From Candidatus Angelobacter sp. (lineage in GTDB: Bacteria; Acidobacteriota; Terriglobia; Terriglobales; Acidobacteriaceae): 48,579 bases of DNA. The stretch lies in NCBI GenBank assembly GCA_036270475.1, contig DATBCN010000055.1, forward strand, positions 1-48,579, read 5' to 3'. Made by a program: the position numbers and the translations under genes. Shown piece after piece: positions 1-48,579 of this stretch. Position 1 is the first letter of the stretch; every line of letters starts with the position of its first letter. The notes below the pieces were generated by a model. It made no database searches. It was not told where the DNA came from and saw only the letters and a list, made by a program, of their open reading frames with translations.

Positions 1-108
1 CTGCAGTGGTTCGGAAGGTGGCAGAGCAACGGCATGCTGGAGCTCGAGACCCGCCAATTTGACACCATTGAATTGGATGCCGAGGAACTGGAAGCACTTT
101 TACAATAG
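1..108 (+). CDS. C-terminal fragment of an unidentified protein (gene enters from the left edge)
   Basis: Frame 1 is open from base 1 to TAG 106-108 (LQWFGRWQSNGMLELETRQFDTIELDAEELEALLQ*). Only 35 codons are present, so no family can be assigned. Confidence 0.3.
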   Translation: MQWFGRWQSNGMLELETRQFDTIELDAEELEALLQ

Positions 109-158
109 CTCACCCTGCGCGCCTAGTTGCGGCCTGCTGATGAATGGAGACCTAATCG

Positions 159-737
159 ATGACGAATGAAATTGCTGGATTACTCTCAAGGCATTTGCGG
201 CGGGCCTGGAGACTGGTGGAGTCATCCACGGCCGGAATGAGCGGAGACCAGATGACCTGGGCTCCGGAAGGAAAATGGTCCTCAGCCAATCTAATAGAAC
301 ATCTCTCGCTGGGTTTTTTGATTACAGCAAAGGGATGCAGGATGGTGCTGAGACAAGGCGGCCCGGGGCTGCCCAAACCCACGTTGTACCAGCGATGGCT
401 GGCTTTTCGTGTAATCGTGTTGGGCCATTTTCCCATGCGCGTGATTGCTCCCAAAATGGTATGCCCCAGAGGTATAAGCATGGAAGACGCCAAACGCAGC
501 CTTCTGGAGAACATGATAGAGATGGAGCGCATGATGTCGCAGTGCGAGGAAAAATTTGGCAGCAAGATCGAGATACTCTCTCATCCGTATCTTGGCCCGC
601 TTACAATCAGTCAGTGGCATAGGTTTCAGTTGTTCCATGTGCGGCGGCACATGAAACAACTGCATAAACTACGCCAACAGATGATCCAGGCCGCACGAGA
701 TAGCGCGAAAGCATCCGCTCGTCCGTCGCCGGCATGA
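159..737 (+). CDS. DinB-superfamily protein (DUF1569-like)
   Basis: 192-aa ORF. The C-terminal HPYLGPLTISQWHRFQLFHVRRHMKQL and the central SSANLIEHL resemble the DinB_2/DUF1569 four-helix-bundle family. Recognised by eye only. Confidence 0.55.
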   Translation: MTNEIAGLLSRHLRRAWRLVESSTAGMSGDQMTWAPEGKWSSANLIEHLSLGFLITAKGCRMVLRQGGPGLPKPTLYQRWLAFRVIVLGHFPMRVIAPKMVCPRGISMEDAKRSLLENMIEMERMMSQCEEKFGSKIEILSHPYLGPLTISQWHRFQLFHVRRHMKQLHKLRQQMIQAARDSAKASARPSPA

Positions 738-811
738 GTGCGCTGCTGACGCCAGATTCGCTCGTTGACCGAGCGGTTATTTGATTCCATCTTGAAGGTG
801 AGAGCTGCCTG

Positions 812-1765
812 ATGAGCGACTACGTCAGCCTGGATCGAATCAAAGCGGCCAGCACTGTCATTGATCCGGTATTTCGCGACACGCCCCTCGTTTGGCATGA
901 CGAGCTTGATGAACTGACAGGAGCGCGTGTTGTTGTAAAAGTGGAGACGGTAAATCCCATCCGCAGCTTTAAGGGTCGTGGAACTGACCTGTTTGTCCAG
1001 CGTCTGCCGTTCAATGGCCAACAGATGGTTGCAGCGTCCGCGGGTAACTTTGGCCAGGGCATGGCTTTTGCCGCGCGCAAAGCAGGCAGATCGCTAACCG
1101 TATTTGCGCCGGAGAATGGCAACCCCATGAAGATTACAGCCATGCGCCGTATGGGGGTTGACGTTCGTCTTGCCGGTTTTGATATGGATGAAGCCAAGGA
1201 AGTGGCTCGCAGCTACGCAAAAGAGACGAACGCGCTGTTTGTTGAAGATGGCGCTCACCCAGCTTTTGCCGAAGGCGCCGGAACAATTGCCAGGGAGTTA
1301 ACGGAAGCCGTCAGCCAGATTGATGCCATTGTTGTGCCCCTGGGCAATGGAGCTTTGCTCACGGGAATTGCCGTCTGGATGAAACACTGTGTTCCCCAAG
1401 CCAGCGTTTTAGGCGTGGTCGCACAGGGCGCTCCTGCAATGCAGCTCTCATTTGCCCACAAAAAGGTGGTAGAAACTGAACGCGTAAATACCGTTGCTGA
1501 CGGAATTGCCGTTCGTGTGCCAGTGCCTTTTTCCCTGGATGCAATGCACGGCGTAGTGGATGAAGTCCTGGCGGTGACTGACGAGCAAATGCTGCAAGCA
1601 ATGCGGCTAGCGCATCGCGTTTTGGGTCTGGTGGTAGAACCTGCCGGTATTGCCGGACTTGCAGCCATTCTGGCGGATAGATCGCGTTTCCGTGGCCAGA
1701 GAGTTGCCACAGTATTTGCCGGTGGAAATCTCTCGCCAACGCAGATGCGCAATTGGCTGTTTTGA
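812..1765 (+). CDS. PLP-dependent (fold type II) threonine/serine dehydratase family protein
   Basis: 317 aa. The PLP-lysine motif SFKGRG is in NPIRSFKGRGT. The ASAGNFGQG and glycine-rich GNGALLTG loops and the length are typical of catabolic threonine/serine dehydratases. Confidence 0.8.
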   Translation: MSDYVSLDRIKAASTVIDPVFRDTPLVWHDELDELTGARVVVKVETVNPIRSFKGRGTDLFVQRLPFNGQQMVAASAGNFGQGMAFAARKAGRSLTVFAPENGNPMKITAMRRMGVDVRLAGFDMDEAKEVARSYAKETNALFVEDGAHPAFAEGAGTIARELTEAVSQIDAIVVPLGNGALLTGIAVWMKHCVPQASVLGVVAQGAPAMQLSFAHKKVVETERVNTVADGIAVRVPVPFSLDAMHGVVDEVLAVTDEQMLQAMRLAHRVLGLVVEPAGIAGLAAILADRSRFRGQRVATVFAGGNLSPTQMRNWLF

Positions 1766-1784
1766 CGGAGTCGCGTTTGCTGAA

Positions 1785-1816
1785 AATCAATCCCTATATA
1801 AATCAATCCCTATATA
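1785..1816. repeat. Perfect 16-bp tandem duplication (AATCAATCCCTATATA x2)
   Basis: Bases 1785-1800 and 1801-1816 are identical. The repeat lies in the intergenic region 20 bp after the dehydratase stop. Confidence 0.9.
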
Positions 1817-1934
1817 TATTAAGGATGCTGCCGGTCGGCCACATGGGCACGTTTCCCGACGATGGAGTTTCTGGTTAGGTTAATCTTTTCAATCGGTTAA
1901 AGCACATAGCGTCTGGGAAATATTCTAAAACGAG

Positions 1935-1970
1935 GGTCCACGGGCGGACGCTCGAGTCCAGAAATGGATA
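1935..1970. promoter_or_regulatory. Dyad pair A: two TGTCCA-N4-TGGACA-like sites phased 20 bp apart (candidate enhancer/UAS)
   Basis: GGTCCAcgggCGGACG (1935-1950) and AGTCCAgaaaTGGATA (1955-1970). The half-site core, 4-nt spacer and 20-bp phasing match pairs B, C and D. The centre of the proximal site lies 83 bp upstream of the GG of the -24 element at 2045. Confidence 0.5.
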
Positions 1971-2042
1971 CTTAGCGATACCACGATAAGGTCTGCAAGC
2001 GGGTAAGTGTCCTTTTTTCAGCTACTTAATGACAGCCTAAAG

Positions 2043-2058
2043 CTGGCCAGAGAGATGC
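2043..2058 (+). promoter_or_regulatory. Candidate sigma-54 (-24/-12) promoter of ADOP permease 1
   Basis: CTGGCCAGAGAGATGC has GG at 2045-2046 and GC at 2057-2058. This is the canonical 12-nt GG-to-GC register of TGGCAC-N5-TTGC. It lies 44 nt upstream of the 2102 start. Confidence 0.5.
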
Positions 2059-2101
2059 TTCTTTTGAGGTATGCGAAAAGGCTTTATCAGGAGACCATAC
2101 A

Positions 2102-4561
2102 GTGCATACCCTGAAGCAAGACATCCAATATGCAGTCCGTCAGCTACTAAAAAATCCGTCGTTTGCCATTGTTGCCGTGCTGACATTGGCGCTTGGAATC
2201 GGAACGAACACTGCGATTTTTAGTGTTGTGAATGGCTGGCTGCGGCCGCTGCCGGTTCCCGATCCCAATCAAATCATGGTCCTGGCGGCCCAGCAAAAGG
2301 GCGACACACTGGGAATCTACTACTTCTCTTATGCGGACCTGGTTGACTTCCGCAAGCAAGCAGATTCTTTCTCGGATCTGTTTGGGTATCAGATTGGATT
2401 AGGTGGCTTCAGTGCTGGTGGCAGAGCTGAGCCACTGGTGTATAGCTATGTCACAGGAAATTTCTTTGCTGCTCTGGGAGTACAGCCTGCTGCCGGACGG
2501 CTTTTCCTGCCAAATGAGGGAGAGCAGCCAGGTGCAACGCCGATTGTTGTGCTGGGCTATTCCTATTGGCAAAAAAGGTTTGGCGGCGACGCTGGCGTGG
2601 TTGGCAAGCAAGTGCGGGTTGACGGAAATGCCGCCGTGGTCGTCGGCATCGCGCCAAAAGGGTTCCATGGCGTTGCTTCCAATGTAGACATGCAAGCCTA
2701 TCTGCCCTTGAGCATGATGGAGAGCGAGTCACGAGGAAAAGGTTTGTGGACGGACCGAAGTCAGAGAATTATTGCCGTATTGGGCAGGCTAAAACCTGGT
2801 TCAAGCCTGTTGCAGGCGCAAAGTGCCGTGAACTTGGTTGCCACTCGTCTGGCCAAGGAATACCCAAAGACAAATGATGGCGTCACGGTCAGCGTGGTGC
2901 CGGAAAAACTGGCGCGGCCCATACCGCGGCTTGCCAGCGCCATCCCTTTGATTGCGGGATTGTTTCTGGTTCTGGCCGGTGTGGTTTTGGTGCTGGCTTG
3001 TATGAATGTGGCAAACCTGATGCTGGTGCGGGCCACAACCCGGCAGCGTGAAATTTCCTTGCGCATGGCATTGGGCGCTACCCGGTCGCGAGTCGTGCGG
3101 CAATTACTCACGGAGAGCATTGTTCTGGCGCTGTTGAGCGCGTTCTCAGGCGTGTTTTTGGGAATGTGGGCGAGCGGCGCCATTGGCTCAATCAACCTTG
3201 GGACCAAGCTTCCGTTGGTGCTCGATTTCGGATTTGACTGGCGTGTTTTTGGTTATAGTCTGCTGGCTGCGCTGGTTACCGGAATGATTGTTGGTGCATG
3301 GCCGGCATTGCGCGCCGCGCGTGGCGGACTAAGTGCAGGACTGCAGGAAGGCGGGCGCGGAGGCTCCGCCAGCGCGGGCCGCCTGCGTGTACGCAGCTTG
3401 CTGGTAGTGGCGCAGGTGGCATGTTCTTTAATGCTGCTGATTGTTGCTGCCCGGTTTCTTCGCAGCCTGGATAAGGCCCAACACATGGCGCTCGGCTTTG
3501 AGCCAGACAACGTCATCAATGTAATGCTGGACCCTCATCAGGCTGGTTACGACCCAACGCGCGCGACTGAGTTCTATCGCGAGCTTGAACGTCGCGTGCG
3601 GGCCTTGCCCGGAGTGCAATCCACGAGCCAGGCTTTCAGCGTTCCCATGGGGAACTACAATGACGGCAGCCAGGTTTTTGTCGAGGGGCAGCCGTTACCT
3701 CCGGGCCAACAGCCGCCCCTGGTGTTTTTCAACCGGATAGGACCTGACTATTTTGAGACTGCCCGGACTCCGCTTCTGCGGGGACGCGCTTTCACTGAGG
3801 CGGACAATTTGTCTGTTCCACTGGTGGCGGTTGTGAATCAGTCCATGGCAGATCGATTCTGGCCCAATGAAGACGCATTGGGTAAACGCTTTAGCGCCAA
3901 GAGTTCGTCGGGGCCATTTCTCCAGGTAGTGGGAGTGGCCCATGACAGCAAACTCTTCGGCTATTTTTCCGGACCGCTACCTTACTATTATGTTCCCTTC
4001 AACCAAAACTTTACTTCCATGCGCATCTTGCAGGTGCGGTCTTCGGTCGTTCCAGAATCTTTGATCACGCAGGTAAAGCAGCAGATTCAGGGCCTTGATC
4101 CGGAAATGCCGGTTTCTGATCTGCAGACCATGAGAGAAGCGATGGCCGGAGGAAATGGTTTCCTCGTATTTCGGCTTGGAGCAGCTCTCACCGCAATCAT
4201 GGGAGTGCTGGGCTTTGTGATCGCGGTGGTGGGAGTTTATGGCGTTGTGTCTTTCGCGGCGGCCCAACGCACGCGGGAAATCGGTGTACGCATGGCGCTG
4301 GGAGCAAGTAAGGGCAACATTCTGACCCTGATTCTGGGACAGGGTGTGCGCCTAATCACTACGGGAGTGGTGCTGGGGCTGCTGGCTGCCTTTGCCCTGA
4401 CGCGCGCAATGACCAATTTATTAGTGGGCATTAGCGCGGCCGATCCAGGTACGTTTATACCGGTAACGTTGGTGTTGTTGATCGTCGCGGTTGGAGCGTG
4501 TTATTTGCCAGCGCGACGCGCCATGCGACTGGATCCTGTCGTGGCATTGCGATACGACTAG
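2102..4561 (+). CDS. MacB/FtsX-type ABC transporter permease, duplicated orphan (ADOP-like) family
   Basis: 819 aa. The N-terminal signature LKQDIQYAVRQLLKNPSFAIVAVLTLALGIGTNTAIFSVVNG is present. Two FtsX-like 4-TM blocks are each preceded by a large extracytoplasmic domain. There is no ATPase gene nearby. Confidence 0.85.
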   Translation: MHTLKQDIQYAVRQLLKNPSFAIVAVLTLALGIGTNTAIFSVVNGWLRPLPVPDPNQIMVLAAQQKGDTLGIYYFSYADLVDFRKQADSFSDLFGYQIGLGGFSAGGRAEPLVYSYVTGNFFAALGVQPAAGRLFLPNEGEQPGATPIVVLGYSYWQKRFGGDAGVVGKQVRVDGNAAVVVGIAPKGFHGVASNVDMQAYLPLSMMESESRGKGLWTDRSQRIIAVLGRLKPGSSLLQAQSAVNLVATRLAKEYPKTNDGVTVSVVPEKLARPIPRLASAIPLIAGLFLVLAGVVLVLACMNVANLMLVRATTRQREISLRMALGATRSRVVRQLLTESIVLALLSAFSGVFLGMWASGAIGSINLGTKLPLVLDFGFDWRVFGYSLLAALVTGMIVGAWPALRAARGGLSAGLQEGGRGGSASAGRLRVRSLLVVAQVACSLMLLIVAARFLRSLDKAQHMALGFEPDNVINVMLDPHQAGYDPTRATEFYRELERRVRALPGVQSTSQAFSVPMGNYNDGSQVFVEGQPLPPGQQPPLVFFNRIGPDYFETARTPLLRGRAFTEADNLSVPLVAVVNQSMADRFWPNEDALGKRFSAKSSSGPFLQVVGVAHDSKLFGYFSGPLPYYYVPFNQNFTSMRILQVRSSVVPESLITQVKQQIQGLDPEMPVSDLQTMREAMAGGNGFLVFRLGAALTAIMGVLGFVIAVVGVYGVVSFAAAQRTREIGVRMALGASKGNILTLILGQGVRLITTGVVLGLLAAFALTRAMTNLLVGISAADPGTFIPVTLVLLIVAVGACYLPARRAMRLDPVVALRYD

Positions 4562-4647
4562 TCCGGGAACTCTGCAATTCCGCCTTGCGATTTTTGTTGC
4601 GTATCACGGTCCAGACCAGTCGAACCTGGCTGCTCTGGGCCGTGTTT

Positions 4648-6117
4648 TTATTTTAACCGAGTGTATTTCAGATCAGCCTTGATGCCACTTTTGGGCTTCC
4701 CGCCGGCAGTAGTTTGCTGACCCAAAACCACGCACGCCGGAATCTTGATCTGTACTTCGCATCCTGCAGTGTCCGTTCTGTTCTGGATCGTCAATCTTCC
4801 GCCGTGCGCCTCAATGATCTGACGGCAAAGCACAAGGCCAATTCCGGTGCCGGTTTCCTTGGTGGTGTAGAAAGGCACAAAGAGATTTGAAGCGTCAAGC
4901 AGGCCCACGCCCCGGTCGCGCACCCAAAGCTCCAGATCATTCCCCGCGACACTCCAACTCATGCTGACGGCAGGCCCATCGTTAAAGGCGGGCATTCTCT
5001 CAATTGGATATTTTGTGATGACCGATTCAGTCCCATTCTTGGCGAGATTGATGAGCACCTGCTCAAGCTGGTCCGGGTCTACATTGATTGCGATATCAGG
5101 GCTGGGCAGCACCGTGACTGCGAGCCTTGCTTCCAGGCCGCTCACCCGCTCAGCCATATTTTTCAGGTCGATTGGGCGGCGCGTGGGTGGCGGCAGCTTG
5201 GATAGCTGGGCATAGCTTTGCAGAAAACGATTCAGCGCTTCCGCACGCGTGCCAATTACGTCGAGCCCAAGATCAAAGTCCTGATGGACCCTTTCCGGCA
5301 GCACGTTCTGTGACAGAATTCTACGCAGAGTGCGGGCCACCGATTTGATGGGAGCCAGAGAATTGTTGATCTCATGACTCAGCACGCGCACCATGCGCTG
5401 CCACGCCAGCCTCTCTTCCGCGCGCAACGCTTCTGACGCTTCAGAGAGCATTACCAGGTGGTGTGGGACGCCATTTTGGCGGAAGTGCGTGCGCCGCACG
5501 ATCCACCGCCTTTCAATGCCATTGGTGAGACGGGAAATCGTTTGCGACGTTGGACCGCCAAGAAGGTCGGCAATGCCTAATTCCCTGGCGTCCTGGTCTG
5601 CCAGCTCCTCTTCCCTCTTGCCGAGGAAGGCCGCAGCGGCGCGATTAAATAGTTTCAGCTTCCCATCGAGAGAAAAGGCCAGGATCACGCCTTCGGCTTC
5701 CGCAAGGACTTTGCGCAGAAGATTTTCCGCTTCCATCGTTCCCAGGCGCTCTGACTCCAGGGCCTGAGCCAGGTTGTTTATCTCGATTGCCAGGTCGCCC
5801 AGCGCGTCGCCAGAGACCGCGCGAGTGGCGCGAAAGGAGAAGTCGTCTTCCTTGAGAGATGCAACCACATTGGAAAGCACGCGGACGGAATTGACCACGC
5901 GATTACGCGCGGCAAATCCCAGGCCGAACCACAATAGTACGGAAAATACAGTGCCTTCAATCTTGTGGTCGAGCGAATAAGAGTTGCTCCAAAGCAGAAC
6001 GAAGCCCAAAATGGCGCAGGGAAGCCCCGTGCCAAGTACAGAAAGAAGCAATCGTCGTTCAAACGGCAGTGAAAACCGCCGCTTACTATTTTTCTTTCTT
6101 GACTGCGGAAGGAACAT
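4648..6117 (-). CDS. Sensor histidine kinase (2 TM, HAMP/PAS-like, HisKA, HATPase_c), NtrB/AtoS-like
   Basis: 489 aa. The H-box is LSHEINNSLAPI, the N-box NLAKNGTES, and the G-boxes DRGVGL and TGTGIGL. It overlaps the 3' end of the upstream response regulator gene by 32 nt. Confidence 0.85.
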   Translation of the reverse strand: MFLPQSRKKNSKRRFSLPFERRLLLSVLGTGLPCAILGFVLLWSNSYSLDHKIEGTVFSVLLWFGLGFAARNRVVNSVRVLSNVVASLKEDDFSFRATRAVSGDALGDLAIEINNLAQALESERLGTMEAENLLRKVLAEAEGVILAFSLDGKLKLFNRAAAAFLGKREEELADQDARELGIADLLGGPTSQTISRLTNGIERRWIVRRTHFRQNGVPHHLVMLSEASEALRAEERLAWQRMVRVLSHEINNSLAPIKSVARTLRRILSQNVLPERVHQDFDLGLDVIGTRAEALNRFLQSYAQLSKLPPPTRRPIDLKNMAERVSGLEARLAVTVLPSPDIAINVDPDQLEQVLINLAKNGTESVITKYPIERMPAFNDGPAVSMSWSVAGNDLELWVRDRGVGLLDASNLFVPFYTTKETGTGIGLVLCRQIIEAHGGRLTIQNRTDTAGCEVQIKIPACVVLGQQTTAGGKPKSGIKADLKYTRLK

Positions 6118-7588
6118 AGAGGCCGTGTTTTTCCATTCGCCGGTAGAATGTTCCCCGGCTCAGTCCCAGCACCTCGGCTGCCTGGCTCACGTTTCCGTTA
6201 TAGCGGGCCAGTGCCTTGCCGATCAACTGTGCTTCCACTTCTTCCAGGCTCAATTCAGCGAGATTGGCGGTTCGGGCATTGCTGGCAGAGGGAAGGCCCA
6301 AATGGTTCACGTCAATCTTCTCATCACGGCACATCAGGACGGCGCGTTCAATCGTGTGGTCCAGCTCCCTGACGTTTCCCGGCCAGTAATACTCCAGCAG
6401 TTTTTCCATTGCTTCCGGTGTGAAGCCATCAACCTGCTTGGTGTAGCGCTGGGTATATTTGTGGAGGAAATGTGAGGAGAGCGCGGGTATGTCTTCCCGC
6501 CTTTCGCGTAGAGGAGGTAAGGGAATTTCCACCGTATTCAGCCGGAACAACAAGTCTTCGCGGAAGCTTCCGTCGGCGCATGCGGCCTTAAGATTGGCAT
6601 TGGTGGCGGAAATTACACGCACGCTGACCTTCTGCGTCCGCGATGACCCCACGCGCTCCATTTCGCCGGTTTCAAGCACGCGCAAAAGCCTTGCTTGCTG
6701 CCGCATGGGAACGTTGGCAATTTCATCCAGGAACAATGTCCCGCCGTCGGCCATTTCAAAACGGCCAATGCGATCTGTGCGCGCGTCAGTAAAGGCGCCT
6801 CTTACATGGCCAAACAGCTCGCTTTCAAAAGTGCCTTCAGGCAGGCCGCCGGTATTCACTGTGATCAGCGGTTTATCCGCGCGGCGTGAAACCGCGTGCA
6901 ACATCTGTGCGACAACTTCCTTGCCGCTGCCATGTTCGCCGGTAATTAAGACGCTGGCATCAGACGGGCCAATTTGTGCAATCGCTTCGCTGACTGGCCG
7001 CATCGCGGGCGCCTGGGCCACAAAGGTGGTGCGGCCCTGGTTCCGCATCAACTGGTTTTCAGCCAACAGCCGCTGCCCTTGCCGCAAGGCCCTGTACAGC
7101 TCGGCATGGACCGTAATAGTGGAAACGAGCCGTTCGTCATCCCATGGTTTCTGGACGAAATCGCGGGCGCCGCGGCGCACTGCCGCAACGGCCAGATCAA
7201 TGGTGCCCCAGGCAGTCATGACGACAATGGGCAACTGGTTGTCAATTTCTCTCACCCGGTCAAGCAGTTCAATGCCCTCCCTGCCTGAAGTGGTGTCACG
7301 CGCGTAATTCAGATCAAGCAGCACGGCGTCATATTCCCGCAATGCCAGTGACTCCAGCACCACCTGGGGTGAGCGTACGGTGTCCACTTCAAAATGATGC
7401 GATCTGAACAACAATTTCAGCGCATCCAGCACGGCTGGCTGGTCGTCAGCTATCAGGACCCGGTAAGGCTGCTCATTGATACGCATAAGGGTATCGGTGT
7501 TGTCGGAGAGGAACGTTACACCAGGCCTTGAAAAGAAGCCGGTTGCGTCCACGAGCGATGGCAGGAAGCTCTCTCTGGTTTCCATCAC
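6086..7588 (-). CDS. Sigma-54-dependent response regulator (REC + AAA+ + Fis-type HTH), NtrC family
   Basis: The receiver is YRVLIADDQ...LLDLNY. Walker A is GEHGSGKE, the GAFTGA variant is GAFTDA, and Walker B is LFLDEI. The C-terminal HTH is GNVSQAAEVLGLSRGTFYRRM. The GTG at 7588 overlaps the permease stop (GTGA). An ATG at 7585 has a GAGGG SD 7 nt upstream, and M35 (7486) is a further possible start. Confidence 0.9.
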   Translation of the reverse strand: MMETRESFLPSLVDATGFFSRPGVTFLSDNTDTLMRINEQPYRVLIADDQPAVLDALKLLFRSHHFEVDTVRSPQVVLESLALREYDAVLLDLNYARDTTSGREGIELLDRVREIDNQLPIVVMTAWGTIDLAVAAVRRGARDFVQKPWDDERLVSTITVHAELYRALRQGQRLLAENQLMRNQGRTTFVAQAPAMRPVSEAIAQIGPSDASVLITGEHGSGKEVVAQMLHAVSRRADKPLITVNTGGLPEGTFESELFGHVRGAFTDARTDRIGRFEMADGGTLFLDEIANVPMRQQARLLRVLETGEMERVGSSRTQKVSVRVISATNANLKAACADGSFREDLLFRLNTVEIPLPPLRERREDIPALSSHFLHKYTQRYTKQVDGFTPEAMEKLLEYYWPGNVRELDHTIERAVLMCRDEKIDVNHLGLPSASNARTANLAELSLEEVEAQLIGKALARYNGNVSQAAEVLGLSRGTFYRRMEKHGLYVPSAVKKEK

Positions 7589-10074
7589 TCGGCCCTCAGC
7601 ACTACCATGGGTTCAATTGCTGTTGCGCGTGCAGCGATTACCAGGCTGGTCAAGAAAGCAATTGTTACAAGAAGCAGGGCTGCGGTTGCAAGAATTCCTA
7701 TGGTAGCGTCGGGCGTATTATAAATTAACGTACCAAGGAATTTAGCCAGAAAAATACTGGCTGCCGAGCCAAGCAGGATGCCAATGGCCACCAGCCCAAC
7801 CCCCTGTTTTACGATCAAACCTATTACCTGCGGCCTTTTGGCCCCTACAGCTACTCTCATGGCGATCTCCCTGGTACGCAAAATTAGCTGATAACTCAAT
7901 ATTCCATACAAACCCACCGCGGTCAGCAGCAGGGCAAAGGCCCCAAAAGCGCCAATCAATGACACATAAAAACGCGGCCGGGCCAAGGAAGTTGACACAA
8001 CCTGGGTCAGAGGCCGCAAGGACACTATCGCCAGATCGCGGTCAGCCCCGGTCAAGGCATGACGGAGCGATTCATAAACGTTGGCATATCTGTCAGAGCG
8101 GACAACAATCGAGGTTGGAAACAACCGGTTCATGAACGCCGTAATCTGGTCCGGCGCCTGTTTGGGATCAATAAAGACGGTGGGCGGTGGAAGTTTTTCC
8201 AGTCCTGTCTGCCGGACATCGGCAACCACCCCAATGACTTCACGCGGAACATCAGAAAACTGGCTGCCCAATTCGCTTCCCATCGCCACCATTTTTCCGA
8301 GTGGTGATTGATTGGGCCACCATTGCCGCGCCAGCCCCTCGCTCACGATTGCTACTGGCTTGTTGCCGCGATCATCGCGGTCTGAAAAAAATCTTCCGGC
8401 AAGGAGTGGTATACGAAGAGTGCGAAAATAATTGGCACTGACAACTCGAAACTGGGATTCTCCATACGGGCTGCTGTCCTGGACATCGGCGGGATACATG
8501 GGTATGCCCAGCCCCTGTTCCAGCGGCAAGCCGTTGATGCTGGCGACCGACTCCACTCCGGGAACATCTTTTAGCTGGGCGATCACTCTGTCCAGGAGCT
8601 GCGCCGTGGCTGCGGTTGTTGTATAGCGATCAGGCGCCAGGGAAATCTGCCCCACGGAAACGTTGTGCGGGTCAAAGCCTGGCTGGACCGATTGCAGCTT
8701 TAAAAAGTTTTGCAACAATGAAGCGGTCCCCGCCAGCAGGAGTAACGTCAGGGAAGTCTGGGCTGTAACGAGCATCCGGCCAAGCCGCGTCTGCTGGATA
8801 CTGTGACTGCCGGTTTGGGCGGATTGACGGATCATATCGTTCAAACTAACGCGGGACATCCTGATGGCCGGCGTGAGCCCGGATAAAACCGCCGTTGCCA
8901 CGGAGATAGTCAACACAAACAGGAGCACGTGCATGTCCATCCTGATCGTGCCGCTGAGCGGCAAGTCCGCCGGCACAAACCAACTGATGAAGGGAATCAG
9001 CTCCTTGCCGGCAATACTGCCAATTACTCCGCCAGTTATGCAGATTAGGATTCCATCCATCAGGAAAGTCCGGATCAACCGCCGCCTGCTGGATCCCAAA
9101 GCCGCCCTGATGGCAAACTCGTGGCCGCGGGCGGCGCCGCGAACAGTGAGGCATAGAGCCAGATTGGTGCATGTAATCAAAAGGACGAATATGACTGCGC
9201 CAAATAAGGAGAGAATACTTTTACGGACGCCCGAAACGATAAAATCCTGCAACTGATCTGGCGCCAGAGAAATGTCATCTGCTATGGAACGCACTGGATA
9301 AGTAAGGCGATAGTCTGCCGTCGAGGCCAATTCCTGCCGGGCATCCTGGAGGCTGATTCCGTCTCTCAAGCGCGCAATGACACGATACTCGTTTCCCGCA
9401 TCGAGAGTGGCCGAACTCAAAGGGAGCGGCAGCCACAGGTCCGCATCCGGATATGACTGAAACCCTTTTTGCATAATGCCCACGATGGAGTAGGGTTCCC
9501 CATTGATGTGAATTTCGCTTCCTACTGCGGACGCATCCTTGTTGTAATCCTGTTCCCACAAACCATAGCTCAGGATCACCACCCGTGGTCCGCCAGCCTG
9601 TTCTTCGTTTGGACTGAATTCTCTGCCCAGCACGGGGGAGGAGCCAAGGGTGCGAAAGAATTCCAGGGAAACCTGTTGCGCTTGCTTATATTGTGGCGAT
9701 CCCATGGCCGCCACGTTTACACCTGCATTCACACCCGCGTTTACGCCATGGACCGCGGCAATATCTCTAAAGGAACGCGAGCGTTCTTTCAGCATGAAAA
9801 ATGCTGGCGCCGAAATGTCTCTGGTTAGCCGTCCCTGGGAATTGTGCCAGGTGATAATCACCAGCCGGTCAGGGCTTATATAAGGTAGAGGGCGCAATAG
9901 GGAAGCGTTGACGATGCTGAAAACGATGGTGTTCGCGGCGATTCCCAGAGCGAGAGTAATGATTCCCATAGCGGCAAAACCGGGCGTCTTTTGGAGCGAA
10001 CGCATGGAATAGGATATGTCTTGAAGAAGCGTTCGCATTACCCTTACCGGCCCTCCTCTCTGCTTCACAAACAA
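7585..10074 (-). CDS. MacB/FtsX-type ABC transporter permease, duplicated orphan (ADOP-like) family
   Basis: 829 aa. It has the same N-terminal signature as the 2102 gene (LLQDISYSMRSLQKTPGFAAMGIITLALGIAANTIVFSIVNA) and two FtsX-like TM blocks. It is the first gene of a permease-RR-HK minus-strand operon. Confidence 0.85.
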   Translation of the reverse strand: MFVKQRGGPVRVMRTLLQDISYSMRSLQKTPGFAAMGIITLALGIAANTIVFSIVNASLLRPLPYISPDRLVIITWHNSQGRLTRDISAPAFFMLKERSRSFRDIAAVHGVNAGVNAGVNVAAMGSPQYKQAQQVSLEFFRTLGSSPVLGREFSPNEEQAGGPRVVILSYGLWEQDYNKDASAVGSEIHINGEPYSIVGIMQKGFQSYPDADLWLPLPLSSATLDAGNEYRVIARLRDGISLQDARQELASTADYRLTYPVRSIADDISLAPDQLQDFIVSGVRKSILSLFGAVIFVLLITCTNLALCLTVRGAARGHEFAIRAALGSSRRRLIRTFLMDGILICITGGVIGSIAGKELIPFISWFVPADLPLSGTIRMDMHVLLFVLTISVATAVLSGLTPAIRMSRVSLNDMIRQSAQTGSHSIQQTRLGRMLVTAQTSLTLLLLAGTASLLQNFLKLQSVQPGFDPHNVSVGQISLAPDRYTTTAATAQLLDRVIAQLKDVPGVESVASINGLPLEQGLGIPMYPADVQDSSPYGESQFRVVSANYFRTLRIPLLAGRFFSDRDDRGNKPVAIVSEGLARQWWPNQSPLGKMVAMGSELGSQFSDVPREVIGVVADVRQTGLEKLPPPTVFIDPKQAPDQITAFMNRLFPTSIVVRSDRYANVYESLRHALTGADRDLAIVSLRPLTQVVSTSLARPRFYVSLIGAFGAFALLLTAVGLYGILSYQLILRTREIAMRVAVGAKRPQVIGLIVKQGVGLVAIGILLGSAASIFLAKFLGTLIYNTPDATIGILATAALLLVTIAFLTSLVIAARATAIEPMVVLRAE

Positions 10075-10159
10075 CCTACGCGGCCTGCAATTACTCCAGG
10101 CCGGGACCTAATCATAAAAAATCCTGTGAACAGCGGAGCACGTTCATAGTTCTTCCAGC

Positions 10160-10175
10160 GCATCTTGAGGGCCTT
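10160..10175 (-). promoter_or_regulatory. Weak candidate sigma-54 promoter for the permease-RR-HK operon
   Basis: The minus strand reads AAGGCCCTCAAGATGC. GG and GC are in the 12-nt register, and the GGCC-N6-ATGC pattern matches the candidates at 2043 and 10726. The T of TGGC is missing. The nearest dyad centre (10254.5) lies 82 bp upstream, the same geometry as at ADOP-1. Confidence 0.35.
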
Positions 10176-10246
10176 CCCTTTAAAAATCTAACTCCATTCG
10201 GTTTCAATTATTTGCAAGTCTATCAAGCAGTAAGTAGTCCGCATAT

Positions 10247-10282
10247 TGTCCATCCTTGGACACTAGTGTTCATCCGTGGACA
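10247..10282. promoter_or_regulatory. Dyad pair B: TGTCCA-N4-TGGACA sites phased 20 bp apart
   Basis: TGTCCAtcctTGGACA (10247-10262) is a perfect palindrome. TGTTCAtccgTGGACA (10267-10282) has one mismatch. Confidence 0.6.
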
Positions 10283-10431
10283 CCGAGAGACGAGGGATTT
10301 AATTCGTTAGCGGAAAAATGCATGAAAAAGAAACGAAAACAGCTTTCAATTGCTCAAAGCATCAGGTGAACCAGAAGACAAGATTCTTGGATATTGAAGC
10401 GGCTGACGAACTTAGCCGGGCATCAGCAAAT

Positions 10432-10467
10432 TGTTCATCTCTGGACAACTCTTTCCAGCGCTGGACA
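10432..10467. promoter_or_regulatory. Dyad pair C: TGTCCA-N4-TGGACA sites phased 20 bp apart
   Basis: TGTTCAtctcTGGACA (10432-10447) and TTTCCAgcgcTGGACA (10452-10467) each carry one mismatch in the left half. Confidence 0.6.
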
Positions 10468-10632
10468 CTTTAGCGTGACGATCACCTTCCCATTTCCATA
10501 AGCACACACAGGCAAGGGCAGCCTGAAATCTTTTTTACCGGCGCTAAAACTGTAATATTTTCATGGTCCAAAGGGCTGTTTCATGGTGGATCTGGCCGAG
10601 ACTAAGACTTTCTAATACTTCCAGTTGCAAGG

Positions 10633-10648
10633 GTGGCCGTTCATACGC
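10633..10648 (+). promoter_or_regulatory. Distal candidate sigma-54 promoter upstream of the lanthipeptide precursor
   Basis: GTGGCCGTTCATACGC has GG at 10635-10636 and GC at 10647-10648 in the 12-nt register. It shares the 9-mer TGGCCGTTC with the proximal candidate. The -12 element is poor (ACGC). Confidence 0.3.
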
Positions 10649-10725
10649 GGCTACTCTCAGGAGGCCGACCCTCCAGTCTCGGTAATCCAAGCCGTTTGCG
10701 CCAGAAAGGAATCACGAATACAGTT

Positions 10726-10741
10726 TTGGCCGTTCTCATGC
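10726..10741 (+). promoter_or_regulatory. Proximal candidate sigma-54 promoter of the lanthipeptide operon
   Basis: TTGGCCGTTCTCATGC has GG at 10728-10729 and GC at 10740-10741 in the 12-nt register. The predicted start lies about 44 nt before the precursor ATG at 10797. Confidence 0.5.
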
Positions 10742-10796
10742 TATTTAGCATGGGCGGGAACCCCCAACAAAATCTAAAAAAAGAGGAGACAAAACC

Positions 10797-10922
10797 ATGT
10801 CGAACGTACTGATGCTTCAGAGACTGCACTCCAACACCAGTTCTTCAGAATTCATGAACCTGTTTGGCAGCGCGGTAAGCACCGTTTGCCCCATTGGCGA
10901 TAGTCCGTTTCAGATGGAGTAG
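10797..10922 (+). CDS. Class III-type lanthipeptide precursor peptide (41 aa), not in the ORF track
   Basis: ATG 10797 is preceded by the SD GAGGAG (10783-10788, 8-nt spacing), and the stop is TAG 10920-10922. The product is MSNVLMLQRLHSNTSSSEFMNLFGSAVSTVCPIGDSPFQME. The leader carries VLMLQ, like the (I/V)L(D/E)LQ box of class III leaders. The core carries Ser-x2-Ser-x2-Cys (SAVSTVC). It lies 90 nt upstream of the synthetase gene. Confidence 0.65.
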   Translation: MSNVLMLQRLHSNTSSSEFMNLFGSAVSTVCPIGDSPFQME

Positions 10923-11012
10923 TGCTGACGGGGCTCTCTGTTGCGAAATGGGCGATCTAGTTCTGGCCGATTCCAACAGAGGGCCCAGGCAATTTAGTTT
11001 GAGGATAAAGAT

Positions 11013-13703
11013 ATGCGGAGCCGACCCAATCCGTTGTATCGCTTGGTAGATAAGGATTACCACGAGAACTTTGACGCCTATGCGCCACAGAAAATGGATT
11101 TTTGTGACCTGGTTTTCGCAGGTCTTCCTGCAGGATGGGGCATTCAGCGAAGAGGCATTTGGTTTCATTGTGGTTCGCCTCAAAACGCCATGCCCCAGCA
11201 AGGCTGGAAGATTCACGTTTCCGCAACGCCGGCGAATGCGCGTGATCTGCTGCAACGTGTGAGCTCTGTACTTTTTGACAGACGAGATACCGATTTCAAG
11301 TTTGCTCTCGACATGTCAACCCTGTTCCTGCTCAACGGCAAAAATTGGTCTCGGGGCGGATCAGGAAAATTTATCACCGTATATCCCCATGACAATTATC
11401 ACTTTCTTGACCTGATGGAGCAACTCTATCGAGTCACTGAAGGGCAGCGTGGTCCATATATCCTTTCTGACCATCGTTATAAAGACAGCAACGTTCTGTT
11501 CTTTCGTTTTGGAGGTATGCGCCTCTATGACGTGCTCAATGTAAAAGGAGAGCGCACCCCCATGCTCGTGGCCCCGGATGGCACAGAAGTTCCGGACCAG
11601 AGAACAGCATATCCAGTAACGCCATCATGGGAAAATCCTCCTCTGCCCCTGGGAGACCCGGCCACGCAGCAGGAATCCCAGGGAATGAAAGGTGGGCGTT
11701 ATCAGATTCAGGATGTGCTCGATTTTTCTAATGCCGGAGGAGTGTACAGGGCGATTGACCAGCAAACTGGCAAGAAGGTTGTGATCAAAGAAGCCCGCCC
11801 GTGCATCAATTCCACGTTCGATGGCTATGACGCTGTTGAGCTGCTCAAGAAAGAGCATCGTCTGCTCACCGTCCTGAAAGACACTGGCATTGCGCCCCAG
11901 CCGGTGGATCTCTTTAAGGAATGGGAACATTGGTTTCTGGTTGAAGAATTCATCGAAGGCGATTCCATGGGCGCGCACTCCGCGCAGCACAATGTGCTGC
12001 TAAGGACCAGGCCCAGACCGGAACAGTATGAAGAGTGGTATGCAACTTTTCGTTCCGTCTGCGTCAGCCTGGCAAGGATCATGGACGTGCTGCATGCCCA
12101 CCAAATCGTCTTTGCGGATCTCTCCATCAATAATCTTATTGTGCTCGCCGGCAAGGCGGAGTTGACGCTGATTGATTTTGAAGGAGCAAGCCAGATTGGG
12201 GTTGACCGCCCAAGTACGGTTTTTACACCGGGTTTTGTTTCAGAAAACCGGCTCGCCGGATCTAACGCCGCGTATGCGGATGACTATTATTCGGTTGGTG
12301 CAGTCCTGCTCGCGTATCTGTTTCCCATCAACTCTCTTTTTCATCTCAAGCCAAAAGCGAAGCGGGAAATATTGGCCACGATTCAGAGAGATGCAAAGCT
12401 TCCCAAGGCAATCGCTGATTTGCTGCTGGATTTGATGGACCAGGATCCTGCGCGGCGGCCAGTGCCTGCCAAAATGCTGGAAGTGCTGGCTTCAGAGCCG
12501 GTAATTGAAAAGCAAATTGTTCCAGTTCCATCTGAGCGAAATTTTGAACCATTGTTGAATGGCATCGTGGCGCATATTGAACAGGCTGCAACCTATGCAC
12601 GCCAGGACCGGCTATTTCCGGCTGATCCAAAAGTGTTTGCTACCAACCCTCTTAGCCTTGCCTATGGCGCGGCTGGAGTTGGATATGCGCTCACCGAAAT
12701 CAAAGGGACCCGCTCAGATGAGCTATTAGACTGGGTCCTCCGCCACAAGATTGCACCCCAAACTTATGCCCCCGGCTTATACGTGGGTATGGCAGGGATC
12801 GCACAATGCCTGCTGGAAATGGGCGCTGTAAAGGAAGCGGAAGAACTCTTCCAGCAGACATTTCGGCATCGTTTGCTGCATGACGCTCCCGGCATTTTTT
12901 ATGGGACCGCCGGTTGGGGCATGGCGAATCTCCGGTTCTTTCTGCAAACGGGCAATCAACTTTATTTGGATGAAGCAACCAAAGCCGGCAACCATCTGCT
13001 TGAGACGTGCCTACTGGCGCCTGCCGGCTGCTTCTGGGGCACGCCCAATGAGACGCCTCTTGGATTAGCGCATGGGGCCAGCGGCATCGCGGTTTTTTTA
13101 CTGTATCTCTACCTGGCTACCCGCAATGAGGTTTTTTTAGAAGCCGGACGCCGGGGACTGGAATTTGATCTCAGCTTTGCGGTGACAACCAAAGACGGCG
13201 GTCTGTCCTGGCGTCAAGCCACGCAAGGGCAGTCGCCGCTCTTTCCATACTGGCGATTTGGCAGCGCCGGTATCGGCATGGCTGTGCTGCGCTATGCCCG
13301 GGTCCTGCGCACGGAAAACTATCAATCAATCCTGGAAAAAATCTTTATCGATACTGACCGCAAATACGTGGTCCTTCCGGGAAAGTTCATTGGTCTGGCG
13401 GGAATCGGCGATTTCATGCTCGATATGCATCAGTTTACCGGTGAGGCCAGATACCTTGAATCCGCCATAAAAGCGGCTGAAGGCATTCAGAAATTCCGCG
13501 TCGAGAGACAACAAGGCATAGCGTTTCCCGGAGATATGCTTTCCCGGCTCTGTTGTGACTACGGCACAGGCAGCGCGGGAATTGGACTCTTTCTGAACCG
13601 TCTTCTGCGCCGGCGAAAGAGTGACTTCATGTTGGATTGCCTGTTAGAACAATCCGGACTGCTGCCATCGTTGCAGCAAATACAAGTATCGCAATCGGCG
13701 TGA
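11013..13703 (+). CDS. Class III (possibly IV) lanthipeptide synthetase: N-terminal phospho-Ser/Thr lyase, central Ser/Thr kinase, C-terminal LanC-like cyclase domain
   Basis: 896 aa. Lyase-domain marks are QGWKIHVS and GKFITVYP. Kinase marks are VVIKEARP (Lys), the FADLSINN catalytic loop and LIDFEG. The cyclase repeats are GLAHGASGIA, then WRFGSAGIG where zinc-type LanC has WCxG, then LCCDYGTGSAGIG. At least one zinc-ligand Cys is therefore absent, which is class III-like. Confidence 0.85.
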   Translation: MRSRPNPLYRLVDKDYHENFDAYAPQKMDFCDLVFAGLPAGWGIQRRGIWFHCGSPQNAMPQQGWKIHVSATPANARDLLQRVSSVLFDRRDTDFKFALDMSTLFLLNGKNWSRGGSGKFITVYPHDNYHFLDLMEQLYRVTEGQRGPYILSDHRYKDSNVLFFRFGGMRLYDVLNVKGERTPMLVAPDGTEVPDQRTAYPVTPSWENPPLPLGDPATQQESQGMKGGRYQIQDVLDFSNAGGVYRAIDQQTGKKVVIKEARPCINSTFDGYDAVELLKKEHRLLTVLKDTGIAPQPVDLFKEWEHWFLVEEFIEGDSMGAHSAQHNVLLRTRPRPEQYEEWYATFRSVCVSLARIMDVLHAHQIVFADLSINNLIVLAGKAELTLIDFEGASQIGVDRPSTVFTPGFVSENRLAGSNAAYADDYYSVGAVLLAYLFPINSLFHLKPKAKREILATIQRDAKLPKAIADLLLDLMDQDPARRPVPAKMLEVLASEPVIEKQIVPVPSERNFEPLLNGIVAHIEQAATYARQDRLFPADPKVFATNPLSLAYGAAGVGYALTEIKGTRSDELLDWVLRHKIAPQTYAPGLYVGMAGIAQCLLEMGAVKEAEELFQQTFRHRLLHDAPGIFYGTAGWGMANLRFFLQTGNQLYLDEATKAGNHLLETCLLAPAGCFWGTPNETPLGLAHGASGIAVFLLYLYLATRNEVFLEAGRRGLEFDLSFAVTTKDGGLSWRQATQGQSPLFPYWRFGSAGIGMAVLRYARVLRTENYQSILEKIFIDTDRKYVVLPGKFIGLAGIGDFMLDMHQFTGEARYLESAIKAAEGIQKFRVERQQGIAFPGDMLSRLCCDYGTGSAGIGLFLNRLLRRRKSDFMLDCLLEQSGLLPSLQQIQVSQSA

Positions 13704-15016
13704 TGCTCAAAATCGGAGGACCATTGGCTGAGAACGGCAATGACGAGAGCAATGGCGCCGTTGAAGAACGAGACGAACTAACTGGAGCGCTTGCAGACAT
13801 TTTCCTTAGGGTGCGTAAGAGCCTAATCGCCAGTGAGCCTGGCGGCGCTGCAAGTTCTGATGTTTCAGTTCAGGGTGGGGAAAGAATTTATGTCCCGGAA
13901 GGCCCACAACTCTATGACGGGACCTCAGGAATCGCGCTATTTTTGGCCGCCTACCACTACGCCACAAATAATCAGGACGCTCGCGATCTGGCACTGCGTT
14001 CCGCGGCGCGTCTGCGTTTCGCAATCAAGCAAAGTGCTACAGCGGCAAGCCTCGCCCGCCAGTCCGGCAATGGAACTGGGGGGCTGGCTGGCGTGGGATC
14101 TCTTCCGTACGCCTTTGTGCATCTTGCGGCTTGGTTGAAAGTGCCTGAATTTATTGATGCTGCTCGCGAAGTGGCCACCAATATCATGCCGGAACAGATC
14201 ATGGCGGAAGAACGCCTTGATGTTATGCGCGGCTGTGCGGGTACATTGCTGGCCCTTCTGTCCTTTATTGAAGAAGTGACCGCAATGGGCATGGACTGTG
14301 GCATCGCGCCGGACCTTGCCCTACTCTGCGGGCGGCGATTACTGGAAAAACGCATCTCGTATAATTCCGGTCCGCGGGCATGGTCGGCTGGGGATTCGCT
14401 TCCACTCTCAGGATTTGCCCATGGCGCGGCAGGCATTGCTTATGCCCTGGTCCGGCTCTTTCAATACACTGGACAGGAAGAATTTCGCGATGCTGCCATC
14501 GAAGGATTCGCTTTCGAACGTACTCTTTATATTCCGGAACTTCAAACCTGGTTCGATCCTCGCTGCAATCTGCCATTGAGCAAAGCTTCGTGGTGCGAGG
14601 GTGCGCCCGGAGTGGCGCTGGGTATTTTGGGCAGCATGATCGCAATTGATTCACATGCCTTACGCCATGATCTTGAACAAGCGCTCAGCATTACCCGCAT
14701 GCTTCCTGAAGGGCCAGTCGACCATTTATGTTGCGGCAATTTTGGCAGAGTTGAGATCATGAATATTGCGGGCAGCGTCCTGGGCCGGTTGCAGCTTACC
14801 GCGCACGCCCGCCAACTGGCCACGCAACTCCTGGCTCGCGCGGCCACTTCCGGCTTCCGCTTTCAACCCATTGATCATCAGCCCTCCTTACCTGACATGT
14901 CTGAAAATAATCCATCTCTATTTCTTGGGCTGGCTGGAGTGGGTTATACCTTGCTGCGGCTGAATTACCCTGATCTTTTTCCCTCAGTCCTGCTGCTGGA
15001 CACAATCGTCCTATAG
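13703..15016 (+). CDS. Stand-alone LanC-like lanthionine cyclase with a full zinc-ligand set
   Basis: ATG 13703 overlaps the LanKC stop (TGATG). The ORF track extends it to 13637. Motifs are SGFAHGAAGIAYAL (GxAHG), SWCEGAPGVALG (WCxG) and HLCCGNFG, which has Cys-Cys where NisC has Cys-His, as in three-Cys LanM cyclase domains. There are seven GxxG-type repeats. Confidence 0.8.
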   Translation: MLKIGGPLAENGNDESNGAVEERDELTGALADIFLRVRKSLIASEPGGAASSDVSVQGGERIYVPEGPQLYDGTSGIALFLAAYHYATNNQDARDLALRSAARLRFAIKQSATAASLARQSGNGTGGLAGVGSLPYAFVHLAAWLKVPEFIDAAREVATNIMPEQIMAEERLDVMRGCAGTLLALLSFIEEVTAMGMDCGIAPDLALLCGRRLLEKRISYNSGPRAWSAGDSLPLSGFAHGAAGIAYALVRLFQYTGQEEFRDAAIEGFAFERTLYIPELQTWFDPRCNLPLSKASWCEGAPGVALGILGSMIAIDSHALRHDLEQALSITRMLPEGPVDHLCCGNFGRVEIMNIAGSVLGRLQLTAHARQLATQLLARAATSGFRFQPIDHQPSLPDMSENNPSLFLGLAGVGYTLLRLNYPDLFPSVLLLDTIVL

Positions 15017-15076
15017 AACACTCTTGAACTATTTCATTCAATCTCATTCCTCACTCGGGACAAATGGCGCTGTGAT

Positions 15077-15112
15077 TGTCCGTGACCGGAATGGAGCGTC
15101 CAACGCTGGACA
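15077..15112. promoter_or_regulatory. Dyad pair D: TGTCCA-N4-TGGACA-like sites phased 20 bp apart
   Basis: TGTCCGtgacCGGAAT (15077-15092) has a weak right half. CGTCCAacgcTGGACA (15097-15112) has one mismatch. The proximal centre lies 60 bp upstream of the GG of the sigma-54 promoter at 15164. Confidence 0.5.
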
Positions 15113-15161
15113 GAAATAGCTCATGGAATTCAATTAAAGCTTGTTAATTCAATAAAACTGA

Positions 15162-15177
15162 TTGGCAACATTCTTGC
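15162..15177 (+). promoter_or_regulatory. Sigma-54 (-24/-12) promoter of the enhancer-binding-protein gene
   Basis: TTGGCAACATTCTTGC(A) is a near-consensus match to TGGCAC-N5-TTGCA with the correct register (GG 15164-15165, GC 15176-15177). It lies 96 nt upstream of ATG 15273. Confidence 0.7.
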
Positions 15178-15272
15178 ACATTCAATAAGCGAAAGTGAGT
15201 ACCAGACGGCCACCTGAAAAGTAGCAAGAAGCAGCCATCAGGTTTGCGAAATGCCGGAAACCAATATTCGCG

Positions 15273-16976
15273 ATGACGAAAACAGATGACCTCTTTTTTG
15301 CAGCCAAGAGATTGAGAGGAACGGTTATGGGCGCCATATACTTTTCTTGCGATCAGGAATCATTGTTCATGGGATTGTCAATATTGCTGCGCGGGATCTC
15401 TTATCCCAGCCAGGCGGGAGAAACCATTGCCTCATCGTTCGAATCGGCAGCTAGGGGGCTTGGCGCCGCCCGCGGTGGATTGTTTTTGGTTCGGCACCAC
15501 CCGTCCGCAACTCGTTTGGAAACGCTGTGTCATTATCAAATGAACCCACAACATATCCGTGCCATTGAGTACGGTACTGATTCTGAAGATGCTGCCACTA
15601 GCCGGATCTGGAAAATTTTCAGCCAATGGGATGCAGGAACAAGCTCCTGGAAGGCTGGACCAATCGAGAAGGCAGCACCCAACTTGTACGTCATTTGCAT
15701 TCCGATCATAGACCCGGTACTTGATTCACCCGTTGCTGTTTTGCATTTTGAAAAAGAGACTGAGAACAACCCAGAGTTTGAGGCGGTGGCAAAAGAGTGG
15801 ATCACTCCATACGCGCTTGCACTGGGGCAAATCCTGAACCTTGGCTTCTCATCCACACAGGTCGAGATCGAAAGCGATGGAAAAGCAATCGATATCAAAA
15901 CGCCCGAGAATGCTCCGGAGTTGATTGGTGTTTCGGTGCAGACCCAGGCCTTGCGCCAGGAGCTGCACGATATTCACATTCCCGCGGCAAGCGCCCCAGA
16001 TCCTGACCCGATTCTGATCCTGGGTGAAAAGGGAACGGGCAAGGACCTGATTACGCGATATATCTATGCCTACAGCACGCGCCGCAATCGGCCCTATGTG
16101 GCGGTGAATTGTGCGGAGATCACGGATGAACTGGCAAGCGCGCGTTTCTTTGGGCATAAAAAAGGCTCTTTTACCGGATCGCTGGCCAACGAGCCTGGGC
16201 TATTCAGAGCGGCCGACCACGGCGTGCTCTTTCTTGATGAGATAGGCGATCTCTCACTCAAAGCGCAGGGAACTTTACTGCGCGTGCTGGAGAACCGCAC
16301 TGTCGTCCCGCTTGGGGAAACCAGAGAACAGCGAATTGATGTGCAGGTGATTCTGGGGACCAACTGTGATCCAGACCGCGCTGTTGCCGAGGGACGTATG
16401 CGTCCTGATCTTCTTGATCGTTTTCGCACTCAGGCAATCCGGCTGGCCCCGTTACGCGAACGGCCATGGGACATTCCCGCGCTGGTCCGTCATTTCATCG
16501 CTTACAACGAGAAGCGCACCCAGAAAAAAATCCTCAGCCTCCACGCCGATGTGCTGAAGATGCTGGTCGGGTATTCCTGGCCGGGCAACGTGCGGGAGTT
16601 GGCAAGGATATGTTCCTTGCTGGTTACGCATGTGAAGTCTGGCAGCCCAATTGATGCAGCGCTGTTCAGCCGGGTCATTCCTAATATCGGGAAGGAAGAA
16701 TGGAACCCTAAGGCTGGCGCAATGCTCGTGGGGAACGTTCCTATGCGGGAAGCCCTGGAAACCTTTGGACGTGAACTGATTCTTGCTCGTCTGCGGCAGC
16801 ACAACTGGAACATCAAGTCAGCGCGCGAAAGCCTTGGCCTTCCCAAAACAACGTTTCATCGTTATACACGCGCCCTGGGAATCGCCGGTTCCGTTCGCGA
16901 CGAACTAGCAGGAATAGAACAGTTCCCATATCCGACAAAACCGTTTGCTGGCGGAGGAATTCCCGCACTCAGTTGA
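15273..16976 (+). CDS. Sigma-54-dependent transcriptional activator (N-terminal sensory domain, AAA+, C-terminal HTH); no receiver domain
   Basis: 567 aa. Walker A is GEKGTGKD, the GAFTGA variant is GSFTGS, and Walker B is LFLDEIGDL. WPGNVREL and the HTH NIKSARESLGLPKTTFHRY are present. The ~230-aa N-terminal region looks GAF-like (tentative). Confidence 0.85.
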   Translation: MTKTDDLFFAAKRLRGTVMGAIYFSCDQESLFMGLSILLRGISYPSQAGETIASSFESAARGLGAARGGLFLVRHHPSATRLETLCHYQMNPQHIRAIEYGTDSEDAATSRIWKIFSQWDAGTSSWKAGPIEKAAPNLYVICIPIIDPVLDSPVAVLHFEKETENNPEFEAVAKEWITPYALALGQILNLGFSSTQVEIESDGKAIDIKTPENAPELIGVSVQTQALRQELHDIHIPAASAPDPDPILILGEKGTGKDLITRYIYAYSTRRNRPYVAVNCAEITDELASARFFGHKKGSFTGSLANEPGLFRAADHGVLFLDEIGDLSLKAQGTLLRVLENRTVVPLGETREQRIDVQVILGTNCDPDRAVAEGRMRPDLLDRFRTQAIRLAPLRERPWDIPALVRHFIAYNEKRTQKKILSLHADVLKMLVGYSWPGNVRELARICSLLVTHVKSGSPIDAALFSRVIPNIGKEEWNPKAGAMLVGNVPMREALETFGRELILARLRQHNWNIKSARESLGLPKTTFHRYTRALGIAGSVRDELAGIEQFPYPTKPFAGGGIPALS

Positions 16977-17084
16977 AGTTGGCCAATAAAAATGAATTGG
17001 ATACATCGTTCTGCTGTTTGCGATGTTAACAAAGCACAAATTCGTTCAGATATTTTCGTATTGCGGATAAAGGAGTAAAAATCA

Positions 17085-17405
17085 ATGATAGAACCATGGT
17101 TCGACCCAATTCGATATTCGTGGATTACAGGCGTTACGTTTGGTGCAATAGCACTGGCGCTGGGTGCGCTTGCAGCATGGCTCGTTCCTAAAGGCAAAGC
17201 CAAAGGGTTTATTGTTAGCTCATGGGTGGGCTTGTGGGCTGCGGCAATCATTCTTCTGATTACGGGAATCGTGGCCTTCCACGATCAGCAGCCCTGGGGC
17301 GTGTGGTATGGCCTGCTGCTGCCGGGCATTGTTGGTACCGCGGTAGTCGGAGGGAACCTGTTTGTCATCCTAAAGCGATACCATGAAGTGGAGCACCGCC
17401 AGTAG
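17085..17405 (+). CDS. Small integral membrane protein (3 predicted TM helices), unknown function
   Basis: 106 aa. The SD AAGGAG lies 9 nt upstream of the ATG. There are three hydrophobic stretches (ITGVTFGAIALALGALAAWLV, WVGLWAAAIILLITGIVAF, GLLLPGIVGTAVVGGNLFVIL). Confidence 0.55.
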   Translation: MIEPWFDPIRYSWITGVTFGAIALALGALAAWLVPKGKAKGFIVSSWVGLWAAAIILLITGIVAFHDQQPWGVWYGLLLPGIVGTAVVGGNLFVILKRYHEVEHRQ

Positions 17406-17418
17406 TTACAAAGCAAAT

Positions 17419-17456
17419 CAGAGCGAACTCAGAAGCGCTGTTTCGCTCTGTGTTTT
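17419..17456 (+). terminator. Rho-independent terminator candidate after the small membrane protein gene
   Basis: The 9-bp stem is CAGAGCGAA (17419-17427) / TTCGCTCTG (17442-17450), followed by TGTTTTG. Confidence 0.55.
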
Positions 17457-17459
17457 GCG

Positions 17460-17584
17460 AGGTTTGTCAATTGGCGGCTTCGATATCTGTAAGAGCGGCG
17501 GCATTACGTCTCCGCTCTTTTTATTAAAATATATTGCCCCTGACATAACCAGGGAACCGTTCGGTCTCCGCAGGTTTGTCAATT
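17460..17584 (+). repeat. 13-bp direct repeat AGGTTTGTCAATT (17460-17472 and 17572-17584)
   Basis: Two identical copies lie 112 bp apart in the intergenic region between the membrane protein gene and the amidase gene. Confidence 0.8.
17492..17524 (+). terminator. Second rho-independent terminator candidate
   Basis: The stem is AGAGCGG (17492-17498) / CCGCTCT (17512-17518), followed by TTTTATT. Confidence 0.55.
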
Positions 17585-17686
17585 CTTCCTTTCAATCTCT
17601 CCAAAAATTTTGACGCAAGCCATGGCTGTATGCGTGTCTAGTCTTTGTGGAAGTGTGAAAGCCTAACTTACCTCAAGGTTGATTTC

Positions 17687-19132
17687 ATGAAAGCCCCCCC
17701 CGCATTGTCTGCCGCGTCTCTTTGTGCTTTTTCTGCAGCGGAGATCGCGCAACTGGTTCGTTCGCGGGAAGTCTCCGCTGTCGAAGTGATGCAGCAGTAC
17801 GCCGAACGTATACAGAAGCTGAATCCAGTATTGAATGCTTTTGCGCATCTCGATTTGGATCGTGCTTTCGCGGAAGCAAAGCGCATCGATTCAGATGGGT
17901 GCCACGATTCCACGGAAAGCACTCTGTTGGGCGTGCCGGTCACCATAAAATCCTGTATTGACGTGAAAGGTTTGCGTTGCGCGGCGGGAAGCCGCTTAAG
18001 GTCAGATTACATAGCCGCAAGCGATGCTCCCGTGGTTGCCCGCCTTAAAAAGGCCGGAGCAATCGTGATTGGCAATACTACGACTCCTGAAATGTTGATG
18101 GCTTATCACACAAAAAATGACATCCACGGGCGGACTAACAATCCCTGGGACTTGAGCCGCACTCCAGGAGGCTCCAGCGGCGGCGAAGCTGCAGCCATTT
18201 CTTCCGGCATGTCTGCTGGTGGATTGGGCAGTGATGGCGGGGGATCCATTCGAGTTCCCGCGCATTTCACCGGAATCTGCGGACTCAAGCCGACGCCCGG
18301 CCTGGTTCCCTCTACGGGGCACTATCCTGCATGCGTTGGCCCTTTCTCCCTTATCGGCGTGGTAGGACCGATGGCGCGGACCGTAAAAGATTTGCAATTG
18401 CTTTTTGCGGCAGTCGTGGGCTATGGTCCCGCTGATCCCGCATCCCTACCCACGATGGTAAAAGTCCTGGATCGCAAGCACGTGAAGCAACTGCGCATTG
18501 GCTATTACGAAGATGATGGAGAAAGCTATCCGGGGGCCGAGACAACCGCTGCAGTTCGTGCCGCGGCTGGTGCTTTAAGGAGTGCCGGGTTCATTGTGGA
18601 AGCTTTTCGTCCGAAAGGTCTTGCAGATGCGCGGGAGCTATGGACTGTGATTTTTGTTGAGGCTGGCGCGTTGCTTCTGGCGACGTTGGTTCGAGGGCGT
18701 GAAGATGAGGTAAACCCCAATACACGGGAGTTTCTTGCTCTCGCTGCCGCTCGTCCCGCGCTGACGGGCGAGCGTTTGCTGGGCGCATTGATTGAACAAG
18801 ACCAGTTGCGCATGCGCGTAGAAGAGCAGATGCGCGACTATCCCATTTTGCTGGCGCCGGTCTGTTCCATGCCGGCATTTCCTCACCAGGATGCAGGGTG
18901 GGGACCGGAGCATGAGGCCGACTATCTGCGCACCATGACCTACTGCCAACATTACAACCTTCTGGGCAACCCTGCCGCTACTGTTCCGATTACTCAATCA
19001 CCAGAAGGTTTGCCGATAGGCGTGCAGATTATCGGACGCCCTTGTCACGACCATGAAGTCCTGGCTATCGCAGAAGCATTGAACGAACAATATAAGTGGA
19101 GAGAGCCCCCTCTGTGCAGGGCGATGGCATGA
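17687..19132 (+). CDS. Amidase-signature family amidase (GatA-like fold)
   Basis: The amidase signature is GGSSGGEAAAISSGMSAGGLGSDGGGSIRVPA. The catalytic Lys context is VPVTIKSCID. The ORF track starts at TTG 17645, but ATG 17687 (MKAPPALSAASL) is more likely. Confidence 0.85.
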   Translation: MKAPPALSAASLCAFSAAEIAQLVRSREVSAVEVMQQYAERIQKLNPVLNAFAHLDLDRAFAEAKRIDSDGCHDSTESTLLGVPVTIKSCIDVKGLRCAAGSRLRSDYIAASDAPVVARLKKAGAIVIGNTTTPEMLMAYHTKNDIHGRTNNPWDLSRTPGGSSGGEAAAISSGMSAGGLGSDGGGSIRVPAHFTGICGLKPTPGLVPSTGHYPACVGPFSLIGVVGPMARTVKDLQLLFAAVVGYGPADPASLPTMVKVLDRKHVKQLRIGYYEDDGESYPGAETTAAVRAAAGALRSAGFIVEAFRPKGLADARELWTVIFVEAGALLLATLVRGREDEVNPNTREFLALAAARPALTGERLLGALIEQDQLRMRVEEQMRDYPILLAPVCSMPAFPHQDAGWGPEHEADYLRTMTYCQHYNLLGNPAATVPITQSPEGLPIGVQIIGRPCHDHEVLAIAEALNEQYKWREPPLCRAMA

Positions 19133-20550
19133 AGAAGGCCGATTGTTTTAGCCGATCTTTCAACAAACGAACTGAAATACCCGATATGTCTCTAAAAGGA
19201 ACATCATCCGAGCGATCGCCCACGGTTGCTCTTATTTTGGGTCTGCTCGTCACTCTTGCAGCAGTGATGTCTTATTCTTGGTATATCACTGGGCAAATCT
19301 CTGGGCTGCGCACAATGCAGCGAGATATGGCCGACAGGAACCGTAGGGATTCGATTCAGTTATTGCGAATACAAGACGACTTGTATTCACTGGGTTTGGC
19401 CATGCGTGACATGCTCAATGCCGATCAGTCGAATCCTCTTACCGCATGGGAGGCGCAATTCCAGAGGATTCGAGGCGATCTGGAAGATGCTTTCCGGTTG
19501 GAGAGCAAGGTAGCTGTCGAGCATCGAAACGCGGCGCAGCAACAATACCTAGCAGCTTCCGTGACGCAGTTCTGGAATGCCCTGGACCGGGCTTTTGCGT
19601 TGGCAACAAAAGGAAATGAAGACGAAGCGCGCATACAAATCCGCGCTTGTTTGCCGCAACAGGCAGCAATTGGCAATTTGGTGGCAAGGTTACTGGTTGA
19701 AAATAATGAAAGCGAGGAACAAACAGCGCTCCAAATTGGACGCATTTACGATGGCGTGCAACGCCATGTCTATCTGTTTCTGGGCGGGGCCCTTGCCACC
19801 ATTCTCCTGAGCACTCTTTGTCTGATTGATTTGAGCCGCCGTCTGTTTGCTAAGGTATCTTTGCTTTCTCACCAACGCAGCGATCTTGCCCAAAAACTTA
19901 TTTCCACACAGGAGTCAGTCCTTCGGCACATCTCCAGAGATCTGCATGATGAGTTCGGACAAATATTAACGGCTATAGGAGCAATGCTGTCACGCATGCG
20001 CAATCAATCCTGGGAGAAGTCTTCCGTTCGCGATGGTTTACAAGAAATTTGCGAAATTACCCAGTCGGCACTCGACAATGTTCGCAGCCTTTCCCAGGCC
20101 CTGCACCCTGTGATACTGGAGGAGGAAGGGCTTGAGAGCGCGCTAGATTGGTACCTACCGAATGTTGAAAGACAGACCGCCATCTCCATTGCCTATGAAA
20201 AATCCGGCGTGGGATTCGTGCTTGAGAGCAGCGCTGCGGTTCATATCTACCGTGTTTTGCAGGAGGCCCTAAACAACGCCATACGCCATTCACGGACTCC
20301 TGAAGTCTGTGTGCGGCTTCATTACTTGAGCAATGCATTAGTGCTTGAAGTTGAGGACCATGGCACAGGCTTATGCCTTCAACAGGGAGCACCAGGAATT
20401 GGACTTGTGGGCATGCATGAGCGCGCGGAGATATTGGACGCAAAAATAGATTTTATGCCGGCAATTCCGGTGGGTACCCTAATGCGGCTGACTGTTCCCA
20501 GATGCCGCGTTGATTCGTTTGAGCAGCAACCCCTTGTGGCTTCTTCTTGA
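19129..20550 (+). CDS. Sensor histidine kinase, HisKA_3/NarX-DesK type (2 TM with extracytoplasmic helical sensor)
   Basis: ATG 19129 overlaps the amidase stop (ATGA). The ORF track extends it to 19096. The H-box is DLHDEFGQILTAI, with ALNNAIRHS, EDHGTGL and GIGLVGMHERA. TM helices are VALILGLLVTLAAVM and LFLGGALATILLSTLCLI. Confidence 0.8.
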   Translation: MKKADCFSRSFNKRTEIPDMSLKGTSSERSPTVALILGLLVTLAAVMSYSWYITGQISGLRTMQRDMADRNRRDSIQLLRIQDDLYSLGLAMRDMLNADQSNPLTAWEAQFQRIRGDLEDAFRLESKVAVEHRNAAQQQYLAASVTQFWNALDRAFALATKGNEDEARIQIRACLPQQAAIGNLVARLLVENNESEEQTALQIGRIYDGVQRHVYLFLGGALATILLSTLCLIDLSRRLFAKVSLLSHQRSDLAQKLISTQESVLRHISRDLHDEFGQILTAIGAMLSRMRNQSWEKSSVRDGLQEICEITQSALDNVRSLSQALHPVILEEEGLESALDWYLPNVERQTAISIAYEKSGVGFVLESSAAVHIYRVLQEALNNAIRHSRTPEVCVRLHYLSNALVLEVEDHGTGLCLQQGAPGIGLVGMHERAEILDAKIDFMPAIPVGTLMRLTVPRCRVDSFEQQPLVASS

Positions 20551-20868
20551 GCCTGATGTCTATAGTTTAGCGGCTCTACTGAATCAGTTTGAATCCAGAG
20601 AGGATTCGTGCCATGCGCTCACCTGAGCGTTGCCCATGATTTTGATCCGCAAATAACCCTGCAAGCTCTGTCTTAAAGCAGATGACAGGCAACTGCGCAC
20701 TATCGCACTGACTCTGCGATATGCCAGACAGTGAGTGGTTCGACCCAAAACTGAACCTTTAGCCGTTTGGAAGATATTAATGGCCCTAAAACTCCTCGCC
20801 GTGTGATCCATTGTTATTACTGCATTTGATAGCAAACGATGATATGAACCCTGCCCCGACCGATAAAA

Positions 20869-21561
20869 ATGTCGTCAGCTATGCGCGATGAACAGATGGC
20901 TAGCCAAAGGTCCTCTTCCGTCCCTCTCTGCCCGCAAGACCGCATTTCCGTTCTTCTTGTAGACGATCATGGTCTGGTGCGCCGGGGCTTTAGGCGCATC
21001 TTGGAAGATAGTAAGGACATTTGGGTTATTGGCGAAGCGAGCGATGGGGCCGCCGCGGTCAAGATGGTTCAGGAGCTAGCGCCTCACGTAGTCATCATGG
21101 ATTGCGCCCTTCCCGGAATGAGCGGCCTTACGGCGACAAATCGAATCGTGGAAATATCAACGGGGACGAACGTGCTGATGTTGAGCATGCATGCCGAAGA
21201 TACCTGGGTGCGCAAGGCACTCAGCGTTGGTGCGCGAGGTTACATTCTGAAGAATGCTGTTGATTTGGACCTGGTGACGGCGGTGAAGAAAGTGGCAGGG
21301 GGAGAAATAGTACTTGACCCGCAGCTTTCCCGCCGGTGCGTCTTGAAGGGCGAAAGGAACCATGGTCTTACCCACAGGGAGTTGCAAATTCTCCAACATA
21401 TAGTAGCAGGCAAATCAAACAAAGAGATCGCCGGGCAGCTCGATATCAGCGTGAATACGGTGGCGGTTCATCGCGCCAACATGATGCAGGCTCTGGGAAT
21501 CCACAATGCCGCGGGACTTGTCGCTTACGCAATTCGGAATGGCTTGATCAATGTTCTGTAG
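20869..21561 (+). CDS. Response regulator, NarL/LuxR family (REC + LuxR-type HTH)
   Basis: 230 aa. The receiver is ISVLLVDDH...VVIMDCALPGMSG. The HTH is LTHRELQILQHIVAGKSNKEIAGQLDISVNTVAVHRANMM. The exact start among M1, M5 and M10 is uncertain. Confidence 0.85.
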   Translation: MSSAMRDEQMASQRSSSVPLCPQDRISVLLVDDHGLVRRGFRRILEDSKDIWVIGEASDGAAAVKMVQELAPHVVIMDCALPGMSGLTATNRIVEISTGTNVLMLSMHAEDTWVRKALSVGARGYILKNAVDLDLVTAVKKVAGGEIVLDPQLSRRCVLKGERNHGLTHRELQILQHIVAGKSNKEIAGQLDISVNTVAVHRANMMQALGIHNAAGLVAYAIRNGLINVL

Positions 21562-21957
21562 TTGTCCGGCGCATGTTTCTCTGGAGCCAGGTTTTGCGGT
21601 ATGGTTAAAATTTCTCAAGTGCTCCAAATTTTTGCGTCTCCATATATCGCGGTGCTGATTGTGTGTCGCGCAAAGTTGATTGTCAATTTCATCGCGAGGT
21701 TCCATTTCGGGATTTGTTAGCCGGATATTGCCGCTAATGTCCATGCAGAATAGAGTTATGTACGAAACTTCCCGAATGTGGCTTCGGATTTCGCGCCAAC
21801 GAACTACGAATCGCAGTCTGAAAACCGCCGCTGAAGACAATGCATCGATCAGCAAAAACGCATCGGCGCAAATTATCAGGCTGTGAGTGTCTTTAGTAAT
21901 ATCAATCCGCTAGTTTTGTCAGCTAGTAAATATTAAGCTCTCCAGCTTCAAACATCG

Positions 21958-21978
21958 TAGCTTGGATTAGCCAAGCTA
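21958..21978. promoter_or_regulatory. Perfect 8-bp inverted repeat TAGCTTGG-attag-CCAAGCTA upstream of the ACP operon (operator candidate)
   Basis: The arms at 21958-21965 and 21971-21978 are exact reverse complements. It lies 36-50 bp upstream of the ACP start codons. Confidence 0.4.
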
Positions 21979-22028
21979 TTTAGCGTTGCAGTGCAAAAAT
22001 CAGAATTCAATTTGTGGAGCAGAAGACA

Positions 22029-22283
22029 ATGGATGTTGATGCCGTCAGGACCAAGATTAAACAAGCAATTCACCGTGTAGCTGGCATTGAAGTGGCCGCC
22101 ATTTCTGATACGGCCTCTTACGAAACTGACCTTGGATTAGACTCGCTTTCCATTCTTGAGATCTCCGTGGAGTTGGAAAACCAGTTCAAGTTCCATGCTT
22201 CTGACGAAGAATTGTCTTCAATCCATACCGTGCAAGATGCTGTGGATCTTGTGACAAAGAGAGTGGGCGTGGAAGTAGCATGA
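22029..22283 (+). CDS. Acyl carrier protein
   Basis: 84 aa from ATG 22029, with GGAG 9 nt upstream. The ORF track starts at GTG 22014. The phosphopantetheine attachment motif is DLGLDSLSILEI. The stop overlaps the next gene's start (ATGA). Confidence 0.8.
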   Translation: MDVDAVRTKIKQAIHRVAGIEVAAISDTASYETDLGLDSLSILEISVELENQFKFHASDEELSSIHTVQDAVDLVTKRVGVEVA

Positions 22284-23524
22284 TGGGACCTGCAGCAATT
22301 GCCGTTACCGGGCTTGGGGTTGTGACCTCAATCGGCGTGGGATGCGAACCATTCTGGGATTCACTTTTGGCGGGCCGAAACGGTTTTACCCGTGTAAAGA
22401 GCTTTGACACGGTTGGCTACTCAGTCCACATGGGCGCTGAAATCCAGGATTTTTGCCCTGAAGACTACGTTTTGGAAATAGATCCGGCCGCGATTGGACG
22501 CACGTCGCAGTTCGCAATCGCTGCCTCACGTCTTGCCCTGTTGGATGGCGGTCTAGATCTCTCAGAGATCGATAGAGCCCGTGTGGGCGTTTGTATAGGA
22601 ACTACGTCAGGAGAGCCCCACAGCATTGAGCGCTTTAACGATCAGTATGTGCAGGGCAGCATGAACAAGATTGGCAGCGAGTTTCTGCATGGATATCCTT
22701 GCCACGTAGTTCCGTTTCACGTGGCAAAGGAATTCGGCTTGGGCGGGGAAGTAATGATGATCCCGACCGCTTGCGCCGCCGGAAATTACGCGATTGCACA
22801 TGCGGGTGATCTTCTTTGTGCGGGCAAGACCGACTTTATGCTTGCTGGCGGGGCTGATTCATTTTCCCGTATCACTTACACCGGTTTTGCCAGACTCGGT
22901 GCCATCGCGCCTGAAGTTTGCCAGCCCTTCGATCTCAATCGTAAAGGGATGATTCCCGGCGAAGGTGCGGCCGTGCTTCTCCTTGAGCGCCGCGATCAAG
23001 CCCAGGCGCGTGGTGCCCGGATCTATTGTGAAGTTGCTGGTTACGGTCTCTCCTGCGACGCTCATCATATGACAGCGGCTCATCCGGAGGGGGAGGGAGC
23101 TGCCCGGGCTATTCGAATGGCGATGCAGCACAGCAACATTCGACCGGACGAAATCGACTACATAAGCGCCCATGGGACCGGAACGCCAACGAATGATCGC
23201 CTGGAAACCATCGCAGTCAAGAGAGCATTCGGCAAACGTGCATATGACATTCCAATGAGTTCCGTTAAATCAATGCTGGGACACACAATGGGAGCTGCCT
23301 CCGCGATTGAAGCCGCGGTTTGCGCGCTGGCCATCACCCATGGCTATATTCCACCCACCATGCATTGGCAGCAAAAAGACAGTGAATGTGATCTGGATTG
23401 CGTTCCAAATATCGCGCGCAAGCACAAGGTAACGGTAGCGATGAACAATGCGTATGCATTTGGCGGAAATAATTCCTCTTTGGTACTCGCCGCAAGTACC
23501 AATTCGAACCGTGAACGCGCATGA
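22280..23524 (+). CDS. Beta-ketoacyl-ACP synthase (FabF/KS-alpha type, catalytically complete)
   Basis: 414 aa. The Cys-His-His triad contexts are PTACAAGNYAI, SAHGTGTPTND and KSMLGHTMGAAS. The start overlaps the ACP stop, and the stop overlaps the next start. Confidence 0.9.
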   Translation: MMGPAAIAVTGLGVVTSIGVGCEPFWDSLLAGRNGFTRVKSFDTVGYSVHMGAEIQDFCPEDYVLEIDPAAIGRTSQFAIAASRLALLDGGLDLSEIDRARVGVCIGTTSGEPHSIERFNDQYVQGSMNKIGSEFLHGYPCHVVPFHVAKEFGLGGEVMMIPTACAAGNYAIAHAGDLLCAGKTDFMLAGGADSFSRITYTGFARLGAIAPEVCQPFDLNRKGMIPGEGAAVLLLERRDQAQARGARIYCEVAGYGLSCDAHHMTAAHPEGEGAARAIRMAMQHSNIRPDEIDYISAHGTGTPTNDRLETIAVKRAFGKRAYDIPMSSVKSMLGHTMGAASAIEAAVCALAITHGYIPPTMHWQQKDSECDLDCVPNIARKHKVTVAMNNAYAFGGNNSSLVLAASTNSNRERA

Positions 23525-24756
23525 ACAAACTAGTGGTCATCACGGGTGTCGGACTTATTTCCAGGCTGGGAGACTCGTCTGCTCTGCTTCATCGGGACTT
23601 ATGCGCCGGATCAAATCGTCTGGATGAAATTACAGAATATGAAACACATGGTTTCGGTTCCCAGCCGGGAGGGAGTATTTCTGCGTTCGCACCTGAAACG
23701 TATCTGAGTGGCCGGGCTCTGAGGCCCTTGGATAGAACTGGGAGGCTCTTTGCGTCCGCTGCCAAGCTCGCTCTGGAAAGCAGCGGCTGGAGCGCCGGGT
23801 ATTTAGCCACCAACGATGTGGGAGTGGTGTTGGGCACAATGTTCGGCAGTATGCATACAATTTCGCAATTTGACCGGCAAGCTCTCATCGATGGCCCATC
23901 GTGCGTTAGTCCCATGGATTTTTCCAACACGGTCATCAATTCCGCAGCCGCACAAACTGCAATCTGGCACAAACTACGGGGGATCAATTCCACAATTGCT
24001 TCGGGCGCGACTTCAGGGCTTATGGCGATTGGGTATGCGGCTGATCTCATCCAGAGCGGACGTCAGTCCGCGGTGCTGGCTGGTGGAGCTGATGAATTCT
24101 GTTTTGAATCTTTTTGCGGTATGGCGCGCGCCGGACTTTTGCGTGGTTCCTCCAGCCAACGCGGATGCGCGGTGCCTTTTGATGAGCGGCGTACTGGTAT
24201 GACGTTAAGTGAGGCTGGAGCGCTGCTCGCGCTCGAAGACTGGGAATCGGCGAAAGCGCGCGGCGCGAATGTGCTGGGTGAAATACGCGGGCATGCCAAC
24301 GCCTACAATCCAGCAGGAAACCAGAATGGGCGAGGCCCAGACGCGATTATTCGCGCCATGCAGGGAGCGCTGGAGTCTGCCCGAATGTCGACTGGAGACA
24401 TCGACTGCATAAGCGCGGCTGCGAATGGGAGTCCCGTGGATGACAAGAATGAGGCGATGGCGATCCATGCAGTTTTCAATAGCCATGCGAACAGCGTTCC
24501 GCTCACGGCGATCAAATCAGTGCTTGGCGAAACTCTTGGCGCGGCCGGCGCATTACAGGCGATTGATTTTGTAGAGTCAATGCGAACGTCTTTGCTTCCT
24601 GGGATCGCTGGATTAGGAGAGGTTGATGAGGAAGCGGCGTCTTTGAACCTTTGCCGCCAGCCGACCCTGCTGAATGTGCGTTCCGCATTGATTAACAGTG
24701 TCGGTTTTGATGGCCACGCCTGCTCGCTCATTATTACAGCACCGCCGCAAGGATAA
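23521..24756 (+). CDS. Ketosynthase-like partner lacking the catalytic triad (KS-beta / chain-length-factor-like)
   Basis: 411 aa with a thiolase fold. The segment equivalent to TACxxG reads TIASGATSG with no Cys. The two His motifs read SAAANGSPVDD and KSVLGETLGAAG (His to Asn/Ala and to Glu). The ATGA overlap with the KS gene fits a heterodimer. Confidence 0.8.
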   Translation: MNKLVVITGVGLISRLGDSSALLHRDLCAGSNRLDEITEYETHGFGSQPGGSISAFAPETYLSGRALRPLDRTGRLFASAAKLALESSGWSAGYLATNDVGVVLGTMFGSMHTISQFDRQALIDGPSCVSPMDFSNTVINSAAAQTAIWHKLRGINSTIASGATSGLMAIGYAADLIQSGRQSAVLAGGADEFCFESFCGMARAGLLRGSSSQRGCAVPFDERRTGMTLSEAGALLALEDWESAKARGANVLGEIRGHANAYNPAGNQNGRGPDAIIRAMQGALESARMSTGDIDCISAAANGSPVDDKNEAMAIHAVFNSHANSVPLTAIKSVLGETLGAAGALQAIDFVESMRTSLLPGIAGLGEVDEEAASLNLCRQPTLLNVRSALINSVGFDGHACSLIITAPPQG

Positions 24757-24760
24757 TTTC

Positions 24761-25996
24761 ATGGGAGGAACTTTGTTTACCGTAAACGAACTGGCTTGCT
24801 CGCTTCTCGACCGCCATGGCCTCACGCCCCAATTGGTGCCACGGCTGGGCGCGGAAGCTTACGGGAAACCTGCCATCACCAAACGGCGTGAATGGATTGA
24901 AAACAAAACCGGGGGAAACCTTACACATGTCGGGTCTTACTCCGTTCCCAGCGAGCAGATGCGCGGCAACATTGAAAATCCGATTGGCGCAGTCCAAGTT
25001 CCTCTTGGAATTGCCGGCCCCCTGGCTATTCGAGGCGCCTATGCCCAGGGCATCTTTTATGTTCCCATGGCCACCACTGAAGGCGCTCTCGTCCGTTCAT
25101 ATGAACGCGGCATGGTTACGCTTACCCGGGCGGGCGGCGCCATCACGCGTGTTTACCAGGATGAAAACCGCGTATCGCCGGTTTTTCTTTTTAGCGGCGT
25201 GGCCTCTGCCCATGATTTTGCCAATCAGATAACTCAAGAGTTCAACCGAATCAAAGAAGAGGCTGAGTCGACCACGGCCCATGGAAAATTGCTCCGTCTG
25301 GATTGTGATCCCATCGGAAAAGAAGTGATAGTTACTTTCTGCTATTCCACGGCGGACGCTCACGGCATGAACATGATCGTTAAGGCCACTGAAAGGGCCT
25401 GCTGCTGGATCCTGAAAAATATGCATGCGCAGGATTTCTATTTATTCAGTGGACTGAGCTCTGAAAAAAGAGGCAGTGGGGCATTACTAAGTGGAGGAAA
25501 AGGCAAGAAAGTAATCGCGGGAGCAACGCTCTCTGCTGACTTGTTAAAAAACTATCTGCATACCACACCGGCACAGTTAGTGGACCTTTGGCACCATACC
25601 GTACTGGGGCATTTGCAAGGGAACGCAATAGGATACAACGCTCATTATGCAAATGGATTAGCGGCCATATTCATCGCCTGCGGACAAGACGTGGCCAATA
25701 TCCTGAACTCAGCGGTGGGAATAACCAATTTTGAATTGATGGATGATGGGCAAGCCTATGTAAGCGTAACACTGCCATCATTGACGGTTGGGACCGTAGG
25801 CGGTGGCACGGGCTCTGGCACAAGCTACGAATGTTTGCGAATGTTGGGGGCTGCGGGTAACGGTGGTGCGCTGAAGTTGGCGGAAATTGTGGCTGCCACG
25901 CTGCTTGCTGGAGAGATATCCATGGCTGCGGCAATTGGCAGCCATGAATTCACGCAGGCCCACGATAAATACGGACGTAATAAACCCGAGCCTTAA
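24761..25996 (+). CDS. Class I HMG-CoA reductase homologue (catalytic domain only, soluble)
   Basis: ATG 24761 has AAGGA 7 nt upstream. The ORF track extends it to 24698. Motifs are ENPIGAVQVPLGIAGPL, MATTEGALVRS, DAHGMNM and LTVGTVGGGTG. It starts 5 nt after the KS-beta stop. Confidence 0.85.
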   Translation: MGGTLFTVNELACSLLDRHGLTPQLVPRLGAEAYGKPAITKRREWIENKTGGNLTHVGSYSVPSEQMRGNIENPIGAVQVPLGIAGPLAIRGAYAQGIFYVPMATTEGALVRSYERGMVTLTRAGGAITRVYQDENRVSPVFLFSGVASAHDFANQITQEFNRIKEEAESTTAHGKLLRLDCDPIGKEVIVTFCYSTADAHGMNMIVKATERACCWILKNMHAQDFYLFSGLSSEKRGSGALLSGGKGKKVIAGATLSADLLKNYLHTTPAQLVDLWHHTVLGHLQGNAIGYNAHYANGLAAIFIACGQDVANILNSAVGITNFELMDDGQAYVSVTLPSLTVGTVGGGTGSGTSYECLRMLGAAGNGGALKLAEIVAATLLAGEISMAAAIGSHEFTQAHDKYGRNKPEP

Positions 25997-26071
25997 GTCT
26001 CGGCGAATTTCGCCTGCAATCTTATTTTCTGATCTCCTAGTTACATAGACTCACTCCAAAGGCAGAAATCT

Positions 26072-27109
26072 ATGTCACCTAATTCAGAGTTAGAGCCGAT
26101 CATCGCCAGCGGATACTCTGAAGGTCGCGCGCGATTTGGCGATTTAGGCTTGGATCCTGAGGTGTTCGCTAAACGCATTGAGGCCATCATCCAAAAACAT
26201 CTGGGGGCCAACCCACCCATGGAAGCATCTGTCAGCTTTGCGAAGAGCTTACACAGCCGAGATTTGTATCTGGCCACGGCATGCGCTCAACACAGCCTTT
26301 ATCCCGCTACAGATCCCGCGACTGGTGTTCCTTCAGAGCATGCCGGGCGGGCCTGGAAAATGCTGGAGTCAACGTATAGAGGATTTATCCGTGATCTTGC
26401 CCGCTATTTCTTTCGCAAAGGTTTTATTTCCCAGGATCTTGCTGACAACATTCTCGCTGATCTTTTTCTTCCTGATCGTTCCGGGACCAGCCGCATTGTG
26501 TCCTATGATGGCCGGAGCTCGTTAAGCACCTGGCTGAGAGTGGTGATTTCAAACCGTGCGATCAATGCCAAGCGTTGTAGCGCAACAATGCAAACTGTTG
26601 AAATCCTGGCGGACATACCGGATGAGCCTGCTCTGGAAAGAATTGACTCCGGTTTGAGGACGAAACGGTATCAGGAACCACTCAAGGATTCTTTGACATT
26701 GGCATGTCGGCGTTTGACTCTGCGTGAACGCCTGATCTTGCTTTGGCGATATGAAGATGGTTTGCAATTAGGGCAAATAGCGCGTTTATTGGACATTCAT
26801 CAGTCGAATGTAACCCGGCAGCTTGACCGGCTGCAAGGTAAGCTTCGTGAACATGTCATTGAGATCCTGTCGACGCGCCACGGGCTCAGTCTCGATGCGA
26901 TTGAAGAATGCTTGAAAGATATTGTAGAGAATCCGCAAACAGTGGCTATTCTGGAGTTCATCAAAGGTAAACAAGGCCCTTCACAGGCATTGCAGGCAAC
27001 GCTGCCTGTTCCGGGCGCAAGGCAGGGCAATACTTTTGCGGCAAAGCCACCGGAATCAGATCCCGGACGGGCCGAGTGCAACAATGGGCGATGGGGAAAA
27101 TATAAGTAG
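26072..27109 (+). CDS. Sigma-70 family (ECF-like) RNA polymerase sigma factor with N- and C-terminal extensions
   Basis: 345 aa. Region 4 is LTLRERLILLWRYEDGLQLGQIARLLDIHQSNVTRQLDRLQGKLRE. The region 2-like segment is STWLRVVISNRAINAKR. Confidence 0.7.
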   Translation: MSPNSELEPIIASGYSEGRARFGDLGLDPEVFAKRIEAIIQKHLGANPPMEASVSFAKSLHSRDLYLATACAQHSLYPATDPATGVPSEHAGRAWKMLESTYRGFIRDLARYFFRKGFISQDLADNILADLFLPDRSGTSRIVSYDGRSSLSTWLRVVISNRAINAKRCSATMQTVEILADIPDEPALERIDSGLRTKRYQEPLKDSLTLACRRLTLRERLILLWRYEDGLQLGQIARLLDIHQSNVTRQLDRLQGKLREHVIEILSTRHGLSLDAIEECLKDIVENPQTVAILEFIKGKQGPSQALQATLPVPGARQGNTFAAKPPESDPGRAECNNGRWGKYK

Positions 27110-27507
27110 TTGTGGAATGTCAGAAATACCCGTTTGGAATATATCTGCGTCCGGTGAATACAGCGGACCACCTATACAGCTACAGGTGGCGGGTCGTACT
27201 TCTTCCGCATTGCATAAAAAACATTCATCGCGTTAGCCAAAGTCAATATGGGCACGTATCCCTATATGGCCCAAAACGGAACGCAAGTATTATAAAAGCC
27301 AAAGCGGCAACCAAAAAAAACGACACATATCCTCTAAAGATAACAAGCCGTGCTATACTAGTATCATTTTGTATGTGGATTTGTGATTGTGGACTGTGCC
27401 CGAAACTCACAAAGTTCTCCAAATTGTGCCCAAGAGTAGCGCGTCTTGCAAGAATGTATTTCAGGGTAAGTCCCCGCTGGGCCAAACGATGATTTTAATC
27501 TCCCTCA

Positions 27508-27786
27508 ATGTTGCTTCTGGCGGAGAGGTTCGTGTTTCCAATGGAAATATTCTCGGGAATTGCCGGAGATGTTGGACCGAAATCTGGGAAGGCCAGATAT
27601 GTAGAGGCCACTCAAGGTCCGCATTTAAGCGATGAGGATGTTGCAGCGTTTGTTGACAGTAACCTTCTTGCCTGGCAGACAAGGGCGATGCTTTTGCACC
27701 TTACGCACTGTCCAAGATGTAGAAAGATCCTTAGCGAAGTTGTACTAAGTCAATCTGCTGTTCATAACCCAGATCCCCAGAAGTAG
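27508..27786 (+). CDS. Short soluble anti-sigma factor candidate (zf-HC2 / ZAS motif)
   Basis: 92 aa, or 81 aa from ATG 27541. LSDEDVAAFVDSNLLAWQTRAMLLHLTHCPRCRKIL matches the anti-sigma N-terminal domain with H-x3-C-x2-C. There is no TM segment. Confidence 0.5.
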   Translation: MLLLAERFVFPMEIFSGIAGDVGPKSGKARYVEATQGPHLSDEDVAAFVDSNLLAWQTRAMLLHLTHCPRCRKILSEVVLSQSAVHNPDPQK

Positions 27787-27934
27787 TTTTATTTTGTCCC
27801 GCCTGAGAATCATCTGAGCAAATCCCATTTACCCAACTGTCTAAGTGCAATGTAGCTACTTTTCCGTTCCGGTGTGGGGATTGCTCTCAGCGTTTGTGTT
27901 GGCGATCTTCTGAACCAGCAGGAGTGATTGTCCC

Positions 27935-29482
27935 GTGTCCAGACGTTTCCGCGGGTTGCGTGAAGACCCAGAAAGACGGTACGACTGTGTCATCATCGGG
28001 GCCGGAGTTGGCGGACTGCTAACCGCCAATCTCCTGGGCCGTTCTGGGCTGAAAGTCCTTTTGGTTGAGCAGCACTTCATGGTGGGCGGCTATTGCAGCA
28101 CATTCCGGCGAGGTGGATATACCTTTGATGCGGCTACCCATTTTTATCCTCTGCTAGGTAACCCAGCCACCATGACCGGTGCTTTATTGGCCGAGTTGGA
28201 TGTTACAACAGAATGGGTCAAGATGGACCCGGTGGATTCATTCCACTTCCCAGATGGCTCACGCTTCACGGTACCGGCCAAGTTTGACATCTATCTGGCA
28301 AGGCTCAAAGAGGAATTCCCTGAAGAGTCCGCGAACATCGACCGCTTTTTTACGCTCGTCCGAAAAACATACCTTTTGGGACTCATGCACTATTTCCGGC
28401 AGGTAGACACAAAGCGGATTGCCCCCTACCAGCATCTTACGATCCGCGATGTGCTGAATAAATATTTCCGCAGTGAAAAACTTAAGCTGGTGCTTACCGG
28501 TGACATCGGCCATTGGGGATCACCGCCATCCAAAACTTCTTTTGTTTTTGATTCCATGCTGCGTCTAGCCTATTTTTTGGGCAACTATTATCCCCGCGGT
28601 GGATCGCAAGTGTTTGTCGATGAGTTAGCACAGCGCTTTGAAGAAGCGGGTGGCCACATTCTGATGAACTCAACGGTAAAGCGGATACTCGTCCGCAATA
28701 ACACCGCGGTTGGGGTTGAAATCGAGACGGGAAGCGCTCGCAAACGGCTCTTAAAGCAGGTGATGGCAGGCATAGTCATTTCCAATGCTGATCTTCGGTT
28801 GACGTTGGAAGGGATGATCGGTGCGGAGTTTATTGATCCTGTCTACTTGGCCACGGTCCGCGAGATGCGCCCTACCCATGCCTGTTTTCTCACCCATTTA
28901 GGACTGAAAAATATCTCCCTTGATGAATTACGAAGAGCTGAAGGATATCACTGGAGTTCTTGGGATTCGGAAAATGTTGCAACACATGCATTCAAGGTGT
29001 TTCTACCGACCGGGTACGATCCCAGCCTCGCCCCGCCTGGTGGCCAGATCATCATTGTGCAGAAACTTACAGAGATTGACTATGGCTCCATGCAGGATTG
29101 GGCGATGCACAAGGCCGGGGTGGAAGCTTACATTATGTCTTCTTTGGAGAAATGTTTGCCGGGGATCGGAGGCAAGGTCGCCGTCAGATTGAGTGCCACT
29201 GCTCAAACATCCCATCGCTACACGCTGAATCACCATGGCGCCATGCTGGGATGGGCGATGTCTCCTGATCAATTGGGTGAGAAGAGGCCAGATATACAAA
29301 GCCCTTTCCGCAATTTGTATTTCATTGGGCACTGGACGAGACCTGGCGGCGGAATTACACCGGTGATGATTTCCGCGATGCAAGCAGTCAAGTTAATTCT
29401 TGGCGGCGAACCACAAGCCGGCCTTCCGATTGAAGTGGATCACTTGGCGCCAGAAACAAAAGAGGTTTTGCCGAGATTGTGA
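27935..29482 (+). CDS. FAD-dependent oxidoreductase, phytoene desaturase (CrtI)-like family
   Basis: 515 aa. The dinucleotide fold is YDCVIIGAGVGGLLTANLLGRSGLKVLLVEQHFMVGG. The C-terminal FIGHWTRPGGGI is typical of the CrtI/amine-oxidase family. The GTG start has AGGAG 10 nt upstream. Confidence 0.8.
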   Translation: MSRRFRGLREDPERRYDCVIIGAGVGGLLTANLLGRSGLKVLLVEQHFMVGGYCSTFRRGGYTFDAATHFYPLLGNPATMTGALLAELDVTTEWVKMDPVDSFHFPDGSRFTVPAKFDIYLARLKEEFPEESANIDRFFTLVRKTYLLGLMHYFRQVDTKRIAPYQHLTIRDVLNKYFRSEKLKLVLTGDIGHWGSPPSKTSFVFDSMLRLAYFLGNYYPRGGSQVFVDELAQRFEEAGGHILMNSTVKRILVRNNTAVGVEIETGSARKRLLKQVMAGIVISNADLRLTLEGMIGAEFIDPVYLATVREMRPTHACFLTHLGLKNISLDELRRAEGYHWSSWDSENVATHAFKVFLPTGYDPSLAPPGGQIIIVQKLTEIDYGSMQDWAMHKAGVEAYIMSSLEKCLPGIGGKVAVRLSATAQTSHRYTLNHHGAMLGWAMSPDQLGEKRPDIQSPFRNLYFIGHWTRPGGGITPVMISAMQAVKLILGGEPQAGLPIEVDHLAPETKEVLPRL

Positions 29483-31150
29483 ATGGCGGAGTTGTTGCAA
29501 AAACCCTTAGCGAGCCTATCTAAAGTGCTGCGGATAACAATACTCAGTACCGAAGGCAATATACCGGCAAGCAGTCTGGCAAAGGAGCTGAAAGCTACCG
29601 ACGAGAGAGCCAGTGTCGTCCTGCTGGAAGATAGCCATTGCGCAATTCAAACAAATCAGTCTGGCAGTTATCTTTATATTCCATCCTTGATAGATGCGGA
29701 TGCGATGGTGCCCGACTTGCGGGAAGCGGAGCGGGTCTTCCGCAATCTGGCGCCAGGGGAAAGCAGAAAAATCATTGTGCTATCCAGTGCGCTGATCTAT
29801 GGAACTGGCGCGGGCCGGCAGGCCCTGGTGGACGAAGATTATAGCCCGCCGCGGCGTAACGAGCAGGTCATTAGTAGCACCTGGGCTGCTTTGGAAAAGC
29901 TGGCATGTCAATATCTAGGCCAACAAAATAAGGTTACAATTCTGCGCCCCGTAACACTGGTACCTTCACAAGCGTGGATAAGCAGGATATTAACAGGCCG
30001 CTTCGCTCCAACTTTGCTTGGCTACGATGCCACCCTGCAGTTGCTCAGTCCCAGTGATTTGGCGGGCGCGGTTCGTTGCGTGCTTCTTCACGATTCTCCC
30101 GGGACTTTCAATGTTGCGCCTGATTGCGCTGTGCCTACGCATGCCGCGATCCGGATTGCTGGAGCCTCGCGTATTTCCTTGCCACGGGCCTTGCGACGGC
30201 TGCACAAACAAGCTGAGGTCCTCGATTATCTGAGATATCCGTGGACGGTCTCCAATCAAAAGATCAAAAGTGTTCTGGGGTTTAAGCCTGCAAAGTCGAG
30301 TCTTGCTGCCCTGCTAGAAGCTTGCCACCGCCGTTGTGATGTTGTGCCGGAGCCGCGCTTTGATGAATTCGGAATGGACCCCGACTACATCAGATTTTAC
30401 GGAAAGACCCTGTTCAAGTTTCTTTCTGACGTTTACTGGCGCATTGAAGAACAAGGTGTGGAACACATACCTGCAAGCGGCCGCGGAGTGATGGTAGGGA
30501 TGCATCGCGGTTTTATGCCTTGGGATGGTGTGATGGCATTGTATCTGCTGGTGCAGAGAATCGGCCGCTTTCCTCGGTTCCTGATTCATCCCGGCCTATT
30601 AAAATTTCCATTTCTTGCGAATTTTATGACCAAGCTTGGCGGTGTCATTGCATGCCAGGCGAGCGCCGACCGCATTCTGGAAAGCGACGAACTGCTAGGC
30701 GTTTTTCCCGAGGGGATAGAAGGAGCATTTACTCCTTACCGTGACGCCTATAAGCTGCAGAGCTTTGGGCGTAACGCCTTCGTTAAAATGGCTCTTTTGC
30801 ACCGGGCGCCAATCATTCCCTTTGTGACAGTAGGCAGCGCAGAAATTTTCCCGATCCTGGGAAAGATTGAATCCAAATTCTGGCAGCGGTATGCCGAGTG
30901 GCCTTTTATTCCGCTCACGCCAACCTTTCCACTCTTACCATTGCCCTTGCCGGCTAAATGGCACACAGTCTTTCTTCCCCCTTTGCATGTAGAAAAAATT
31001 TATGCGCCTGAAGCTGCCCGAGACCGCGCGGTGGTGAAGGCCATCAGCCTTGAGGTGCGTACGCGCATGCAGCAGGCCATTGACGAGATGCTGGGCCGAC
31101 GGCGATCCATATTCTGGGGTTCGGTGTTCAAACCGGAGAGCTGCGCATGA
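29483..31150 (+). CDS. Fusion protein: degenerate extended-SDR (epimerase/dehydratase-like) domain + lysophospholipid/glycerol-phosphate acyltransferase (PlsC-type) domain
   Basis: 555 aa, starting immediately after the previous stop. The N-terminal half has the epimerase fold pattern (VLSSALIYG, FNVAPD, VLGFKP). It lacks GxxGxxG (ILSTEGNIPAS) and YxxxK (STWAALEKL). The C-terminal half carries the acyltransferase blocks GMHRGFMPWD and FPEGIEG. Confidence 0.7.
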   Translation: MAELLQKPLASLSKVLRITILSTEGNIPASSLAKELKATDERASVVLLEDSHCAIQTNQSGSYLYIPSLIDADAMVPDLREAERVFRNLAPGESRKIIVLSSALIYGTGAGRQALVDEDYSPPRRNEQVISSTWAALEKLACQYLGQQNKVTILRPVTLVPSQAWISRILTGRFAPTLLGYDATLQLLSPSDLAGAVRCVLLHDSPGTFNVAPDCAVPTHAAIRIAGASRISLPRALRRLHKQAEVLDYLRYPWTVSNQKIKSVLGFKPAKSSLAALLEACHRRCDVVPEPRFDEFGMDPDYIRFYGKTLFKFLSDVYWRIEEQGVEHIPASGRGVMVGMHRGFMPWDGVMALYLLVQRIGRFPRFLIHPGLLKFPFLANFMTKLGGVIACQASADRILESDELLGVFPEGIEGAFTPYRDAYKLQSFGRNAFVKMALLHRAPIIPFVTVGSAEIFPILGKIESKFWQRYAEWPFIPLTPTFPLLPLPLPAKWHTVFLPPLHVEKIYAPEAARDRAVVKAISLEVRTRMQQAIDEMLGRRRSIFWGSVFKPESCA

Positions 31151-32787
31151 GGGCGATTACGAGTGCGCGCCGATTGGTGCGTATTTTTAGAATCGTAGGC
31201 TGGCATGCGGTCAGCCATGCGTTGCACTCGCCTTTAAGGCATTGGCCAAAGCCGGCAGCAAAGGTCCTTGGTGAAGAAGTGTCTGGACCGGTCAGACTTC
31301 GGCTCGCGATCGAGGAGATTGGCGGAACGTTCATTAAGTTTGGCCAGATGCTTGCGATGCAATCTGATCTGTTGCCATTGGAATATTGCAGGGTCCTGTT
31401 CACATTGTTCGACCAGGTACCGCCATTTAGCTACCAGGAAGTGGAGCGAATGTTTGTAGAGGACTTAGGACAAAAGCCTGCACAGATATTTACCTCCTTT
31501 GATTTAACTCCAATCGCAACTGGTTCCATAGGCCAGGTACATATTGCGATGCTGGGAAAGCAGAAAGTCGCTGTGAAGGTGAGGCGTCCGACAATCGCCC
31601 GTGATTTCGCGGCTGACATTGTGTCGATGAAGATCGTCTCCGGGCTGGTGAAGCTGCTTCGCATCAAATGGCTCTATTGGGTCGTAGCTCCGATTGAGGA
31701 ATTCATTGCCTGGACCCAGGAGGAGCTCGATTTCAGGCGGGAAGCGCACTACATTGATGAATTAGGCCGCAATGCCAGGGACAACCGGTTTGAGAAAGTC
31801 CCAACCGTTTTTTGGAGCTGCACAACGGCGCGAATCCTGACAGCAGAATTTCTGGATGGGAGCACGATCTCTGAGTATTTACGTGATCGCGATTCTGGCA
31901 TAGTCCGTCTGCCGAAAGATTTTAACGCCGAGCTTTTTGCCGGCCGGCTTATTGACAATTTCCTGGGCGATGCTTTTCGCCATGGGATGTTCCACGCGGA
32001 CCTTCATCCTGGCAATTTGATGATCCTGGGGGGAAATGTTGTGGGATATGTCGATTTTGGAATTTCAGGCGTCCTTAGCCGTTATTCGCGTAGGCATTTG
32101 ATCGCGATGACCCTCGCCTATGCACAGGGAAACCTGGATGCCATGTGCGAATCGTTCTTTCGCATTTCCACATTCGCAAGTAATGCTAATCCCGCCGGCT
32201 TTCGGCAGGGAATCGTTGCTGCGTCCGCAGGGTGGTATGGAAGCGGCGCCGGTGAATCGAGGCTGCGTAAAAGCATTACTTCCATCATGCTTGATCTGCT
32301 GATCATTTCCAAAAATAACGGCGTATGGCCGCAGCGGGACGTGATCAAATACATCCGTTCCGCCATTGCCCTGGATGGCTTGATCAAGACTTTTGCTCCG
32401 GGCGTGGACGTAGGCCGCCATCTAGAACAGGCATGCGTACGGCACATCAAGTGGGATTCAGTCAGGAACATCACTTCCTCCAGTGTTGTGATTGGTTCGT
32501 TAGGTGGACTGACTCGTTTGGCCCGCGATGGCTTCCTTCGGGCGTTCGCGATGTTGGGGCAGTACGGTAAAAGACTGCCCAAAGTGCCTTTGCGCCTAAC
32601 CGGTGGTGTTACGAAACGGCGGCTACACGCTGCCCTGCAGTTTGCCTGGATAGTGTTTTGTCTTAGGTTGTCTGCCATGGCGGACAGGAAGGGGTTGGCG
32701 ATCTCTCACATTCATCTAGCCGGCCTGCTGTTGCCGTTCGCCATTTCAATCGTTATGCAGCGGGCGCTCCAACATGTGAGGGCTTAA
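31147..32787 (+). CDS. UbiB/ABC1 (AarF-domain) atypical kinase with C-terminal TM segments
   Basis: 546 aa with an ATGA overlap with the previous gene. Motifs are FIKFGQMLAMQSDLLPLEY, GSIGQVHIA, VAVKVRRP, FHADLHPGN and VDFG. Confidence 0.85.
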   Translation: MRAITSARRLVRIFRIVGWHAVSHALHSPLRHWPKPAAKVLGEEVSGPVRLRLAIEEIGGTFIKFGQMLAMQSDLLPLEYCRVLFTLFDQVPPFSYQEVERMFVEDLGQKPAQIFTSFDLTPIATGSIGQVHIAMLGKQKVAVKVRRPTIARDFAADIVSMKIVSGLVKLLRIKWLYWVVAPIEEFIAWTQEELDFRREAHYIDELGRNARDNRFEKVPTVFWSCTTARILTAEFLDGSTISEYLRDRDSGIVRLPKDFNAELFAGRLIDNFLGDAFRHGMFHADLHPGNLMILGGNVVGYVDFGISGVLSRYSRRHLIAMTLAYAQGNLDAMCESFFRISTFASNANPAGFRQGIVAASAGWYGSGAGESRLRKSITSIMLDLLIISKNNGVWPQRDVIKYIRSAIALDGLIKTFAPGVDVGRHLEQACVRHIKWDSVRNITSSSVVIGSLGGLTRLARDGFLRAFAMLGQYGKRLPKVPLRLTGGVTKRRLHAALQFAWIVFCLRLSAMADRKGLAISHIHLAGLLLPFAISIVMQRALQHVRA

Positions 32788-32798
32788 CCGTAGGCGAA

Positions 32799-34415
32799 AT
32801 GGCAGGCGCTGGTAGTCCGGTAAGCCAAATCGAGCGGAAAGGGAAACAGGCGCGAACACGAATGCTCCAAAGCAGGGAACAATACAGGCCGATTAACAGG
32901 CATAGTGGGATGGGCGTGTCTGGTCTTGCCCACCAAGCCAAAGAGGAAACGGTTGAGCAACGGGCAGCGGACCTCCGGCGGCTTCTGCAGGAAAGCGGCC
33001 CACTATTCTCAAGTTTCGCGCTTTATCTTTCTTCCAGGATTGATCTGTTACCCGCCGAGTATTGCCGCGAGTTAGCTTGTGTAGCTGACTCCTCGCCAGC
33101 GCGCTCTCTCTTGGATGTGGAGCGGGAGATGCTGGCTGGATTGGGTGGCATATTCCATGGGATCTTCAGAGCGTTTGAGCCAGTGCCATTCAGGGTAAGT
33201 TTATTGGACCAGACTCATGCTGCGATATTAGCCAACGGCGATAAAGTCACGGTCTGCTTCCTTCGTCCGGAGTACGCAGTTATTGGCAGCGCAAATCAGA
33301 TTGTTTCGCTCATCCGCGAGAAGCCATTTTGTGCTTTCGGCCCTGAGTTGGCGGATGACGCTATGCTCACGGACTTTGCTGCTGCATTGCAGAGGTCGGT
33401 CAACTTGCAAATCAGAGGGCAGGCGGTGGAAGGGCGTGCGAATCCGGGAGAGTTCTCAAACAGAAAACCGGTTTACAAGGTCTATCACGAACTTTCTGGA
33501 AAAAGGGTTTTAACTGCCGCAGCCGTTGGAGAAAACACCCTGTGTCAACTCATATGCGAACAACAAAGAAACTTGCCACTCTTAGCGCGCCACGTCTGCC
33601 GTGCATGGCTCAGGGAAGCGCTGTATGGCCGGTATGTCCCTGTGGATCCAAGGCCAGGAAACATCATTGTGTTGGGGCAGACAGATTTTATCTTCGCGGG
33701 CAATGAGTTTGCAGAGGTCCCATTGCGCGCAAGAGAGAACCTCCGTCATTACCTGTCTGCGACCCTTGAGGACGACCCTGACAGAGCGGCGCTACATTTG
33801 CTGCAAGAGATGCATCCGCCAAGAGGCGGTTTGAAAGACGCTGGTGAATTCCGAAGCCGGTTCAGGCAGGCAGCCTATTTTGGCGCGCTTGAGCCTGTCT
33901 TGGGGACAGACACAAATGCCCTGGCGCAACTTATCTTCCAACACTGGAAAACCGCTCTCAGTTTTGGGTACGCACCAACGCCGCATCTGCTGGTTTTCTA
34001 TAGAGGATTATTTTCCGTGGCACGAGTGGCCCGTGAATTAGCTCCAGCGGAAGACCCGTTGCGCGACGGCACGGAGGAACTGGATGCCGACATGATGTTT
34101 GAACAGCTCACCGACATTACTGGAACCACCTACTGGTCTGAGAGCGCGGACAAGTTCGCTACGGCAATGATCAACCTTCCGCAGACCCTGGATGAAGCGT
34201 TAAACCGCGGAAGTAGCCTAGAGCTTGACAACCATTTGGCGCCCGCTCCGGAGCATCCCGCGAGCAAACGCGCAAAGCCCATTGCGATGCTGGTGCTTTT
34301 TATCTCGGCAATCATCTTCATTTTTCAAACTGGTACAAATGGCTGGATGGAGCAAACCGTGGTGCTTGCGCTGATGCTCGCGGGGTTAGCCGGCTTACAA
34401 ATGTTGGTAGATTGA
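32799..34415 (+). CDS. Degenerate UbiB/ABC1-like paralogue (probable pseudokinase) with C-terminal TM segments
   Basis: 538 aa with the same domain order. The KxGQ box reads FSSFALYLSSRIDLLPAEY. The VAVKVxRP lysine is Cys (VTVCFLRP). HADLHPGN reads VPVDPRPGN. DFG reads FAGNEF. Confidence 0.7.
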   Translation: MAGAGSPVSQIERKGKQARTRMLQSREQYRPINRHSGMGVSGLAHQAKEETVEQRAADLRRLLQESGPLFSSFALYLSSRIDLLPAEYCRELACVADSSPARSLLDVEREMLAGLGGIFHGIFRAFEPVPFRVSLLDQTHAAILANGDKVTVCFLRPEYAVIGSANQIVSLIREKPFCAFGPELADDAMLTDFAAALQRSVNLQIRGQAVEGRANPGEFSNRKPVYKVYHELSGKRVLTAAAVGENTLCQLICEQQRNLPLLARHVCRAWLREALYGRYVPVDPRPGNIIVLGQTDFIFAGNEFAEVPLRARENLRHYLSATLEDDPDRAALHLLQEMHPPRGGLKDAGEFRSRFRQAAYFGALEPVLGTDTNALAQLIFQHWKTALSFGYAPTPHLLVFYRGLFSVARVARELAPAEDPLRDGTEELDADMMFEQLTDITGTTYWSESADKFATAMINLPQTLDEALNRGSSLELDNHLAPAPEHPASKRAKPIAMLVLFISAIIFIFQTGTNGWMEQTVVLALMLAGLAGLQMLVD

Positions 34416-34468
34416 AGCTGCATCGTTGCTGCCGAAGTTAGAACTTCAGCACCAAGGGAGGCGTAAGA

Positions 34469-35941
34469 ATGGATACGGGTAGGTTTTCCAAGGAAAATAA
34501 TGTGCCCCTGCAAACAGTCGTTGCCGACTGGGCTCCAGGAATTGAGATAGCGTTCCCCCGAGAATTTGGAGAAAGTGATCGCCCCGTACATTGCGTTCAA
34601 GGTGAAGTCCCAGATTTCGTGCGCGGAACGTATTACCTTAATGGTCCCGCAAAATTTGCAGTAGGTGATCTTGCTTATCAGAATTGGCTGGATGGCGACG
34701 GCATGGTCTGCGCTTTGAAGTTTGGCGGACAAGGCATACAGCTCAGCAATCGATACGTGCGGAGCACGAAATACAAGGCCGAAAAAGAACAGAGCGCTCC
34801 AGTATTTCGTGCGTTTGGGACCAATTTCCCTGGCAGCCGTTTGAATCTCCTGAACAATGGGCTTGAGTCGCCGGTGAACGTGAGCGTGTACAGGCTCGGA
34901 GCCGATCTGCTGGCATTTGGGGAGCAAGGTCTTCCTTGGATTCTTGATCCGCATACGCTGGAAACACGGGGCCAGTTCACAGCACAAGGACGTTTGAATG
35001 ATGCCAGCCCTTTTTCCGCTCATCCTAAATTCGATTCTGCTTCGCAAGAAATGTTTAATTTCGGGATCTTCTTCTCGGCGCAAACCCCGCGGCTCTATTT
35101 CTATTGCTTTGCGCCGGAGGGAATGCGATATCGCAAGGCCATACCACTGCCATATCCATGTTCCGTTCACGATTTTGCCTTGAGCACACGGTTCGCCGTC
35201 TTCTATTTGAGTCCGTATTTGTTTGACATTCAGGGATTTCTACAGCACGGCCATACTGTGCTTGAATCACTCCACTGGGCACCGGAGCAAGGGTCAATGT
35301 TGGTTGTGGCAGACCGCACGAATGGGGAAGTGGTTGCTTCAGTTCCGCTTGGCCAACGCTATTGCCTGCACCTAATGAATGCATTTGAGGAAGATGGTTC
35401 TCTTGTGGTGGATGTCTTGGAATTTGACGCGCCAGTCTATGGCGAGTATCAACCGCTTCATGGCATGTTTCCAAATGTCGCCAAGGGCGGCCCGGTGCGC
35501 TTTGTAATCGACTTGCAGAACAAGGCACTGGCGGACCGCAATCCCATGGAGTGTTTCTCTTCGCCTGACTTTCCGTGCATCGATCCATGCCGCATGATGC
35601 AACCCTATGAAGAGTTTTGGCTTTTGGGAATCTCGTCGTCGGGACGGACGGGGCGCAAATTCTTTGATCAGCTATTGCACGGCAACTGGAACCGCTCAAC
35701 CATGGAAGTTTATCAGTCCCCGCCGATGCGTTATCTGGGCGGCGAACCTGTTCTTATCAGCCCGCCGGGTTCTGAGGAATCTGTGGTGATCTGCCAGGAG
35801 GTGGATGTAGTGGAACGGACCAGTTACTTCCTGCTCTTTGATGCGAAATGCATCATGAACGGCCCAATCGCTCGCATTGCGACAGGACAGCTCATGTATT
35901 GTGGCTTTCACGCCATATTCCATCCTGAGAACAAAAAGTGA
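34469..35941 (+). CDS. Carotenoid cleavage oxygenase family (RPE65/CCD/lignostilbene dioxygenase-type) non-haem iron dioxygenase
   Basis: 490 aa. The SD GGGAGG is upstream. The N-terminal VPDFVRGTYYLNGP and four His contexts (AHPKFD, SVHDFA, LHLMNAFE, GFHAIF) fit the four-His iron site. Confidence 0.85.
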   Translation: MDTGRFSKENNVPLQTVVADWAPGIEIAFPREFGESDRPVHCVQGEVPDFVRGTYYLNGPAKFAVGDLAYQNWLDGDGMVCALKFGGQGIQLSNRYVRSTKYKAEKEQSAPVFRAFGTNFPGSRLNLLNNGLESPVNVSVYRLGADLLAFGEQGLPWILDPHTLETRGQFTAQGRLNDASPFSAHPKFDSASQEMFNFGIFFSAQTPRLYFYCFAPEGMRYRKAIPLPYPCSVHDFALSTRFAVFYLSPYLFDIQGFLQHGHTVLESLHWAPEQGSMLVVADRTNGEVVASVPLGQRYCLHLMNAFEEDGSLVVDVLEFDAPVYGEYQPLHGMFPNVAKGGPVRFVIDLQNKALADRNPMECFSSPDFPCIDPCRMMQPYEEFWLLGISSSGRTGRKFFDQLLHGNWNRSTMEVYQSPPMRYLGGEPVLISPPGSEESVVICQEVDVVERTSYFLLFDAKCIMNGPIARIATGQLMYCGFHAIFHPENKK

Positions 35942-35943
35942 GA

Positions 35944-35973
35944 GGGCCGGGGCAAGCGCAATGCTTGCCCGGC
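35944..35973 (+). terminator. GC-rich hairpin directly after the dioxygenase stop (terminator-like, no clear U-tract)
   Basis: GGCCGGGGCAAGC-gcaat-GCTTGCCCGGCC forms a 12-bp stem with one bulged G, 3 nt after TGA 35939-35941. Confidence 0.4.
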
Positions 35974-36103
35974 CTTGCTGCAAATCACGACCCACTTCTT
36001 GTCTATGAAAGCAGATATCGAATGCTTTCAGCGGTCTGCTCTGCAATGCAGGAGCAACCCGGAGCATGAGTGCTCCGGCCCGTCGATCGCTCAGGAGACG
36101 CAG

Positions 36104-36502
36104 ATGCCTATGCGACAACTTGCTAAATCTACATTGAGTCTGGGCTGGGCCCTTTCACTACTCGGGGCAAAACAGGCGTATGACCTTATGTCCGGTGAGC
36201 ATCAGGACACTGGAGATCCCATTGGGCGGGTCACGCAGACCGTGGTGGGCCAACTGGATGAATCGATGAAACGCATCCATCGCACCACCAGCACGGTGGA
36301 GTCGCGTATGGTCGACATGACATTTTCCTTTATGAATCCCGGCCAATGGTTGAGCCCAAAAGCGTGGAGCACATGGAATCCAATGGCAACGTGCGGCCGT
36401 GCCGCAGAGGGAAGCGGCGAGTCTGATGCAGGAACCGAACAGGACCCAAGTTCCGGCTCCGGAACATCTCAAGATGCAACCCAGAGTGCTGCTTCTGAAT
36501 GA
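36104..36502 (+). CDS. Hypothetical protein (132 aa) with an acidic Ser/Gly-rich tail
   Basis: ATG 36104 has the SD AGGAGA 5 nt upstream. The ORF track extends it to 35975. No recognisable family. Confidence 0.4.
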   Translation: MPMRQLAKSTLSLGWALSLLGAKQAYDLMSGEHQDTGDPIGRVTQTVVGQLDESMKRIHRTTSTVESRMVDMTFSFMNPGQWLSPKAWSTWNPMATCGRAAEGSGESDAGTEQDPSSGSGTSQDATQSAASE

Positions 36503-36789
36503 CGTTAATTGCTTTCAAAGCCTGAGAATCAACTCATACCAGCCGGCATGAAGCCAGAAGTGAATTGTGAGTTTGCGTAATGGCAGAGCTAGCAACTGGG
36601 GGCCAGTGGTGTTGATTTTCGCCTGGTGACGGATTCTTTATATCACCACAGTTAGGGCGGCCCCCTCTTGCTGTTCCATCCTGGATCCGGCATCCGCCAC
36701 CAAGGCTGGCAAAAGGCGAACCGTTGTACGAACTAACCCCTGAAAAACATGTAACTCAATCTGAAACAGAATTATGAATGAGGTGAGTT

Positions 36790-38034
36790 GTGCGAAAAGC
36801 GATTGTATATATCTTTGCGGTGACATTGGTCCTGGCTGGCGGTCTCAGTTTTGGCCAGACCAAGAGCAACCCCCGCCAGCCTTTACAGATAGACAGCAAT
36901 TTTTTTAACACGCTTGTCCGCGCACCAAGGTTTATGCGCCAGAATCGTCTCTCAGCGGCAACAAATAGCGCCACCCGGGATATGTCCGGCGCGCAGCCCC
37001 CACGGGTGCGAAGCGTCCAGACTTTCTCCAGCTCATTTGCATTCCAGGGGCAAACGTTCCCTTATACGATGGTGGGCCGTCCACCCCAAGCGGGCAATAC
37101 AACACGAATCGCTACTTCTTACATTCCCATGTCATTGATATTTGATGAATTCGTCGATGCAAACGGGAACAGCATTTTTCTGGATGCGAACGCCATCACT
37201 GATGAAATGCTCCATTCGCCTAATTTTGAGAGAGCGCAATATACCGTCGGCAACACTCAGTTTGGCGATGCAGTGCAGCGGGCTGAGTTCTTTAATGTGA
37301 TGAGGCGTTCCAACAGCGGGGATGACGATGAACTTGACGGTGGCTCATGGCACACTATCCTGCAACGTCCCCGGATACTGACACCGGTTGTAATTGAAGT
37401 GCCGGTCGGATCATCGGTTGTTTTTCAAATTCCAGGTGGTGGGTTTTTGGCGTTGATCGACATCAATTTTTTGGCTTCGCAACTCAACACGCTCCTTCAG
37501 ACAGAGGGCGTTCGGGTTGATGAGCTGCCGATCTTTACCACACGCAATGCGCTGTATGGAGATTTTTTCTTTGGTTTCCCGTTAAGCTGCTGCATTGCTG
37601 GTTTTCACACGGCTATAGAAGTTGGGCAAAGCGGGAACACTACGTTCGTTCAAACGTTTGCGTTTGCCAGCTCTCTTGATGCTGATATCGCCAACGGCGG
37701 TTTTGGGGATCCAACATTTTTTGCCGATGTACAGGCGCTTAGCCATGAAATTTCAGAATGGATGAACGACCCATTTACAAACAACATTGTGCCCGATTGG
37801 CAGTTTCCGGGACTGGGTGCAGGATCATGTTCCAATCTCCTGGAAACGGGCGACCCTGTTGAGAACCTGCCCAGCCCTGGGTTTCCAGTCATACTCCATG
37901 GCTTCACGTATCATCCACAAACAGAGGCCCTGCTGCAGTGGTTTTCCCGCGAGAACCCTTCAAGCGCTATTGGAGGAGCGTACTCATATCCGGGCAACAA
38001 CCTGACTTCACCTTCGCAAGCCTGTCCCAAATAA
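36790..38034 (+). CDS. Secreted hypothetical protein (signal peptide), unknown family
   Basis: 414 aa with a GTG start after GAGGTGA. The N-terminal signal is MRKAIVYIFAVTLVLAGGLSFGQ. It contains an HEISEW segment, which is not a canonical HExxH. A strong terminator follows. Confidence 0.6.
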   Translation: MRKAIVYIFAVTLVLAGGLSFGQTKSNPRQPLQIDSNFFNTLVRAPRFMRQNRLSAATNSATRDMSGAQPPRVRSVQTFSSSFAFQGQTFPYTMVGRPPQAGNTTRIATSYIPMSLIFDEFVDANGNSIFLDANAITDEMLHSPNFERAQYTVGNTQFGDAVQRAEFFNVMRRSNSGDDDELDGGSWHTILQRPRILTPVVIEVPVGSSVVFQIPGGGFLALIDINFLASQLNTLLQTEGVRVDELPIFTTRNALYGDFFFGFPLSCCIAGFHTAIEVGQSGNTTFVQTFAFASSLDADIANGGFGDPTFFADVQALSHEISEWMNDPFTNNIVPDWQFPGLGAGSCSNLLETGDPVENLPSPGFPVILHGFTYHPQTEALLQWFSRENPSSAIGGAYSYPGNNLTSPSQACPK

Positions 38035-38056
38035 ATCCTTTAGAAAGATGACTTAA

Positions 38057-38087
38057 GAGGCGCCGTAAATGGCGCCTCAATTTTTTT
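38057..38087 (+). terminator. Rho-independent terminator
   Basis: The perfect 8-bp stem GAGGCGCC-gtaaat-GGCGCCTC is followed by AATTTTTTT. Confidence 0.8.
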
Positions 38088-38275
38088 GCTTTCTGGATTT
38101 GTCATAATAGATACGCTTGACTGAGCGATGCCGCAGCCCTGCTTTTCTGCGAACGGTCATGTTTTTGTGTCGCCGACTGCAGTTAGCTATTGCCCCAGCA
38201 TTATCCTGTTTGCTATATACTCCTTTCTGCATAAGGCGCTCCAATCTTAATGCGTCTTATTTGCCAGGAACGAAA

Positions 38276-38824
38276 ATGAAAGAGCAAACAAATCACTCCC
38301 AGACTTCTTCTCAATTTTACTCACGCCGAAAAATGATTACGGGAAGCGCAATGGGCCTTGGTAGCCTGGCGTTTGCCGGCTTTGTTGGCAAGGCACAGGA
38401 TGCCGCTTCATCTCCACAGTCAAAGGCAATCCTTACGGTGAAGGCAATCCACCAGGAAGAGGATTTCGCTGCGTCCCCTCAGCGGATTTATGATGCCCTC
38501 CTCGATTCCAAGCAGTTCACTGCTTTGTCCGGCTTTCCTGGAGCGGAGATACACCGCGAAGTGGGCGGAACCTTCGTGCTCTTTGGCGGCCATGTGATTG
38601 GCCGAAATCTGGAATTGTCACCGAACCGTTTAATCGTACAAGCGTGGCGGGCCGCGGATTGGCCCGAGGGAATCCATTCGATTGCCAGATTTGAGCTGCT
38701 GCCGCAAGGTCCAGGTACGCGAGTCAAATTTGATCACACCGGTTTTCCACCCGAGAAAGCAGAAGCGCTGGAATCCGGCTGGCGCGACCACTATTGGACT
38801 ACTTTGCGGAAATACCTTGTCTAA
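38276..38824 (+). CDS. SRPBCC/AHSA1 (Aha1-like) domain protein with a twin-arginine signal peptide
   Basis: ATG 38276; the ORF track extends it to 38117. The Tat-like signal is SRRKMITGSAMGLGSLAFAGFVGKAQD. The C-terminal domain is a paralogue of the 48188..48577 product (shared RLIVQAWRA, ARFELL, DHTGFP). Confidence 0.7.
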   Translation: MKEQTNHSQTSSQFYSRRKMITGSAMGLGSLAFAGFVGKAQDAASSPQSKAILTVKAIHQEEDFAASPQRIYDALLDSKQFTALSGFPGAEIHREVGGTFVLFGGHVIGRNLELSPNRLIVQAWRAADWPEGIHSIARFELLPQGPGTRVKFDHTGFPPEKAEALESGWRDHYWTTLRKYLV

Positions 38825-38864
38825 CAATTGCCAAAGATGGTTTCTTGGAACTCTTGCGGAGAAG

Positions 38865-41096
38865 TCAGTCAATGTTCATTTGTGCCAGTAGCGCCCGATA
38901 ACGGGGATCTGAGCGATAAGGACCAAAATACGGTTCCGCGTCCATGCGCGTGAGATAAGAGTCCCGCTCTTTTGCGGCATCGTTTAGAGATGCAAACATT
39001 TTTTCGACGTCGCCAACGGCTGCATAATACACGCTAAAGCTGGCCGGCGAGACAAACCGCTTCGTGCCAGTTTCCCTGATTTCTGCTATCAGTTTTTCTG
39101 CCTGCTCGCGTTTGCCCGTCCGCGCATAAGCGGCCGCAAGAAAGCCGCCGGCCAACGTGAAAGCAGGCGCGAGCTTGACGGCGGTTTCCAGGCTGGCGAT
39201 GGATTGCTGCAACGATCCTTTTTGCGCCAGAGCCAGTCCCAGCGCAAAATGCACAAGCCAGTAGTCAGGATATATTTCCACGGACTTTGTGGCATGCCTG
39301 ATGGCGCTGTCAAATTTGTGCTGGCAATAGAGGGCAAATGCCAGGCCGAAGTGGACCATCATCGAGAGTGGATCAGTCTCCAGGGCGCGTCTGTATTCAT
39401 CTTCTGCTTCCTGAAAGCGCTTTAGAGGCGTAAGGAAGTAAAGTGCATAGCGTACGCGAACCAGTGGAGGAACGGGATTGACGGCCATAGCTGCTTGCAG
39501 GTGATGCTCCGCCGCTTTCCAGTCATAGTTAACGGCGCCAGAGATTACTCCCAGCACGCTGTGTGCCTCACTCAATGTCTGGTCAAGAGCCAGGGCCTTT
39601 TCCGCGGCGGCCCGCGCCAGCGGCGCCATCTCGACCATCCGTCTGATGCTGAGGGCGCCAATGCCATGATAAAAAACTGCCAAGCCGGCATGTGCGGGAG
39701 CATGATCCGGATCATGCTGCAGAGCTTGTTCAAAAGATTCCTTGGCTTTCGCCAGGCTTTCTGGCGTGTAGCGCTGATACCAATACAAACCTTTTAGGTA
39801 ACTCTGAAAAGCCTCAATGTTTTCCGGCCGGCGTTGAGGAGGGGCAAGCCGGACCTTTAGAACGGTGGCAATCGCCTGGGATATGTCGTCCTGCACGGCG
39901 AAAATATCCGTCATCTCGCGATCATATCGATCAGACCAGAGCTGCGATTCGTCAGCCACTCGAATGAGCTGAGCGGTAACGCGGACATGATTGCCAGATC
40001 TGCGGACGCTGCCTTCCAAAACAGTTCCCACTCTCAGCCGGTCACCAATGCTGCGCAAGTCCTGCTCCTGGCCGCGAAATGTAAATGCTGATGTGCGGGC
40101 GATTACCTTCAAATCCGATGCCTTGGCGAGAGCGTTGATGATCTCCTCAGCCAATCCATCGCTGAAATATTCATTTTCCTTGTCCGGGCTCAGGTTCACA
40201 AAGGGCAGCACGGCAATTGACCGGGGCTCGCCAGAGGCGGAGTTTGAGGAAGCCTCCACCAAGTCCTGCCTGACCTCGACCATGGTCTGAAACCTTTGAT
40301 CTGGGTCCTTGCGCAAGCAGCGTGCAATGTGCCGTTCCAATGAATATGGAATTGCTACCCTGAGATCACGCAATGAACGGGGTTCTTCCCGCAAAATGGA
40401 TGTCAGGACGGAAATCCATGACTCCCCACCGAAGGCGCGTTGCCCTGACAACATCTCATACAGCACCAATCCATAGGAAAAAATGTCAGACCGGGAGTCC
40501 TGTTTTCGTCCTTCTATCTGCTCGGGAGACATATAAGCAGGCGTTCCAGCAAATGTAGTTGTGCCTGTTGACTGGGTTGCGATCGCGATTGCTTTTGTGA
40601 GCGCTGGTTCTGTCAATTTTGCGAGACCAAAATCAAGCAGCTTTGCACGCCCATCTTCCGTCACCATGATATTTGCCGGTTTTAAGTCGCGATGAATAAT
40701 GCCTGCGGCATGGGCAGCGGAAAGCGCATCAACAATCTCAGCCGCGTACTTAACCGCGTCTTTCAAGGGCAGCCCATTGCCACTGTTCACCTTTTCCAGA
40801 GTCGCACCTGTCAGGAATTCCATGGCAATAAAGCAGGCGCCATCGTGCTCGGAAATATCATGGATGGTAACGATGTTGGGATGGTTCAGCCTGGATGCCG
40901 CCTGGGCTTCCACCAGAAACATGCGCTTTCTTTCAGCGTCAGCAACTTTGTCTGGCGGAAGCGTCTTGAGTGCGATGACACGCTGAAGCCTGGTGTCACG
41001 TGCCTTGTAGACTTCTCCCATTCCTCCCGCTCCAAGAAAGGAAAGGATTTCATACTGACCGATTCGAGTCCCCGCGGCAAAGGCCATGAGCTTCAC
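38865..41096 (-). CDS. Ser/Thr protein kinase with C-terminal TPR-repeat region
   Basis: 743 aa. Kinase motifs are GAGGMGEVYKA, IALK, HRDLKPANIM, DFGLAK and GTPAYMSPE. A central region is followed by multiple TPR-like repeats. Confidence 0.9.
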   Translation of the reverse strand: MKLMAFAAGTRIGQYEILSFLGAGGMGEVYKARDTRLQRVIALKTLPPDKVADAERKRMFLVEAQAASRLNHPNIVTIHDISEHDGACFIAMEFLTGATLEKVNSGNGLPLKDAVKYAAEIVDALSAAHAAGIIHRDLKPANIMVTEDGRAKLLDFGLAKLTEPALTKAIAIATQSTGTTTFAGTPAYMSPEQIEGRKQDSRSDIFSYGLVLYEMLSGQRAFGGESWISVLTSILREEPRSLRDLRVAIPYSLERHIARCLRKDPDQRFQTMVEVRQDLVEASSNSASGEPRSIAVLPFVNLSPDKENEYFSDGLAEEIINALAKASDLKVIARTSAFTFRGQEQDLRSIGDRLRVGTVLEGSVRRSGNHVRVTAQLIRVADESQLWSDRYDREMTDIFAVQDDISQAIATVLKVRLAPPQRRPENIEAFQSYLKGLYWYQRYTPESLAKAKESFEQALQHDPDHAPAHAGLAVFYHGIGALSIRRMVEMAPLARAAAEKALALDQTLSEAHSVLGVISGAVNYDWKAAEHHLQAAMAVNPVPPLVRVRYALYFLTPLKRFQEAEDEYRRALETDPLSMMVHFGLAFALYCQHKFDSAIRHATKSVEIYPDYWLVHFALGLALAQKGSLQQSIASLETAVKLAPAFTLAGGFLAAAYARTGKREQAEKLIAEIRETGTKRFVSPASFSVYYAAVGDVEKMFASLNDAAKERDSYLTRMDAEPYFGPYRSDPRYRALLAQMNID

Positions 41097-41419
41097 CGAT
41101 TTTCAGCCCAGTCAAATTGAAGCGGGAACCTGCCTAAATCGAAAGCCCGCAAATAATGAACGCCAGCAGTGACTTCATGCTCAGAGTTGAATTCCGGCAC
41201 GAAGTCCTGACGGCGCAGATTGCCCGCTGGGTGGATGCTGGGTTGCATTTACGCCGGATGGAGGCTTCAGATTCAAAGGTGTGGAAGTGCTTGAATCCCA
41301 GCACCGGCTGTGCCAATGTCCAATTGGGAACGAGACACCTTGCCCGTTGCCCTGGCGCAAAACAAGAGCGGCTCAACTGCTATTCCCATTGCAATTGAGT
41401 TCGAACAAATACGGAAGCC

Positions 41420-43423
41420 CTATTTTCCCTGCATTGCAGCCGTCATCTTGTCGGCGGTCCGCTGGGCAAGGGCCATAATCGTGACCATTGGATTCGCCCC
41501 CAAAGCCGTGGGACAAGCGCTGCCGTCGCCAATCCACACACCCTTCACGTCATATAACTCACCGTCAGTATTGGCGACGCTGGTTGCCGGGTCCTTGCCC
41601 ATTCGGCAGGTACACAACTGGTGTGCGCTAATCATGGGCTGCGCTCCGTTCAGAACCGGCAGCTTCATTACGGATTGGATAAATTCCTCAAGATTTGCGC
41701 CCCGTTTCCATGAGACATGACCGTGGGCCAGGCTGATGATAATTTCCTGTGCTCCAGCGGCATCGTGAATGCGAATGGCTTCAGCGGCGGCTCGCCGGAA
41801 ATTCTTTTGGTCAGTTTCATCATCGAGCGAATAAAACGGAACTGCGTTTCCAGCTTCATCGAGCGTGACCTGGCCAGCGCCCTTGTCCCGAAGGAACCAG
41901 ATGAACGTGCTGATGAACGGTACTTTGCTCATCAATTCCTTATGTCCTTCACCGGAATCCCAGGGAATTACCGAGGCCACAAAACCCGGTCCGAATGCCG
42001 GAATCTCCATGTAAAAGCCAAAACCCTCACCCGTATTGACGAAGTGTTCGCAGTTGGTGGTCATGGGCGATCCCCACCAGCCTCTCTGTTTTTCCTTGTA
42101 GACGCCGTAGACGGCGCCGCCCGGTTGCACACGAAGGTTTTTCCCGACGGCGGGCCCACCGATGCCGGTCCGAAGCAACAGTGCCGGAGACTCAAGAGAT
42201 CCACAAGCAACTACTACCTGGGGAGCGTTGACAGTCACTTTCGTTGCCCGCCCTTGGTCAGAGTAGATTGCTTCCACGCCGGTGGCGCGTCCATCCTCCA
42301 CGAGGATGCGGCTGGCATGGCAGTGAATTAAGAACTGAGTTCCATTGCGGAAAGCATCCAGGAGAAATGTTCGCCTCGCGGTTTGCTTTCCGCCGGTTTG
42401 ATCCCCAAACCCTGTGTATCCCGCCATGAGAGGATTGAAGATGTTTGGGTCCCAGTTGATGTGGGTCTGTTTGTGCAGATAATTGAGTTTGTCGCACCCT
42501 TCCCTCATGCGCAAGTTTTGTGAATTGTAGAAGGAAGTTTCAGTGGAGGACATGATGCGCCGCTCCACATCATCGAGATAGTGATCAAACTCATCCTTAT
42601 CTAAGCCCTCAAGTCCGTATTGTTCTGCCCAGTCTTCACGCACCAGGGGCGGCGTGCGGACGCAATTCATCCAGTTAATTTCTGTTCCCCCACCCAGCGA
42701 GCCGCCGGCGAGTAGCGCCACGGTGCCATTCACTGTGGGCGTGGCTCCGCCTCGGTACCACAAATGCCTGTATCCCCACAGCTCAAGTTGGTGAAAGTCT
42801 GATGAGTTGTAATGACCGCCTGCTTCCAAAACAACAACACGCTGCCCGCGGGCTGAAAGTTTGGCTGCAATGGCCGCGCCGCCTGCGCCGGACCCCACGA
42901 TGCACACGTCGGCTTCCATCGTCATGCTGCAGCCTTGCGGCGTTACAGTGTGGATTTGTTTTGGTTTAGCATGAGGCACACTGATTGGGCCTGGATATCC
43001 CATGGCTTCCCAATTTGGATTTTGTCCCCGAGGCGATCCATAGGTGACCGCATTCGGGGCGTCCCCAGGTTCCTCAGGAAGTCCATACGTGAGTAGCAGT
43101 GTCTGTTTTTGATAATACGTGACCACTTGGCCCGAGAGCGGTGATGAACTGGCTATCTGCACCAGCATCTTTTCCTGTTGTTCCAGCGATGCTTTAATGA
43201 AATCGCGGGCGGAGAGGTCGTCAAGAAATTGAACCAGGACCCTGCGCAGCTTCTCAGGAACGTCATTCAGTATTGCTTTTGCAAGTACCTTGTCCGCGCC
43301 GATGTCAGAAGCTGTGCGTGCCCAAAAGCCGAGAGGGTCTTCCGCAACTTTGATGGACGGAACAAAGGTATTGCACAGGGACCGCAGGACCAATTTCTGA
43401 GTTTCGGTTAGATCGAGGCTCAT
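41420..43423 (-). CDS. GMC-family FAD oxidoreductase with a ~190-aa N-terminal extension
   Basis: FAD binding is DVCIVGSGAGGAAIAAKLSARGQRVVVLEAGG, with a C-terminal GMC His/Asn region. The ORF track starts at GTG 43510 with no SD. ATG 43423 (MSLDLTETQK) is preferred. Confidence 0.8.
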   Translation of the reverse strand: MSLDLTETQKLVLRSLCNTFVPSIKVAEDPLGFWARTASDIGADKVLAKAILNDVPEKLRRVLVQFLDDLSARDFIKASLEQQEKMLVQIASSSPLSGQVVTYYQKQTLLLTYGLPEEPGDAPNAVTYGSPRGQNPNWEAMGYPGPISVPHAKPKQIHTVTPQGCSMTMEADVCIVGSGAGGAAIAAKLSARGQRVVVLEAGGHYNSSDFHQLELWGYRHLWYRGGATPTVNGTVALLAGGSLGGGTEINWMNCVRTPPLVREDWAEQYGLEGLDKDEFDHYLDDVERRIMSSTETSFYNSQNLRMREGCDKLNYLHKQTHINWDPNIFNPLMAGYTGFGDQTGGKQTARRTFLLDAFRNGTQFLIHCHASRILVEDGRATGVEAIYSDQGRATKVTVNAPQVVVACGSLESPALLLRTGIGGPAVGKNLRVQPGGAVYGVYKEKQRGWWGSPMTTNCEHFVNTGEGFGFYMEIPAFGPGFVASVIPWDSGEGHKELMSKVPFISTFIWFLRDKGAGQVTLDEAGNAVPFYSLDDETDQKNFRRAAAEAIRIHDAAGAQEIIISLAHGHVSWKRGANLEEFIQSVMKLPVLNGAQPMISAHQLCTCRMGKDPATSVANTDGELYDVKGVWIGDGSACPTALGANPMVTIMALAQRTADKMTAAMQGK

Positions 43424-43570
43424 TGATATGAACTCTTTCTCAAGCGGTTTGTACGGGCCATGGATGTTACCCATCCAGGGATGGCAGCAAGGAAACATTG
43501 CACCATCCACTGGAGGAAAACTGACACCACTTGCATCGGCATTGTCTGCCCCATTTTTCGGCGCGCTGGA

Positions 43571-44251
43571 TCAACTAGCGCGCTGCGACTTGGGGACTAG
43601 CTTGAAATAAGTTGTGACCAGAGCAACAAACCCGGCTGCCAGGATCTTGATTTGTTCATCGATCTTGTCCGACCAGATTGGCAAGTAGCCGCTGCCCAGA
43701 TACACTGAAGCTCCGCGCACTCCTTCATATCTGCCGGTAGCCTGCGTAACCATCGCCCCGCTGCAGACCCAGAACTGGGCGCCCCCATTTTTAAGCGGAG
43801 CAATCTTCGGAGTTGAAGGACCGACCGTGATTAAAGATGTGGCGTCCGAATCAAAAAAATAAGCTTGTTTGGAATAGCCCTGGTTGGTGGAATGGAGTTT
43901 GTCGACCGGAGGCTGGTCGAAAGGCTCCACCTGGACAGGGGGCCACTGAAATGATTCATCCAGACTGGTCGGGTCAATAGGAAATGTTGTTGCCACGCGC
44001 GTGCCTGGTATGACTTTGTGATTGAGATCAGTCAGCGGACCGTGCGAGGAAAAATAGGGATGTCCCGTGGGGTCCTTCAGGACAATAAACTCATTGTTAT
44101 TGAAAGCCAGCACCTCTTCGACAGGGCCATTTGCCAACTGCGGAAACTCTATGCCGCTCGCGAAAGACGCGATCATGTCGCGTATTCCATCCAGGGCATT
44201 CACAATGCTCCTCTTGTCCGGCTCCTGGCATGGTTTGGATTGATCAGCCAT
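43571..44251 (-). CDS. Hypothetical protein (226 aa), possibly with a C-terminal dirigent/allene-oxide-cyclase-like beta-barrel (weak guess)
   Basis: ATG 44251 has the strong SD AAGAGGAG 8 nt upstream. The ORF track extends it to 44308. The C-terminal TQATGRYEGVRGASVY resembles the GxxGxFxGxxG signature of dirigent/AOC-type barrels. There is no signal peptide. Confidence 0.5.
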   Translation of the reverse strand: MADQSKPCQEPDKRSIVNALDGIRDMIASFASGIEFPQLANGPVEEVLAFNNNEFIVLKDPTGHPYFSSHGPLTDLNHKVIPGTRVATTFPIDPTSLDESFQWPPVQVEPFDQPPVDKLHSTNQGYSKQAYFFDSDATSLITVGPSTPKIAPLKNGGAQFWVCSGAMVTQATGRYEGVRGASVYLGSGYLPIWSDKIDEQIKILAAGFVALVTTYFKLVPKSQRAS

Positions 44252-44399
44252 TTTGTCCACTCCTCTTTCAGATGTAATGCGCAACGTGAAATCAACTCCA
44301 CAGTGCAATAGACGAAAAAAAAGAAATAATTTGCAAATTGAAAAGCAGTGAAATGACCGTTAGTTCAGAGTAAATTGGCGCGGCAAAAAGTACTCAAAA

Positions 44400-47300
44400 T
44401 CAGACCTTCTCGTTAGAAGCCCGAATGCGATCATTGGTGGAGGCCACGACAATAAATTCATAGGCCTCCGGCTTCGCGCTTAGGAAGGGCGCCGTAATCG
44501 CGCTGACCTCCTTAAATCCATTCTGGAAGAATTGGTCCCCGCTTTCCTTTGACGTCCAGAAGCTAATGGCGCTGACATGCCCAGGGTCGGTAGCGGAAAC
44601 CAGAACAATCTGGTCAACAAACCCTGCCGCGTGCTGAATAACTTCCGGTATGGCCCGGTTGTGAATCGCGGCAACCAGCAATTCGGCTTGTCCTGGCTTG
44701 GCGGTTAGTTCGATGATATGACTGACCATTGACGTAGGCTCCTTTTTTATCTGTGTGTCAGCACTCTGCTGGTTTGCGGGGATTGTTGCGTTTTCTTGTT
44801 TGATACTGGATGCCGCTCCCAGCCCAGAGCCTATGGCCGCCTTGAGAGGAACAGGGAAACTGCCTGCGGGAGAAATAGCGTTTGCATTGGAAATCTCGCC
44901 GCCTGGTCCTACCTGTATGCCGATGTAAGACACAGAACGGGATGTGGAGATTTGCGCCGCAACTTGGGCCGTCCATTCGAAGCCGTTTTTTTTCCACACT
45001 CCAAAGCCCGAGAACGTGTAGGAGCTAAACAGCTCATCCCCCACCATGGACTTGCCAGCATCGATCCATGCCAGGCTGTGCATCTTGAACTTACCTTGCT
45101 GGGAGTGGTTCTCATACTCAAAGCGCACTTGATTTTCGCTGTCTCCGCCCGTCTTGGCAAAGTTGAAGGAGAAGACCTCACCGCGCGATGAAAGCAGTTG
45201 TTTGGCGTCGATGACCGTATCAGTGGCCGGACCATCGCCGTGCCGAATGGCCCAGAGCCACAAATAAGGATCGAGCGCGCCGCCATCGACCACGGCGTAT
45301 CCGGTGGCCATGTTTTGATCAGGGAAGAGAAATCCCTTGGGGTATGGAATATGTACCTCGCCAAAATATTCGAAAACCATCTCACCGTAAGTTCCGGAGC
45401 TGATCTCTCCCTGTCCCTTGAAGAAGAAAGAGCTAGTTGGCGTGCGCGGTTCAACGCGAAGCAGAGCAAAAATCAGATCCTGGTTGATAAATGCGCGGTG
45501 CAAAAGCGGATGGACTAACTTTCCTGTCCGCAAATCAAACGCGCCTACAGAAAGATCGAAAGGATCGTCCAGGATGGCCAGGTCGTTCAATGGATAAGTT
45601 TGCAAAGGGAAACGCAGGTTTTCGTAAAATCCTTCTGGACCGGGTGTAAGTTGTCCTGGGAACAACTGTGCTATCGGCGTCCTTGATAACGGAGCCAGCA
45701 TACCGCCCGCAGTGCTTGTCGAGACCGCTATGGGAACAGTGTTACCAGTGCGCGGTCCAAACTGGATCTGCACCCGGCCCAGCAAACGTGAGCGCCCTAA
45801 TGCCGGTCCTCCGGTTTCCGGCGTGTTTAGGGTAAATAAGTCTCCGAAAGAGCTGACTGCGGTGAACAAAGTAAACTCCTGCAGGGTATTGAGCGGCACC
45901 GGAGGGATTTGCCTAACCGGCTGCGCAGGCTGCGAAGCTCTTGTGGTGATTGTTATATGCGGATGGAGCGCGGTTCCGTTCGATGGAATCGAACCGTATT
46001 CCCTGTTAGGGCCGCAGAAATTTAGCGGAAAGCAAGTGTCATTTCCAAGAGGGACAAAGGTGCTTCCCTGAAACGTAAGGTCAAGATTGCCATCAGTGCG
46101 CTGCGTGAACTCAATGCTGGCCGATCCGTATTGTCCAGGAAACGAAAGCGGTGTTTGAGGAAAATTCGGATTCACCCTTACCAACGCGAATAGCGCGCTG
46201 TTAAAAAAGTTAGCATAAATATTCAAACTGCCTGGGGTTGGATCGACCTGGCCAGTACGCAGGTCGAGCCTTCCAGTAGAAATATGTCCCGGCACGTCCG
46301 CGATGCACTGCTGTTTTCCCGGCAGTTTGTAAAACGTGGGAGCGGTCAAGACCCCGTCACTGCCTGTGAGTCCTTGGGGGAATGAGATCTGAAATGTGGT
46401 CCAGCCATCGACGGGGGGCGTGAATTTGACGAGAATGTCTCCGGACAAATGGCTATTCATCATGGCCAATCCGCCGAAGAGTAAATTATTGCCGCTGCTC
46501 CATTGAATGGTTTGAGGTGTCCGGCAATTTTGCGCGCTGATGGCGTCGCCGAAATAGCTGGCGTCAGTGTTCAAGGGCAACACTTGCTGAAGTCCCGGAG
46601 GCAACCGCAAGACGAAAGTTTTATCGTCGTAGGTCTGCGCTTCAGCGGCGGAAGGAGACATGCCGGGACTGTTGCGCGAAGGCGCTGGAACGGGTGGGCC
46701 AGGTACGGGCAAGAGTCGCGGTGCAACAAAATCCGCGCGTGTCCAATTTGGCCCCTCGGCTCCTTTGTATCTGGCAACAGGATCACCCGCGAGAACATCG
46801 TTCACGTTGATGAACGGAAACCTTGTGCCAAATTTCTGGTTTAGGCACAATAAGAGTTCATTCGCGAGAAGCGCCTGACCGGTAGCGCCAGGGTAGTGTC
46901 CGTTCAATGAGTAAAAGCCGCCAAGATACTGGCCGGTAATATTTCGATCGCCAACGAGTATGCCTGTATTGCTGACTTTCTCAAAGAATGAGTAGAGATC
47001 AAAGACAACGGCGCCTTGAGCACGCGCAATTTGTCCAATAATCTCATTCAGGGCCTTAATTTTGTCCCGCAAAGCATTGGCCGATGCTGCCGAAAGGACC
47101 CAACTCTCCGGGAGTGGAACAAACTTGCTAACCGCAGTCGGTCCAACCGACGCCGCATTGAGTTGGAACGCCATTTCATTCAGGCCGTTGGCGGAAATGA
47201 GATCACTGGGGCCAAGCCGCCAAAACTCCAACAGCATGGATTGTTCAAGCTTGAGAAGTGATGAGGCAGACGCAAGGGTGGAGAAATGCGCAGTGTCAGT

Positions 47301-47903
47301 GGGGTCGGGAACGTTCAGCAGCATCACCGTTGCACCGGCAGTCACTAGTTCGCTGACAATTTTCAAATAGTCAGATCTGAACTGGTGAGGCTCCGGCAAA
47401 TGGTCCGGCTTGCCAGCCACGGCTGCGGCAAGGGCCTCGGCATAGCCAAGTTCCACAATCACAAAACCAGGCTTGCTCTGTACTGCCATCTCCAATTGGG
47501 TCGGATATGGCTCAGGCTTTCCGTTGATGATGCCCCCTAGCCCAAGCACTAGATTAACTGCTGTTTGTTGGCTGTTGCTCCTATTAACCAAAGGCTGCTT
47601 CGGACGCGTGCGAATGGCGTCTGCAACCGTAAAGTTCGGAACAGAAAGGTTTGATATTGGTTCCGGTGAGACCTTCTGAAGCACTGTGGATTGCAAGGGT
47701 GACGGTACAATGCTTGCACATGGCGCAAATCCAATTACGCTGCCAATTCCAGGTGGCTGGAATAGAGGTTGGACCATCTCTGTTCTCATTTGCACGGCCA
47801 TTTGGGCAGGGAAGCTGAATTGCTGCGCATCCTGGGACAATGAAAAGTCGCCCATGCCGGCGGCGAGTCCTTCCCCCATAACAACAAAAGGTGATGTTTT
47901 CAA
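44400..47903 (-). CDS. Large orphan multidomain protein (1167 aa): N-terminal SGNH-like domain with substituted catalytic residues, two copies of a ~230-aa module, C-terminal ABM/Dabb-like domain
   Basis: The TTG start has GGAG 6 nt upstream. N-terminal blocks resemble GDSL/SGNH (VVMGEGLAAGMG for GDS; VIVELGYAEAL; LNGHYPGATGQALLA for DxxHP). The internal repeat is LDLRTGQV..FFNSALFALVRVNP..FPGQ (aa 545-591) against FDLRTGKL..FINQDLIFALLRVEP..FKGQ (aa 789-831). The last 109 aa look like an antibiotic-biosynthesis-monooxygenase fold. Confidence 0.7.
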   Translation of the reverse strand: MKTSPFVVMGEGLAAGMGDFSLSQDAQQFSFPAQMAVQMRTEMVQPLFQPPGIGSVIGFAPCASIVPSPLQSTVLQKVSPEPISNLSVPNFTVADAIRTRPKQPLVNRSNSQQTAVNLVLGLGGIINGKPEPYPTQLEMAVQSKPGFVIVELGYAEALAAAVAGKPDHLPEPHQFRSDYLKIVSELVTAGATVMLLNVPDPTDTAHFSTLASASSLLKLEQSMLLEFWRLGPSDLISANGLNEMAFQLNAASVGPTAVSKFVPLPESWVLSAASANALRDKIKALNEIIGQIARAQGAVVFDLYSFFEKVSNTGILVGDRNITGQYLGGFYSLNGHYPGATGQALLANELLLCLNQKFGTRFPFINVNDVLAGDPVARYKGAEGPNWTRADFVAPRLLPVPGPPVPAPSRNSPGMSPSAAEAQTYDDKTFVLRLPPGLQQVLPLNTDASYFGDAISAQNCRTPQTIQWSSGNNLLFGGLAMMNSHLSGDILVKFTPPVDGWTTFQISFPQGLTGSDGVLTAPTFYKLPGKQQCIADVPGHISTGRLDLRTGQVDPTPGSLNIYANFFNSALFALVRVNPNFPQTPLSFPGQYGSASIEFTQRTDGNLDLTFQGSTFVPLGNDTCFPLNFCGPNREYGSIPSNGTALHPHITITTRASQPAQPVRQIPPVPLNTLQEFTLFTAVSSFGDLFTLNTPETGGPALGRSRLLGRVQIQFGPRTGNTVPIAVSTSTAGGMLAPLSRTPIAQLFPGQLTPGPEGFYENLRFPLQTYPLNDLAILDDPFDLSVGAFDLRTGKLVHPLLHRAFINQDLIFALLRVEPRTPTSSFFFKGQGEISSGTYGEMVFEYFGEVHIPYPKGFLFPDQNMATGYAVVDGGALDPYLWLWAIRHGDGPATDTVIDAKQLLSSRGEVFSFNFAKTGGDSENQVRFEYENHSQQGKFKMHSLAWIDAGKSMVGDELFSSYTFSGFGVWKKNGFEWTAQVAAQISTSRSVSYIGIQVGPGGEISNANAISPAGSFPVPLKAAIGSGLGAASSIKQENATIPANQQSADTQIKKEPTSMVSHIIELTAKPGQAELLVAAIHNRAIPEVIQHAAGFVDQIVLVSATDPGHVSAISFWTSKESGDQFFQNGFKEVSAITAPFLSAKPEAYEFIVVASTNDRIRASNEKV

Positions 47904-48145
47904 GAGTTACTCCGAGACACCAGACGCAGAGATGCGGCGAAATCGTGTTTCTTGGGTCGCGTAACATGAGACACCCAGCACAACCAGAACTTGCGGACAG
48001 GGCAATTATTTGTTCTTGCGGGGGTTGCAGAGGTAGTTAGGCTTCTGTTATCCGGGGGTTACAAGAGTTTGCGCGAGCAACTTCCCATGAATAAATAAAA
48101 GGGTGACTGCTCAGAAAGATATTCAGAAGAGATCGGAAAAGGGCG

Positions 48146-48179
48146 GGAAAAAGGCGCAGCGGAAAAACATGCCGCGCCT
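48146..48179 (-). terminator. Rho-independent terminator candidate after the SRPBCC gene
   Basis: The minus strand reads AGGCGCGGC-auguuuuucc-GCUGCGCCU, a 9-bp stem with one G-U pair, followed by UUUUCCC. It begins 9 nt after the stop at 48188. Confidence 0.5.
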
Positions 48180-48187
48180 CTCCGCAC

Positions 48188-48577
48188 TCAGGCCAGATAT
48201 TTTTCCAGCGGTTCGAAGTAATTTGCCTTCCAACCGGCTTCCAGGTGATCTGCGGCTCCCTCTGGAAAGCCTACATGGTCAAGAAGCAGCTTGGTGCCGG
48301 AGCCCTGCTCTCTTAGCTCAAATCTAACAATTGAATAAAGGCCGGCCTCCCAATTACCAGCCCGCCAGGCCTGAACAATTCTCTGGTTGGGCACCAGTTC
48401 AATTTGCCGGCCTGTAATCATGCCCCCAAAACAGGAGAAGACGCCACCTGCATCACTGCTGATTTCTGTTGGAGCTCCGCCGGTGATCTTGCTGAATTGT
48501 TTGGCATCTACCAGCGCTGCATAAATTTGTGTTGGAGTTGCTTTCAGGACCACTTCCTGATGAATAGCTGTGGACAT
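48188..48577 (-). CDS. SRPBCC/AHSA1 (Aha1-like) domain protein, cytoplasmic paralogue
   Basis: 129 aa. MSTAIHQEVVLKATPTQIYAALVDAKQFSKITG...RIVQAWRAGNW...VRFEL...DHVGFPEG is collinear with the C-terminal domain of the 38276..38824 product. Confidence 0.8.
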   Translation of the reverse strand: MSTAIHQEVVLKATPTQIYAALVDAKQFSKITGGAPTEISSDAGGVFSCFGGMITGRQIELVPNQRIVQAWRAGNWEAGLYSIVRFELREQGSGTKLLLDHVGFPEGAADHLEAGWKANYFEPLEKYLA

Positions 48578-48579
48578 GG

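What the first reader, a model, noticed from the sequence alone, without database searches (positions are those of the whole stretch)
10075..10796. Divergent 720-bp control region with two phased palindrome pairs and sigma-54-type promoters in both directions
Four copies of TGTCCA-N4-TGGACA lie between the ADOP permease operon (minus strand) and the lanthipeptide precursor (plus strand). They form two pairs, 10247-10262/10267-10282 and 10432-10447/10452-10467, each with exactly 20-bp centre-to-centre phasing. This is how NtrC-type enhancer-binding proteins usually bind. GG-N10-GC promoters in the correct -24/-12 register lie at 10726-10741 (TTGGCCGTTCTCATGC, about 44-nt leader to the precursor ATG) and at 10633-10648. 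A weaker one is on the minus strand at 10160-10175, 82 bp from the nearest dyad. Sigma-54/enhancer control of a lanthipeptide operon would be unusual. Such clusters are normally run by LuxR/SARP or two-component sigma-70 circuits.
Basis: partly seen in the sequence, partly recalled or inferred. Interest (0 to 1): 0.75.

Follow-up and report, generated by a model that had tools for sequence, protein, structure and literature searches.

The report
Sigma-54 enhancer region controlling a lanthipeptide operon
The gap between an exporter operon and a lanthipeptide (modified-peptide) operon in a soil acidobacterium is very probably a two-way genetic switch of a well-known type (sigma-54 promoters with enhancer sites), not previously reported for lanthipeptide genes in the literature I searched.

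Summary
Four 16-bp dyads (TGTCCA-N4-TGGACA; one perfect, three with one mismatch) form two pairs with 20-bp phasing. That is 5 sites in the window against 0.4 expected.

In 19 related Terriglobia loci (LanKC identity 54-90%), a GG-N10-GC promoter immediately precedes the precursor gene in 18. The dyad pairs are kept in all of them. In the 10 closest loci, pair 2 and this promoter are the best-conserved parts of the intergenic region (0.90-0.92 column identity against 0.5-0.6).

Each pair serves its own promoter at a kept distance:
- pair 1 to the ADOP promoter, about 100-105 bp
- pair 2 to the precursor promoter, about 290 bp

Two more pair-plus-promoter units precede the second activator gene (15077-15177) and the second ADOP gene (1935-2058).

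In an unrelated AT-rich lineage, the same dyad pair lies 55-56 bp from TGGCACG-N4-TTGT in 21 of 22 metagenome contigs, upstream of MacB/HlyD exporter genes.

The likely binder is the NtrC-type response regulator (6086-7588). This is an inference, not a demonstration.

Mechanistically this is a textbook sigma-54 regulon; the new element is its target, a class III lanthipeptide operon.

The parts
1935..1970 (.). Weak dyad pair 4 (GGTCCACGGGCGGACG / AGTCCAGAAATGGATA, 20-bp phasing). It is the upstream activator site for the second ADOP gene.
   Evidence: 3 and 2 mismatches. The half-sites are conserved in L023. The pair centre lies 104.5 bp from the -12 GC, the same geometry as pair 1.
2044..2058 (+). 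Sigma-54-type promoter P_ADOP2 (TGGCCAGAGAGATGC)
   Evidence: L023 has TGGCCCGCTAAATGC at the aligned position.
2102..4561 (+). ADOP2, a duplicated MacB_PCD+FtsX permease
   Evidence: Pfam. TIGR03434 scores 869.7 bits against a cut-off of 622.3.
4648..6117 (-). Sensor histidine kinase with two N-terminal membrane segments joined by a loop of about 10 residues
   Evidence: HisKA and HATPase_c domains. Hydropathy and sequence.
6086..7588 (-). NtrC-family response regulator / enhancer-binding protein (REC + sigma-54 AAA+ + Fis-type HTH; GAFTDA loop). Favoured binder of the dyads.
   Evidence: Pfam, sequence, alignment A3.
7585..10038 (-). ADOP1 permease, first gene of the leftward operon
   Evidence: TIGR03434 scores 745.5 bits against a cut-off of 622.3. 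The in-frame ATG at 10038 is read.
10127..10146 (-). Conserved leader element GAACGTGCTCCGCTGTTCA, just downstream of the predicted ADOP1 transcription start. Role unknown.
   Evidence: Kept in 12 loci while the flanks diverge.
10160..10175 (-). Sigma-54-type promoter P_ADOP1 (reads AGGCCCTCAAGATGC on the minus strand; GG at 10172-10173, GC at 10160-10161)
   Evidence: GG-N10-GC is kept in all loci. L003, L034, L002 and L023 have a better TGGC.
10247..10282 (.). Dyad pair 1, the upstream activator site for P_ADOP1
   Evidence: Its centre lies 100.5-104.5 bp from the -12 GC in 4 loci, even where about 500 bp is inserted between the pairs.
10432..10467 (.). Dyad pair 2, the upstream activator site for the precursor promoter
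   Evidence: 26 of 36 columns are invariant in 10 loci, with mean identity 0.90. Its centre lies 288.5-295.5 bp from the -12 GC.
10607..10630 (.). Moderately conserved block CTTTCTAATACTTCCAGTTGCAA, about 110-130 bp upstream of the P_lan -12 element. Role unknown: a DNA-bending site or a site for the second activator.
   Evidence: Mean identity 0.79 against about 0.6 in the flanks.
10726..10741 (+). Sigma-54-type promoter P_lan (TTGGCCGTTCTCATGC; GG at 10728-10729, GC at 10740-10741). Predicted start near 10752-10754.
   Evidence: 16 of 26 columns are invariant, with mean identity 0.92. 18 of the 19 orthologous upstream regions have TGGC-N8-TGC ahead of the precursor (the divergent promoters are shown). 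No sigma-70-like promoter was found.
10797..10922 (+). Class III lanthipeptide precursor (41 aa; LMLQ leader motif; SAVSTVC core)
   Evidence: Translation. Conserved in the orthologous loci.
10931..10985 (+). Conserved stem-loop between the precursor gene and LanKC
   Evidence: -35.6 kcal/mol. The alifold stem is kept with compensatory changes in L002 and L023.
11013..13703 (+). Class III lanthionine synthetase LanKC
   Evidence: RamC_N + Pkinase + LANC_like domains. NF038151 scores 767.8 bits against a cut-off of 575.
13703..15016 (+). Stand-alone LanC-like cyclase. Its start overlaps the LanKC stop (TGATG).
   Evidence: LANC_like domain; sequence.
15077..15112 (.). Dyad pair 3 (TGTCCGTGACCGGAAT / CGTCCAACGCTGGACA), the upstream activator site for the second activator gene
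   Evidence: Conserved in L001-L003. Its centre lies 81.5-83.5 bp from the -12 GC.
15163..15178 (+). Near-consensus sigma-54 promoter P_bEBP2 (TGGCAACATTCTTGCA)
   Evidence: Conserved in L001-L003.
15273..16976 (+). Second enhancer-binding protein (bEBP2): an orphan 216-aa N-terminal domain, an AAA+ domain with a GSFTGS loop, and a weak Fis-type HTH
   Evidence: Pfam, sequence. The N-terminal domain has only 4 homologues.

Best explanation
The 758-bp region is a divergent sigma-54-dependent control region. It belongs to a small regulon with four promoters in this window.

Each promoter is a -24/-12 (GG-N10-GC) element. Each is preceded by a pair of 16-bp dyads (consensus TGTCCA-N4-TGGACA) whose centres are 20 bp apart, so both dyads face the same side of the helix.

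Proposed mechanism:
1. The dyads are binding sites for dimers of an NtrC-family enhancer-binding protein. The most likely candidate is the response regulator at 6086-7588, which is encoded in the leftward ADOP1-regulator-kinase operon.
2. The adjacent histidine kinase phosphorylates the regulator.
3. The regulator assembles into an AAA+ ring on a dyad pair and loops to sigma-54 RNA polymerase held in a closed complex at the promoter.
4. ATP hydrolysis opens the promoter.

Promoter assignments:
- Pair 1 drives the ADOP1-regulator-kinase operon (positive autoregulation).
- Pair 2 drives precursor-LanKC-LanC.
- Pair 3 drives the second activator gene.
- Pair 4 drives ADOP2.

The kinase has almost no extracellular loop. 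The signal is therefore probably sensed in or through the membrane, perhaps via the ADOP permeases. This would couple lanthipeptide synthesis to export or immunity.

Shown here: the motifs, their enrichment, their conservation, their geometry and their gene associations.
Inferred: transcription starts, which protein binds the dyads, the signal, and the role of the second activator.
For: Enrichment:
- 5 sites against 0.4 expected, all in two intergenic regions.

Conservation:
- In 10 close loci, pair 2 and P_lan have 0.90 and 0.92 mean column identity. The surrounding intergenic DNA has 0.51-0.62 and the precursor coding sequence 0.86.
- 18 of 19 distinct orthologous upstream regions (LanKC 54-90% identical) carry TGGC-N8-TGC(A/T) ahead of the precursor. 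The divergent ones are closer to consensus, for example TGGCAACCATTTTGCA.

Geometry:
- Pair-to-promoter distances are kept at 100.5-104.5, 288.5-295.5 and 81.5-83.5 bp. This holds even with a roughly 500-bp insertion between pairs 1 and 2 in L002.
- P_bEBP2 is near-consensus and conserved together with its pair. P_ADOP2 and its pair are conserved in L023.

Promoter type:
- No sigma-70-like promoter lies in 9900-11100.

Independent lineage:
- An exact-pattern scan of metagenomes for the dyad pair returned 47 loci.
- 21 of 22 AT-rich loci have TGGCACG-N4-TTGT 55-56 bp away, upstream of MacB-type ATPase, HlyD and duplicated FtsX permease genes.

For the response regulator as binder:
- Dyad pairs and sigma-54 promoters accompany ADOP-regulator-kinase in L045 and L025, where no bEBP2 gene is seen.
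- L018, from the AT-rich group, has a regulator-kinase pair next to a dyad pair. Its regulator shares the GAFTDA loop and the SRG-x-x-YRR recognition helix. bEBP2 differs there (PKTTFHRYTRA).

Protein domains.
Against: - There is no transcription-start, binding or expression evidence.
- rpoN was not seen. It is not in the window, and the rest of the genome could not be searched.
- The -24 elements in this window are off-consensus: TGGCCG at P_lan and AGGCCC at P_ADOP1.
- The regulator's sigma-54 contact loop is GAFTDA rather than GAFTGA.
- Pair 2 is unusually far from its promoter (about 290 bp), and that distance varies by 7 bp among close loci, so helical phase is not strictly kept.
- bEBP2 also has an HTH. 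It could bind the same dyads or some of them.
- L045 and L025 are short contigs, so bEBP2 could lie outside them.
Confidence: 0.8

Rival explanations
1. The architecture is the same, but the dyad-binding activator is the second enhancer-binding protein (15273-16976). Alternatively it is a mixed oligomer of both proteins, rather than the response regulator alone.
For: - bEBP2 has a C-terminal Fis-type HTH (weak HTH_8 hit, E = 0.0011). Its motif LGLPKTTFHRY resembles the regulator's LGLSRGTFYRR.
- Its own gene carries a dyad pair and a sigma-54 promoter, which would fit autoregulation.
- The dyads fit TGT-N10-ACA, the consensus used by NifA, which like bEBP2 lacks a receiver domain (from established knowledge).
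- In the clade that has bEBP2, pair 2 lies about 290 bp from P_lan. In L025, which shows no bEBP2, it lies 106 bp away.
Against: - L045, L025 and the AT-rich loci have dyad pairs and sigma-54 promoters with a regulator-kinase pair nearby and no bEBP2 homologue detected.
- The bEBP2 N-terminal domain has only 4 homologues in 5.8 billion proteins, whereas the dyad is widespread.
- Its recognition helix differs at several positions from the one shared by the regulators of both lineages.
- Its GSFTGS loop is further from consensus.
Confidence: 0.2
2. The circuit is not self-induction by the cell's own lanthipeptide. It is an envelope-stress or foreign-peptide response. The kinase and the ADOP permeases detect antimicrobial peptides from competitors, and the lanthipeptide operon is switched on as a counter-attack together with the exporters.
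For: - In the AT-rich lineage, and in L045, the same dyad and sigma-54 module controls only MacB/HlyD/FtsX exporter operons, with no lanthipeptide genes.
- This suggests that exporter control is the ancestral role.
- PMC12316311 links predicted sigma-54 promoters to antimicrobial-peptide-type FtsX permeases.
Against: - Nothing in the sequence identifies the signal.
- Tight synteny of regulator, kinase and ADOP genes with precursor and LanKC across 19 loci fits a dedicated producer circuit equally well.
Confidence: 0.3
3. The dyads are operators for a conventional repressor or activator, the genes are read from sigma-70-type promoters, and the GG-N10-GC matches are coincidental.
For: - The loose pattern TGGC-N8-TGC is not enriched in the window (19 against 14.9 expected).
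- The -24 boxes in the window are imperfect.
Against: - No sigma-70-like promoter was found.
- The GG and GC dinucleotides and their spacing are kept in 18 of 19 orthologous upstream regions while flanking DNA diverges.
- TGGCACG-N4-TTGT lies at a fixed 55-56 bp from the same dyads in 21 of 22 independent loci.
- Two sigma-54 activator genes lie in the cluster.
Confidence: 0.04

Closest known systems
NtrC enhancer at glnAp2 (enteric bacteria) and NtrC-family two-component activators in general
   Same: - Tandem dyad sites for dimers of a REC-AAA+-HTH regulator.
- The sites lie upstream of a -24/-12 promoter and act by looping and ATP-driven promoter opening.
- The regulator is positively autoregulated.
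   Different: - A different dyad (TGTCCA-N4-TGGACA against TGCACC-N5-GGTGCA).
- 20-bp phasing between the sites.
- The targets are exporter and lanthipeptide genes, not nitrogen assimilation genes.
- The regulator reaches no NCBIfam equivalog cut-off.
NifA upstream activator sequence TGT-N10-ACA and GlrR/QseF sites TGTC-N10-GACA (from established knowledge)
   Same: The 16-bp dyads here formally satisfy TGT-N10-ACA and share the TGTC/GACA outer bases.
   Different: - The inner bases (CCA/TGG) are also conserved here.
- The GlrR sites are 18 bp long.
- NifA has a GAF domain and no receiver domain.
- The proteins are not orthologous.
Sigma-54/enhancer-binding-protein control of natural-product genes in Myxococcus xanthus (PMC7910581; also PMC3665592)
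   Same: Sigma-54 promoters and enhancer-binding proteins directly control biosynthetic gene clusters.
   Different: - Those cases are polyketide and non-ribosomal peptide genes.
- No lanthipeptide or other ribosomal peptide is mentioned.
- A different phylum and different activators.
NisRK / SpaRK-type two-component control of lantibiotic operons (from established knowledge)
   Same: A kinase-regulator pair encoded next to the lanthipeptide genes. It controls the precursor promoter and a transport or immunity operon from a shared intergenic region.
   Different: - Those regulators are OmpR-family proteins acting at sigma-70 promoters in Firmicutes.
- Here the regulator is an AAA+ activator acting at sigma-54 promoters in an acidobacterium.
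- The lanthipeptide here is class III.
BceRS-BceAB peptide-antibiotic sensing modules of Firmicutes (from established knowledge)
   Same: - A histidine kinase with two membrane segments and a minimal loop.
- It is co-encoded and co-regulated with FtsX-family permeases that have large extracytoplasmic domains.
   Different: - No cognate ABC ATPase is in the window (the ADOP permeases are 'orphan').
- The regulator is NtrC-type, not OmpR-type.
- Sensing through the permease is pure inference here.
Predicted sigma-54 regulation of COG0577 FtsX-like permeases (PMC12316311)
   Same: Sigma-54 promoters upstream of antimicrobial-peptide-type FtsX permease genes. This matches the ADOP promoters here and the AT-rich metagenome loci.
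   Different: - That study does not mention Acidobacteria.
- It did not link these promoters to lanthipeptide genes ('lanthi' occurs 0 times).

Membership tests
Sigma-54-dependent promoter | GG and GC dinucleotides separated by 10 bp (-24/-12 elements) | tested here: met
   P_lan, P_ADOP1, P_bEBP2 and P_ADOP2 all meet this. It is kept in the orthologous loci.
Sigma-54-dependent promoter | Transcription start about 11-13 nt downstream of the GC, and dependence on rpoN | not testable with these tools
   No transcript data are available.
Sigma-54-dependent promoter | No competing sigma-70 -35/-10 promoter | tested here: met
   0 sigma-70-like sites in 9900-11100, against 1.2 expected. The TTGGCA...TATTTA spacing of 10 bp is too short, by inspection.
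Bacterial enhancer-binding protein (NtrC family) | Sigma-54 interaction AAA+ domain plus a C-terminal Fis-type HTH | tested here: met
   Regulator: PF00158 at 9e-63 and HTH_8 at 2e-15. bEBP2: PF00158 at 2e-49, but HTH_8 only at 0.0011, below the cut-off.
Bacterial enhancer-binding protein (NtrC family) | GAFTGA sigma-54 contact loop | tested here: inconclusive
   The regulator has GAFTDA and bEBP2 has GSFTGS. The F-T pair is kept in both. GAFTDA is shared by the L018 regulator.
Enhancer (upstream activator sequence) for an NtrC-type activator | Dyad-symmetric sites, usually in tandem, about 80-300 bp upstream of the promoter and conserved together with it | tested here: met
Enhancer (upstream activator sequence) for an NtrC-type activator | Bound by the activator, and required for activation | not testable with these tools
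   This needs EMSA or footprinting and reporter mutagenesis.
Class III lanthipeptide gene cluster | LanKC synthetase (lyase-kinase-cyclase without zinc ligands) | tested here: met
   NF038151 scores 767.8 bits against a cut-off of 575. The class IV model falls below its cut-off. No WCxG or CHG motif is present in the cyclase domain.
Class III lanthipeptide gene cluster | Precursor with an LxLQ-type leader motif and a Ser/Ser/Cys core | tested here: met
   The precursor is MSNVLMLQRL...SAVSTVC. The motif is kept in divergent loci, for example ILKLQ, VLKLQ and VLDLQ. The family consensus itself is taken from established knowledge.
ADOP family duplicated permease | Match to TIGR03434 above the cut-off, with duplicated MacB_PCD+FtsX domains | tested here: met
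   745.5 and 869.7 bits against a cut-off of 622.3. Two stretches of each Pfam domain are matched.
Bce-like peptide-sensing module | Intramembrane-sensing kinase (two membrane helices, minimal loop) | tested here: inconclusive
   One segment (residues 22-44) passes the hydropathy threshold. The second (about 55-72) was identified by eye only. The loop is about 10 residues.
Bce-like peptide-sensing module | OmpR-family regulator and a BceA-type ATPase partner | tested here: not met
   The regulator is NtrC-type. No ABC ATPase gene was found among the cluster genes scanned between 2102 and 19132. So this locus may work like a Bce module but is not a member of that family.

The most novel reading that the evidence does not exclude
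The locus is a sigma-54 version of a lantibiotic self-induction and immunity circuit.
- A loop-less histidine kinase senses the cell's own class III lanthipeptide through the ADOP permeases (Bce-like flux sensing).
- The phosphorylated regulator turns on exporters, its own operon, the biosynthetic operon and a second, orphan-domain activator.
- That second activator then co-activates the distant precursor promoter, forming a feed-forward loop through the conserved block at 10607-10630.

In addition, the TGTCCA-N4-TGGACA pair, sigma-54 promoter and MacB/FtsX-exporter unit would be an ancient peptide-sensing module shared between Acidobacteriota and a second, AT-rich lineage. That lineage is probably Bacteroidota.
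Probability: 0.25. Interest if true: 0.7.

Novelty: new member of a known kind. Interest (0 to 1): 0.48.

Why it matters
Lanthipeptide clusters from uncultured Acidobacteria are usually silent when moved to standard hosts.

If the precursor promoter is sigma-54-dependent, expression will need three things: sigma-54, the cognate activator in an active form (phosphomimetic or receiver-deleted), and the dyad pair. That is a concrete and testable recipe.

The finding also provides:
- a defined DNA motif for an uncharacterised subfamily of NtrC-type regulators
- an extension of the recently predicted link between sigma-54 and FtsX-type permeases to Acidobacteria, and to a ribosomal peptide pathway
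- a simple signature (phased dyad pair plus a -24/-12 promoter) for finding other members of the regulon in metagenomes

Mechanistically nothing departs from the textbook NtrC model.

Tried and rejected
The GC is lost in L001 and L003, no column is invariant, and mean identity is 0.62, the same as background. Rejected.
- ORF 10318-10473 (51 aa) between the pairs. The region aligns poorly, with mean identity 0.51. Not a gene.
- Terminator-like hairpin at 10509-10525. Not conserved.
- Rfam scan of 9000-16000. Only a sub-threshold PrrB/RsmZ hit (17.9 bits against a gathering score of 44; E = 0.84).
- Sigma-70 promoter scan. None found.
- IHF consensus WATCAANNNNTTR. Inspection of the regions between the pairs and their promoters found no clean match.
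- Distant LanKC loci L004-L006 (34% identity). No activator gene within 8 kb and no dyads. The circuit is therefore specific to this clade and is not a general feature of class III clusters.
- N-terminal domain of bEBP2. No Pfam family and only 4 homologues, so its signal could not be inferred.
- NCBIfam. The regulator reaches no equivalog cut-off.
- Literature searches for sigma-54 together with lanthipeptide, lantibiotic or RiPP. None of the listed papers links the two; the one opened (PMC10663231) does not.
Full report
**Observation**

- TGTCCATCCTTGGACA at 10247-10262
- TGTTCATCCGTGGACA at 10267-10282
- TGTTCATCTCTGGACA at 10432-10447
- TTTCCAGCGCTGGACA at 10452-10467

One is a perfect TGTCCA-N4-TGGACA and the other three differ at one position. 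Both pairs have exactly 20-bp phasing.

With one mismatch allowed, the window holds 5 sites (10 strand-hits). Dinucleotide shuffles give 0.80 +/- 1.06 strand-hits, and none of 100 shuffles reached 10. The fifth site, 15097-15112, is also intergenic.

The three GG-N10-GC motifs exist as described. The loose pattern TGGC-N8-TGC is not enriched by itself (19 against 14.9 expected), so their reality has to be judged by other means.

**Gene context**

Pfam and NCBIfam give this gene order:

| Coordinates | Strand | Gene |
|---|---|---|
| 2102-4561 | + | ADOP2 (TIGR03434) |
| 4648-6117 | - | histidine kinase |
| 6086-7588 | - | NtrC-type response regulator (REC, sigma-54 AAA+ domain, Fis-type HTH) |
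| 7585-10038 | - | ADOP1 |
| 10039-10796 | | intergenic region |
| 10797-10922 | + | 41-aa precursor |
| 11013-13703 | + | LanKC |
| 13703-15016 | + | stand-alone LanC |
| 15273-16976 | + | second sigma-54 activator (bEBP2) |

- The precursor has an LMLQ leader motif and an SAVSTVC core.
- LanKC is class III: NF038151 scores 767.8 bits against a cut-off of 575.
- The LanC start overlaps the LanKC stop.
- bEBP2 has an orphan N-terminal domain.
- ADOP1 most likely starts at ATG 10038, not TTG 10074, so the intergenic region is 758 bp.

**Related loci**

A scan of GTDB genomes with LanKC gave three syntenic Terriglobia/Acidobacteriaceae loci, L001-L003, at 81-90% identity. It also gave three distant loci at 34% identity.

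An exact-pattern scan of metagenome contigs with the dyad pair (TGTYCA-N4-TGGACA-N4-TKTYCA-N4-TGGACA) gave 47 loci. By my own estimate, 21 fixed and 3 two-fold positions should give fewer than one chance hit, even in 10^12-10^13 bases.

About 19 of these loci are soil contigs with the same gene order. Together with L001-L003, this yields 19 distinct upstream regions besides the window, with LanKC identity from 54% to 90%.

**Phylogenetic footprints**

The table gives mean column identity in a 10-locus alignment.

| Region | Mean identity | Invariant columns |
|---|---|---|
| Pair 2 | 0.90 | 26 of 36 |
| P_lan (10725-10750) | 0.92 | 16 of 26 |
| Precursor coding sequence | 0.86 | |
| Rest of the intergenic DNA | 0.51-0.62 | |

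I reject it.
- 18 of the 19 other upstream regions carry TGGC-N8-TGC(A/T) ahead of the precursor; L033 has TGGCATTCGTGTTGC instead.
- In the divergent loci, the promoter is closer to consensus. Examples are TGGCAACCATTTTGCA in L020, TGGCAGCTTTCTTGCT in L025 and TGGCCACATAGTTGCA in L031.
- In those loci it is followed 50-80 nt later by a ribosome-binding site and a precursor with the same leader motif.
- The minus-strand promoter keeps GG-N10-GC in every locus. It is a better TGGC in L002, L003, L023 and L034.
- No sigma-70-like promoter and no Rfam family is present.

**Geometry**

Each pair is tied to one promoter. The distance from the pair centre to the -12 GC is:
- 100.5-104.5 bp for pair 1 to P_ADOP1
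- 288.5-295.5 bp for pair 2 to P_lan

This holds across four loci, even though L002 has about 500 bp inserted between the pairs; L023 shares that insertion. The region is therefore two back-to-back enhancer-promoter units, not one shared enhancer.

**More units of the same kind**

- Upstream of bEBP2 there is a third pair, TGTCCGTGACCGGAAT / CGTCCAACGCTGGACA at 15077-15112, again with 20-bp phasing.
- It lies 81.5 bp from a near-consensus promoter, TGGCAACATTCTTGCA (15163-15178). Both are conserved in L001-L003.
- Upstream of ADOP2 there is a weaker pair at 1935-1970, 104.5 bp from TGGCCAGAGAGATGC (2044-2058). It is conserved in L023.
- The window therefore holds a four-promoter regulon.

**Independent lineage**

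The other metagenome hits are AT-rich contigs (38-45% G+C) from a few samples.
- In 21 of 22 of them, the same dyad pair lies exactly 55-56 bp from TGGCACG-N4-TTGT (TTGC in one contig, L039).
- The genes downstream encode MacB/LolD-type ABC ATPases, 414-aa HlyD proteins and 790-aa duplicated MacB_PCD+FtsX permeases.
- L018 also carries a response-regulator activator (40% identical to the one here) and a kinase next to such a pair.

This is strong, independent evidence that the phased TGTCCA-N4-TGGACA pair is an enhancer for sigma-54 promoters. It also suggests that control of exporters is its older role.

**Which protein binds**

I favour the response regulator, for three reasons.
- L045 has two dyad pairs and a sigma-54-type promoter (105 bp from the proximal pair). 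These lie ahead of ADOP-regulator-kinase and next to a NusG-like/HlyD/MacB operon. It has no LanKC and no bEBP2.
- L025 has the regulator, the kinase, ADOP, the precursor and LanKC, with dyads, but no LanC or bEBP2 downstream.
- The regulators of both lineages share the GAFTDA loop and the helix SRG(T/A)(F/L)YRR. bEBP2 has PKTTFHRYTRA instead.

The N-terminal domain of bEBP2 has no Pfam match and only four homologues in 5.8 billion proteins. It is therefore a clade-specific addition.

This remains an inference. The contigs are short, and bEBP2 does have an HTH.

**Proposed mechanism**

1. The kinase has two membrane segments joined by a loop of about 10 residues. It probably senses within the membrane or through a partner, and the co-regulated ADOP permeases are the obvious candidates.
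2. The kinase phosphorylates the regulator.
3. Regulator dimers occupy the two dyads on one face of the helix and assemble the AAA+ ring.
4. The ring loops to sigma-54 polymerase and opens the promoter.
5. The outputs are both ADOP permeases, the regulator and kinase themselves, the precursor-LanKC-LanC operon, and bEBP2.

Open questions:
- Whether the signal is the cell's own peptide or foreign peptides.
- What bEBP2 does. A conserved block at 10607-10630 lies about 110-130 bp from P_lan. In addition, the pair-to-promoter distance is much shorter in L025 (106 bp) and L020 (128 bp). Both points are compatible with a second activator site in the bEBP2-containing clade, but this is speculation.

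**Comparison with what is known**

- The architecture is that of NtrC-type enhancers.
- The dyad formally fits the NifA TGT-N10-ACA rule and resembles GlrR sites. However, the regulator reaches no NCBIfam equivalog cut-off.
- Sigma-54 control of polyketide and non-ribosomal peptide genes has been shown in Myxococcus (PMC7910581). That paper does not mention lanthipeptides.
- Sigma-54-dependent regulators are enriched in Acidobacteriota biosynthetic clusters (PMC13642348).
- Sigma-54 promoters upstream of FtsX-like permeases were predicted in 2025 for other phyla (PMC12316311).
- I found no paper describing a sigma-54 promoter or enhancer for a lanthipeptide operon.
- The circuit's logic resembles NisRK-type and Bce-type modules. 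It fails their membership tests: the regulator is NtrC-type, the promoters are sigma-54-type, and there is no ATPase partner.
- The distant class III loci L004-L006 have no activator nearby, so this control is specific to the clade.

**Verdict**

- The system is a new member of a well-known kind of control system.
- The new elements are its target (a class III lanthipeptide operon), a defined motif for an uncharacterised regulator subfamily, and the practical consequence for expressing such clusters.
- Interest is moderate.

Noticed in passing
window 10931-10985: A stable stem-loop (GGGGCUCUCUG...CAGAGGGCCC, -35.6 kcal/mol) lies directly after the precursor stop codon. It is kept in all 10 close loci, with compensatory changes in L002 and L023 (CCUCCUG/CAGGAGG). 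It is probably the usual hairpin between precursor and synthetase genes that sets their transcript ratio.
   Followed up: partly
window 10737-10752: The palindrome CATGCTATTTAGCATG (core TGCTAT(T/C)TAGCA) overlaps the -12 element and the predicted start of the precursor promoter. The core is kept in all 10 close loci, with one substitution in L034. It is absent from the more divergent loci examined (L020, L025, L031, L038). It may be an operator for another factor.
   Followed up: partly
window 10127-10146 (minus-strand leader of ADOP1): The element GAACG(T)GCTCCGCTGTTCAC is conserved in 12 loci, just downstream of the predicted ADOP1 transcription start. It contains outward-facing TGAACA/GTTCA half-sites. 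As RNA it would form only a 4-5 bp stem. Its role is unknown.
   Followed up: partly
L007-L014, L018, L026, L027, L032, L035-L037, L039, L044, L046-L048, L051, L052: - About 22 AT-rich metagenome contigs carry the same dyad pair, 55-56 bp from TGGCACG-N4-TTGT.
- The pairs lie upstream of paralogous MacB-ATPase, HlyD and duplicated-FtsX exporter operons.
- The promoter-to-ATG distance is often exactly 59 nt.
- The lineage is probably Bacteroidota, judged only from the DUF4221 and CarbopepD_reg_2 domains and the low G+C.
   Followed up: partly
L025 10202-11274; L045 1820-3069: In two related soil contigs, dyad pairs lie upstream of a NusG paralogue. In L045 it is followed by HlyD and a MacB-like gene. 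A specialised antiterminator therefore seems to belong to the same regulon in some relatives.
   Followed up: partly
window 13703-15016: - The stand-alone LanC-like cyclase resembles the C-terminal domain of class II LanM (256 bits) and has a Cys-Cys-Gly zinc motif (HLCCGNFG).
- It sits in a class III cluster whose LanKC lacks zinc ligands.
- Its start overlaps the LanKC stop (TGATG).
- This enzyme combination is unusual for class III.
   Followed up: partly
window 15273-15920: The N-terminal 216 residues of the second activator match no Pfam family. They have only 4 homologues among 5.8 billion clustered proteins, so this is an orphan sensor domain.
   Followed up: yes
L002 about 6790-7440 (also L023): About 500 bp is inserted between dyad pairs 1 and 2 relative to the window. 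It holds two overlapping 137-aa ORFs on the minus strand. Its content was not examined.
   Followed up: no
window 19096-36500: Downstream of the lanthipeptide cluster lie a LuxR-type two-component pair (19096-21561) and what looks like a second biosynthetic cluster. That cluster includes two ketosynthases, an HMG-CoA reductase, a sigma-70 region-4/MarR-like protein, an amine oxidase and an acyltransferase.
   Followed up: no
window 10452-10467 and equivalents in all loci: The departures from the dyad consensus are themselves conserved. The promoter-proximal dyad of pair 2 is TTTCCA-N4-TGGACA in nearly all the loci examined. The inner half-sites of pair 3 are degenerate in all four loci compared. 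This suggests tuned affinities rather than decay.
   Followed up: partly

Follow-up and report, generated by a model that had tools for sequence, protein, structure and literature searches.

A stretch of 48,579 nt from Candidatus Angelobacter sp. (GCA_036270475.1 DATBCN010000055.1:1-48579; here, the window) very likely carries a class III lanthipeptide locus under sigma-54 control, from an acidobacterium of the Terriglobia, for which a mechanism is proposed below. The precursor gene and the gene for a lyase-kinase-cyclase enzyme, LanKC, make up a well-supported, uncharacterised variant of a known lanthipeptide type. A preliminary description had read the locus as a compact class III-type operon in an acidobacterial context, with a precursor ORF, LanKC and a separate LanC; the LanC, a permease and a sigma-54 circuit, as analysed here, extend that picture. 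The nearest LanKC relatives are found in Terriglobia and Ca. Angelobacter MAGs, and for this reason the context can indeed be called acidobacterial. Comparisons were made with 28 related LanKC loci (29 with the window), including a Terriglobia-dominated clade of 23 loci and their peptides, 22 of which are relatives of the window locus. What is said of product, transcript and protein is deduced from the sequence. The features of the locus are listed in Table 1.

Table 1. Features of the lanthipeptide locus and its surroundings, in window coordinates
Feature	Coordinates	Strand	Remarks
Sensor histidine kinase	4648..6117	-	Last gene of permease-regulator-kinase operon; Pfam HisKA, HATPase_c
NtrC-type response regulator	6086..7588	-	Pfam Response_reg, Sigma54_activat, HTH_8
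ADOP-family duplicated MacB/FtsX-type permease	7585..10074	-	Candidate exporter, immunity pump or co-sensor
Sigma-54-type promoter candidate, permease-regulator-kinase operon	10159..10174	-	AGGCCCTCAAGATGCG (-24 GG / -12 GC); ~100 nt before permease start
Dyad pair	10247..10282		TGTCCATCCTTGGACA, TGTTCATCCGTGGACA; 20 bp apart; putative upstream activator sites
Dyad pair	10432..10467		TGTTCATCTCTGGACA, TTTCCAGCGCTGGACA; 20 bp apart; ~265-295 nt 5' of precursor promoter
Sigma-54-type promoter, precursor operon	10727..10742	+	TGGCCGTTCTCATGCT; starts 70 nt before ATG
Shine-Dalgarno sequence	10783..10788	+	GAGGAG; 8 nt 5' of precursor ATG
Precursor LanA, 41 aa	10797..10922	+	VLMLQ leader; core S25-x2-S28-x2-C31-P; PFQME C-terminal tail
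GC-rich stem-loop	10931..10986	+	GGGGCTCTCTGTTG...CAACAGAGGGCCC; precursor-LanKC spacer; tentative
LanKC, 896 aa	11013..13703	+	Lyase ~37-220, kinase ~241-489, metal-free cyclase-like ~546-871
Zinc-type LanC, 437 aa	13703..15016	+	H240, C298, C343, C344; TGATG-coupled to LanKC
Fifth dyad	15097..15112		CGTCCAACGCTGGACA; starts 66 nt 5' of next sigma-54-type promoter
Sigma-54-type promoter, activator gene	15163..15178	+	TGGCAACATTCTTGCA; ~95 nt before activator gene
Second sigma-54 activator	15273..16976	+	Pfam Sigma54_activat (AAA+); without receiver domain
106-aa protein, three predicted membrane segments	17085..17405	+	Travels with activator gene; tentative member

The small ORF encodes MSNVLMLQRLHSNTSSSEFMNLFGSAVSTVCPIGDSPFQME, and its 41 codons and the GAGGAG upstream are as first described. 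Directly 5' of LanKC, every one of the 28 related loci has an ORF of 40-54 aa that combines an MxxVLxLQ leader with an SxxSxxC core (27 were found by regular expression, and the L014 copy, with VLNFQ, was added by eye), and a GGAG-type Shine-Dalgarno sequence is present at nearly all orthologous loci. M1, L5, L7, Q8, S25, S28 and C31 are invariant in 23/23 Terriglobia-clade peptides, and dN/dS in the five closest loci is 0.06-0.25, the ORF apparently being under purifying selection. The peptide contains exactly one SxxSxxC unit, as had been noted, and S25, S28 and C31 fit the Ser-x2-Ser-x2-5-Cys core of class III peptides. The leader box was initially matched to (I/V)L(D/E)LQ; VLMLQ is present at residues 4-8, but the strict form does not hold, since its third position varies across the family (M, K, Q, R, E, D and others) and the family rule is LxLQ. 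The F-(Q/E)-M-E tail at the C-terminus is likewise conserved at the protein level. The precursor rule of the family is clear: the leader has the form MxxVLxLQ, there is a single SxxSxxC(P) ring, and the tail reads F(Q/E)ME. Conservation at all 28 loci, the invariant residues and the dN/dS values bear out the proposal that the small ORF is the precursor gene, and point to a genuine class III lanthipeptide precursor. It is scarcely credible that this is a chance ORF and the real LanKC substrate is encoded elsewhere: a 41-codon ORF is unremarkable by itself and the peptide scores under the curated NCBIfam cutoff, but position, Shine-Dalgarno sequence, leader and core are common to 28/28 loci, selection appears to be purifying, and tblastn found no further precursor copy in the window, so that the comparative data effectively refute this reading.

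Against NCBIfam NF038154 (lanthi_III_a), the window peptide scores 15.9 bits (E 0.015; curated cutoff 22), and 17 of the 23 family peptides match it (best E 5.8e-4), class III lanthipeptide models being the only NCBIfam matches that these 17 give. The precursor family appears to be related to NF038154 but to lie outside the coverage of the existing model. The gene had been described as missed by the ORF track, which is correct for the track then used; public collections already contain this very peptide and several of its relatives, annotated solely as 'hypothetical protein'. A narrow peptide profile search returned 10 representative peptides at E <= 1e-3 and a word-based search returned five, both of which under-sample the family. 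Between the precursor and LanKC, the GC-rich stem-loop has a minimum free energy of -36.2 kcal/mol (z = -2.5), and L001, L021, L002 and L003 show a comparable GGGNCCTCTGT...ACAGAGGGCCC stem. The stem-loop stays tentative because RNAalifold recovered only six pairs in this spacer, without covariation; an attenuator or an mRNA-stabilising element is possible. A scan of the whole window against Rfam gave no family reaching its gathering score.

The lyase-kinase-cyclase ORF begins 90 nt past the precursor stop, as had been read from the sequence, and HMM searches agree with the three-part architecture, with Pfam matches to RamC_N (3.9e-56), Pkinase (1.4e-16, aa 241-489) and LANC_like. Assignment to class III is upheld by a score of 767.8 bits against NCBIfam NF038151 (cutoff 575); the class IV model NF038150 (LanL) gives 578.6 bits, under its cutoff of 650, and LanKC is without zinc ligands. 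Among 23 homologues, lyase residues K66, H68, K96, K110, K119, D153, R165 and R197 are invariant, and they align one to one with K65, H67, K94, K108, K117, D152, R163 and R191 of ThurKC, an identical catalytic set. In the kinase domain, K259, D369/N374 and the DFE motif (388-390) are invariant among homologues. The zinc-ligand positions (C284, C330 and H331 in NisC; S725, F769 and D770 in TherKC) are occupied by R748, F792 and I793. By sequence, LanKC is a class III synthetase in which the phospholyase catalytic residues are complete, a kinase domain is present and the cyclase-like domain is without zinc ligands. More than 1,200 homologues were scored at E <= 1e-20, and the family is widespread, mainly in Terriglobia and Ca. 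Angelobacter.

The nearest solved structures are those of ThurKC and TherKC (8sao/8sap/8sam, E ~1e-74; cyclase domain 9wj0, E 1e-21), which are trifunctional lyase-kinase-cyclase enzymes like LanKC and act in the andalusicin (III-a) and TherA (III-c) pathways. Their substrates resemble the window peptide in having an N-terminal hydrophobic VLxLxxL-type leader and a single S-x2-S-x2-C labionin-type motif (STxSNxC) near the end of the core, and clusters of both kinds are without a protease. The window locus differs from them in phylum and regulation, in a short core that is not Thr-rich and is followed by the conserved F(Q/E)ME tail, and in the addition of a stand-alone zinc LanC. The cyclase domains also differ. 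Residues R609, D666, S725, F769 and D770 (TherKC numbering), the conserved cyclase set of subclasses III-a and III-c (Zhang et al. 2026), correspond to F629, H687, R748, F792 and I793 in the window enzyme. LanKC is closest to III-a/III-c, yet by this residue set it is not a member of either, having only the Phe in common; where TherKC has D666, it keeps the canonical AHG His, and F629 and I793 replace R609 and the D770/D771 base. That base is an Asp essential in both ThurKC (D771) and TherKC (D770), and its position in the window enzyme is a variable one. For a LanKC cyclase domain, the lack of an Asp essential in two solved relatives is notable, and because the base is not conserved, it is not certain that the cyclase-like domain is self-sufficient for cyclisation. 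Mutation of the cyclase domain of ThurKC and TherKC impairs dehydration too, and such a domain can therefore be kept for reasons other than cyclisation.

Some candidate readings of this domain were set aside. The segment RLCCDYGTGSAG (845-856) was considered as a Cys-His zinc-ligand motif of LanKC and rejected when alignment with TherKC placed it at the last GxxG repeat. Its Asp was also rejected as the equivalent of ThurKC D771, the true equivalents of the Cys-His pair being F792 and I793. An Asp-to-Ser change in three loci with LanC (L004, L007 and L008) had looked like a hint of takeover by LanC and was withdrawn after the TherKC alignment.

LanC is the unusual part of the locus rather than a routine component, being zinc-type, of class I lineage and present in a minority of loci. 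The description of a separate LanC coupled by a TGATG overlap is confirmed by the sequence (the LanKC TGA at 13701-13703 overlaps the LanC ATG at 13703) and by a match to Pfam LANC_like (3.8e-47). An AF2 model (pLDDT 85.7, pTM 0.88) retrieved LanCL1/2, LicM2, MadC and NisC in Foldseek at a probability of 1.00. The putative ligands and catalytic His (H240, C298, C343 and C344) line up with LicM2 at its H, C and CH positions; among 110 homologues, each ligand Cys is kept in 105-108 and H240 in 91. The sequence and the model mark LanC as a zinc-type cyclase of class I lineage, of the Cys-Cys-Cys 'CCG' type. At 40-46% identity, its relatives serve as cyclases in class I clusters with split LanB (L029-L032), which share the LanC clade and the same Cys-Cys-Cys ligands and in two cases (L030 and L032) also adjoin an ADOP-like permease, but which have LanB and Cys-rich double-Gly-leader precursors where the window has LanKC and a one-Cys substrate. 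None of the window ORFs that were scanned gave a Lant_dehydr family match (LanB dehydratase), so the class I lineage of the enzyme does not extend to the cluster. LanC is present in 7/28 related loci (8/29 counting the window), and was acquired once, in one subclade, and later lost in L003, which has the same SxxSxxC core without LanC and shows no detectable remnant of the gene in the gap.

In the proposed mechanism, LanKC would bind the N-terminal VLxLQ leader, then phosphorylate and eliminate core Ser/Thr residues (at least S25 and S28) to give dehydro residues, to which Cys31 would add to form one labionin or lanthionine ring in SAVSTVC. The spacing of SAVSTVC is that of the STxSNxC labionin motif of ThurKC and TherKC substrates, with precedents in TherA (STVSNNCK) and in the labionin motifs of ThurA. 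The leader would be removed by an unlinked peptidase; in the 48.6-kb window, none of the scanned ORFs matched a leader protease, as the preliminary description had held. Since the core has a single Cys, LanC is a second cyclase for which the window peptide offers no spare thiol. Most likely, the zinc LanC would catalyse or steer that one thioether closure, affecting either the choice between lanthionine and labionin or the stereochemistry. The LabKC/RamC prototypes from Actinobacteria (labyrinthopeptin and SapB) share with the window an LxLQ leader box, a Ser/Ser/Cys ring motif, a metal-free cyclase and, as proposed here, leader removal by unlinked peptidases. They differ in using S-x2-S-x3-C, usually in two copies, where the window has one S-x2-S-x2-C, and in having ABC exporters that include ATPases, together with regulators of other kinds (RamR for SapB), in place of an ADOP permease and a sigma-54 two-component system.

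A stricter division of labour is conceivable, although we think it less probable than a shared role: LanKC would only dehydrate, its LanC-like domain serving as a scaffold, and the zinc LanC would cyclise, giving lanthionine and not labionin. The complete and conserved zinc site and catalytic His of LanC are consistent with this, as are its translational coupling to LanKC and its kinship with the cyclases of split-LanB class I clusters. So too are the absence from the acidobacterial LanKC family of the Asp base needed for cyclisation by ThurKC and TherKC, and the dehydration defect of their cyclase mutants, by which a domain could be retained without a cyclase role. However, 21/28 related loci, including L003 from inside the clade with LanC, have the same SxxSxxC core and no LanC; therefore, LanKC alone must suffice in most of the family. 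Moreover, the cyclase/kinase identity ratio in loci with LanC is ~1.0, meaning that the cyclase-like domain is conserved like the kinase, and no relaxed constraint on it was found in these loci.

A different role for LanC, and a distinctly improbable one, is the addition of a thiol in trans, supplied by a small molecule or by another peptide, to a remaining dehydro residue, or the quenching of stray dehydro residues for self-protection. The eukaryotic proteins LanCL1/2 add glutathione to dehydro residues, and the best structural matches of the LanC model are GSH-bound LanCL2 and LanCL1 (TM 0.66-0.75). In addition, the sole core Cys is already needed for the SxxSxxC ring, leaving no obvious intramolecular substrate, and close to its leader the window peptide is rich in Ser/Thr (SNTSSS). 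The structural ranking within the LanC fold is close, however, and does not discriminate for function, and the nearest sequence relatives are bona fide cyclases of RiPP clusters. The extra Ser/Thr residues, moreover, are not conserved across all precursors accompanied by LanC, the tails in L004 and L008 being without one.

The first description of the locus as a compact operon is not supported, because a divergent operon for an ADOP permease, a response regulator and a histidine kinase adjoins it and promoters and dyad sites are common to both. Nor is the claim that a dedicated exporter is lacking supported, since the permease is a candidate for that function and lies beside LanKC in 22/22 Terriglobia-clade relatives with enough flank (divergent from precursor-LanKC in 19/22; upstream on the same strand in 3/22). 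The permease scores 745.4 bits against NCBIfam TIGR03434 (cutoff 622.3), contains two copies each of Pfam MacB_PCD and FtsX, and has no adjacent ATPase gene, no ATPase partner having been seen; similar permeases also flank the class I clusters L030 and L032. The response regulator combines a receiver, an AAA+ sigma-54 interaction domain and a Fis-type HTH, and its orthologues are 67-95% identical in 20/22 clade relatives, with L009 and L010 ending at a contig edge. In the two loci looked at (L014 and L033), the regulator is likewise followed by a histidine kinase of this type. The kinase has one scored hydrophobic segment (aa 22-44) and, by eye, a second (~aa 55-72) beyond an outer loop of ~10 residues; the region between these and HisKA/HATPase, which has no domain match, is taken to be PAS-like.

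Evidence for control by sigma-54 comes from conserved promoter positions. TGG[CT]-N8-TGC precedes the precursor in 21/23 Terriglobia-clade loci, at 58-89 nt from the ATG in 20 loci and 34 nt in L010 (binomial P ~3e-36 against the background rate, with relatedness ignored). [TA]GG[CT]-N8-TGC lies 5' of the ADOP gene in 19/21 loci, the window copy having A and not T as its first base, and the corresponding motif is found in 5/5 loci carrying the downstream activator gene. The pattern alone is not enriched across the window (15 found, 11 expected), and support for the promoters would consist of positional conservation among loci that are related and hence non-independent. A scan around the locus for sigma-70 and terminator consensus sequences gave nothing above shuffles, and no sigma-70 site was found in the 722-nt region upstream of the precursor. 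The dyad TGTYCA-N4-TGGACA occurs at five window sites (10 strand matches, 0.5 expected), which are located only at the three sigma-54-type promoters. Columns of the 10432..10467 pair are invariant in an alignment of the five closest loci, and the fifth dyad is kept in L002 and L021 and is one mismatch off in L003. Two Sigma54_activat proteins nearby and five putative binding sites together fit a sigma-54 regulon; the window ORFs that were scanned do not include rpoN. The NtrC-type regulator is the candidate binder of the dyads: the kinase would signal to it, and it would bind these sites and open the sigma-54 promoters, while the ADOP permease would export the peptide, protect the cell against it or help the kinase to sense it.

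In most loci with downstream sequence, the biosynthetic genes are followed by a regulator gene: a sigma-54 activator in the window subclade, a NusG paralogue in six loci, a LuxR-type regulator in three and an AraC in one. The activator gene is found only in the closest subclade (orthologues in L001, L002, L003 and L021), and its N-terminal ~220 aa gave no family match (aa 1-226 searched). For the 106-aa membrane protein, which has just a weak ECF_trnsprt match, an immunity function is tentatively suggested.

These arrangements raise the possibility, tentative at present, that the peptide is primarily an autoinducing signal and not an antibiotic, sensed through the ADOP permease and the short-loop kinase, with feedback through sigma-54 and onward control of the downstream regulator. 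Nisin and NisRK provide a precedent for autoinduction, and SapB one for a class III peptide acting as a morphogen. Consistent with a signal, the permease-regulator-kinase operon diverges from the precursor and shares dyads and sigma-54 promoters with it, the kinase apparently has two N-terminal hydrophobic segments with ~10 residues between them (the second by eye), a regulator gene follows the biosynthetic genes in most loci, and the F-(Q/E)-M-E tail is conserved as a recognition epitope would be. While the layout is compatible with a signal, the argument is entirely inferential, and the same layout would fit inducible export of, or immunity to, an antimicrobial. The locus resembles NisRK and BceRS-BceAB in linking lanthipeptide genes with a histidine kinase and a regulator, a likeness that goes no further than functional analogy. 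As in BceRS-BceAB, an FtsX/MacB-family permease with large outer domains is encoded together with an apparently short-loop kinase, but the permease is a duplicated orphan, and, unlike in either system, the regulator is NtrC-type and not OmpR-type and the promoters are of the -24/-12 kind. Because of the NtrC-type regulator and the lack of an ATPase gene nearby, this is not a strict Bce module; only the pairing of permease and kinase is similar.

To our knowledge, Acidobacteria are abundant in soil and their natural products are almost entirely uncharacterised. The limited literature covered yielded nothing relevant on class III lanthipeptides in Acidobacteria, on LanKC with a stand-alone LanC, on lanthipeptides with sigma-54 or on ADOP function. 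The natural pairing of LanKC with a zinc LanC, together with sister loci that are without LanC, offers a ready comparison for the choice between labionin and lanthionine, and bears on why class III cyclase domains manage without metal. The core system is small (three genes, ~4.2 kb) and suits heterologous expression. The conserved association of a RiPP operon with sigma-54 promoters, a two-component system and an ADOP permease yields testable hypotheses on the regulation of silent acidobacterial clusters and on the function of ADOP permeases. In the most far-reaching reading, which we regard as rather unlikely, a metal-free class III synthetase and a recruited zinc cyclase of class I lineage would together make a single-ring, self-inducing signal that is read out by the ADOP permease, the short-loop kinase and sigma-54. 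If true, this hybrid pathway would give the large ADOP 'orphan permease' family its first assigned function and Acidobacteria their first described peptide-pheromone circuit.

Conservation of the small open reading frame (ORF) upstream of the class III lyase-kinase-cyclase synthetase gene (LanKC) was assessed with a profile built from 23 LanKC homologues, which recovered 28 loci in species-representative genomes, mostly of Terriglobia, Ca. Angelobacter or Acidobacteriaceae MAGs; the nearest shares 90% protein identity. LanKC homologues number roughly 1,300 in all. Because every locus compared is a MAG contig and the organisms are related, counts such as 21/23 do not represent independent events. 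The preliminary description had named a small ORF with its Shine-Dalgarno sequence, a 90-nt gap, an 896-aa enzyme, a TGATG overlap and a separate LanC, and all of these sequence statements were correct. It had also called for a check of small-ORF conservation at orthologous loci, and an ORF of 40-54 aa was found directly 5' of LanKC in 28/28: by tblastn and ORF scan in 27, and additionally in L014, where the leader box reads VLNFQ in place of LxLQ.

Features of the lanthipeptide locus and its neighborhood
Feature	Position	Strand	Remarks
Histidine kinase	4648..6117	-	same operon as permease and regulator
NtrC-type sigma-54 response regulator	6086..7588	-	same operon as permease
ADOP-family duplicated MacB/FtsX permease	7585..10074	-	TIGR03434 745 bits, cutoff 622; start codon inferred
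Permease candidate promoter	10174	-	-24/-12-like motif, first T replaced by A
Dyad pairs, 20 bp apart	10247 + 10267; 10432 + 10452		divergent intergenic region
Precursor candidate promoter	10727	+	TGGCCGTTCTCATGCT, -24/-12 motif
Shine-Dalgarno GAGGAG	10783-10788	+	8 nt 5' of precursor ATG
Precursor ORF (LanA)	10797..10922	+	encodes MSNVLMLQRLHSNTSSSEFMNLFGSAVSTVCPIGDSPFQME
Stem-loop between precursor and LanKC	10931-10986	+	-36 kcal/mol, z = -2.5
LanKC, 896 aa	11013..13703	+	RamC_N lyase, Pkinase, LANC_like domains; starts 90 nt 3' of precursor
LanC, 437 aa	13703..15016	+	single LANC_like domain; ATG overlaps LanKC TGA (TGATG); start codon inferred
Fifth dyad	15097		before third promoter (15163)
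Activator candidate promoter	15163	+	TGGCAACATTCTTGCA, 5' of second sigma-54 activator gene
Second sigma-54 activator gene	15273..16976	+	

Across the 23 peptides of the clade dominated by Terriglobia, seven residues never vary (M1, L5, L7, Q8, S25, S28 and C31), and most of these peptides end in F-(Q/E)-M-E. The codons of this tail differ synonymously (TTT/TTC, GAG/GAA, CAG/CAA), and selection on it is therefore at the protein level. Precursor dN/dS is 0.06-0.25 for the five closest loci. The NCBIfam model lanthi_III_a was matched by 17/23 clade peptides, all below cutoff (15.9 bits for the window peptide, cutoff 22), and the only other NCBIfam matches were to two further class III lanthipeptide models, also below cutoff. 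The conserved position, invariant residues, dN/dS and class III model matches together indicate that the small ORF is a real, conserved precursor gene. Public protein collections already contain the identical peptide and several relatives, each labeled just “hypothetical protein,” and tblastn found no second precursor copy in the window. The linker of the window peptide is the shortest in the family, with 3-4 residues fewer between Cys-Pro and the tail (residues 32-35, 10889..10900) than in all closest relatives (CPIG-DSPFQME versus CPxGPxGxDSPFQME). Some family precursors carry two tandem SxxSxxC units (L005, L006 and L028; e.g. SSASGICSGTSVVCG), and four loci have two tandem precursor genes (L022, L024, L025 and L027). 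The stem-loop that follows the precursor gene may set the precursor-to-enzyme ratio, with weak comparative support.

LanKC exceeds the cutoff of the NCBIfam class III model (768 bits versus 575) and fails that of the class IV model (579 bits versus 650); “class III lanthionine synthetase LanKC” and “LanC family protein” are names already given by NCBI to the relatives. Among solved structures, ThurKC (8sao, E about 1e-74) and 9wj0 come closest; 9wj0 was identified as TherKC because the motifs LRSGLAGIGL and GLIDGWSGVS fall at the TherKC residue numbers given in PMC13504147. The catalytic lyase residues of ThurKC are K65, H67, K94, K108, K117, D152, R163 and R191 (PMC10604976), and these align one-to-one with LanKC K66, H68, K96, K110, K119, D153, R165 and R197, all invariant in 23 homologues. 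In the cyclase-like domain, the NisC zinc ligands C284, C330 and H331 align with TherKC S725, F769 and D770 and with LanKC R748, F792 and I793, and the alignment indicates that this domain is metal-free and of class III type. LanKC retains the canonical AHG histidine as H687, whereas TherKC has D666; the essential Asp base of ThurKC and TherKC (D771 and D770, respectively) is not conserved, and the equivalent position 793 is variable across the family. The LanKC family is nearest to subclasses III-a and III-c, yet fails their conserved cyclase-residue signature.

The best sequence matches of the stand-alone zinc cyclase, LanC, are to the cyclase half of LanM (TIGR03897, 256 bits; LicM2, 6st5). 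By alignment, the catalytic His and a Cys-Cys-Cys ligand set are H240, C298, C343 and C344; among 110 homologues, 105-108 retain any given Cys and 91 retain H240. The AlphaFold model (pLDDT 85.7, pTM 0.88) matches LanCL1/2, LicM2, CuvL, MadC and NisC. LanC homologues are of two kinds by genomic context: some adjoin a LanKC gene, in the same overall layout as in the window, and others belong to class I clusters. An example of the former, L033, has kinase, regulator and ADOP permease genes on one strand and precursor, LanKC and LanC genes on the other. The class I clusters (L029-L032; 40-46% LanC identity) encode a LanB split into Lant_dehydr_C and Lant_dehydr_N proteins, together with double-Gly-leader peptides rich in Cys. 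In two of them (L030, 4550..13289; L032, 5017..16918) the order is LanC, small Lant_dehydr_C, large Lant_dehydr_N, then the double-Gly Cys-rich peptides, and both adjoin an ADOP-type duplicated permease, which is a second, independent link between ADOP permeases and lanthipeptides.

LanC is present in only 7/28 genome loci. In a neighbor-joining tree of LanKC, these seven loci group with the window in a single clade; L003, which lacks LanC, also falls within it, a pattern that indicates secondary loss in L003. Given this single clade and the class I-cluster homologues, it follows that a class III operon acquired LanC once, as a zinc cyclase of class I lineage. No relaxed constraint on the LanKC cyclase-like domain was found in the LanC-containing clade. 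For its role on a core with one cysteine, the favored explanation is that LanC would catalyze or steer the single ring closure. An indispensable role sits poorly with the observation that the majority of the family manages without the protein, L003 from within the LanC-containing clade among them. Ranked second is LanC as the sole true cyclase. The weakest alternative is that LanC would add thiol in trans, as LanCL proteins do.

On the other side of the precursor gene, the preliminary description had overlooked the permease-regulator-kinase neighborhood, which comparative sequence data indicate is part of the lanthipeptide system. The permease gene lies beside LanKC in 22/22 Terriglobia-clade relatives, with divergent orientation in 19; in L014, L019 and L023 it is upstream and shares the strand of LanKC. 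The regulator gene accompanies it in 20/22, L009 and L010 being cut by the contig end. The kinase N-terminus has one scored hydrophobic segment and, about 10 residues away, a second recognized by eye. A second ADOP-family permease gene (2102..4561, + strand; TIGR03434, 870 bits) is preceded by a sigma-54-type motif, TGGCCAGAGAGATGCT, starting 58 nt before its start (window 2044), suggesting that sigma-54 may control ADOP genes in general in the source organism.

The motif TGG[CT]-N8-TGC is found 5' of the precursor ATG in 21/23 loci, at 58-89 nt in 20 and at 34 nt in L010 (binomial P about 3e-36 versus the background rate, kinship of loci ignored). In 19/21 loci a comparable motif lies 5' of the permease gene, and a -24/-12 motif precedes the second activator gene in all 5 loci that carry that gene. 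A search of the 722 nt 5' of the precursor revealed no sigma-70-like promoter. The dyad TGTYCA-N4-TGGACA, a putative regulator site, is limited to five sites across the 48.6-kb window (10 strand matches versus 0.5 expected) and was found again in related loci. The near-perfect palindrome CATGCT-ATTT-AGCATG (10737..10752) shares bases with the -12 element of the candidate precursor promoter. L001 and L021 carry it unchanged, L002 and L003 in degraded form, and it may serve as an operator or form a hairpin at the transcript 5' end.

In addition, a regulator gene regularly comes after the lanthipeptide genes. In six loci that lack LanC (L005, L010, L013, L015, L017 and L020), a NusG paralogue, conceivably a LoaP-like specialized antiterminator, is encoded ~0.1-2 kb downstream of LanKC, immediately after it in L010, L013 and L017. 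Other regulators after LanKC in such loci are LuxR-type (L005, L011 and L028) or AraC-type (L020). Next to the second activator gene lies a gene for a 106-aa protein (17085..17405) that has no family match and is predicted to contain three membrane segments. The gene is conserved in that position in L001, L002, L003 and L021, and its product could be an immunity protein or a target of that activator.

Farther downstream, a gene for a HisKA_3 histidine kinase (19096..20550) begins within an amidase gene (17645..19132) and is followed by a NarL/FixJ-type response regulator gene (20869..21561). None of the three was detected in related loci, and for that reason they probably lie outside the lanthipeptide system. 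The block at 22280..35941 encodes two ketosynthase-like proteins, an HMG-CoA reductase, a sigma-70 region 4 protein, an acyltransferase, an amine oxidase/phytoene-desaturase-like flavoprotein, two ABC1 kinases and an RPE65 carotenoid oxygenase; this separate block probably specifies a pathway for lipids or isoprenoids that has nothing to do with the lanthipeptide finding. A 1167-aa ORF (44400..47903, - strand) has a C-terminal ABM monooxygenase match, a weak GDSL-lipase match and otherwise no family.

Sequence comparison establishes the gene set, catalytic residues, synteny, predicted promoters and dyads. In the mechanism proposed, the two-component system would activate the sigma-54 promoters via the dyads. 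LanKC would then bind the VLxLQ leader and dehydrate core Ser/Thr residues, and Cys31 would form a single ring, labionin or lanthionine, with S25 and S28. ThurKC and TherKC substrates have the same S-x2-S-x2-C spacing in their labionin motif STxSNxC. An unlinked peptidase would remove the leader, no peptidase having been found among the scanned ORFs of the window, and the ADOP permease would export the peptide, protect against it or help to sense it. In a limited literature set, no paper was found on class III lanthipeptides of Acidobacteria, on LanKC paired with a stand-alone zinc LanC, on sigma-54 control of a lanthipeptide or on ADOP function, which is not proof of novelty. The system is well supported as real and is of a kind already known, a class III lanthipeptide cluster with several non-standard features, small and testable.

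What the first reader, a model, noticed from the sequence alone, without database searches (positions are those of the whole stretch)
13703..15016. Two cyclases for a one-cysteine core: a zinc-type LanC coupled to a ligand-poor LanKC
The LanKC cyclase domain has WRFG where zinc-dependent LanC proteins have WCxG, so its zinc site appears incomplete. The translationally coupled stand-alone LanC keeps GxAHG, WCEG and a Cys-Cys pair (HLCCGNFG). That is the three-Cys ligand arrangement known from ProcM-type LanM domains. The only candidate precursor has a single Cys (C31) but many Ser/Thr (S25, S28, T29, S36 in the core). Either the two cyclases divide labour on one ring (carbacycle versus thioether), or further substrates are encoded elsewhere. 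A third possibility is that the LanC adds an external thiol to a dehydro-residue, as LanCL proteins do with glutathione. None of these arrangements is standard for class III systems.
Basis: partly seen in the sequence, partly recalled or inferred. Interest (0 to 1): 0.7.

Follow-up and report, generated by a model that had tools for sequence, protein, structure and literature searches.

The report
Lanthipeptide cluster with extra zinc cyclase
A soil acidobacterium's class III lanthipeptide operon carries, directly behind its normal zinc-free synthetase, an extra zinc-type cyclase recruited from class I systems; this hybrid is conserved but uncharacterised, and it could show what zinc adds to ring formation.

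Summary
A 41-aa precursor (10797-10922) is followed by a class III LanKC (11013-13703) and a stand-alone LanC (13703 or 13724 to 15016). The LanC has GFAHG, WCEG and LCCG motifs.

Two parts of the framing are ordinary. Lacking zinc ligands defines class III; this LanKC has R748/F792/I793 at the three ligand positions. The single-Cys core SAVSTVC is the canonical Sx2Sx2C labionin/lanthionine motif.

The unusual part is the LanC, and it is real and conserved. LanKC-associated LanCs form one clade (bootstrap 0.88) nested among class I LanCs that sit beside split LanB genes. They are distinct from LanM cyclase domains. In every intact locus they lie within about 40 nt of the LanKC stop. All three zinc cysteines are kept in 16 of 16.

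Many sister clusters have the same regulators, permease, precursor type and LanKC but no LanC, so it is an accessory gene. Its presence tracks a precursor signature, N-Φ-Φ-G-S-A-[VI]-S-T-[VIM]-C-P.

The most likely role is a trans-acting zinc cyclase acting on the LanKC-dehydrated peptide. The ring product is unknown. I found no published precedent in the library searched. This is a new variant of a known kind, of moderate to high specialist interest.

The parts
10797..10922 (+). lanA precursor, 41 aa. The leader carries VLMLQ (the LxLQ class III motif). The core is S25-A-V-S28-T29-V-C31-P, an Sx2Sx2C motif, and the C-terminus is FQME.
   Evidence: Orthologous precursors lie upstream of every related LanKC. 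There is no NCBIfam match.
11013..13703 (+). Class III lanthionine synthetase LanKC (896 aa). Domains: lyase aa 37-220, kinase aa 241-489, zinc-free cyclase aa 546-871. Ligand-equivalent residues are R748, F792 and I793. H687 lies at the NisC His212-equivalent position.
13703..15016 (+). Stand-alone zinc-type LanC, 437 aa from ATG 13703 or 430 aa from TTG 13724. Key residues: D173, H240 (nt 14420-14422), C298 (14594-14596), C343/C344 (14729-14734).
   Evidence: AF2 model: pLDDT 85, pTM 0.87, LanC-type alpha-toroid.
10727..10742 (+). Sigma-54-type -24/-12 promoter-like element, TGGCCGTTCTCATGCT, upstream of lanA.
   Evidence: Read. Conserved in L001, L002, L086 and L091. Function is inferred.
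10248..10468 (.). Four 16-bp inverted repeats, TGT(C/T)CA-N4-TGGACA and a CCAG-N2-CTGGACA variant, at 10248-10263, 10268-10283, 10432-10447 and 10453-10468. They are putative enhancer sites for a sigma-54 activator.
   Evidence: conserved blocks. Function is inferred.
7585..10074 (-). ADOP-family duplicated MacB/FtsX permease, divergent from lanA. Probably export or immunity.
   Evidence: Conserved beside LanKC in both LanC+ and LanC- loci.
4648..7588 (-). Histidine kinase (4648-6117) and sigma-54-dependent response regulator (6086-7588), the conserved regulatory pair of the cluster.
15273..17405 (+). Second sigma-54 activator lacking a receiver domain (15273-16976) and a small membrane protein (17085-17405). 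Both are conserved only in the window's nearest relatives, so they are not tied to LanC in general.

Best explanation
This is a class III lanthipeptide operon (lanA-lanKC) that has acquired a class I-type stand-alone cyclase with a Cys3 zinc site.

Shown: the acquisition happened once, from LanB/LanC clusters of the same phylum, and the LanC has since been inherited together with LanKC.

Inferred mechanism:
- LanKC binds the LxLQ leader. Its kinase and lyase domains convert S25, S28 and probably T29 to Dha/Dhb.
- The co-expressed LanC then acts in trans on the leader-bearing dehydrated peptide, as class I cyclases do.
- Its Zn(Cys)3 site activates the single Cys31 thiol for Michael addition within the S-A-V-S-T-V-C segment.
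- LanC thereby takes over, or redirects, ring closure that sister LanKCs perform without metal. The redirection could concern regiochemistry, stereochemistry, or lanthionine versus labionin.
- The LanKC cyclase domain is kept because class III cyclase domains are also needed for leader binding and productive dehydration. It may still handle the enolate.

The exact ring product is unknown.
For: 1. LanKC-associated LanCs are monophyletic (bootstrap 0.88). They nest among LanCs associated with split LanB (0.98) and are separate from LanM cyclase domains (0.98) (gene contexts). Their ancestors were therefore trans-acting peptide cyclases.
2. In all LanC+ loci with an intact LanKC, the LanC start lies between -4 and +37 nt of the LanKC stop. 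LanKC and its cluster are the only neighbours conserved across both LanC+ subclades.
3. The subclade structure of the LanC tree mirrors the LanKC tree.
4. All three zinc cysteines are present in 16 of 16 LanKC-associated LanCs, down to about 45% identity.
5. LanC presence goes with a tight precursor signature, N-Φ-Φ-G-S-A-[VI]-S-T-[VIM]-C-P. LanC- precursors instead have [MVI]-S-[ST]-x-S-x-[IV]-C.
6. LanKC residue 557 is Gly in 16 of 16 LanC+ sequences and in 0 of 26 LanC- sequences.
7. The catalytic residues of the LanKC lyase and kinase are invariant (against PMC10604976).
8. Cyclase-domain mutants of ThurKC and TherKC also impair dehydration (PMC10604976, PMC13504147). This explains why the domain would be retained.
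Against: 1. Sister LanKCs lack LanC yet have the same Sx2Sx2C-P motif and identical cyclase-domain motifs. LanKC alone should therefore be able to cyclise.
2. The LanKC cyclase domain shows no relaxed constraint in LanC+ lineages.
3. There is only one Cys for two cyclases.
4. The LanC catalytic His is replaced by Tyr or Arg in 6 of 16 LanKC-associated LanCs. The LanB-associated LanCs and the reliably aligned LanM relatives in the same alignment all keep His. This hints at a non-canonical role.
5. The LanKC backbone phylogeny is unresolved. The precursor and G557 covariation may therefore reflect shared ancestry alone.
6. No biochemistry exists for any member.
Confidence: 0.5

Rival explanations
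1. LanCL-like thiol transferase. LanKC makes the Cys31 ring itself. LanC adds an external thiol (a low-molecular-weight thiol or another peptide's Cys) to a leftover dehydro residue such as Dhb29.
For: The ring region has one Cys but at least three dehydratable residues. Thr at position -2 relative to Cys, an extra potential electrophile, co-occurs with LanC: 11 of 13 LanC+ precursors against 0 of 18 LanC-. The top Foldseek matches of the AF2 model are GCR2, LanCL2 and LanCL1, although their E-values are similar to those of LicM2, MadC and CuvL. The catalytic His is dispensable in this clade.
Against: By sequence and phylogeny, the nearest relatives are peptide cyclases from LanB/LanC and LanM systems, not LanCL proteins. 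No thiol-biosynthesis gene is co-conserved. LanCL glutathione-binding residues were not examined.
Confidence: 0.17
2. Non-catalytic or auxiliary partner. LanC binds LanKC or LanA as a scaffold or chaperone, or acts as an immunity or sequestration factor. In this reading the zinc site is structural.
For: The catalytic His is lost in 6 of 16. A single LanKC cyclase-domain site (G557) tracks LanC presence, which would be compatible with an interface. The genes are tightly linked, perhaps translationally coupled, which favours 1:1 assembly. Class III cyclase domains can mediate protein-protein contacts, as in TherKC dimers (PMC13504147).
Against: Asp173, WCxG and CCG are all invariant or nearly so, which is the pattern of an active zinc cyclase. 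Tyr could substitute for His as the general acid. No complex prediction or binding data were obtained.
Confidence: 0.13
3. LanC serves substrates encoded elsewhere in the genome, or is a redundant passenger gene.
For: LanC is absent from many otherwise identical clusters. CCG-type cyclases are known for broad substrate tolerance; this rests on my own knowledge of ProcM and was not tested here.
Against: No other LxLQ-leader, Cys-containing precursor lies in the window, and none was found within about 1 kb upstream of LanKC in related loci. The LanC has been kept next to LanKC, with an intact zinc site, through divergence to about 45% identity. The precursor signature covaries with LanC presence. 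A passenger gene would have decayed or moved.
Confidence: 0.1

Closest known systems
Class III lanthipeptide systems (LanKC: ThurKC/andalusicin, TherKC, LabKC/labyrinthopeptin, CurKC)
   Same: The enzyme has the same three domains: lyase, kinase and a metal-free cyclase. The precursor has an LxLQ leader and an Sx2Sx2C core; LanC- relatives even carry STYSNIC, matching the STxSNxC motif of subclasses III-a and III-c. A single enzyme suffices in sister clusters.
   Different: A second, zinc-type cyclase gene follows LanKC. The phylum is Acidobacteriota. The LanKC cyclase domain keeps a His at the NisC His212 position and has F-I rather than F-D at the ThurKC F770/D771 positions. The cluster is embedded with sigma-54 regulators and an ADOP permease.
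Class I stand-alone LanC cyclases (NisC, MadC), in particular the CCG-type LanCs next to split LanB genes in Acidobacteriota, Thermoanaerobaculia and Longimicrobium
   Same: It is a stand-alone protein of about 420-440 aa with the LanC fold, and it has Asp, GxAHG and WCxG. It is the phylogenetic sister or descendant of these LanCs. Trans action on a dehydrated, leader-bearing peptide is expected.
   Different: The partner dehydratase is a LanKC, not a LanB. The zinc site is Cys3 (CCG) rather than the Cys-Cys-His of NisC. The substrate has one Cys and a class III leader. The LanB-associated relatives instead have multi-Cys cores behind GG-type leaders. The catalytic His is variable within the LanKC-associated clade.
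ProcM-type (CCG) LanM cyclase domains
   Same: The zinc-ligand arrangement is the same Cys-Cys-Cys (WCxG plus CCG). The best NCBIfam match is to LanM positions 575-932, and the best PDB sequence match is LicM2.
   Different: There is no DUF4135 dehydratase domain, so it is not a LanM. It falls outside the LanM clade (bootstrap 0.98).
LanCL / GCR2 eukaryotic LanC-like proteins
   Same: They share the fold and give the top Foldseek hits (TM about 0.66-0.70). They are also stand-alone proteins that work downstream of a kinase-plus-lyase type of dehydration.
   Different: Sequence identity is only about 16-17%. Their zinc site is Cys-Cys-His. They add glutathione between molecules, and there is no evidence for that here.
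Class IV LanL synthetases (VenL, SgbL, CuvL)
   Same: They combine a lyase-kinase dehydratase with a zinc-dependent cyclase.
   Different: In LanL the zinc cyclase is the fused C-terminal domain. Here the fused domain is zinc-free and the zinc cyclase is a separate gene of class I origin. The LanKC scores below the LanL cut-off.

Membership tests
Class III lanthionine synthetase (LanKC) | Three-domain architecture: N-terminal pSer/pThr lyase, Ser/Thr kinase, C-terminal LanC-like domain | tested here: met
   RamC_N 3.9e-56, Pkinase 1.4e-16, LANC_like 8.5e-25. NF038151 scores 767.8 against a cut-off of 575. ThurKC (8sao) aligns over residues 45-865.
Class III lanthionine synthetase (LanKC) | The cyclase domain lacks the three zinc ligands (NisC C284/C330/H331 equivalents) | tested here: met
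   hhalign places R748, F792 and I793 at these positions. This agrees with the ThurKC S726/F770/D771 mapping (PMC10604976). Metal content is not testable here.
Class III lanthionine synthetase (LanKC) | Cognate precursor with an LxLQ-type leader and an Sx2Sx2-5C core | tested here: met
   VLMLQ and SAVSTVC. Both are conserved in more than 40 related precursors.
Class III lanthionine synthetase (LanKC) | Catalytic lyase and kinase residues (ThurKC K65/H67/K94/K117/D152/R163/R191; DFE motif) | tested here: met
   K66, H68, K96, K119, D153, R165, R197 and D388-F389-E390 are invariant in alignment A2 (correspondence).
Class IV lanthionine synthetase (LanL) | Zinc ligands retained in the fused cyclase domain | tested here: not met
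   0 of 3 ligands. NF038150 scores 578.6, below its cut-off of 650.
Zinc-dependent LanC cyclase (PF05147, class I type) | Alpha,alpha-toroid LanC fold as a stand-alone protein | tested here: met
   PF05147 3.8e-47 covering profile positions 3-350 of 350, with no other domain. AF2 pLDDT 85 and pTM 0.87. Foldseek hits to LanCL, LicM2, MadC, CuvL and NisC.
Zinc-dependent LanC cyclase (PF05147, class I type) | Three zinc ligands plus the catalytic Asp and His | tested here: met
   D173, H240, C298 and C343/C344 are present in the window protein. The cysteines are kept in 16 of 16 clade members, but His in only 10 of 16.
Zinc-dependent LanC cyclase (PF05147, class I type) | Encoded next to a LanB dehydratase | tested here: not met
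   The neighbour is LanKC, and there is no Lant_dehydr_N/C gene among the ORFs scanned in the window. Relatives outside the clade do sit beside split LanB genes.
Zinc-dependent LanC cyclase (PF05147, class I type) | Binds zinc and catalyses thioether formation | not testable with these tools
   Needs ICP-MS and reconstitution.
ProcM-type class II LanM | Fused N-terminal DUF4135 (PF13575) dehydratase domain | tested here: not met
   The protein is 437 aa with only PF05147. TIGR03897 scores 256, below its cut-off of 304, and matches only the C-terminal third of the model. It lies outside the LanM clade.
LanCL-type glutathione transferase | Glutathione-binding pocket and intermolecular thiol addition | not tested
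   Only fold similarity was seen. Binding residues were not compared.

The most novel reading that the evidence does not exclude
The zinc LanC and the metal-free LanKC cyclase domain act on the same Cys31/Dha system in sequence. Zinc would activate the thiol, while the LanKC domain (or the LanC variants with His replaced by Tyr) decides the fate of the enolate. The pair would then set lanthionine versus labionin, or produce a ring that neither enzyme makes alone. Natural LanC+ and LanC- sister clusters would be a ready-made system for separating thiol activation from C-C bond formation in class III biosynthesis.
Probability: 0.2. Interest if true: 0.8.

Novelty: new variant of a known kind. 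Interest (0 to 1): 0.58.

Why it matters
Two questions about class III cyclase domains are open: how they work without zinc, and what decides lanthionine versus labionin (PMC8341899, PMC10604976). This family offers a natural comparison. Closely related clusters have the same regulators, transporter, precursor type and LanKC, and they differ in whether a zinc cyclase of class I origin is present. The difference comes with a matching shift in the core sequence. Reconstituting one LanC+ pair and one LanC- pair would show directly what a zinc site adds. The family also shows that class-defining lanthipeptide enzymes can be recombined across classes (a class III dehydratase with a class I cyclase). 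Large-scale mining reported such mixing as very rare (PMC7268733). Finally, it opens an untapped RiPP family in uncultured Acidobacteriota.

Tried and rejected
1. I first read the LanKC segment RLCCDYGTG (aa 845-853) as a relic of the CCG or CHG zinc motif. I rejected this. hhalign aligns it to the last GxxG repeat of LanC (PSLFLGLAGVG), and the true ligand positions are F792/I793. The HMMER alignment to ThurKC agrees.

2. I tested whether the LanKC cyclase domain decays once LanC is present.
   - The motifs are the same in LanC+ and LanC- sequences.
   - The ratio of cyclase-domain to N-terminal divergence is 0.93-0.98 in LanC+ against 0.88-0.93 in LanC-, so there is no clear relaxation.
   - Isolated changes occur: D627G in the window's subclade, H687D in L086-88 and R748Q in subclade 2. 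They amount to a few events, and LanC- lineages show similar ones.

3. I looked for LanC pseudogene remnants downstream of LanC- LanKCs, including L092 and L094. There are none.

4. I asked whether L092 and L094 are secondary losses nested inside the LanC+ clade. The NJ tree suggests so, but bootstrap support for the backbone is only 0.15-0.5. The number of gains and losses on the LanKC tree is therefore unresolved. Monophyly of the LanC clade (0.88) is what supports a single acquisition.

5. I searched the window for a second LxLQ-leader precursor. Only chance ORFs inside other genes turned up.

6. The 419-aa gene after the LanKC in L085 is not a LanC.

7. I searched the literature for a LanKC paired with a stand-alone LanC and found nothing (papers read). 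The library lacks most subscription-journal papers, so absence there is not proof.

8. The Foldseek ranking cannot separate a LanCL-like role from a cyclase role.


Full report
**What is there**

The region holds three co-directional genes. The first is a 41-aa precursor at 10797-10922, MSNVLMLQRLHSNTSSSEFMNLFGSAVSTVCPIGDSPFQME. The second is an 896-aa LanKC at 11013-13703. The third is a LanC ORF ending at 15016.

- The LanKC has RamC_N, Pkinase and LANC_like domains. It passes the NCBIfam class III model (767.8 bits, cut-off 575) and fails the class IV model (578.6 bits, cut-off 650).
- The LanC has only PF05147 (E=3.8e-47). Its best family match is the C-terminal third of the LanM model. 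Its best solved relative by sequence is LicM2.
- An AF2 model (pLDDT 85, pTM 0.87) has the LanC toroid fold. It matches LanCL, GCR2, LicM2, MadC, CuvL and NisC.
- ADOP permeases in the window and the names attached to homologues point to Acidobacteriota: Terriglobia or "Candidatus Angelobacter".

**Start codon**

ATG 13703 shares one base with the LanKC TGA. In the closest relatives that ATG is out of frame. The conserved start there is the TTG equivalent to 13724, preceded by GGAGGA. Some more distant homologues do begin at the ATG-equivalent position. The intergenic distance is therefore -1 or +20 nt. The genes are operonic, but coupling through an overlapping stop and start is unproven.

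**The zinc site of the LanKC**

A profile-profile alignment of the LanC family against the LanKC family pairs LanC H240/C298/C343/C344 with LanKC H687/R748/F792/I793. So 0 of 3 ligands are kept. This agrees with the published structural mapping for ThurKC, where S726/F770/D771 replace NisC C284/C330/H331 (PMC10604976; alignment).

The RLCCDYG segment near the LanKC C-terminus looks like a CCG motif, but it aligns to the last GxxG repeat.

Absence of zinc ligands is the defining property of class III (PMC8341899, PMC7268733), so the ligand-poor LanKC is ordinary. The one-Cys core is likewise ordinary, because S25-x-x-S28-x-x-C31 is the canonical class III labionin/lanthionine motif behind an LxLQ leader.

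This acidobacterial LanKC family does have two peculiarities. It keeps a His at the NisC His212 position, and it lacks the Asp equivalent to ThurKC D771.

**Is the LanC really tied to LanKC?**

- I scanned one genome per species and classified the neighbours. The five closest LanC homologues (44-82% identity) all lie directly downstream of a LanKC.
- Other stand-alone relatives lie next to a split LanB, that is Lant_dehydr_C plus Lant_dehydr_N.
- The remaining hits are C-terminal domains of CCG-type LanMs, mostly from cyanobacteria.
- I also scanned metagenomes with the LanKC family (classified) and ran targeted look-ups.
- These show a conserved module: histidine kinase, sigma-54 response regulator and ADOP permease, divergent from precursor plus LanKC.
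- Of the distinct full-length LanKCs, 16 are followed by a LanC and 31 are not.
- Where LanC is present and LanKC is intact, its start lies between -4 and +37 nt of the LanKC stop.
- Genes further downstream are conserved only among the window's nearest relatives.

LanC is nevertheless an accessory gene, not a universal part of this cluster type.

**Origin**

In a tree of cyclases, the LanKC-associated LanCs are monophyletic (bootstrap 0.88). Together with the LanB-associated stand-alone LanCs they form a group (0.98) that excludes LanM domains (0.98). The LanB-associated LanCs are paraphyletic around them.

The subclade structure of the LanC tree matches that of the LanKC tree. The simplest history is one recruitment of a class I-type CCG LanC into a class III operon, followed by co-inheritance.

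The LanKC backbone is poorly resolved, so I cannot say whether the LanC- lineages L092 and L094 are secondary losses.

**Signs of function**

- All three zinc cysteines are kept in 16 of 16 LanKC-associated LanCs. D173 is invariant in the 26-sequence family alignment A1.
- The catalytic His is replaced by Tyr (5 cases) or Arg (1 case) in 6 of 16. The LanB-associated LanCs and the reliably aligned LanM relatives in the same alignment all keep it.
- LanC+ precursors share a tight signature: F-x-N-L-F-G-S-A-[VI]-S-T-[IVM]-C-P. Position -5 is Ala in 12 of 13, position -2 is Thr in 11 of 13, and position -7 is Gly in 10 of 13.
- LanC- precursors instead have [MVI]-S-[ST]-x-S-x-[IV]-C-(P), with a small residue at -2.
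- One residue of the LanKC cyclase domain, 557, is Gly in every LanC+ sequence and never in LanC- sequences.
- With few independent evolutionary events, these correlations are suggestive rather than statistically secure.
- The LanKC cyclase domain shows no motif loss and no accelerated divergence in LanC+ lineages.

**Mechanism**

*Shown:* the gene content, the ancestry, the linkage, the conservation of the zinc ligands and the precursor covariation.

*Inferred:*
- LanKC dehydrates S25, S28 and probably T29.
- LanC is a descendant of trans-acting class I cyclases and uses Zn(Cys)3 to activate Cys31 for ring closure on the same peptide.
- LanC either replaces or redirects the metal-free cyclisation that sister LanKCs do alone.
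- The Dhb and beta-branched residues packed around the ring in LanC+ cores may make closure harder without zinc. This last point is speculation.
- The LanKC cyclase domain would be retained because class III cyclase domains are also required for productive dehydration (PMC10604976, PMC13504147).

Three rivals remain, in decreasing likelihood:
- LanCL-like addition of an external thiol to a spare dehydro residue.
- A non-catalytic partner role.
- Unlinked substrates. No second LxLQ precursor lies in the window.

**Comparison with what is known, and novelty**

The LanKC is a regular member of class III. The LanC is a zinc-type LanC of class I descent with a ProcM-like Cys3 site. It is neither a LanM nor a LanL domain.

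I found no report of a LanKC paired with a stand-alone zinc LanC in the held literature. Walker et al. state that clusters mixing class-defining enzymes are very few, and they mention only LanM with LanB/LanC and LanM with LanKC.

I rate this a new variant of a known kind. It is a conserved class III/class I hybrid found in at least about 15 distinct uncultured Acidobacteriota lineages. Its value is as a natural experiment on what zinc contributes to class III ring formation.

Noticed in passing
window 10727-10742; also L001, L002, L086, L091 (alignment A3, columns about 597-621): A sigma-54-type -24/-12 element, TGGCCGTTCTCATGCT, with GG and GC 12 nt apart, sits about 55 nt upstream of the precursor start. 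It is conserved in relatives. This fits the sigma-54 response regulator upstream and the second sigma-54 activator downstream.
   Followed up: partly
window 10248-10263, 10268-10283, 10432-10447, 10453-10468: Four copies of a 16-bp inverted repeat (TGTCCA/TGTTCA-N4-TGGACA, plus a CCAG-N2-CTGGACA variant) lie 330-550 nt upstream of lanA. The blocks are conserved in related loci. They are probably enhancer-binding sites.
   Followed up: partly
LanKC aa 687, 792-793, 848 (window nt 13071-13073, 13386-13391, 13554-13556): This acidobacterial LanKC family keeps a near-invariant His at the NisC His212 position. It has Phe followed by a variable residue where ThurKC has its essential F770-D771, and an invariant Cys848 in the last repeat. 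This active-site make-up differs from the characterised class III subclasses.
   Followed up: partly
LanC aa 240 across L004, L005, L091, L093, L095, L097 and P0012, P0015, P0020, P0021, P0024, P0026, P0033, P0036, P0065: The catalytic His of GxAHG is replaced by Tyr, Leu or Arg in many LanKC-associated LanCs, while the three zinc cysteines stay invariant. The LanB-associated LanCs and the reliably aligned LanM relatives keep His.
   Followed up: partly
Precursor C-termini: window 10908-10919; L001-L005, L081-L166: Nearly all precursors of this family, with or without LanC, end in a conserved F-[QE]-[ML]-[EDQ] tail and have Pro directly after the ring Cys. The role is unknown; it may be an export or processing signal.
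   Followed up: no
L164 10313-10937; L165 10067-10429; also L008, L058, L060, L075: Acidobacteriota, Thermoanaerobaculia and Longimicrobium carry class I clusters with a CCG-type LanC and a split LanB. They encode tandem precursors such as ...EIEPLSDEALEAVAGG-KSSCGPVCCSCSNCS.... This looks like an uncharacterised class I family and the apparent donor of the LanC.
   Followed up: partly
L085 8784-14700: One LanC- LanKC cluster is followed by a 419-aa protein with no Pfam hit that is not a LanC, then a NusG-like gene and a split LanB. A class III and a class I system therefore sit side by side, the kind of neighbourhood in which a LanC could be captured.
   Followed up: no
window 22280-35941: A separate gene set lies downstream: two ketosynthases, HMG-CoA reductase, a sigma-70/MarR-like regulator, an amine oxidase or phytoene-desaturase-like flavoprotein, an acyltransferase, two ABC1 kinases and an RPE65-type carotenoid oxygenase. 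It is probably a lipid, isoprenoid or carotenoid cluster unrelated to the lanthipeptide genes.
   Followed up: no
window 17645-21561: An amidase and a HisKA_3 kinase with a LuxR-type response regulator lie downstream of the cluster. L001 also has the amidase and the kinase, but more distant LanC+ loci do not. They are probably not part of the pathway.
   Followed up: partly

What the first reader, a model, noticed from the sequence alone, without database searches (positions are those of the whole stretch)
15077..15178. The GAF-like sigma-54 activator gene carries its own near-consensus sigma-54 promoter and the same dyads (autoregulatory loop)
TTGGCAACATTCTTGCA (15162-15178) is the best sigma-54 promoter match in the window, and it precedes the activator gene itself. 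Sixty bp upstream of its GG sits CGTCCAacgcTGGACA (15097-15112). A weaker half-conserved site, TGTCCGtgacCGGAAT, lies exactly 20 bp further upstream. This is the same motif and phasing as in the lanthipeptide control region. The activator lies directly downstream of the LanC gene and has no receiver domain. It is therefore the most economical candidate for a ligand-sensing, positively autoregulated switch of the lanthipeptide operon.
Basis: partly seen in the sequence, partly recalled or inferred. Interest (0 to 1): 0.65.

Follow-up and report, generated by a model that had tools for sequence, protein, structure and literature searches.

The report
Conserved sigma-54 enhancer-promoter before activator gene
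The activator gene next to a soil acidobacterium's lanthipeptide genes has its own conserved sigma-54 promoter and the same paired enhancer sites as three neighbouring promoters, but sequence alone cannot say whether it switches itself on or is switched on by a second activator in the same locus.

Summary
TTGGCAACATTCTTGCA (15162-15178) is the only exact TGGCA-N6-TTGCA in the window. Two TGTCC-N6-GGACA-type dyads sit 20 bp apart upstream; the proximal one is centred 60 bp from the -24 GG. The window has four such dyad pairs against 0.02 expected, each upstream of a sigma-54-type promoter: ADOP1, ADOP2-RR-HK, lanA-lanKC-lanC and the activator gene.

Twelve distinct related loci from Terriglobia MAGs and soil metagenomes keep the pair, the promoter and the 59.5-61.5 bp geometry. 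Half-sites are fixed and spacers drift.

The activator's N-terminal domain has no Pfam GAF hit, but its predicted fold matches GAF domains, including NifA and Nlh1/2.

The autoregulation reading is only partly supported. The locus encodes a second sigma-54 activator, a receiver-domain type sitting in an operon with ADOP2 and a histidine kinase.
- Dyads occur beside GAF-type activators in other biosynthetic clusters with no receiver-type activator nearby.
- Dyads also occur in a homologous lanthipeptide locus that has only the receiver-type activator.

My best reading is a shared enhancer read by both activators. P(the GAF activator binds its own enhancer) is about 0.6. This is a new variant of a known kind.

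The parts
15077..15092 (.). Distal dyad of the activator-gene enhancer (TGTCCGTGACCGGAAT). The outer half-site TGTCC is conserved and the inner half-site is degenerate.
   Evidence: It is conserved in 12 loci with a variable 6-bp spacer.
15097..15112 (.). Proximal dyad (CGTCCAACGCTGGACA). Its centre is 59.5 bp upstream of the -24 GG.
   Evidence: The GGACA half-site is invariant in 12 of 12 loci and the distance is 59.5-61.5 bp in all of them.
15143..15153 (.). Conserved block GTTAATTCAAT within the A+T-rich stretch between enhancer and promoter. It may be a bending or architectural-protein site (inference only).
   Evidence: Partly invariant columns in alignment A4. No test of function was possible.
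15162..15178 (+). Sigma-54 type -24/-12 promoter TTGGCAACATTCTTGCA of the activator gene.
   Evidence: It is the only exact TGGCA-N6-TTGCA in the window. TGGC-N8-TGC is invariant in 12 loci. No sigma-70 consensus promoter and no terminator lie between the LanC stop and this site.
15327..16976 (+). GAF-like / AAA+ (Sigma54_activat) / Fis-type HTH enhancer-binding protein, 549 aa from the second Met. The ORF opens at 15273.
   Evidence: Pfam Sigma54_activat scores 168 bits. Orthologues start at MGAI.... The N-terminal model has pLDDT 81 and matches GAF domains. The loop is GSFTGS and Walker A and B are present.
17085..17405 (+). 106-aa protein with three predicted TM segments, conserved next to the activator gene. 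It is possibly co-transcribed.
   Evidence: tblastn finds it in all orthologous loci, inverted in L002. It has no sigma-54 promoter or dyads of its own.
10432..10467 (.). Dyad pair (TGTTCATCTCTGGACA / TTTCCAGCGCTGGACA), about 270 bp upstream of the lanA promoter.
   Evidence: It is invariant in 7 loci.
10726..10742 (+). Sigma-54 type promoter of lanA (TTGGCCGTTCTCATGCT).
   Evidence: TTGGC-N6-C-N-TGCTAT is invariant in the 7 aligned loci (CATGCTAT in 6, CGTGCTAT in L013), and the promoter is also present in L021.
10797..10922 (+). lanA precursor peptide (MSNVLMLQRLHSNTSSSEFMNLFGSAVSTVCPIGDSPFQME).
   Evidence: It has a strong RBS and is conserved by tblastn in all loci.
11013..13703 (+). Class III lanthionine synthetase LanKC.
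   Evidence: NCBIfam NF038151 scores 767.8 bits against a cut-off of 575. Pfam finds RamC_N, Pkinase and LANC_like.
13637..15016 (+). Stand-alone LanC-like protein. The ORF opens at 13637, but the real start is probably near 13706.
   Evidence: Pfam LANC_like, E = 4.5e-47. Orthologue alignments cover 436 of 459 residues.
10247..10282 (.). Dyad pair (TGTCCATCCTTGGACA / TGTTCATCCGTGGACA), about 82 bp upstream of the minus-strand ADOP2 promoter.
   Evidence: It is conserved in all loci.
10159..10175 (-). Sigma-54 type promoter (AAGGCCCTCAAGATGCG on the minus strand) of the ADOP2-RR-HK operon.
   Evidence: GGC-N8-TGC is invariant in 5 aligned loci.
7585..10074 (-). ADOP2, an ADOP-family duplicated MacB/FtsX-type permease.
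   Evidence: TIGR03434 scores 745 bits against a cut-off of 622.
6086..7588 (-). Second sigma-54 activator: REC + AAA+ + HTH_8 response regulator. It is the rival or co-binder of the dyads.
   Evidence: Pfam. The recognition helix LGLSRGTFYRRMEK is found in 98 of 120 relatives.
4648..6117 (-). Histidine kinase HK1 with hydrophobic N-terminal segments, read by eye as two TM helices separated by a loop of about 10 residues (intramembrane-sensing type).
   Evidence: Pfam HATPase_c (E = 1.5e-13); HisKA only below threshold (20.0 bits vs cut-off 26.9). Sequence and hydropathy are; the scan itself flagged one segment (22-40).
1935..1970 (.). Weaker dyad pair (GGTCCACGGGCGGACG / AGTCCAGAAATGGATA) upstream of ADOP1.
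   Evidence: The ADOP1 orthologue in L007/L011 has a dyad or dyad pair plus a promoter in the same place.
2043..2059 (+). Sigma-54 type promoter candidate of ADOP1 (CTGGCCAGAGAGATGCT).
   Evidence: It resembles TTGGCCGTGCAGATGCA before the L007 ADOP1 orthologue.
2102..4561 (+). ADOP1, a second ADOP-family permease.
   Evidence: TIGR03434 scores 870 bits.

Best explanation
Positions 15077-15178 are a genuine sigma-54-dependent control region.

Anatomy:
- Two TGTCC-N6-GGACA-type dyads lie 20 bp apart, that is on the same face of the helix. They form an enhancer centred 60 and 80 bp upstream of the -24 GG of a near-consensus -24/-12 promoter.
- That promoter transcribes the GAF-like/AAA+/HTH activator gene (start 15327) and probably the small membrane-protein gene after it.
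- The same enhancer type serves three more sigma-54 promoters in the locus (ADOP1, ADOP2-RR-HK, lanA-lanKC-lanC). The four units therefore form one regulon.

Most likely mechanism (inferred):
- Dimers of the GAF-type activator bind the dyads and assemble into the active AAA+ ring when the GAF domain receives its unknown signal.
- The ring remodels sigma-54 RNA polymerase at all four promoters, its own included. This gives positive feedback.
- The receiver-type activator of the ADOP2-RR-HK operon reads the same enhancer, adding a second, envelope or peptide-sensing input and mutual activation of the two regulator genes.

What is shown and what is inferred:
- Shown: the sequence elements, their statistics, their conservation, the domain content of the proteins, and the GAF-like predicted fold.
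- Inferred: sigma-54 dependence, which protein binds, the sign of regulation, and the signal.

Sub-probabilities:
- The enhancer-promoter is functional: 0.9.
- The GAF activator binds its own enhancer: about 0.6.
- The receiver-type activator binds the same dyads: about 0.6-0.7.
- Both bind: about 0.4.
For: Sequence and statistics:
- The exact promoter match is unique in the window.
- There are four dyad pairs against 0.023 expected.

Conservation:
- Twelve distinct loci, at 64-89% activator identity, keep the dyad pair plus TGGC-N8-TGC upstream of the activator gene. The set is the window, L001-L004, L013, L016, L017, L020, L021, L007 and L011.
- The proximal dyad centre is 59.5-61.5 bp from the GG in all of them. 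Half-sites are invariant and spacers vary, which is the footprint of a protein-binding site.

Link between the GAF-type activator and the dyads:
- In L007/L008/L011 (NRPS/PKS-like cluster, ADOP1 orthologue, LanB-like gene) the activator orthologue and the ADOP gene both have dyads plus a sigma-54 promoter. No receiver-type activator lies within 10 kb.
- In L009 (NRPS cluster) a dyad pair lies between a sigma-54 promoter of the NRPS operon and a GG-N10-GC site before the activator gene.
- TGTCC-N6-GGACA is the top palindrome shared by intergenic DNA of GAF-activator loci, found in 4 of 6 cluster types.
- L005 has related degenerate sites in both of its divergent sigma-54 promoter regions.
- The recognition helix LGLPKTTFHRY is essentially invariant across the family.
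- No second conserved enhancer-like element exists upstream of lanA.

Protein features:
- AAA+ sigma-54 interaction domain at 168 bits, no receiver domain.
- GAF-like fold.

Evidence for the second reader:
- L024/L025 and L022/L023 carry the dyads with only the receiver-type activator nearby.
- The ADOP2-RR-HK promoter carries the best dyads.

Precedent: pairs of enhancer-binding proteins activating another enhancer-binding-protein gene, and sigma-54 control of natural-product genes, are both described in Myxococcus xanthus (PMC7910581).
Against: - There is no binding, transcript or rpoN evidence of any kind. No RNA runs hold this sequence and rpoN is not in the window.
- L024/L025 show that a homologous lanthipeptide module runs on the same dyads without a GAF-type activator in cis.
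- L012 shows no significant dyads, and L005 only degenerate ones, although their activators have the same helix.
- The L010 dyads are not next to recognisable sigma-54 promoters.
- The two activators' DNA-binding domains are only about 35% identical, so shared specificity is not a given.
- The receiver-type family is very abundant: 8000 candidates at E <= 1e-60, and the top 120 are all at least 71% identical. A copy acting in trans could therefore explain the 'GAF-only' loci.
- The GAFTGA loop is GSFTGS here.
- Pfam does not recognise GAF or HTH_8 in this protein.
Confidence: 0.45

Rival explanations
1. Cascade. Only the receiver-type activator (6086-7588, minus strand) binds the dyads, after phosphorylation by the intramembrane-sensing kinase HK1, which works with the ADOP2 permease in a Bce-like way. 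It autoregulates its own operon and turns on lanA, ADOP1 and the GAF-type activator gene. The GAF-type activator is then a downstream target, not an autoregulator, and acts on targets that have not been identified.
For: - L024/L025 hold a complete lanA-LanKC-LanC plus ADOP2-RR-HK module. It has three dyad pairs and three sigma-54 promoters and no GAF-type activator within 10 kb.
- L022/L023 hold an orphan receiver-type activator with a 20-bp-phased dyad pair next to it.
- The ADOP2-RR-HK promoter carries near-perfect dyads at about -82, and at about -86 in L024.
- HK1 appears to have two TM segments and a loop of about 10 residues.
- The family is abundant, with an almost invariant helix, so trans action in the 'GAF-only' loci is possible.
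- The dyads are absent or degenerate in the GAF loci L012 and L005.
- Cascades of enhancer-binding proteins are known in M. xanthus (PMC7910581).
Against: - It leaves the cluster-situated GAF-type activators of L007/L011 and L009 without any other candidate enhancer.
- It leaves the window's GAF-type activator without a target. No second conserved element lies upstream of lanA and the downstream gene has no sigma-54 promoter.
- It requires an unseen trans-acting copy in every GAF-only genome.
Confidence: 0.25
2. Pure autoregulation. Only the GAF-type activator binds the dyads. It is the single switch of the four promoters, and the receiver-type activator binds something else or acts elsewhere.
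For: - The dyads co-occur with GAF-type orthologues in several unrelated biosynthetic clusters that lack a receiver-type activator.
- The -60 geometry before the activator gene is identical in lanthipeptide and non-lanthipeptide clusters.
- The motif formally fits TGT-N10-ACA, the enhancer of NifA, which has the same GAF-AAA+-HTH architecture (PMC6066989).
- Candidatus Angelobacter, the genus named for L024/L025-type proteins, also has a GAF-family member (P0013) that could act in trans.
Against: - In L024/L025 and L022/L023 the only activator in cis is the receiver type, and no other enhancer candidate for it was seen.
- It would leave the ADOP2-RR-HK operon without autoregulation by its own regulator.
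Confidence: 0.2
3. The dyads are operators of some other DNA-binding protein, such as a repressor or an architectural factor, rather than enhancers for either sigma-54 activator. Alternatively, the -24/-12 match is not used and the gene is read through from the lanA promoter or from a non-consensus housekeeping promoter.
For: - No terminator-like hairpin lies between the LanC stop (15016) and the promoter, so read-through is possible.
- There is no transcript evidence.
- Acidobacterial housekeeping promoters are not covered by the sigma-70 scan.
Against: - Every dyad pair, in every locus, lies upstream of and at a fixed distance from a conserved GG-N10-GC element in the right orientation.
- TGGC-N8-TGC is invariant across 12 loci while flanking DNA drifts.
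- Each such locus encodes at least one sigma-54 activator.
Confidence: 0.07

Closest known systems
NifA-type activators and their TGT-N10-ACA upstream activator sequences at sigma-54 nif promoters
   Same: - The domain order is the same: GAF-like sensor, AAA+ sigma-54 interaction domain, C-terminal Fis-type HTH.
- There is no receiver domain.
- The dyad TGTCCA-N4-TGGACA formally fits TGT-N10-ACA (PMC6066989).
- The enhancer lies upstream of a -24/-12 promoter.
- The NifA GAF domain is among the structural matches (8jrc).
   Different: - It scores 202 bits against the NifA equivalog cut-off of 529.
- Pfam GAF is not detected.
- No nif genes are present. The targets are a class III lanthipeptide operon and ADOP permeases.
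- The half-site is longer (TGTCC).
- The sites come as 20-bp-phased pairs only 60 bp from the promoter.
Sigma-54 / enhancer-binding-protein control of natural-product genes in Myxococcus xanthus (Nla28; HsfA/MXAN4899) and the M. xanthus activator cascade
   Same: - Sigma-54 promoters and tandem activator sites lie inside biosynthetic gene clusters.
- Activator genes are themselves driven by sigma-54 promoters.
- More than one activator can act on one promoter (PMC7910581).
   Different: - The phylum differs (Acidobacteriota, Terriglobia).
- The motif differs: Nla28 half-sites are CT(C/G)CG(C/G)AG.
- The promoters here are intergenic, whereas in M. xanthus most are intragenic.
- The target is a RiPP (class III lanthipeptide), not a PKS or NRPS.
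- Nothing here has been tested experimentally.
NtrC-type autoregulation (tandem activator sites upstream of a sigma-54 promoter that drives the activator's own operon)
   Same: - Two dyads in helical phase nucleate an activator oligomer upstream of a -24/-12 promoter of the regulator's own transcription unit.
- This applies literally to the ADOP2-RR-HK operon, and by analogy to the GAF-type gene.
- (General knowledge of NtrC; not tested here.)
   Different: - Here two different regulator genes in one locus carry the same enhancer.
- Which of the two proteins reads it is unknown.
Two-component autoinduction and immunity circuits of lantibiotic clusters (NisRK/SpaRK type) and Bce-like permease-kinase sensing modules
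   Same: - A kinase, a response regulator and an FtsX/MacB-type permease are encoded divergently from the lanthipeptide operon.
- The kinase appears to have two TM segments and a minimal loop.
- (The comparison rests on general knowledge.)
   Different: - The response regulator is a sigma-54 activator, not an OmpR or LuxR type.
- The promoters are -24/-12 type.
- The ADOP permease has no adjacent ATPase gene.
- An additional cytoplasmic GAF-type activator is present.

Membership tests
Sigma-54 (RpoN) dependent -24/-12 promoter | GG and GC doublets separated by 10 nt within TGGCAC-N5-TTGCW | tested here: met
   TTGGCAACATTCTTGCA at 15162-15178 is the only exact TGGCA-N6-TTGCA in the window.
Sigma-54 (RpoN) dependent -24/-12 promoter | Intergenic, oriented toward a downstream gene, and conserved in orthologous loci | tested here: met
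   It lies 150 nt upstream of the ATG at 15327. TGGC-N8-TGC is invariant in 12 loci.
Sigma-54 (RpoN) dependent -24/-12 promoter | Upstream enhancer with sites for an AAA+ activator | tested here: met
   A dyad pair lies at -60/-80, at a conserved distance. The identity of the binder was not tested.
Sigma-54 (RpoN) dependent -24/-12 promoter | rpoN present in the genome, and an rpoN-dependent transcription start about 12 nt downstream of the GC | not testable with these tools
   rpoN is not in the window. No RNA runs hold this sequence.
Bacterial enhancer-binding protein (sigma-54 activator) | AAA+ Sigma54_activat domain with Walker A and B | tested here: met
   PF00158 scores 168 bits against a cut-off of 20.2. 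GEKGTGKD and LFLDEIGD are present. PDB relatives include NtrC, FleQ, ZraR, NifA and PspF.
Bacterial enhancer-binding protein (sigma-54 activator) | GAFTGA loop that contacts sigma-54 | tested here: inconclusive
   The loop is GSFTGS. F, T and the first two G are kept. Variants GSFTGA (40), GAFTGA (31) and GSFTGS (29) occur among the 120 relatives. Function was not tested.
Bacterial enhancer-binding protein (sigma-54 activator) | C-terminal Fis-type helix-turn-helix | tested here: met
   Pfam HTH_8 is not reported at E <= 1e-3. However, residues 481-519 align with the HTH_8 of the receiver-type activator and with the end of the NorR model. The helix LGLPKTTFHRY is conserved.
GAF domain | Sequence-profile match to GAF (PF01590 / PF13185) | tested here: not met
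   There is no Pfam hit in the window protein or in 20 close relatives even at E <= 1. More distant relatives, at about 50% identity, do carry precomputed PF13185 hits.
GAF domain | GAF fold | tested here: met
   The AlphaFold2 model of residues 1-203 has pLDDT 81.3 and pTM 0.77. Nearly all of the top Foldseek PDB matches (16 with E <= 1e-3) are annotated as GAF domains, including Nlh2, Nlh1 and NifA, at probability 1.0 and TM 0.4-0.6.
GAF domain | Ligand or signal binding | not testable with these tools
   No ligand can be inferred.
NifA | Reaches the NifA equivalog score and is associated with nif genes | tested here: not met
   TIGR01817 scores 202 bits against a cut-off of 528.85. There are no nif genes in the window.
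Positively autoregulated activator | The activator's own binding sites lie upstream of its own promoter | tested here: inconclusive
   The sites are present and conserved. Comparative evidence assigns them to the GAF type, to the receiver type, or to both.
Class III lanthipeptide gene cluster | LanKC synthetase above the family cut-off, with an adjacent short precursor gene | tested here: met
   NF038151 scores 767.8 bits against a cut-off of 575. The 41-aa precursor has an LMLQ leader motif and S-x2-S-x2-C in the core, read by eye. Both are conserved in all loci.
ADOP family duplicated permease | TIGR03434 above its cut-off | tested here: met
   The scores are 870 and 745 bits against a cut-off of 622.

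The most novel reading that the evidence does not exclude
Two structurally different sigma-54 activators read one and the same tandem-dyad enhancer. One is gated by a cytoplasmic GAF-like sensor. The other is gated by phosphorylation from a permease-coupled, intramembrane-sensing kinase. Each drives the other's gene as well as its own, which forms a dual-input, mutually reinforcing switch for a class III lanthipeptide and its ADOP permeases. In addition, the GAF-type protein belongs to a family of cluster-situated sigma-54 activators. This family, with an invariant recognition helix and a TGTCC-N6-GGACA enhancer, controls many otherwise silent NRPS, PKS and RiPP clusters of Acidobacteriota.
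Probability: 0.35. Interest if true: 0.7.

Novelty: new variant of a known kind. Interest (0 to 1): 0.5.

Why it matters
Acidobacteriota are abundant soil bacteria that are rich in biosynthetic gene clusters. Few are cultured, and I found no paper on how these clusters are regulated.

A defined, conserved enhancer (TGTCC-N6-GGACA pairs) with a -24/-12 promoter in front of a class III lanthipeptide operon, its permeases and its regulators gives three things:
- A concrete, testable regulon.
- A simple route to switching on such clusters in a heterologous host, by supplying sigma-54 plus a constitutively active (sensor-deleted) activator.
- A sequence signature for finding co-regulated genes in metagenomes.

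Sigma-54 control of a lanthipeptide cluster was not described in any paper I could find. If both activators share the enhancer, it would also be a clean natural example of two sensory inputs merged at one sigma-54 enhancer.

Tried and rejected
- **Pfam GAF assignment.** No hit in the window protein or in 20 relatives at E <= 1. The question was settled by a structure model instead.
- **N-terminal alignment of 20 sequences.** It was too diverse for the locus scan, so I used 8 sequences.
- **Transcript evidence.** Only soil DNA metagenomes hold the region, and no RNA runs do.
- **Plasmid collection.** It holds no orthologue, only generic sigma-54 activators below 40% identity.
- **Viral-contig scan for the composite dyad.** It gave one unrelated A+T-rich phage contig.
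- **A second enhancer for the GAF-type activator.** The inverted repeat GGCCCAAAAATGG...CCATTGTTGGGCC, conserved between L007 and L011, is absent from the window and from the other GAF loci. An exhaustive palindrome count over GAF-locus intergenic DNA returned TGTCC-N6-GGACA as the top motif and no alternative. The lanA upstream alignment shows no second dyad.
- **Sigma-70 promoter or terminator between LanC and the activator gene.** None was found.
- **A promoter or dyads for the small downstream gene.** None was found.
- **Rfam.** There are no RNA families in the window.
- **Using the recognition helices to tell the binders apart.** Both families are internally invariant and share a (K/R)-x-T-F-(H/Y)-R pattern, so this does not discriminate.
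- **Context look-ups.** These were exhausted (12 of 12), as were the single genome and metagenome scans. A wider census was therefore not possible.
Full report
**1. The observation**

The GG is at 15164-15165 and the GC at 15176-15177.

The promoter is the only exact TGGCA-N6-TTGCA on either strand of the 48.6-kb window. About 0.09 exact matches would be expected by simple arithmetic. The looser TGGC-N8-TGC is not enriched by itself: 19 found against 14.9 expected.

Single dyads with up to 2 mismatches are also barely enriched: 26 against 18.7. The arrangement is what stands out. Four pairs of such dyads lie 20 bp apart, against a mean of 0.023 pairs in 300 Markov simulations, with never more than one. 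The pairs start at 1935/1955, 10247/10267, 10432/10452 and 15077/15097.

**2. What lies around it**

The gene map comes from Pfam and NCBIfam:

| Coordinates | Strand | Gene |
|---|---|---|
| 2102-4561 | + | ADOP1, an ADOP-family duplicated MacB/FtsX permease (TIGR03434) |
| 4648-6117 | - | Histidine kinase HK1 |
| 6086-7588 | - | Response regulator that is itself a sigma-54 activator (REC + Sigma54_activat + HTH_8) |
| 7585-10074 | - | ADOP2 |
| 10797-10922 | + | lanA, a 41-aa precursor peptide |
| 11013-13703 | + | Class III lanthionine synthetase LanKC (NF038151, 768 bits against a cut-off of 575) |
| about 13706-15016 | + | Stand-alone LanC-like protein |
| 15327-16976 | + | The activator in question |
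| 17085-17405 | + | 106-aa protein with three predicted TM segments |

- The ADOP family and the homologue names place the window in Acidobacteriota, class Terriglobia.
- The activator has a Sigma54_activat domain at 168 bits, an AAA lid, Walker A and B, a GSFTGS version of the GAFTGA loop, and a C-terminal Fis-type HTH. It has no receiver domain.
- Its close orthologues start at the second Met, so I take 15327 as the start.
- Each dyad pair precedes a sigma-54-type promoter:
  - CTGGCCAGAGAGATGCT at 2043-2059 for ADOP1.
  - AAGGCCCTCAAGATGCG on the minus strand at 10175-10159 for ADOP2-RR-HK. Pattern scans requiring TGGC miss this site because its -24 element reads AGGC; the alignment shows it.
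  - TTGGCCGTTCTCATGCT at 10726-10742 for lanA.
  - The site at 15162 for the activator.

**3. Conservation**

A scan of species-representative genomes with the N-terminal domain found four Terriglobia MAG loci, L001-L004. The metagenome scan found L013-L017. Look-ups of individual homologues added L020 and L021.

- All of these keep the order ADOP2 / lanA-LanKC-(LanC)-activator-small membrane protein.
- In every one the activator gene is preceded by a dyad pair and TGGC-N8-TGC.
- Counting two loci of a different cluster type (L007, L011), 12 distinct sequences at 64-89% protein identity keep the proximal dyad centre 59.5-61.5 bp from the -24 GG.
- TGTCC, GGACA, TGGC and TGC are invariant or nearly so, while the 6-bp dyad spacers and the flanks drift. 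This is the footprint of a protein-binding enhancer plus promoter, not of chance.
- The lanA and ADOP2 control elements are conserved in the same way.
- Between the LanC stop and the promoter there is neither a sigma-70 consensus promoter nor a terminator-like hairpin. Read-through from lanA may therefore add to transcription from the internal promoter.

**4. The GAF claim**

- Pfam finds no GAF domain in this protein or in 20 close relatives, even at E <= 1.
- Relatives at about 50% identity do carry GAF_2 hits.
- An AlphaFold2 model of residues 1-203, built on a 20-sequence alignment, has mean pLDDT 81 and pTM 0.77.
- Nearly all of its best PDB matches are GAF domains. They include those of the sigma-54 activators Nlh2, Nlh1 and NifA, at probability 1.0 and TM 0.4-0.6.
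- 'GAF-like' is therefore supported at the fold level. The ligand is unknown.
- The protein reaches no NCBIfam equivalog cut-off (NorR, NifA, PrpR and others).

**5. Who reads the dyads?**

*For the GAF-type activator:*
- More distant family members (53-66% identity) sit inside other biosynthetic clusters: NRPS, PKS/FAS-like, LanB-like, radical SAM, MbnB-like.
- In L007/L008/L011 the orthologue has the same dyad pair and promoter at the same -61 distance. So does the adjacent ADOP1 orthologue. No receiver-type activator lies within 10 kb on either side.
- In L009 a dyad pair lies between the sigma-54 promoter of an NRPS operon and a GG-N10-GC site before the activator gene.
- A palindrome count over intergenic DNA of six GAF-locus types returns TGTCC-N6-GGACA as the top motif, in 4 of 6 types, with no alternative.
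- L005 has related degenerate sites in both of its divergent sigma-54 promoter regions.
- The recognition helix LGLPKTTFHRY is essentially invariant in the family.
- The window's lanA upstream region holds no second conserved enhancer-like element.

*For the receiver-type activator:*
- L024/L025 (Candidatus Angelobacter-like) hold a homologous lanA-LanKC-LanC module and ADOP2-RR-HK operon. LanC there is followed by urease genes instead of a GAF-type activator.
- L024/L025 nevertheless hold three 20-bp-phased dyad pairs with three sigma-54 promoters.
- L022/L023 hold an orphan receiver-type activator beside a phased pair.
- The ADOP2-RR-HK promoter carries the best dyads in the window.
- HK1 appears to have two TM segments and a loop of about 10 residues. 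That suits a permease-coupled kinase whose regulator feeds back on its own operon (the analogy to Bce-type modules is my inference).
- This family is very abundant and its helix LGLSRGTFYRRMEK is almost invariant. A copy acting in trans could explain the 'GAF-only' loci.
- Equally, Candidatus Angelobacter also has a GAF-family member (P0013) that could act in trans on L024/L025.

*Comparison of the two DNA-binding domains:*
- They are only about 35% identical.
- They share the pattern (K/R)-x-T-F-(H/Y)-R in the recognition helix.

**6. Best reading**

If the activator encoded in a module is the one that serves that module's sigma-54 promoters, then each family binds the same dyad. On that reading the window's locus has one enhancer type read by two activators with different sensory inputs. 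Each regulator gene carries that enhancer, which gives auto- and cross-activation.

| Reading | Probability |
|---|---|
| Shared enhancer (both bind) | about 0.4-0.45 |
| Cascade (receiver type only) | 0.25 |
| Pure autoregulation (GAF type only) | 0.2 |
| Something else | below 0.1 |

The probability that the GAF-type activator binds its own enhancer is therefore about 0.6.

That the element is a functional sigma-54 enhancer-promoter I rate at 0.9. Still missing are rpoN, which is not in the window, and any transcript data.

**7. Comparison with known systems**

- The architecture and the formal fit of TGTCCA-N4-TGGACA to TGT-N10-ACA recall NifA and its upstream activator sequence (PMC6066989). 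The protein is not NifA: 202 bits against a cut-off of 529, and there are no nif genes.
- Sigma-54 and enhancer-binding-protein control of natural-product genes, activator genes driven by pairs of activators, and two activators binding natural-product promoters are all documented in Myxococcus xanthus (PMC7910581).
- My literature searches found nothing on sigma-54 control of lanthipeptide clusters or of acidobacterial biosynthetic clusters.
- I therefore class this as a new variant of a known kind. The regulatory logic is familiar, but the phylum, the target and the motif are new, and the regulator wiring may be doubled.

**8. Verdict**

The decisive experiments are footprinting or EMSA with both DNA-binding domains, and reporter assays with sensor-deleted activators in rpoN+ and rpoN- hosts. 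The decisive computation is a genome-wide census of dyad pairs against the presence of each activator family.

Noticed in passing
window 6086-7588 (-), 4648-6117 (-), 7585-10074 (-): A second sigma-54 activator (REC + AAA+ + HTH_8, with a GAFTDA loop) sits in an operon with an ADOP permease and a kinase that appears to have two TM segments and a loop of about 10 residues. Its family is very abundant in Terriglobia and has a nearly invariant recognition helix.
   Followed up: yes
window 10125-10148: The inverted repeat TGTGAACAGCGGAGCACGTTCATA lies just downstream of the minus-strand ADOP2 sigma-54 promoter, in the presumed 5' leader. It is conserved in the window and L001-L003. L004 has a different, stronger hairpin at the same place. 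It could be an operator or a leader RNA structure.
   Followed up: partly
L024/L025 (2695-12812 and 13067-13274): This is a homologous class III lanthipeptide plus ADOP2-RR-HK locus without the GAF-type activator. Urease genes follow LanC instead. It has three dyad pairs, one of them in front of an AraC-type gene with its own sigma-54 promoter (TTGGCATATGCATTGCT).
   Followed up: partly
L005-L012, and the loci without DNA: The GAF-like activator family, with its invariant helix LGLPKTTFHRY, is repeatedly embedded in NRPS, PKS/FAS-like, LanB-like, radical-SAM and MbnB/HvfC-type clusters of Acidobacteriota. Many of these have near-consensus intergenic sigma-54 promoters, for example four in L005.
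   Followed up: partly
window 41300-41316 (-): Another good intergenic sigma-54 match, TTGGCACAGCCGGTGCT, lies about 200 bp upstream of a Ser/Thr kinase-TPR gene (38865-41096, minus strand). No phased dyad pair lies upstream of it. A Pkinase-TPR gene also sits directly upstream of a GAF-family activator in the locus.
   Followed up: no
window 10634-10648 and 10727-10741: TGGCCGTTCATACGC lies 93 bp upstream of the lanA promoter TGGCCGTTCTCATGC and shares TGGCCGTTC with it. It has GG-N10-GC spacing, but it is not conserved in the other loci.
   Followed up: partly
L003 about 2530-3140: About 600 bp of extra DNA separates the two dyad pairs of the ADOP2-lanA intergenic region in L003 (this intergenic region is 1226 bp in L003 against about 725 bp elsewhere). 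The nature of the insertion was not examined.
   Followed up: no
window 22280-36000: A second biosynthetic-looking region is present: two ketosynthases, HMG-CoA reductase, a sigma-70-family (ECF-like) protein, an amine-oxidase/desaturase-type flavoprotein, an acyltransferase, two ABC1 kinases and an RPE65-type carotenoid oxygenase. It has no dyad pairs.
   Followed up: no
L022 2610-2774 (-), promoter at about 2845: A Cys-rich 54-aa ORF lies downstream of a good sigma-54 promoter (TTGGCACATTAGTTGCT) and a phased dyad pair, next to an orphan receiver-type activator. It may be another peptide precursor.
   Followed up: no
L007 3781-3860 / L011 3755-3815: A long inverted repeat, GGCCCAAAAATGG-N-CCATTGTTGGGCC, is conserved between two orthologous NRPS/PKS-type clusters. 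It lies between divergent sigma-54 promoters. It is absent from the window and the other loci, and its binder is unknown.
   Followed up: partly
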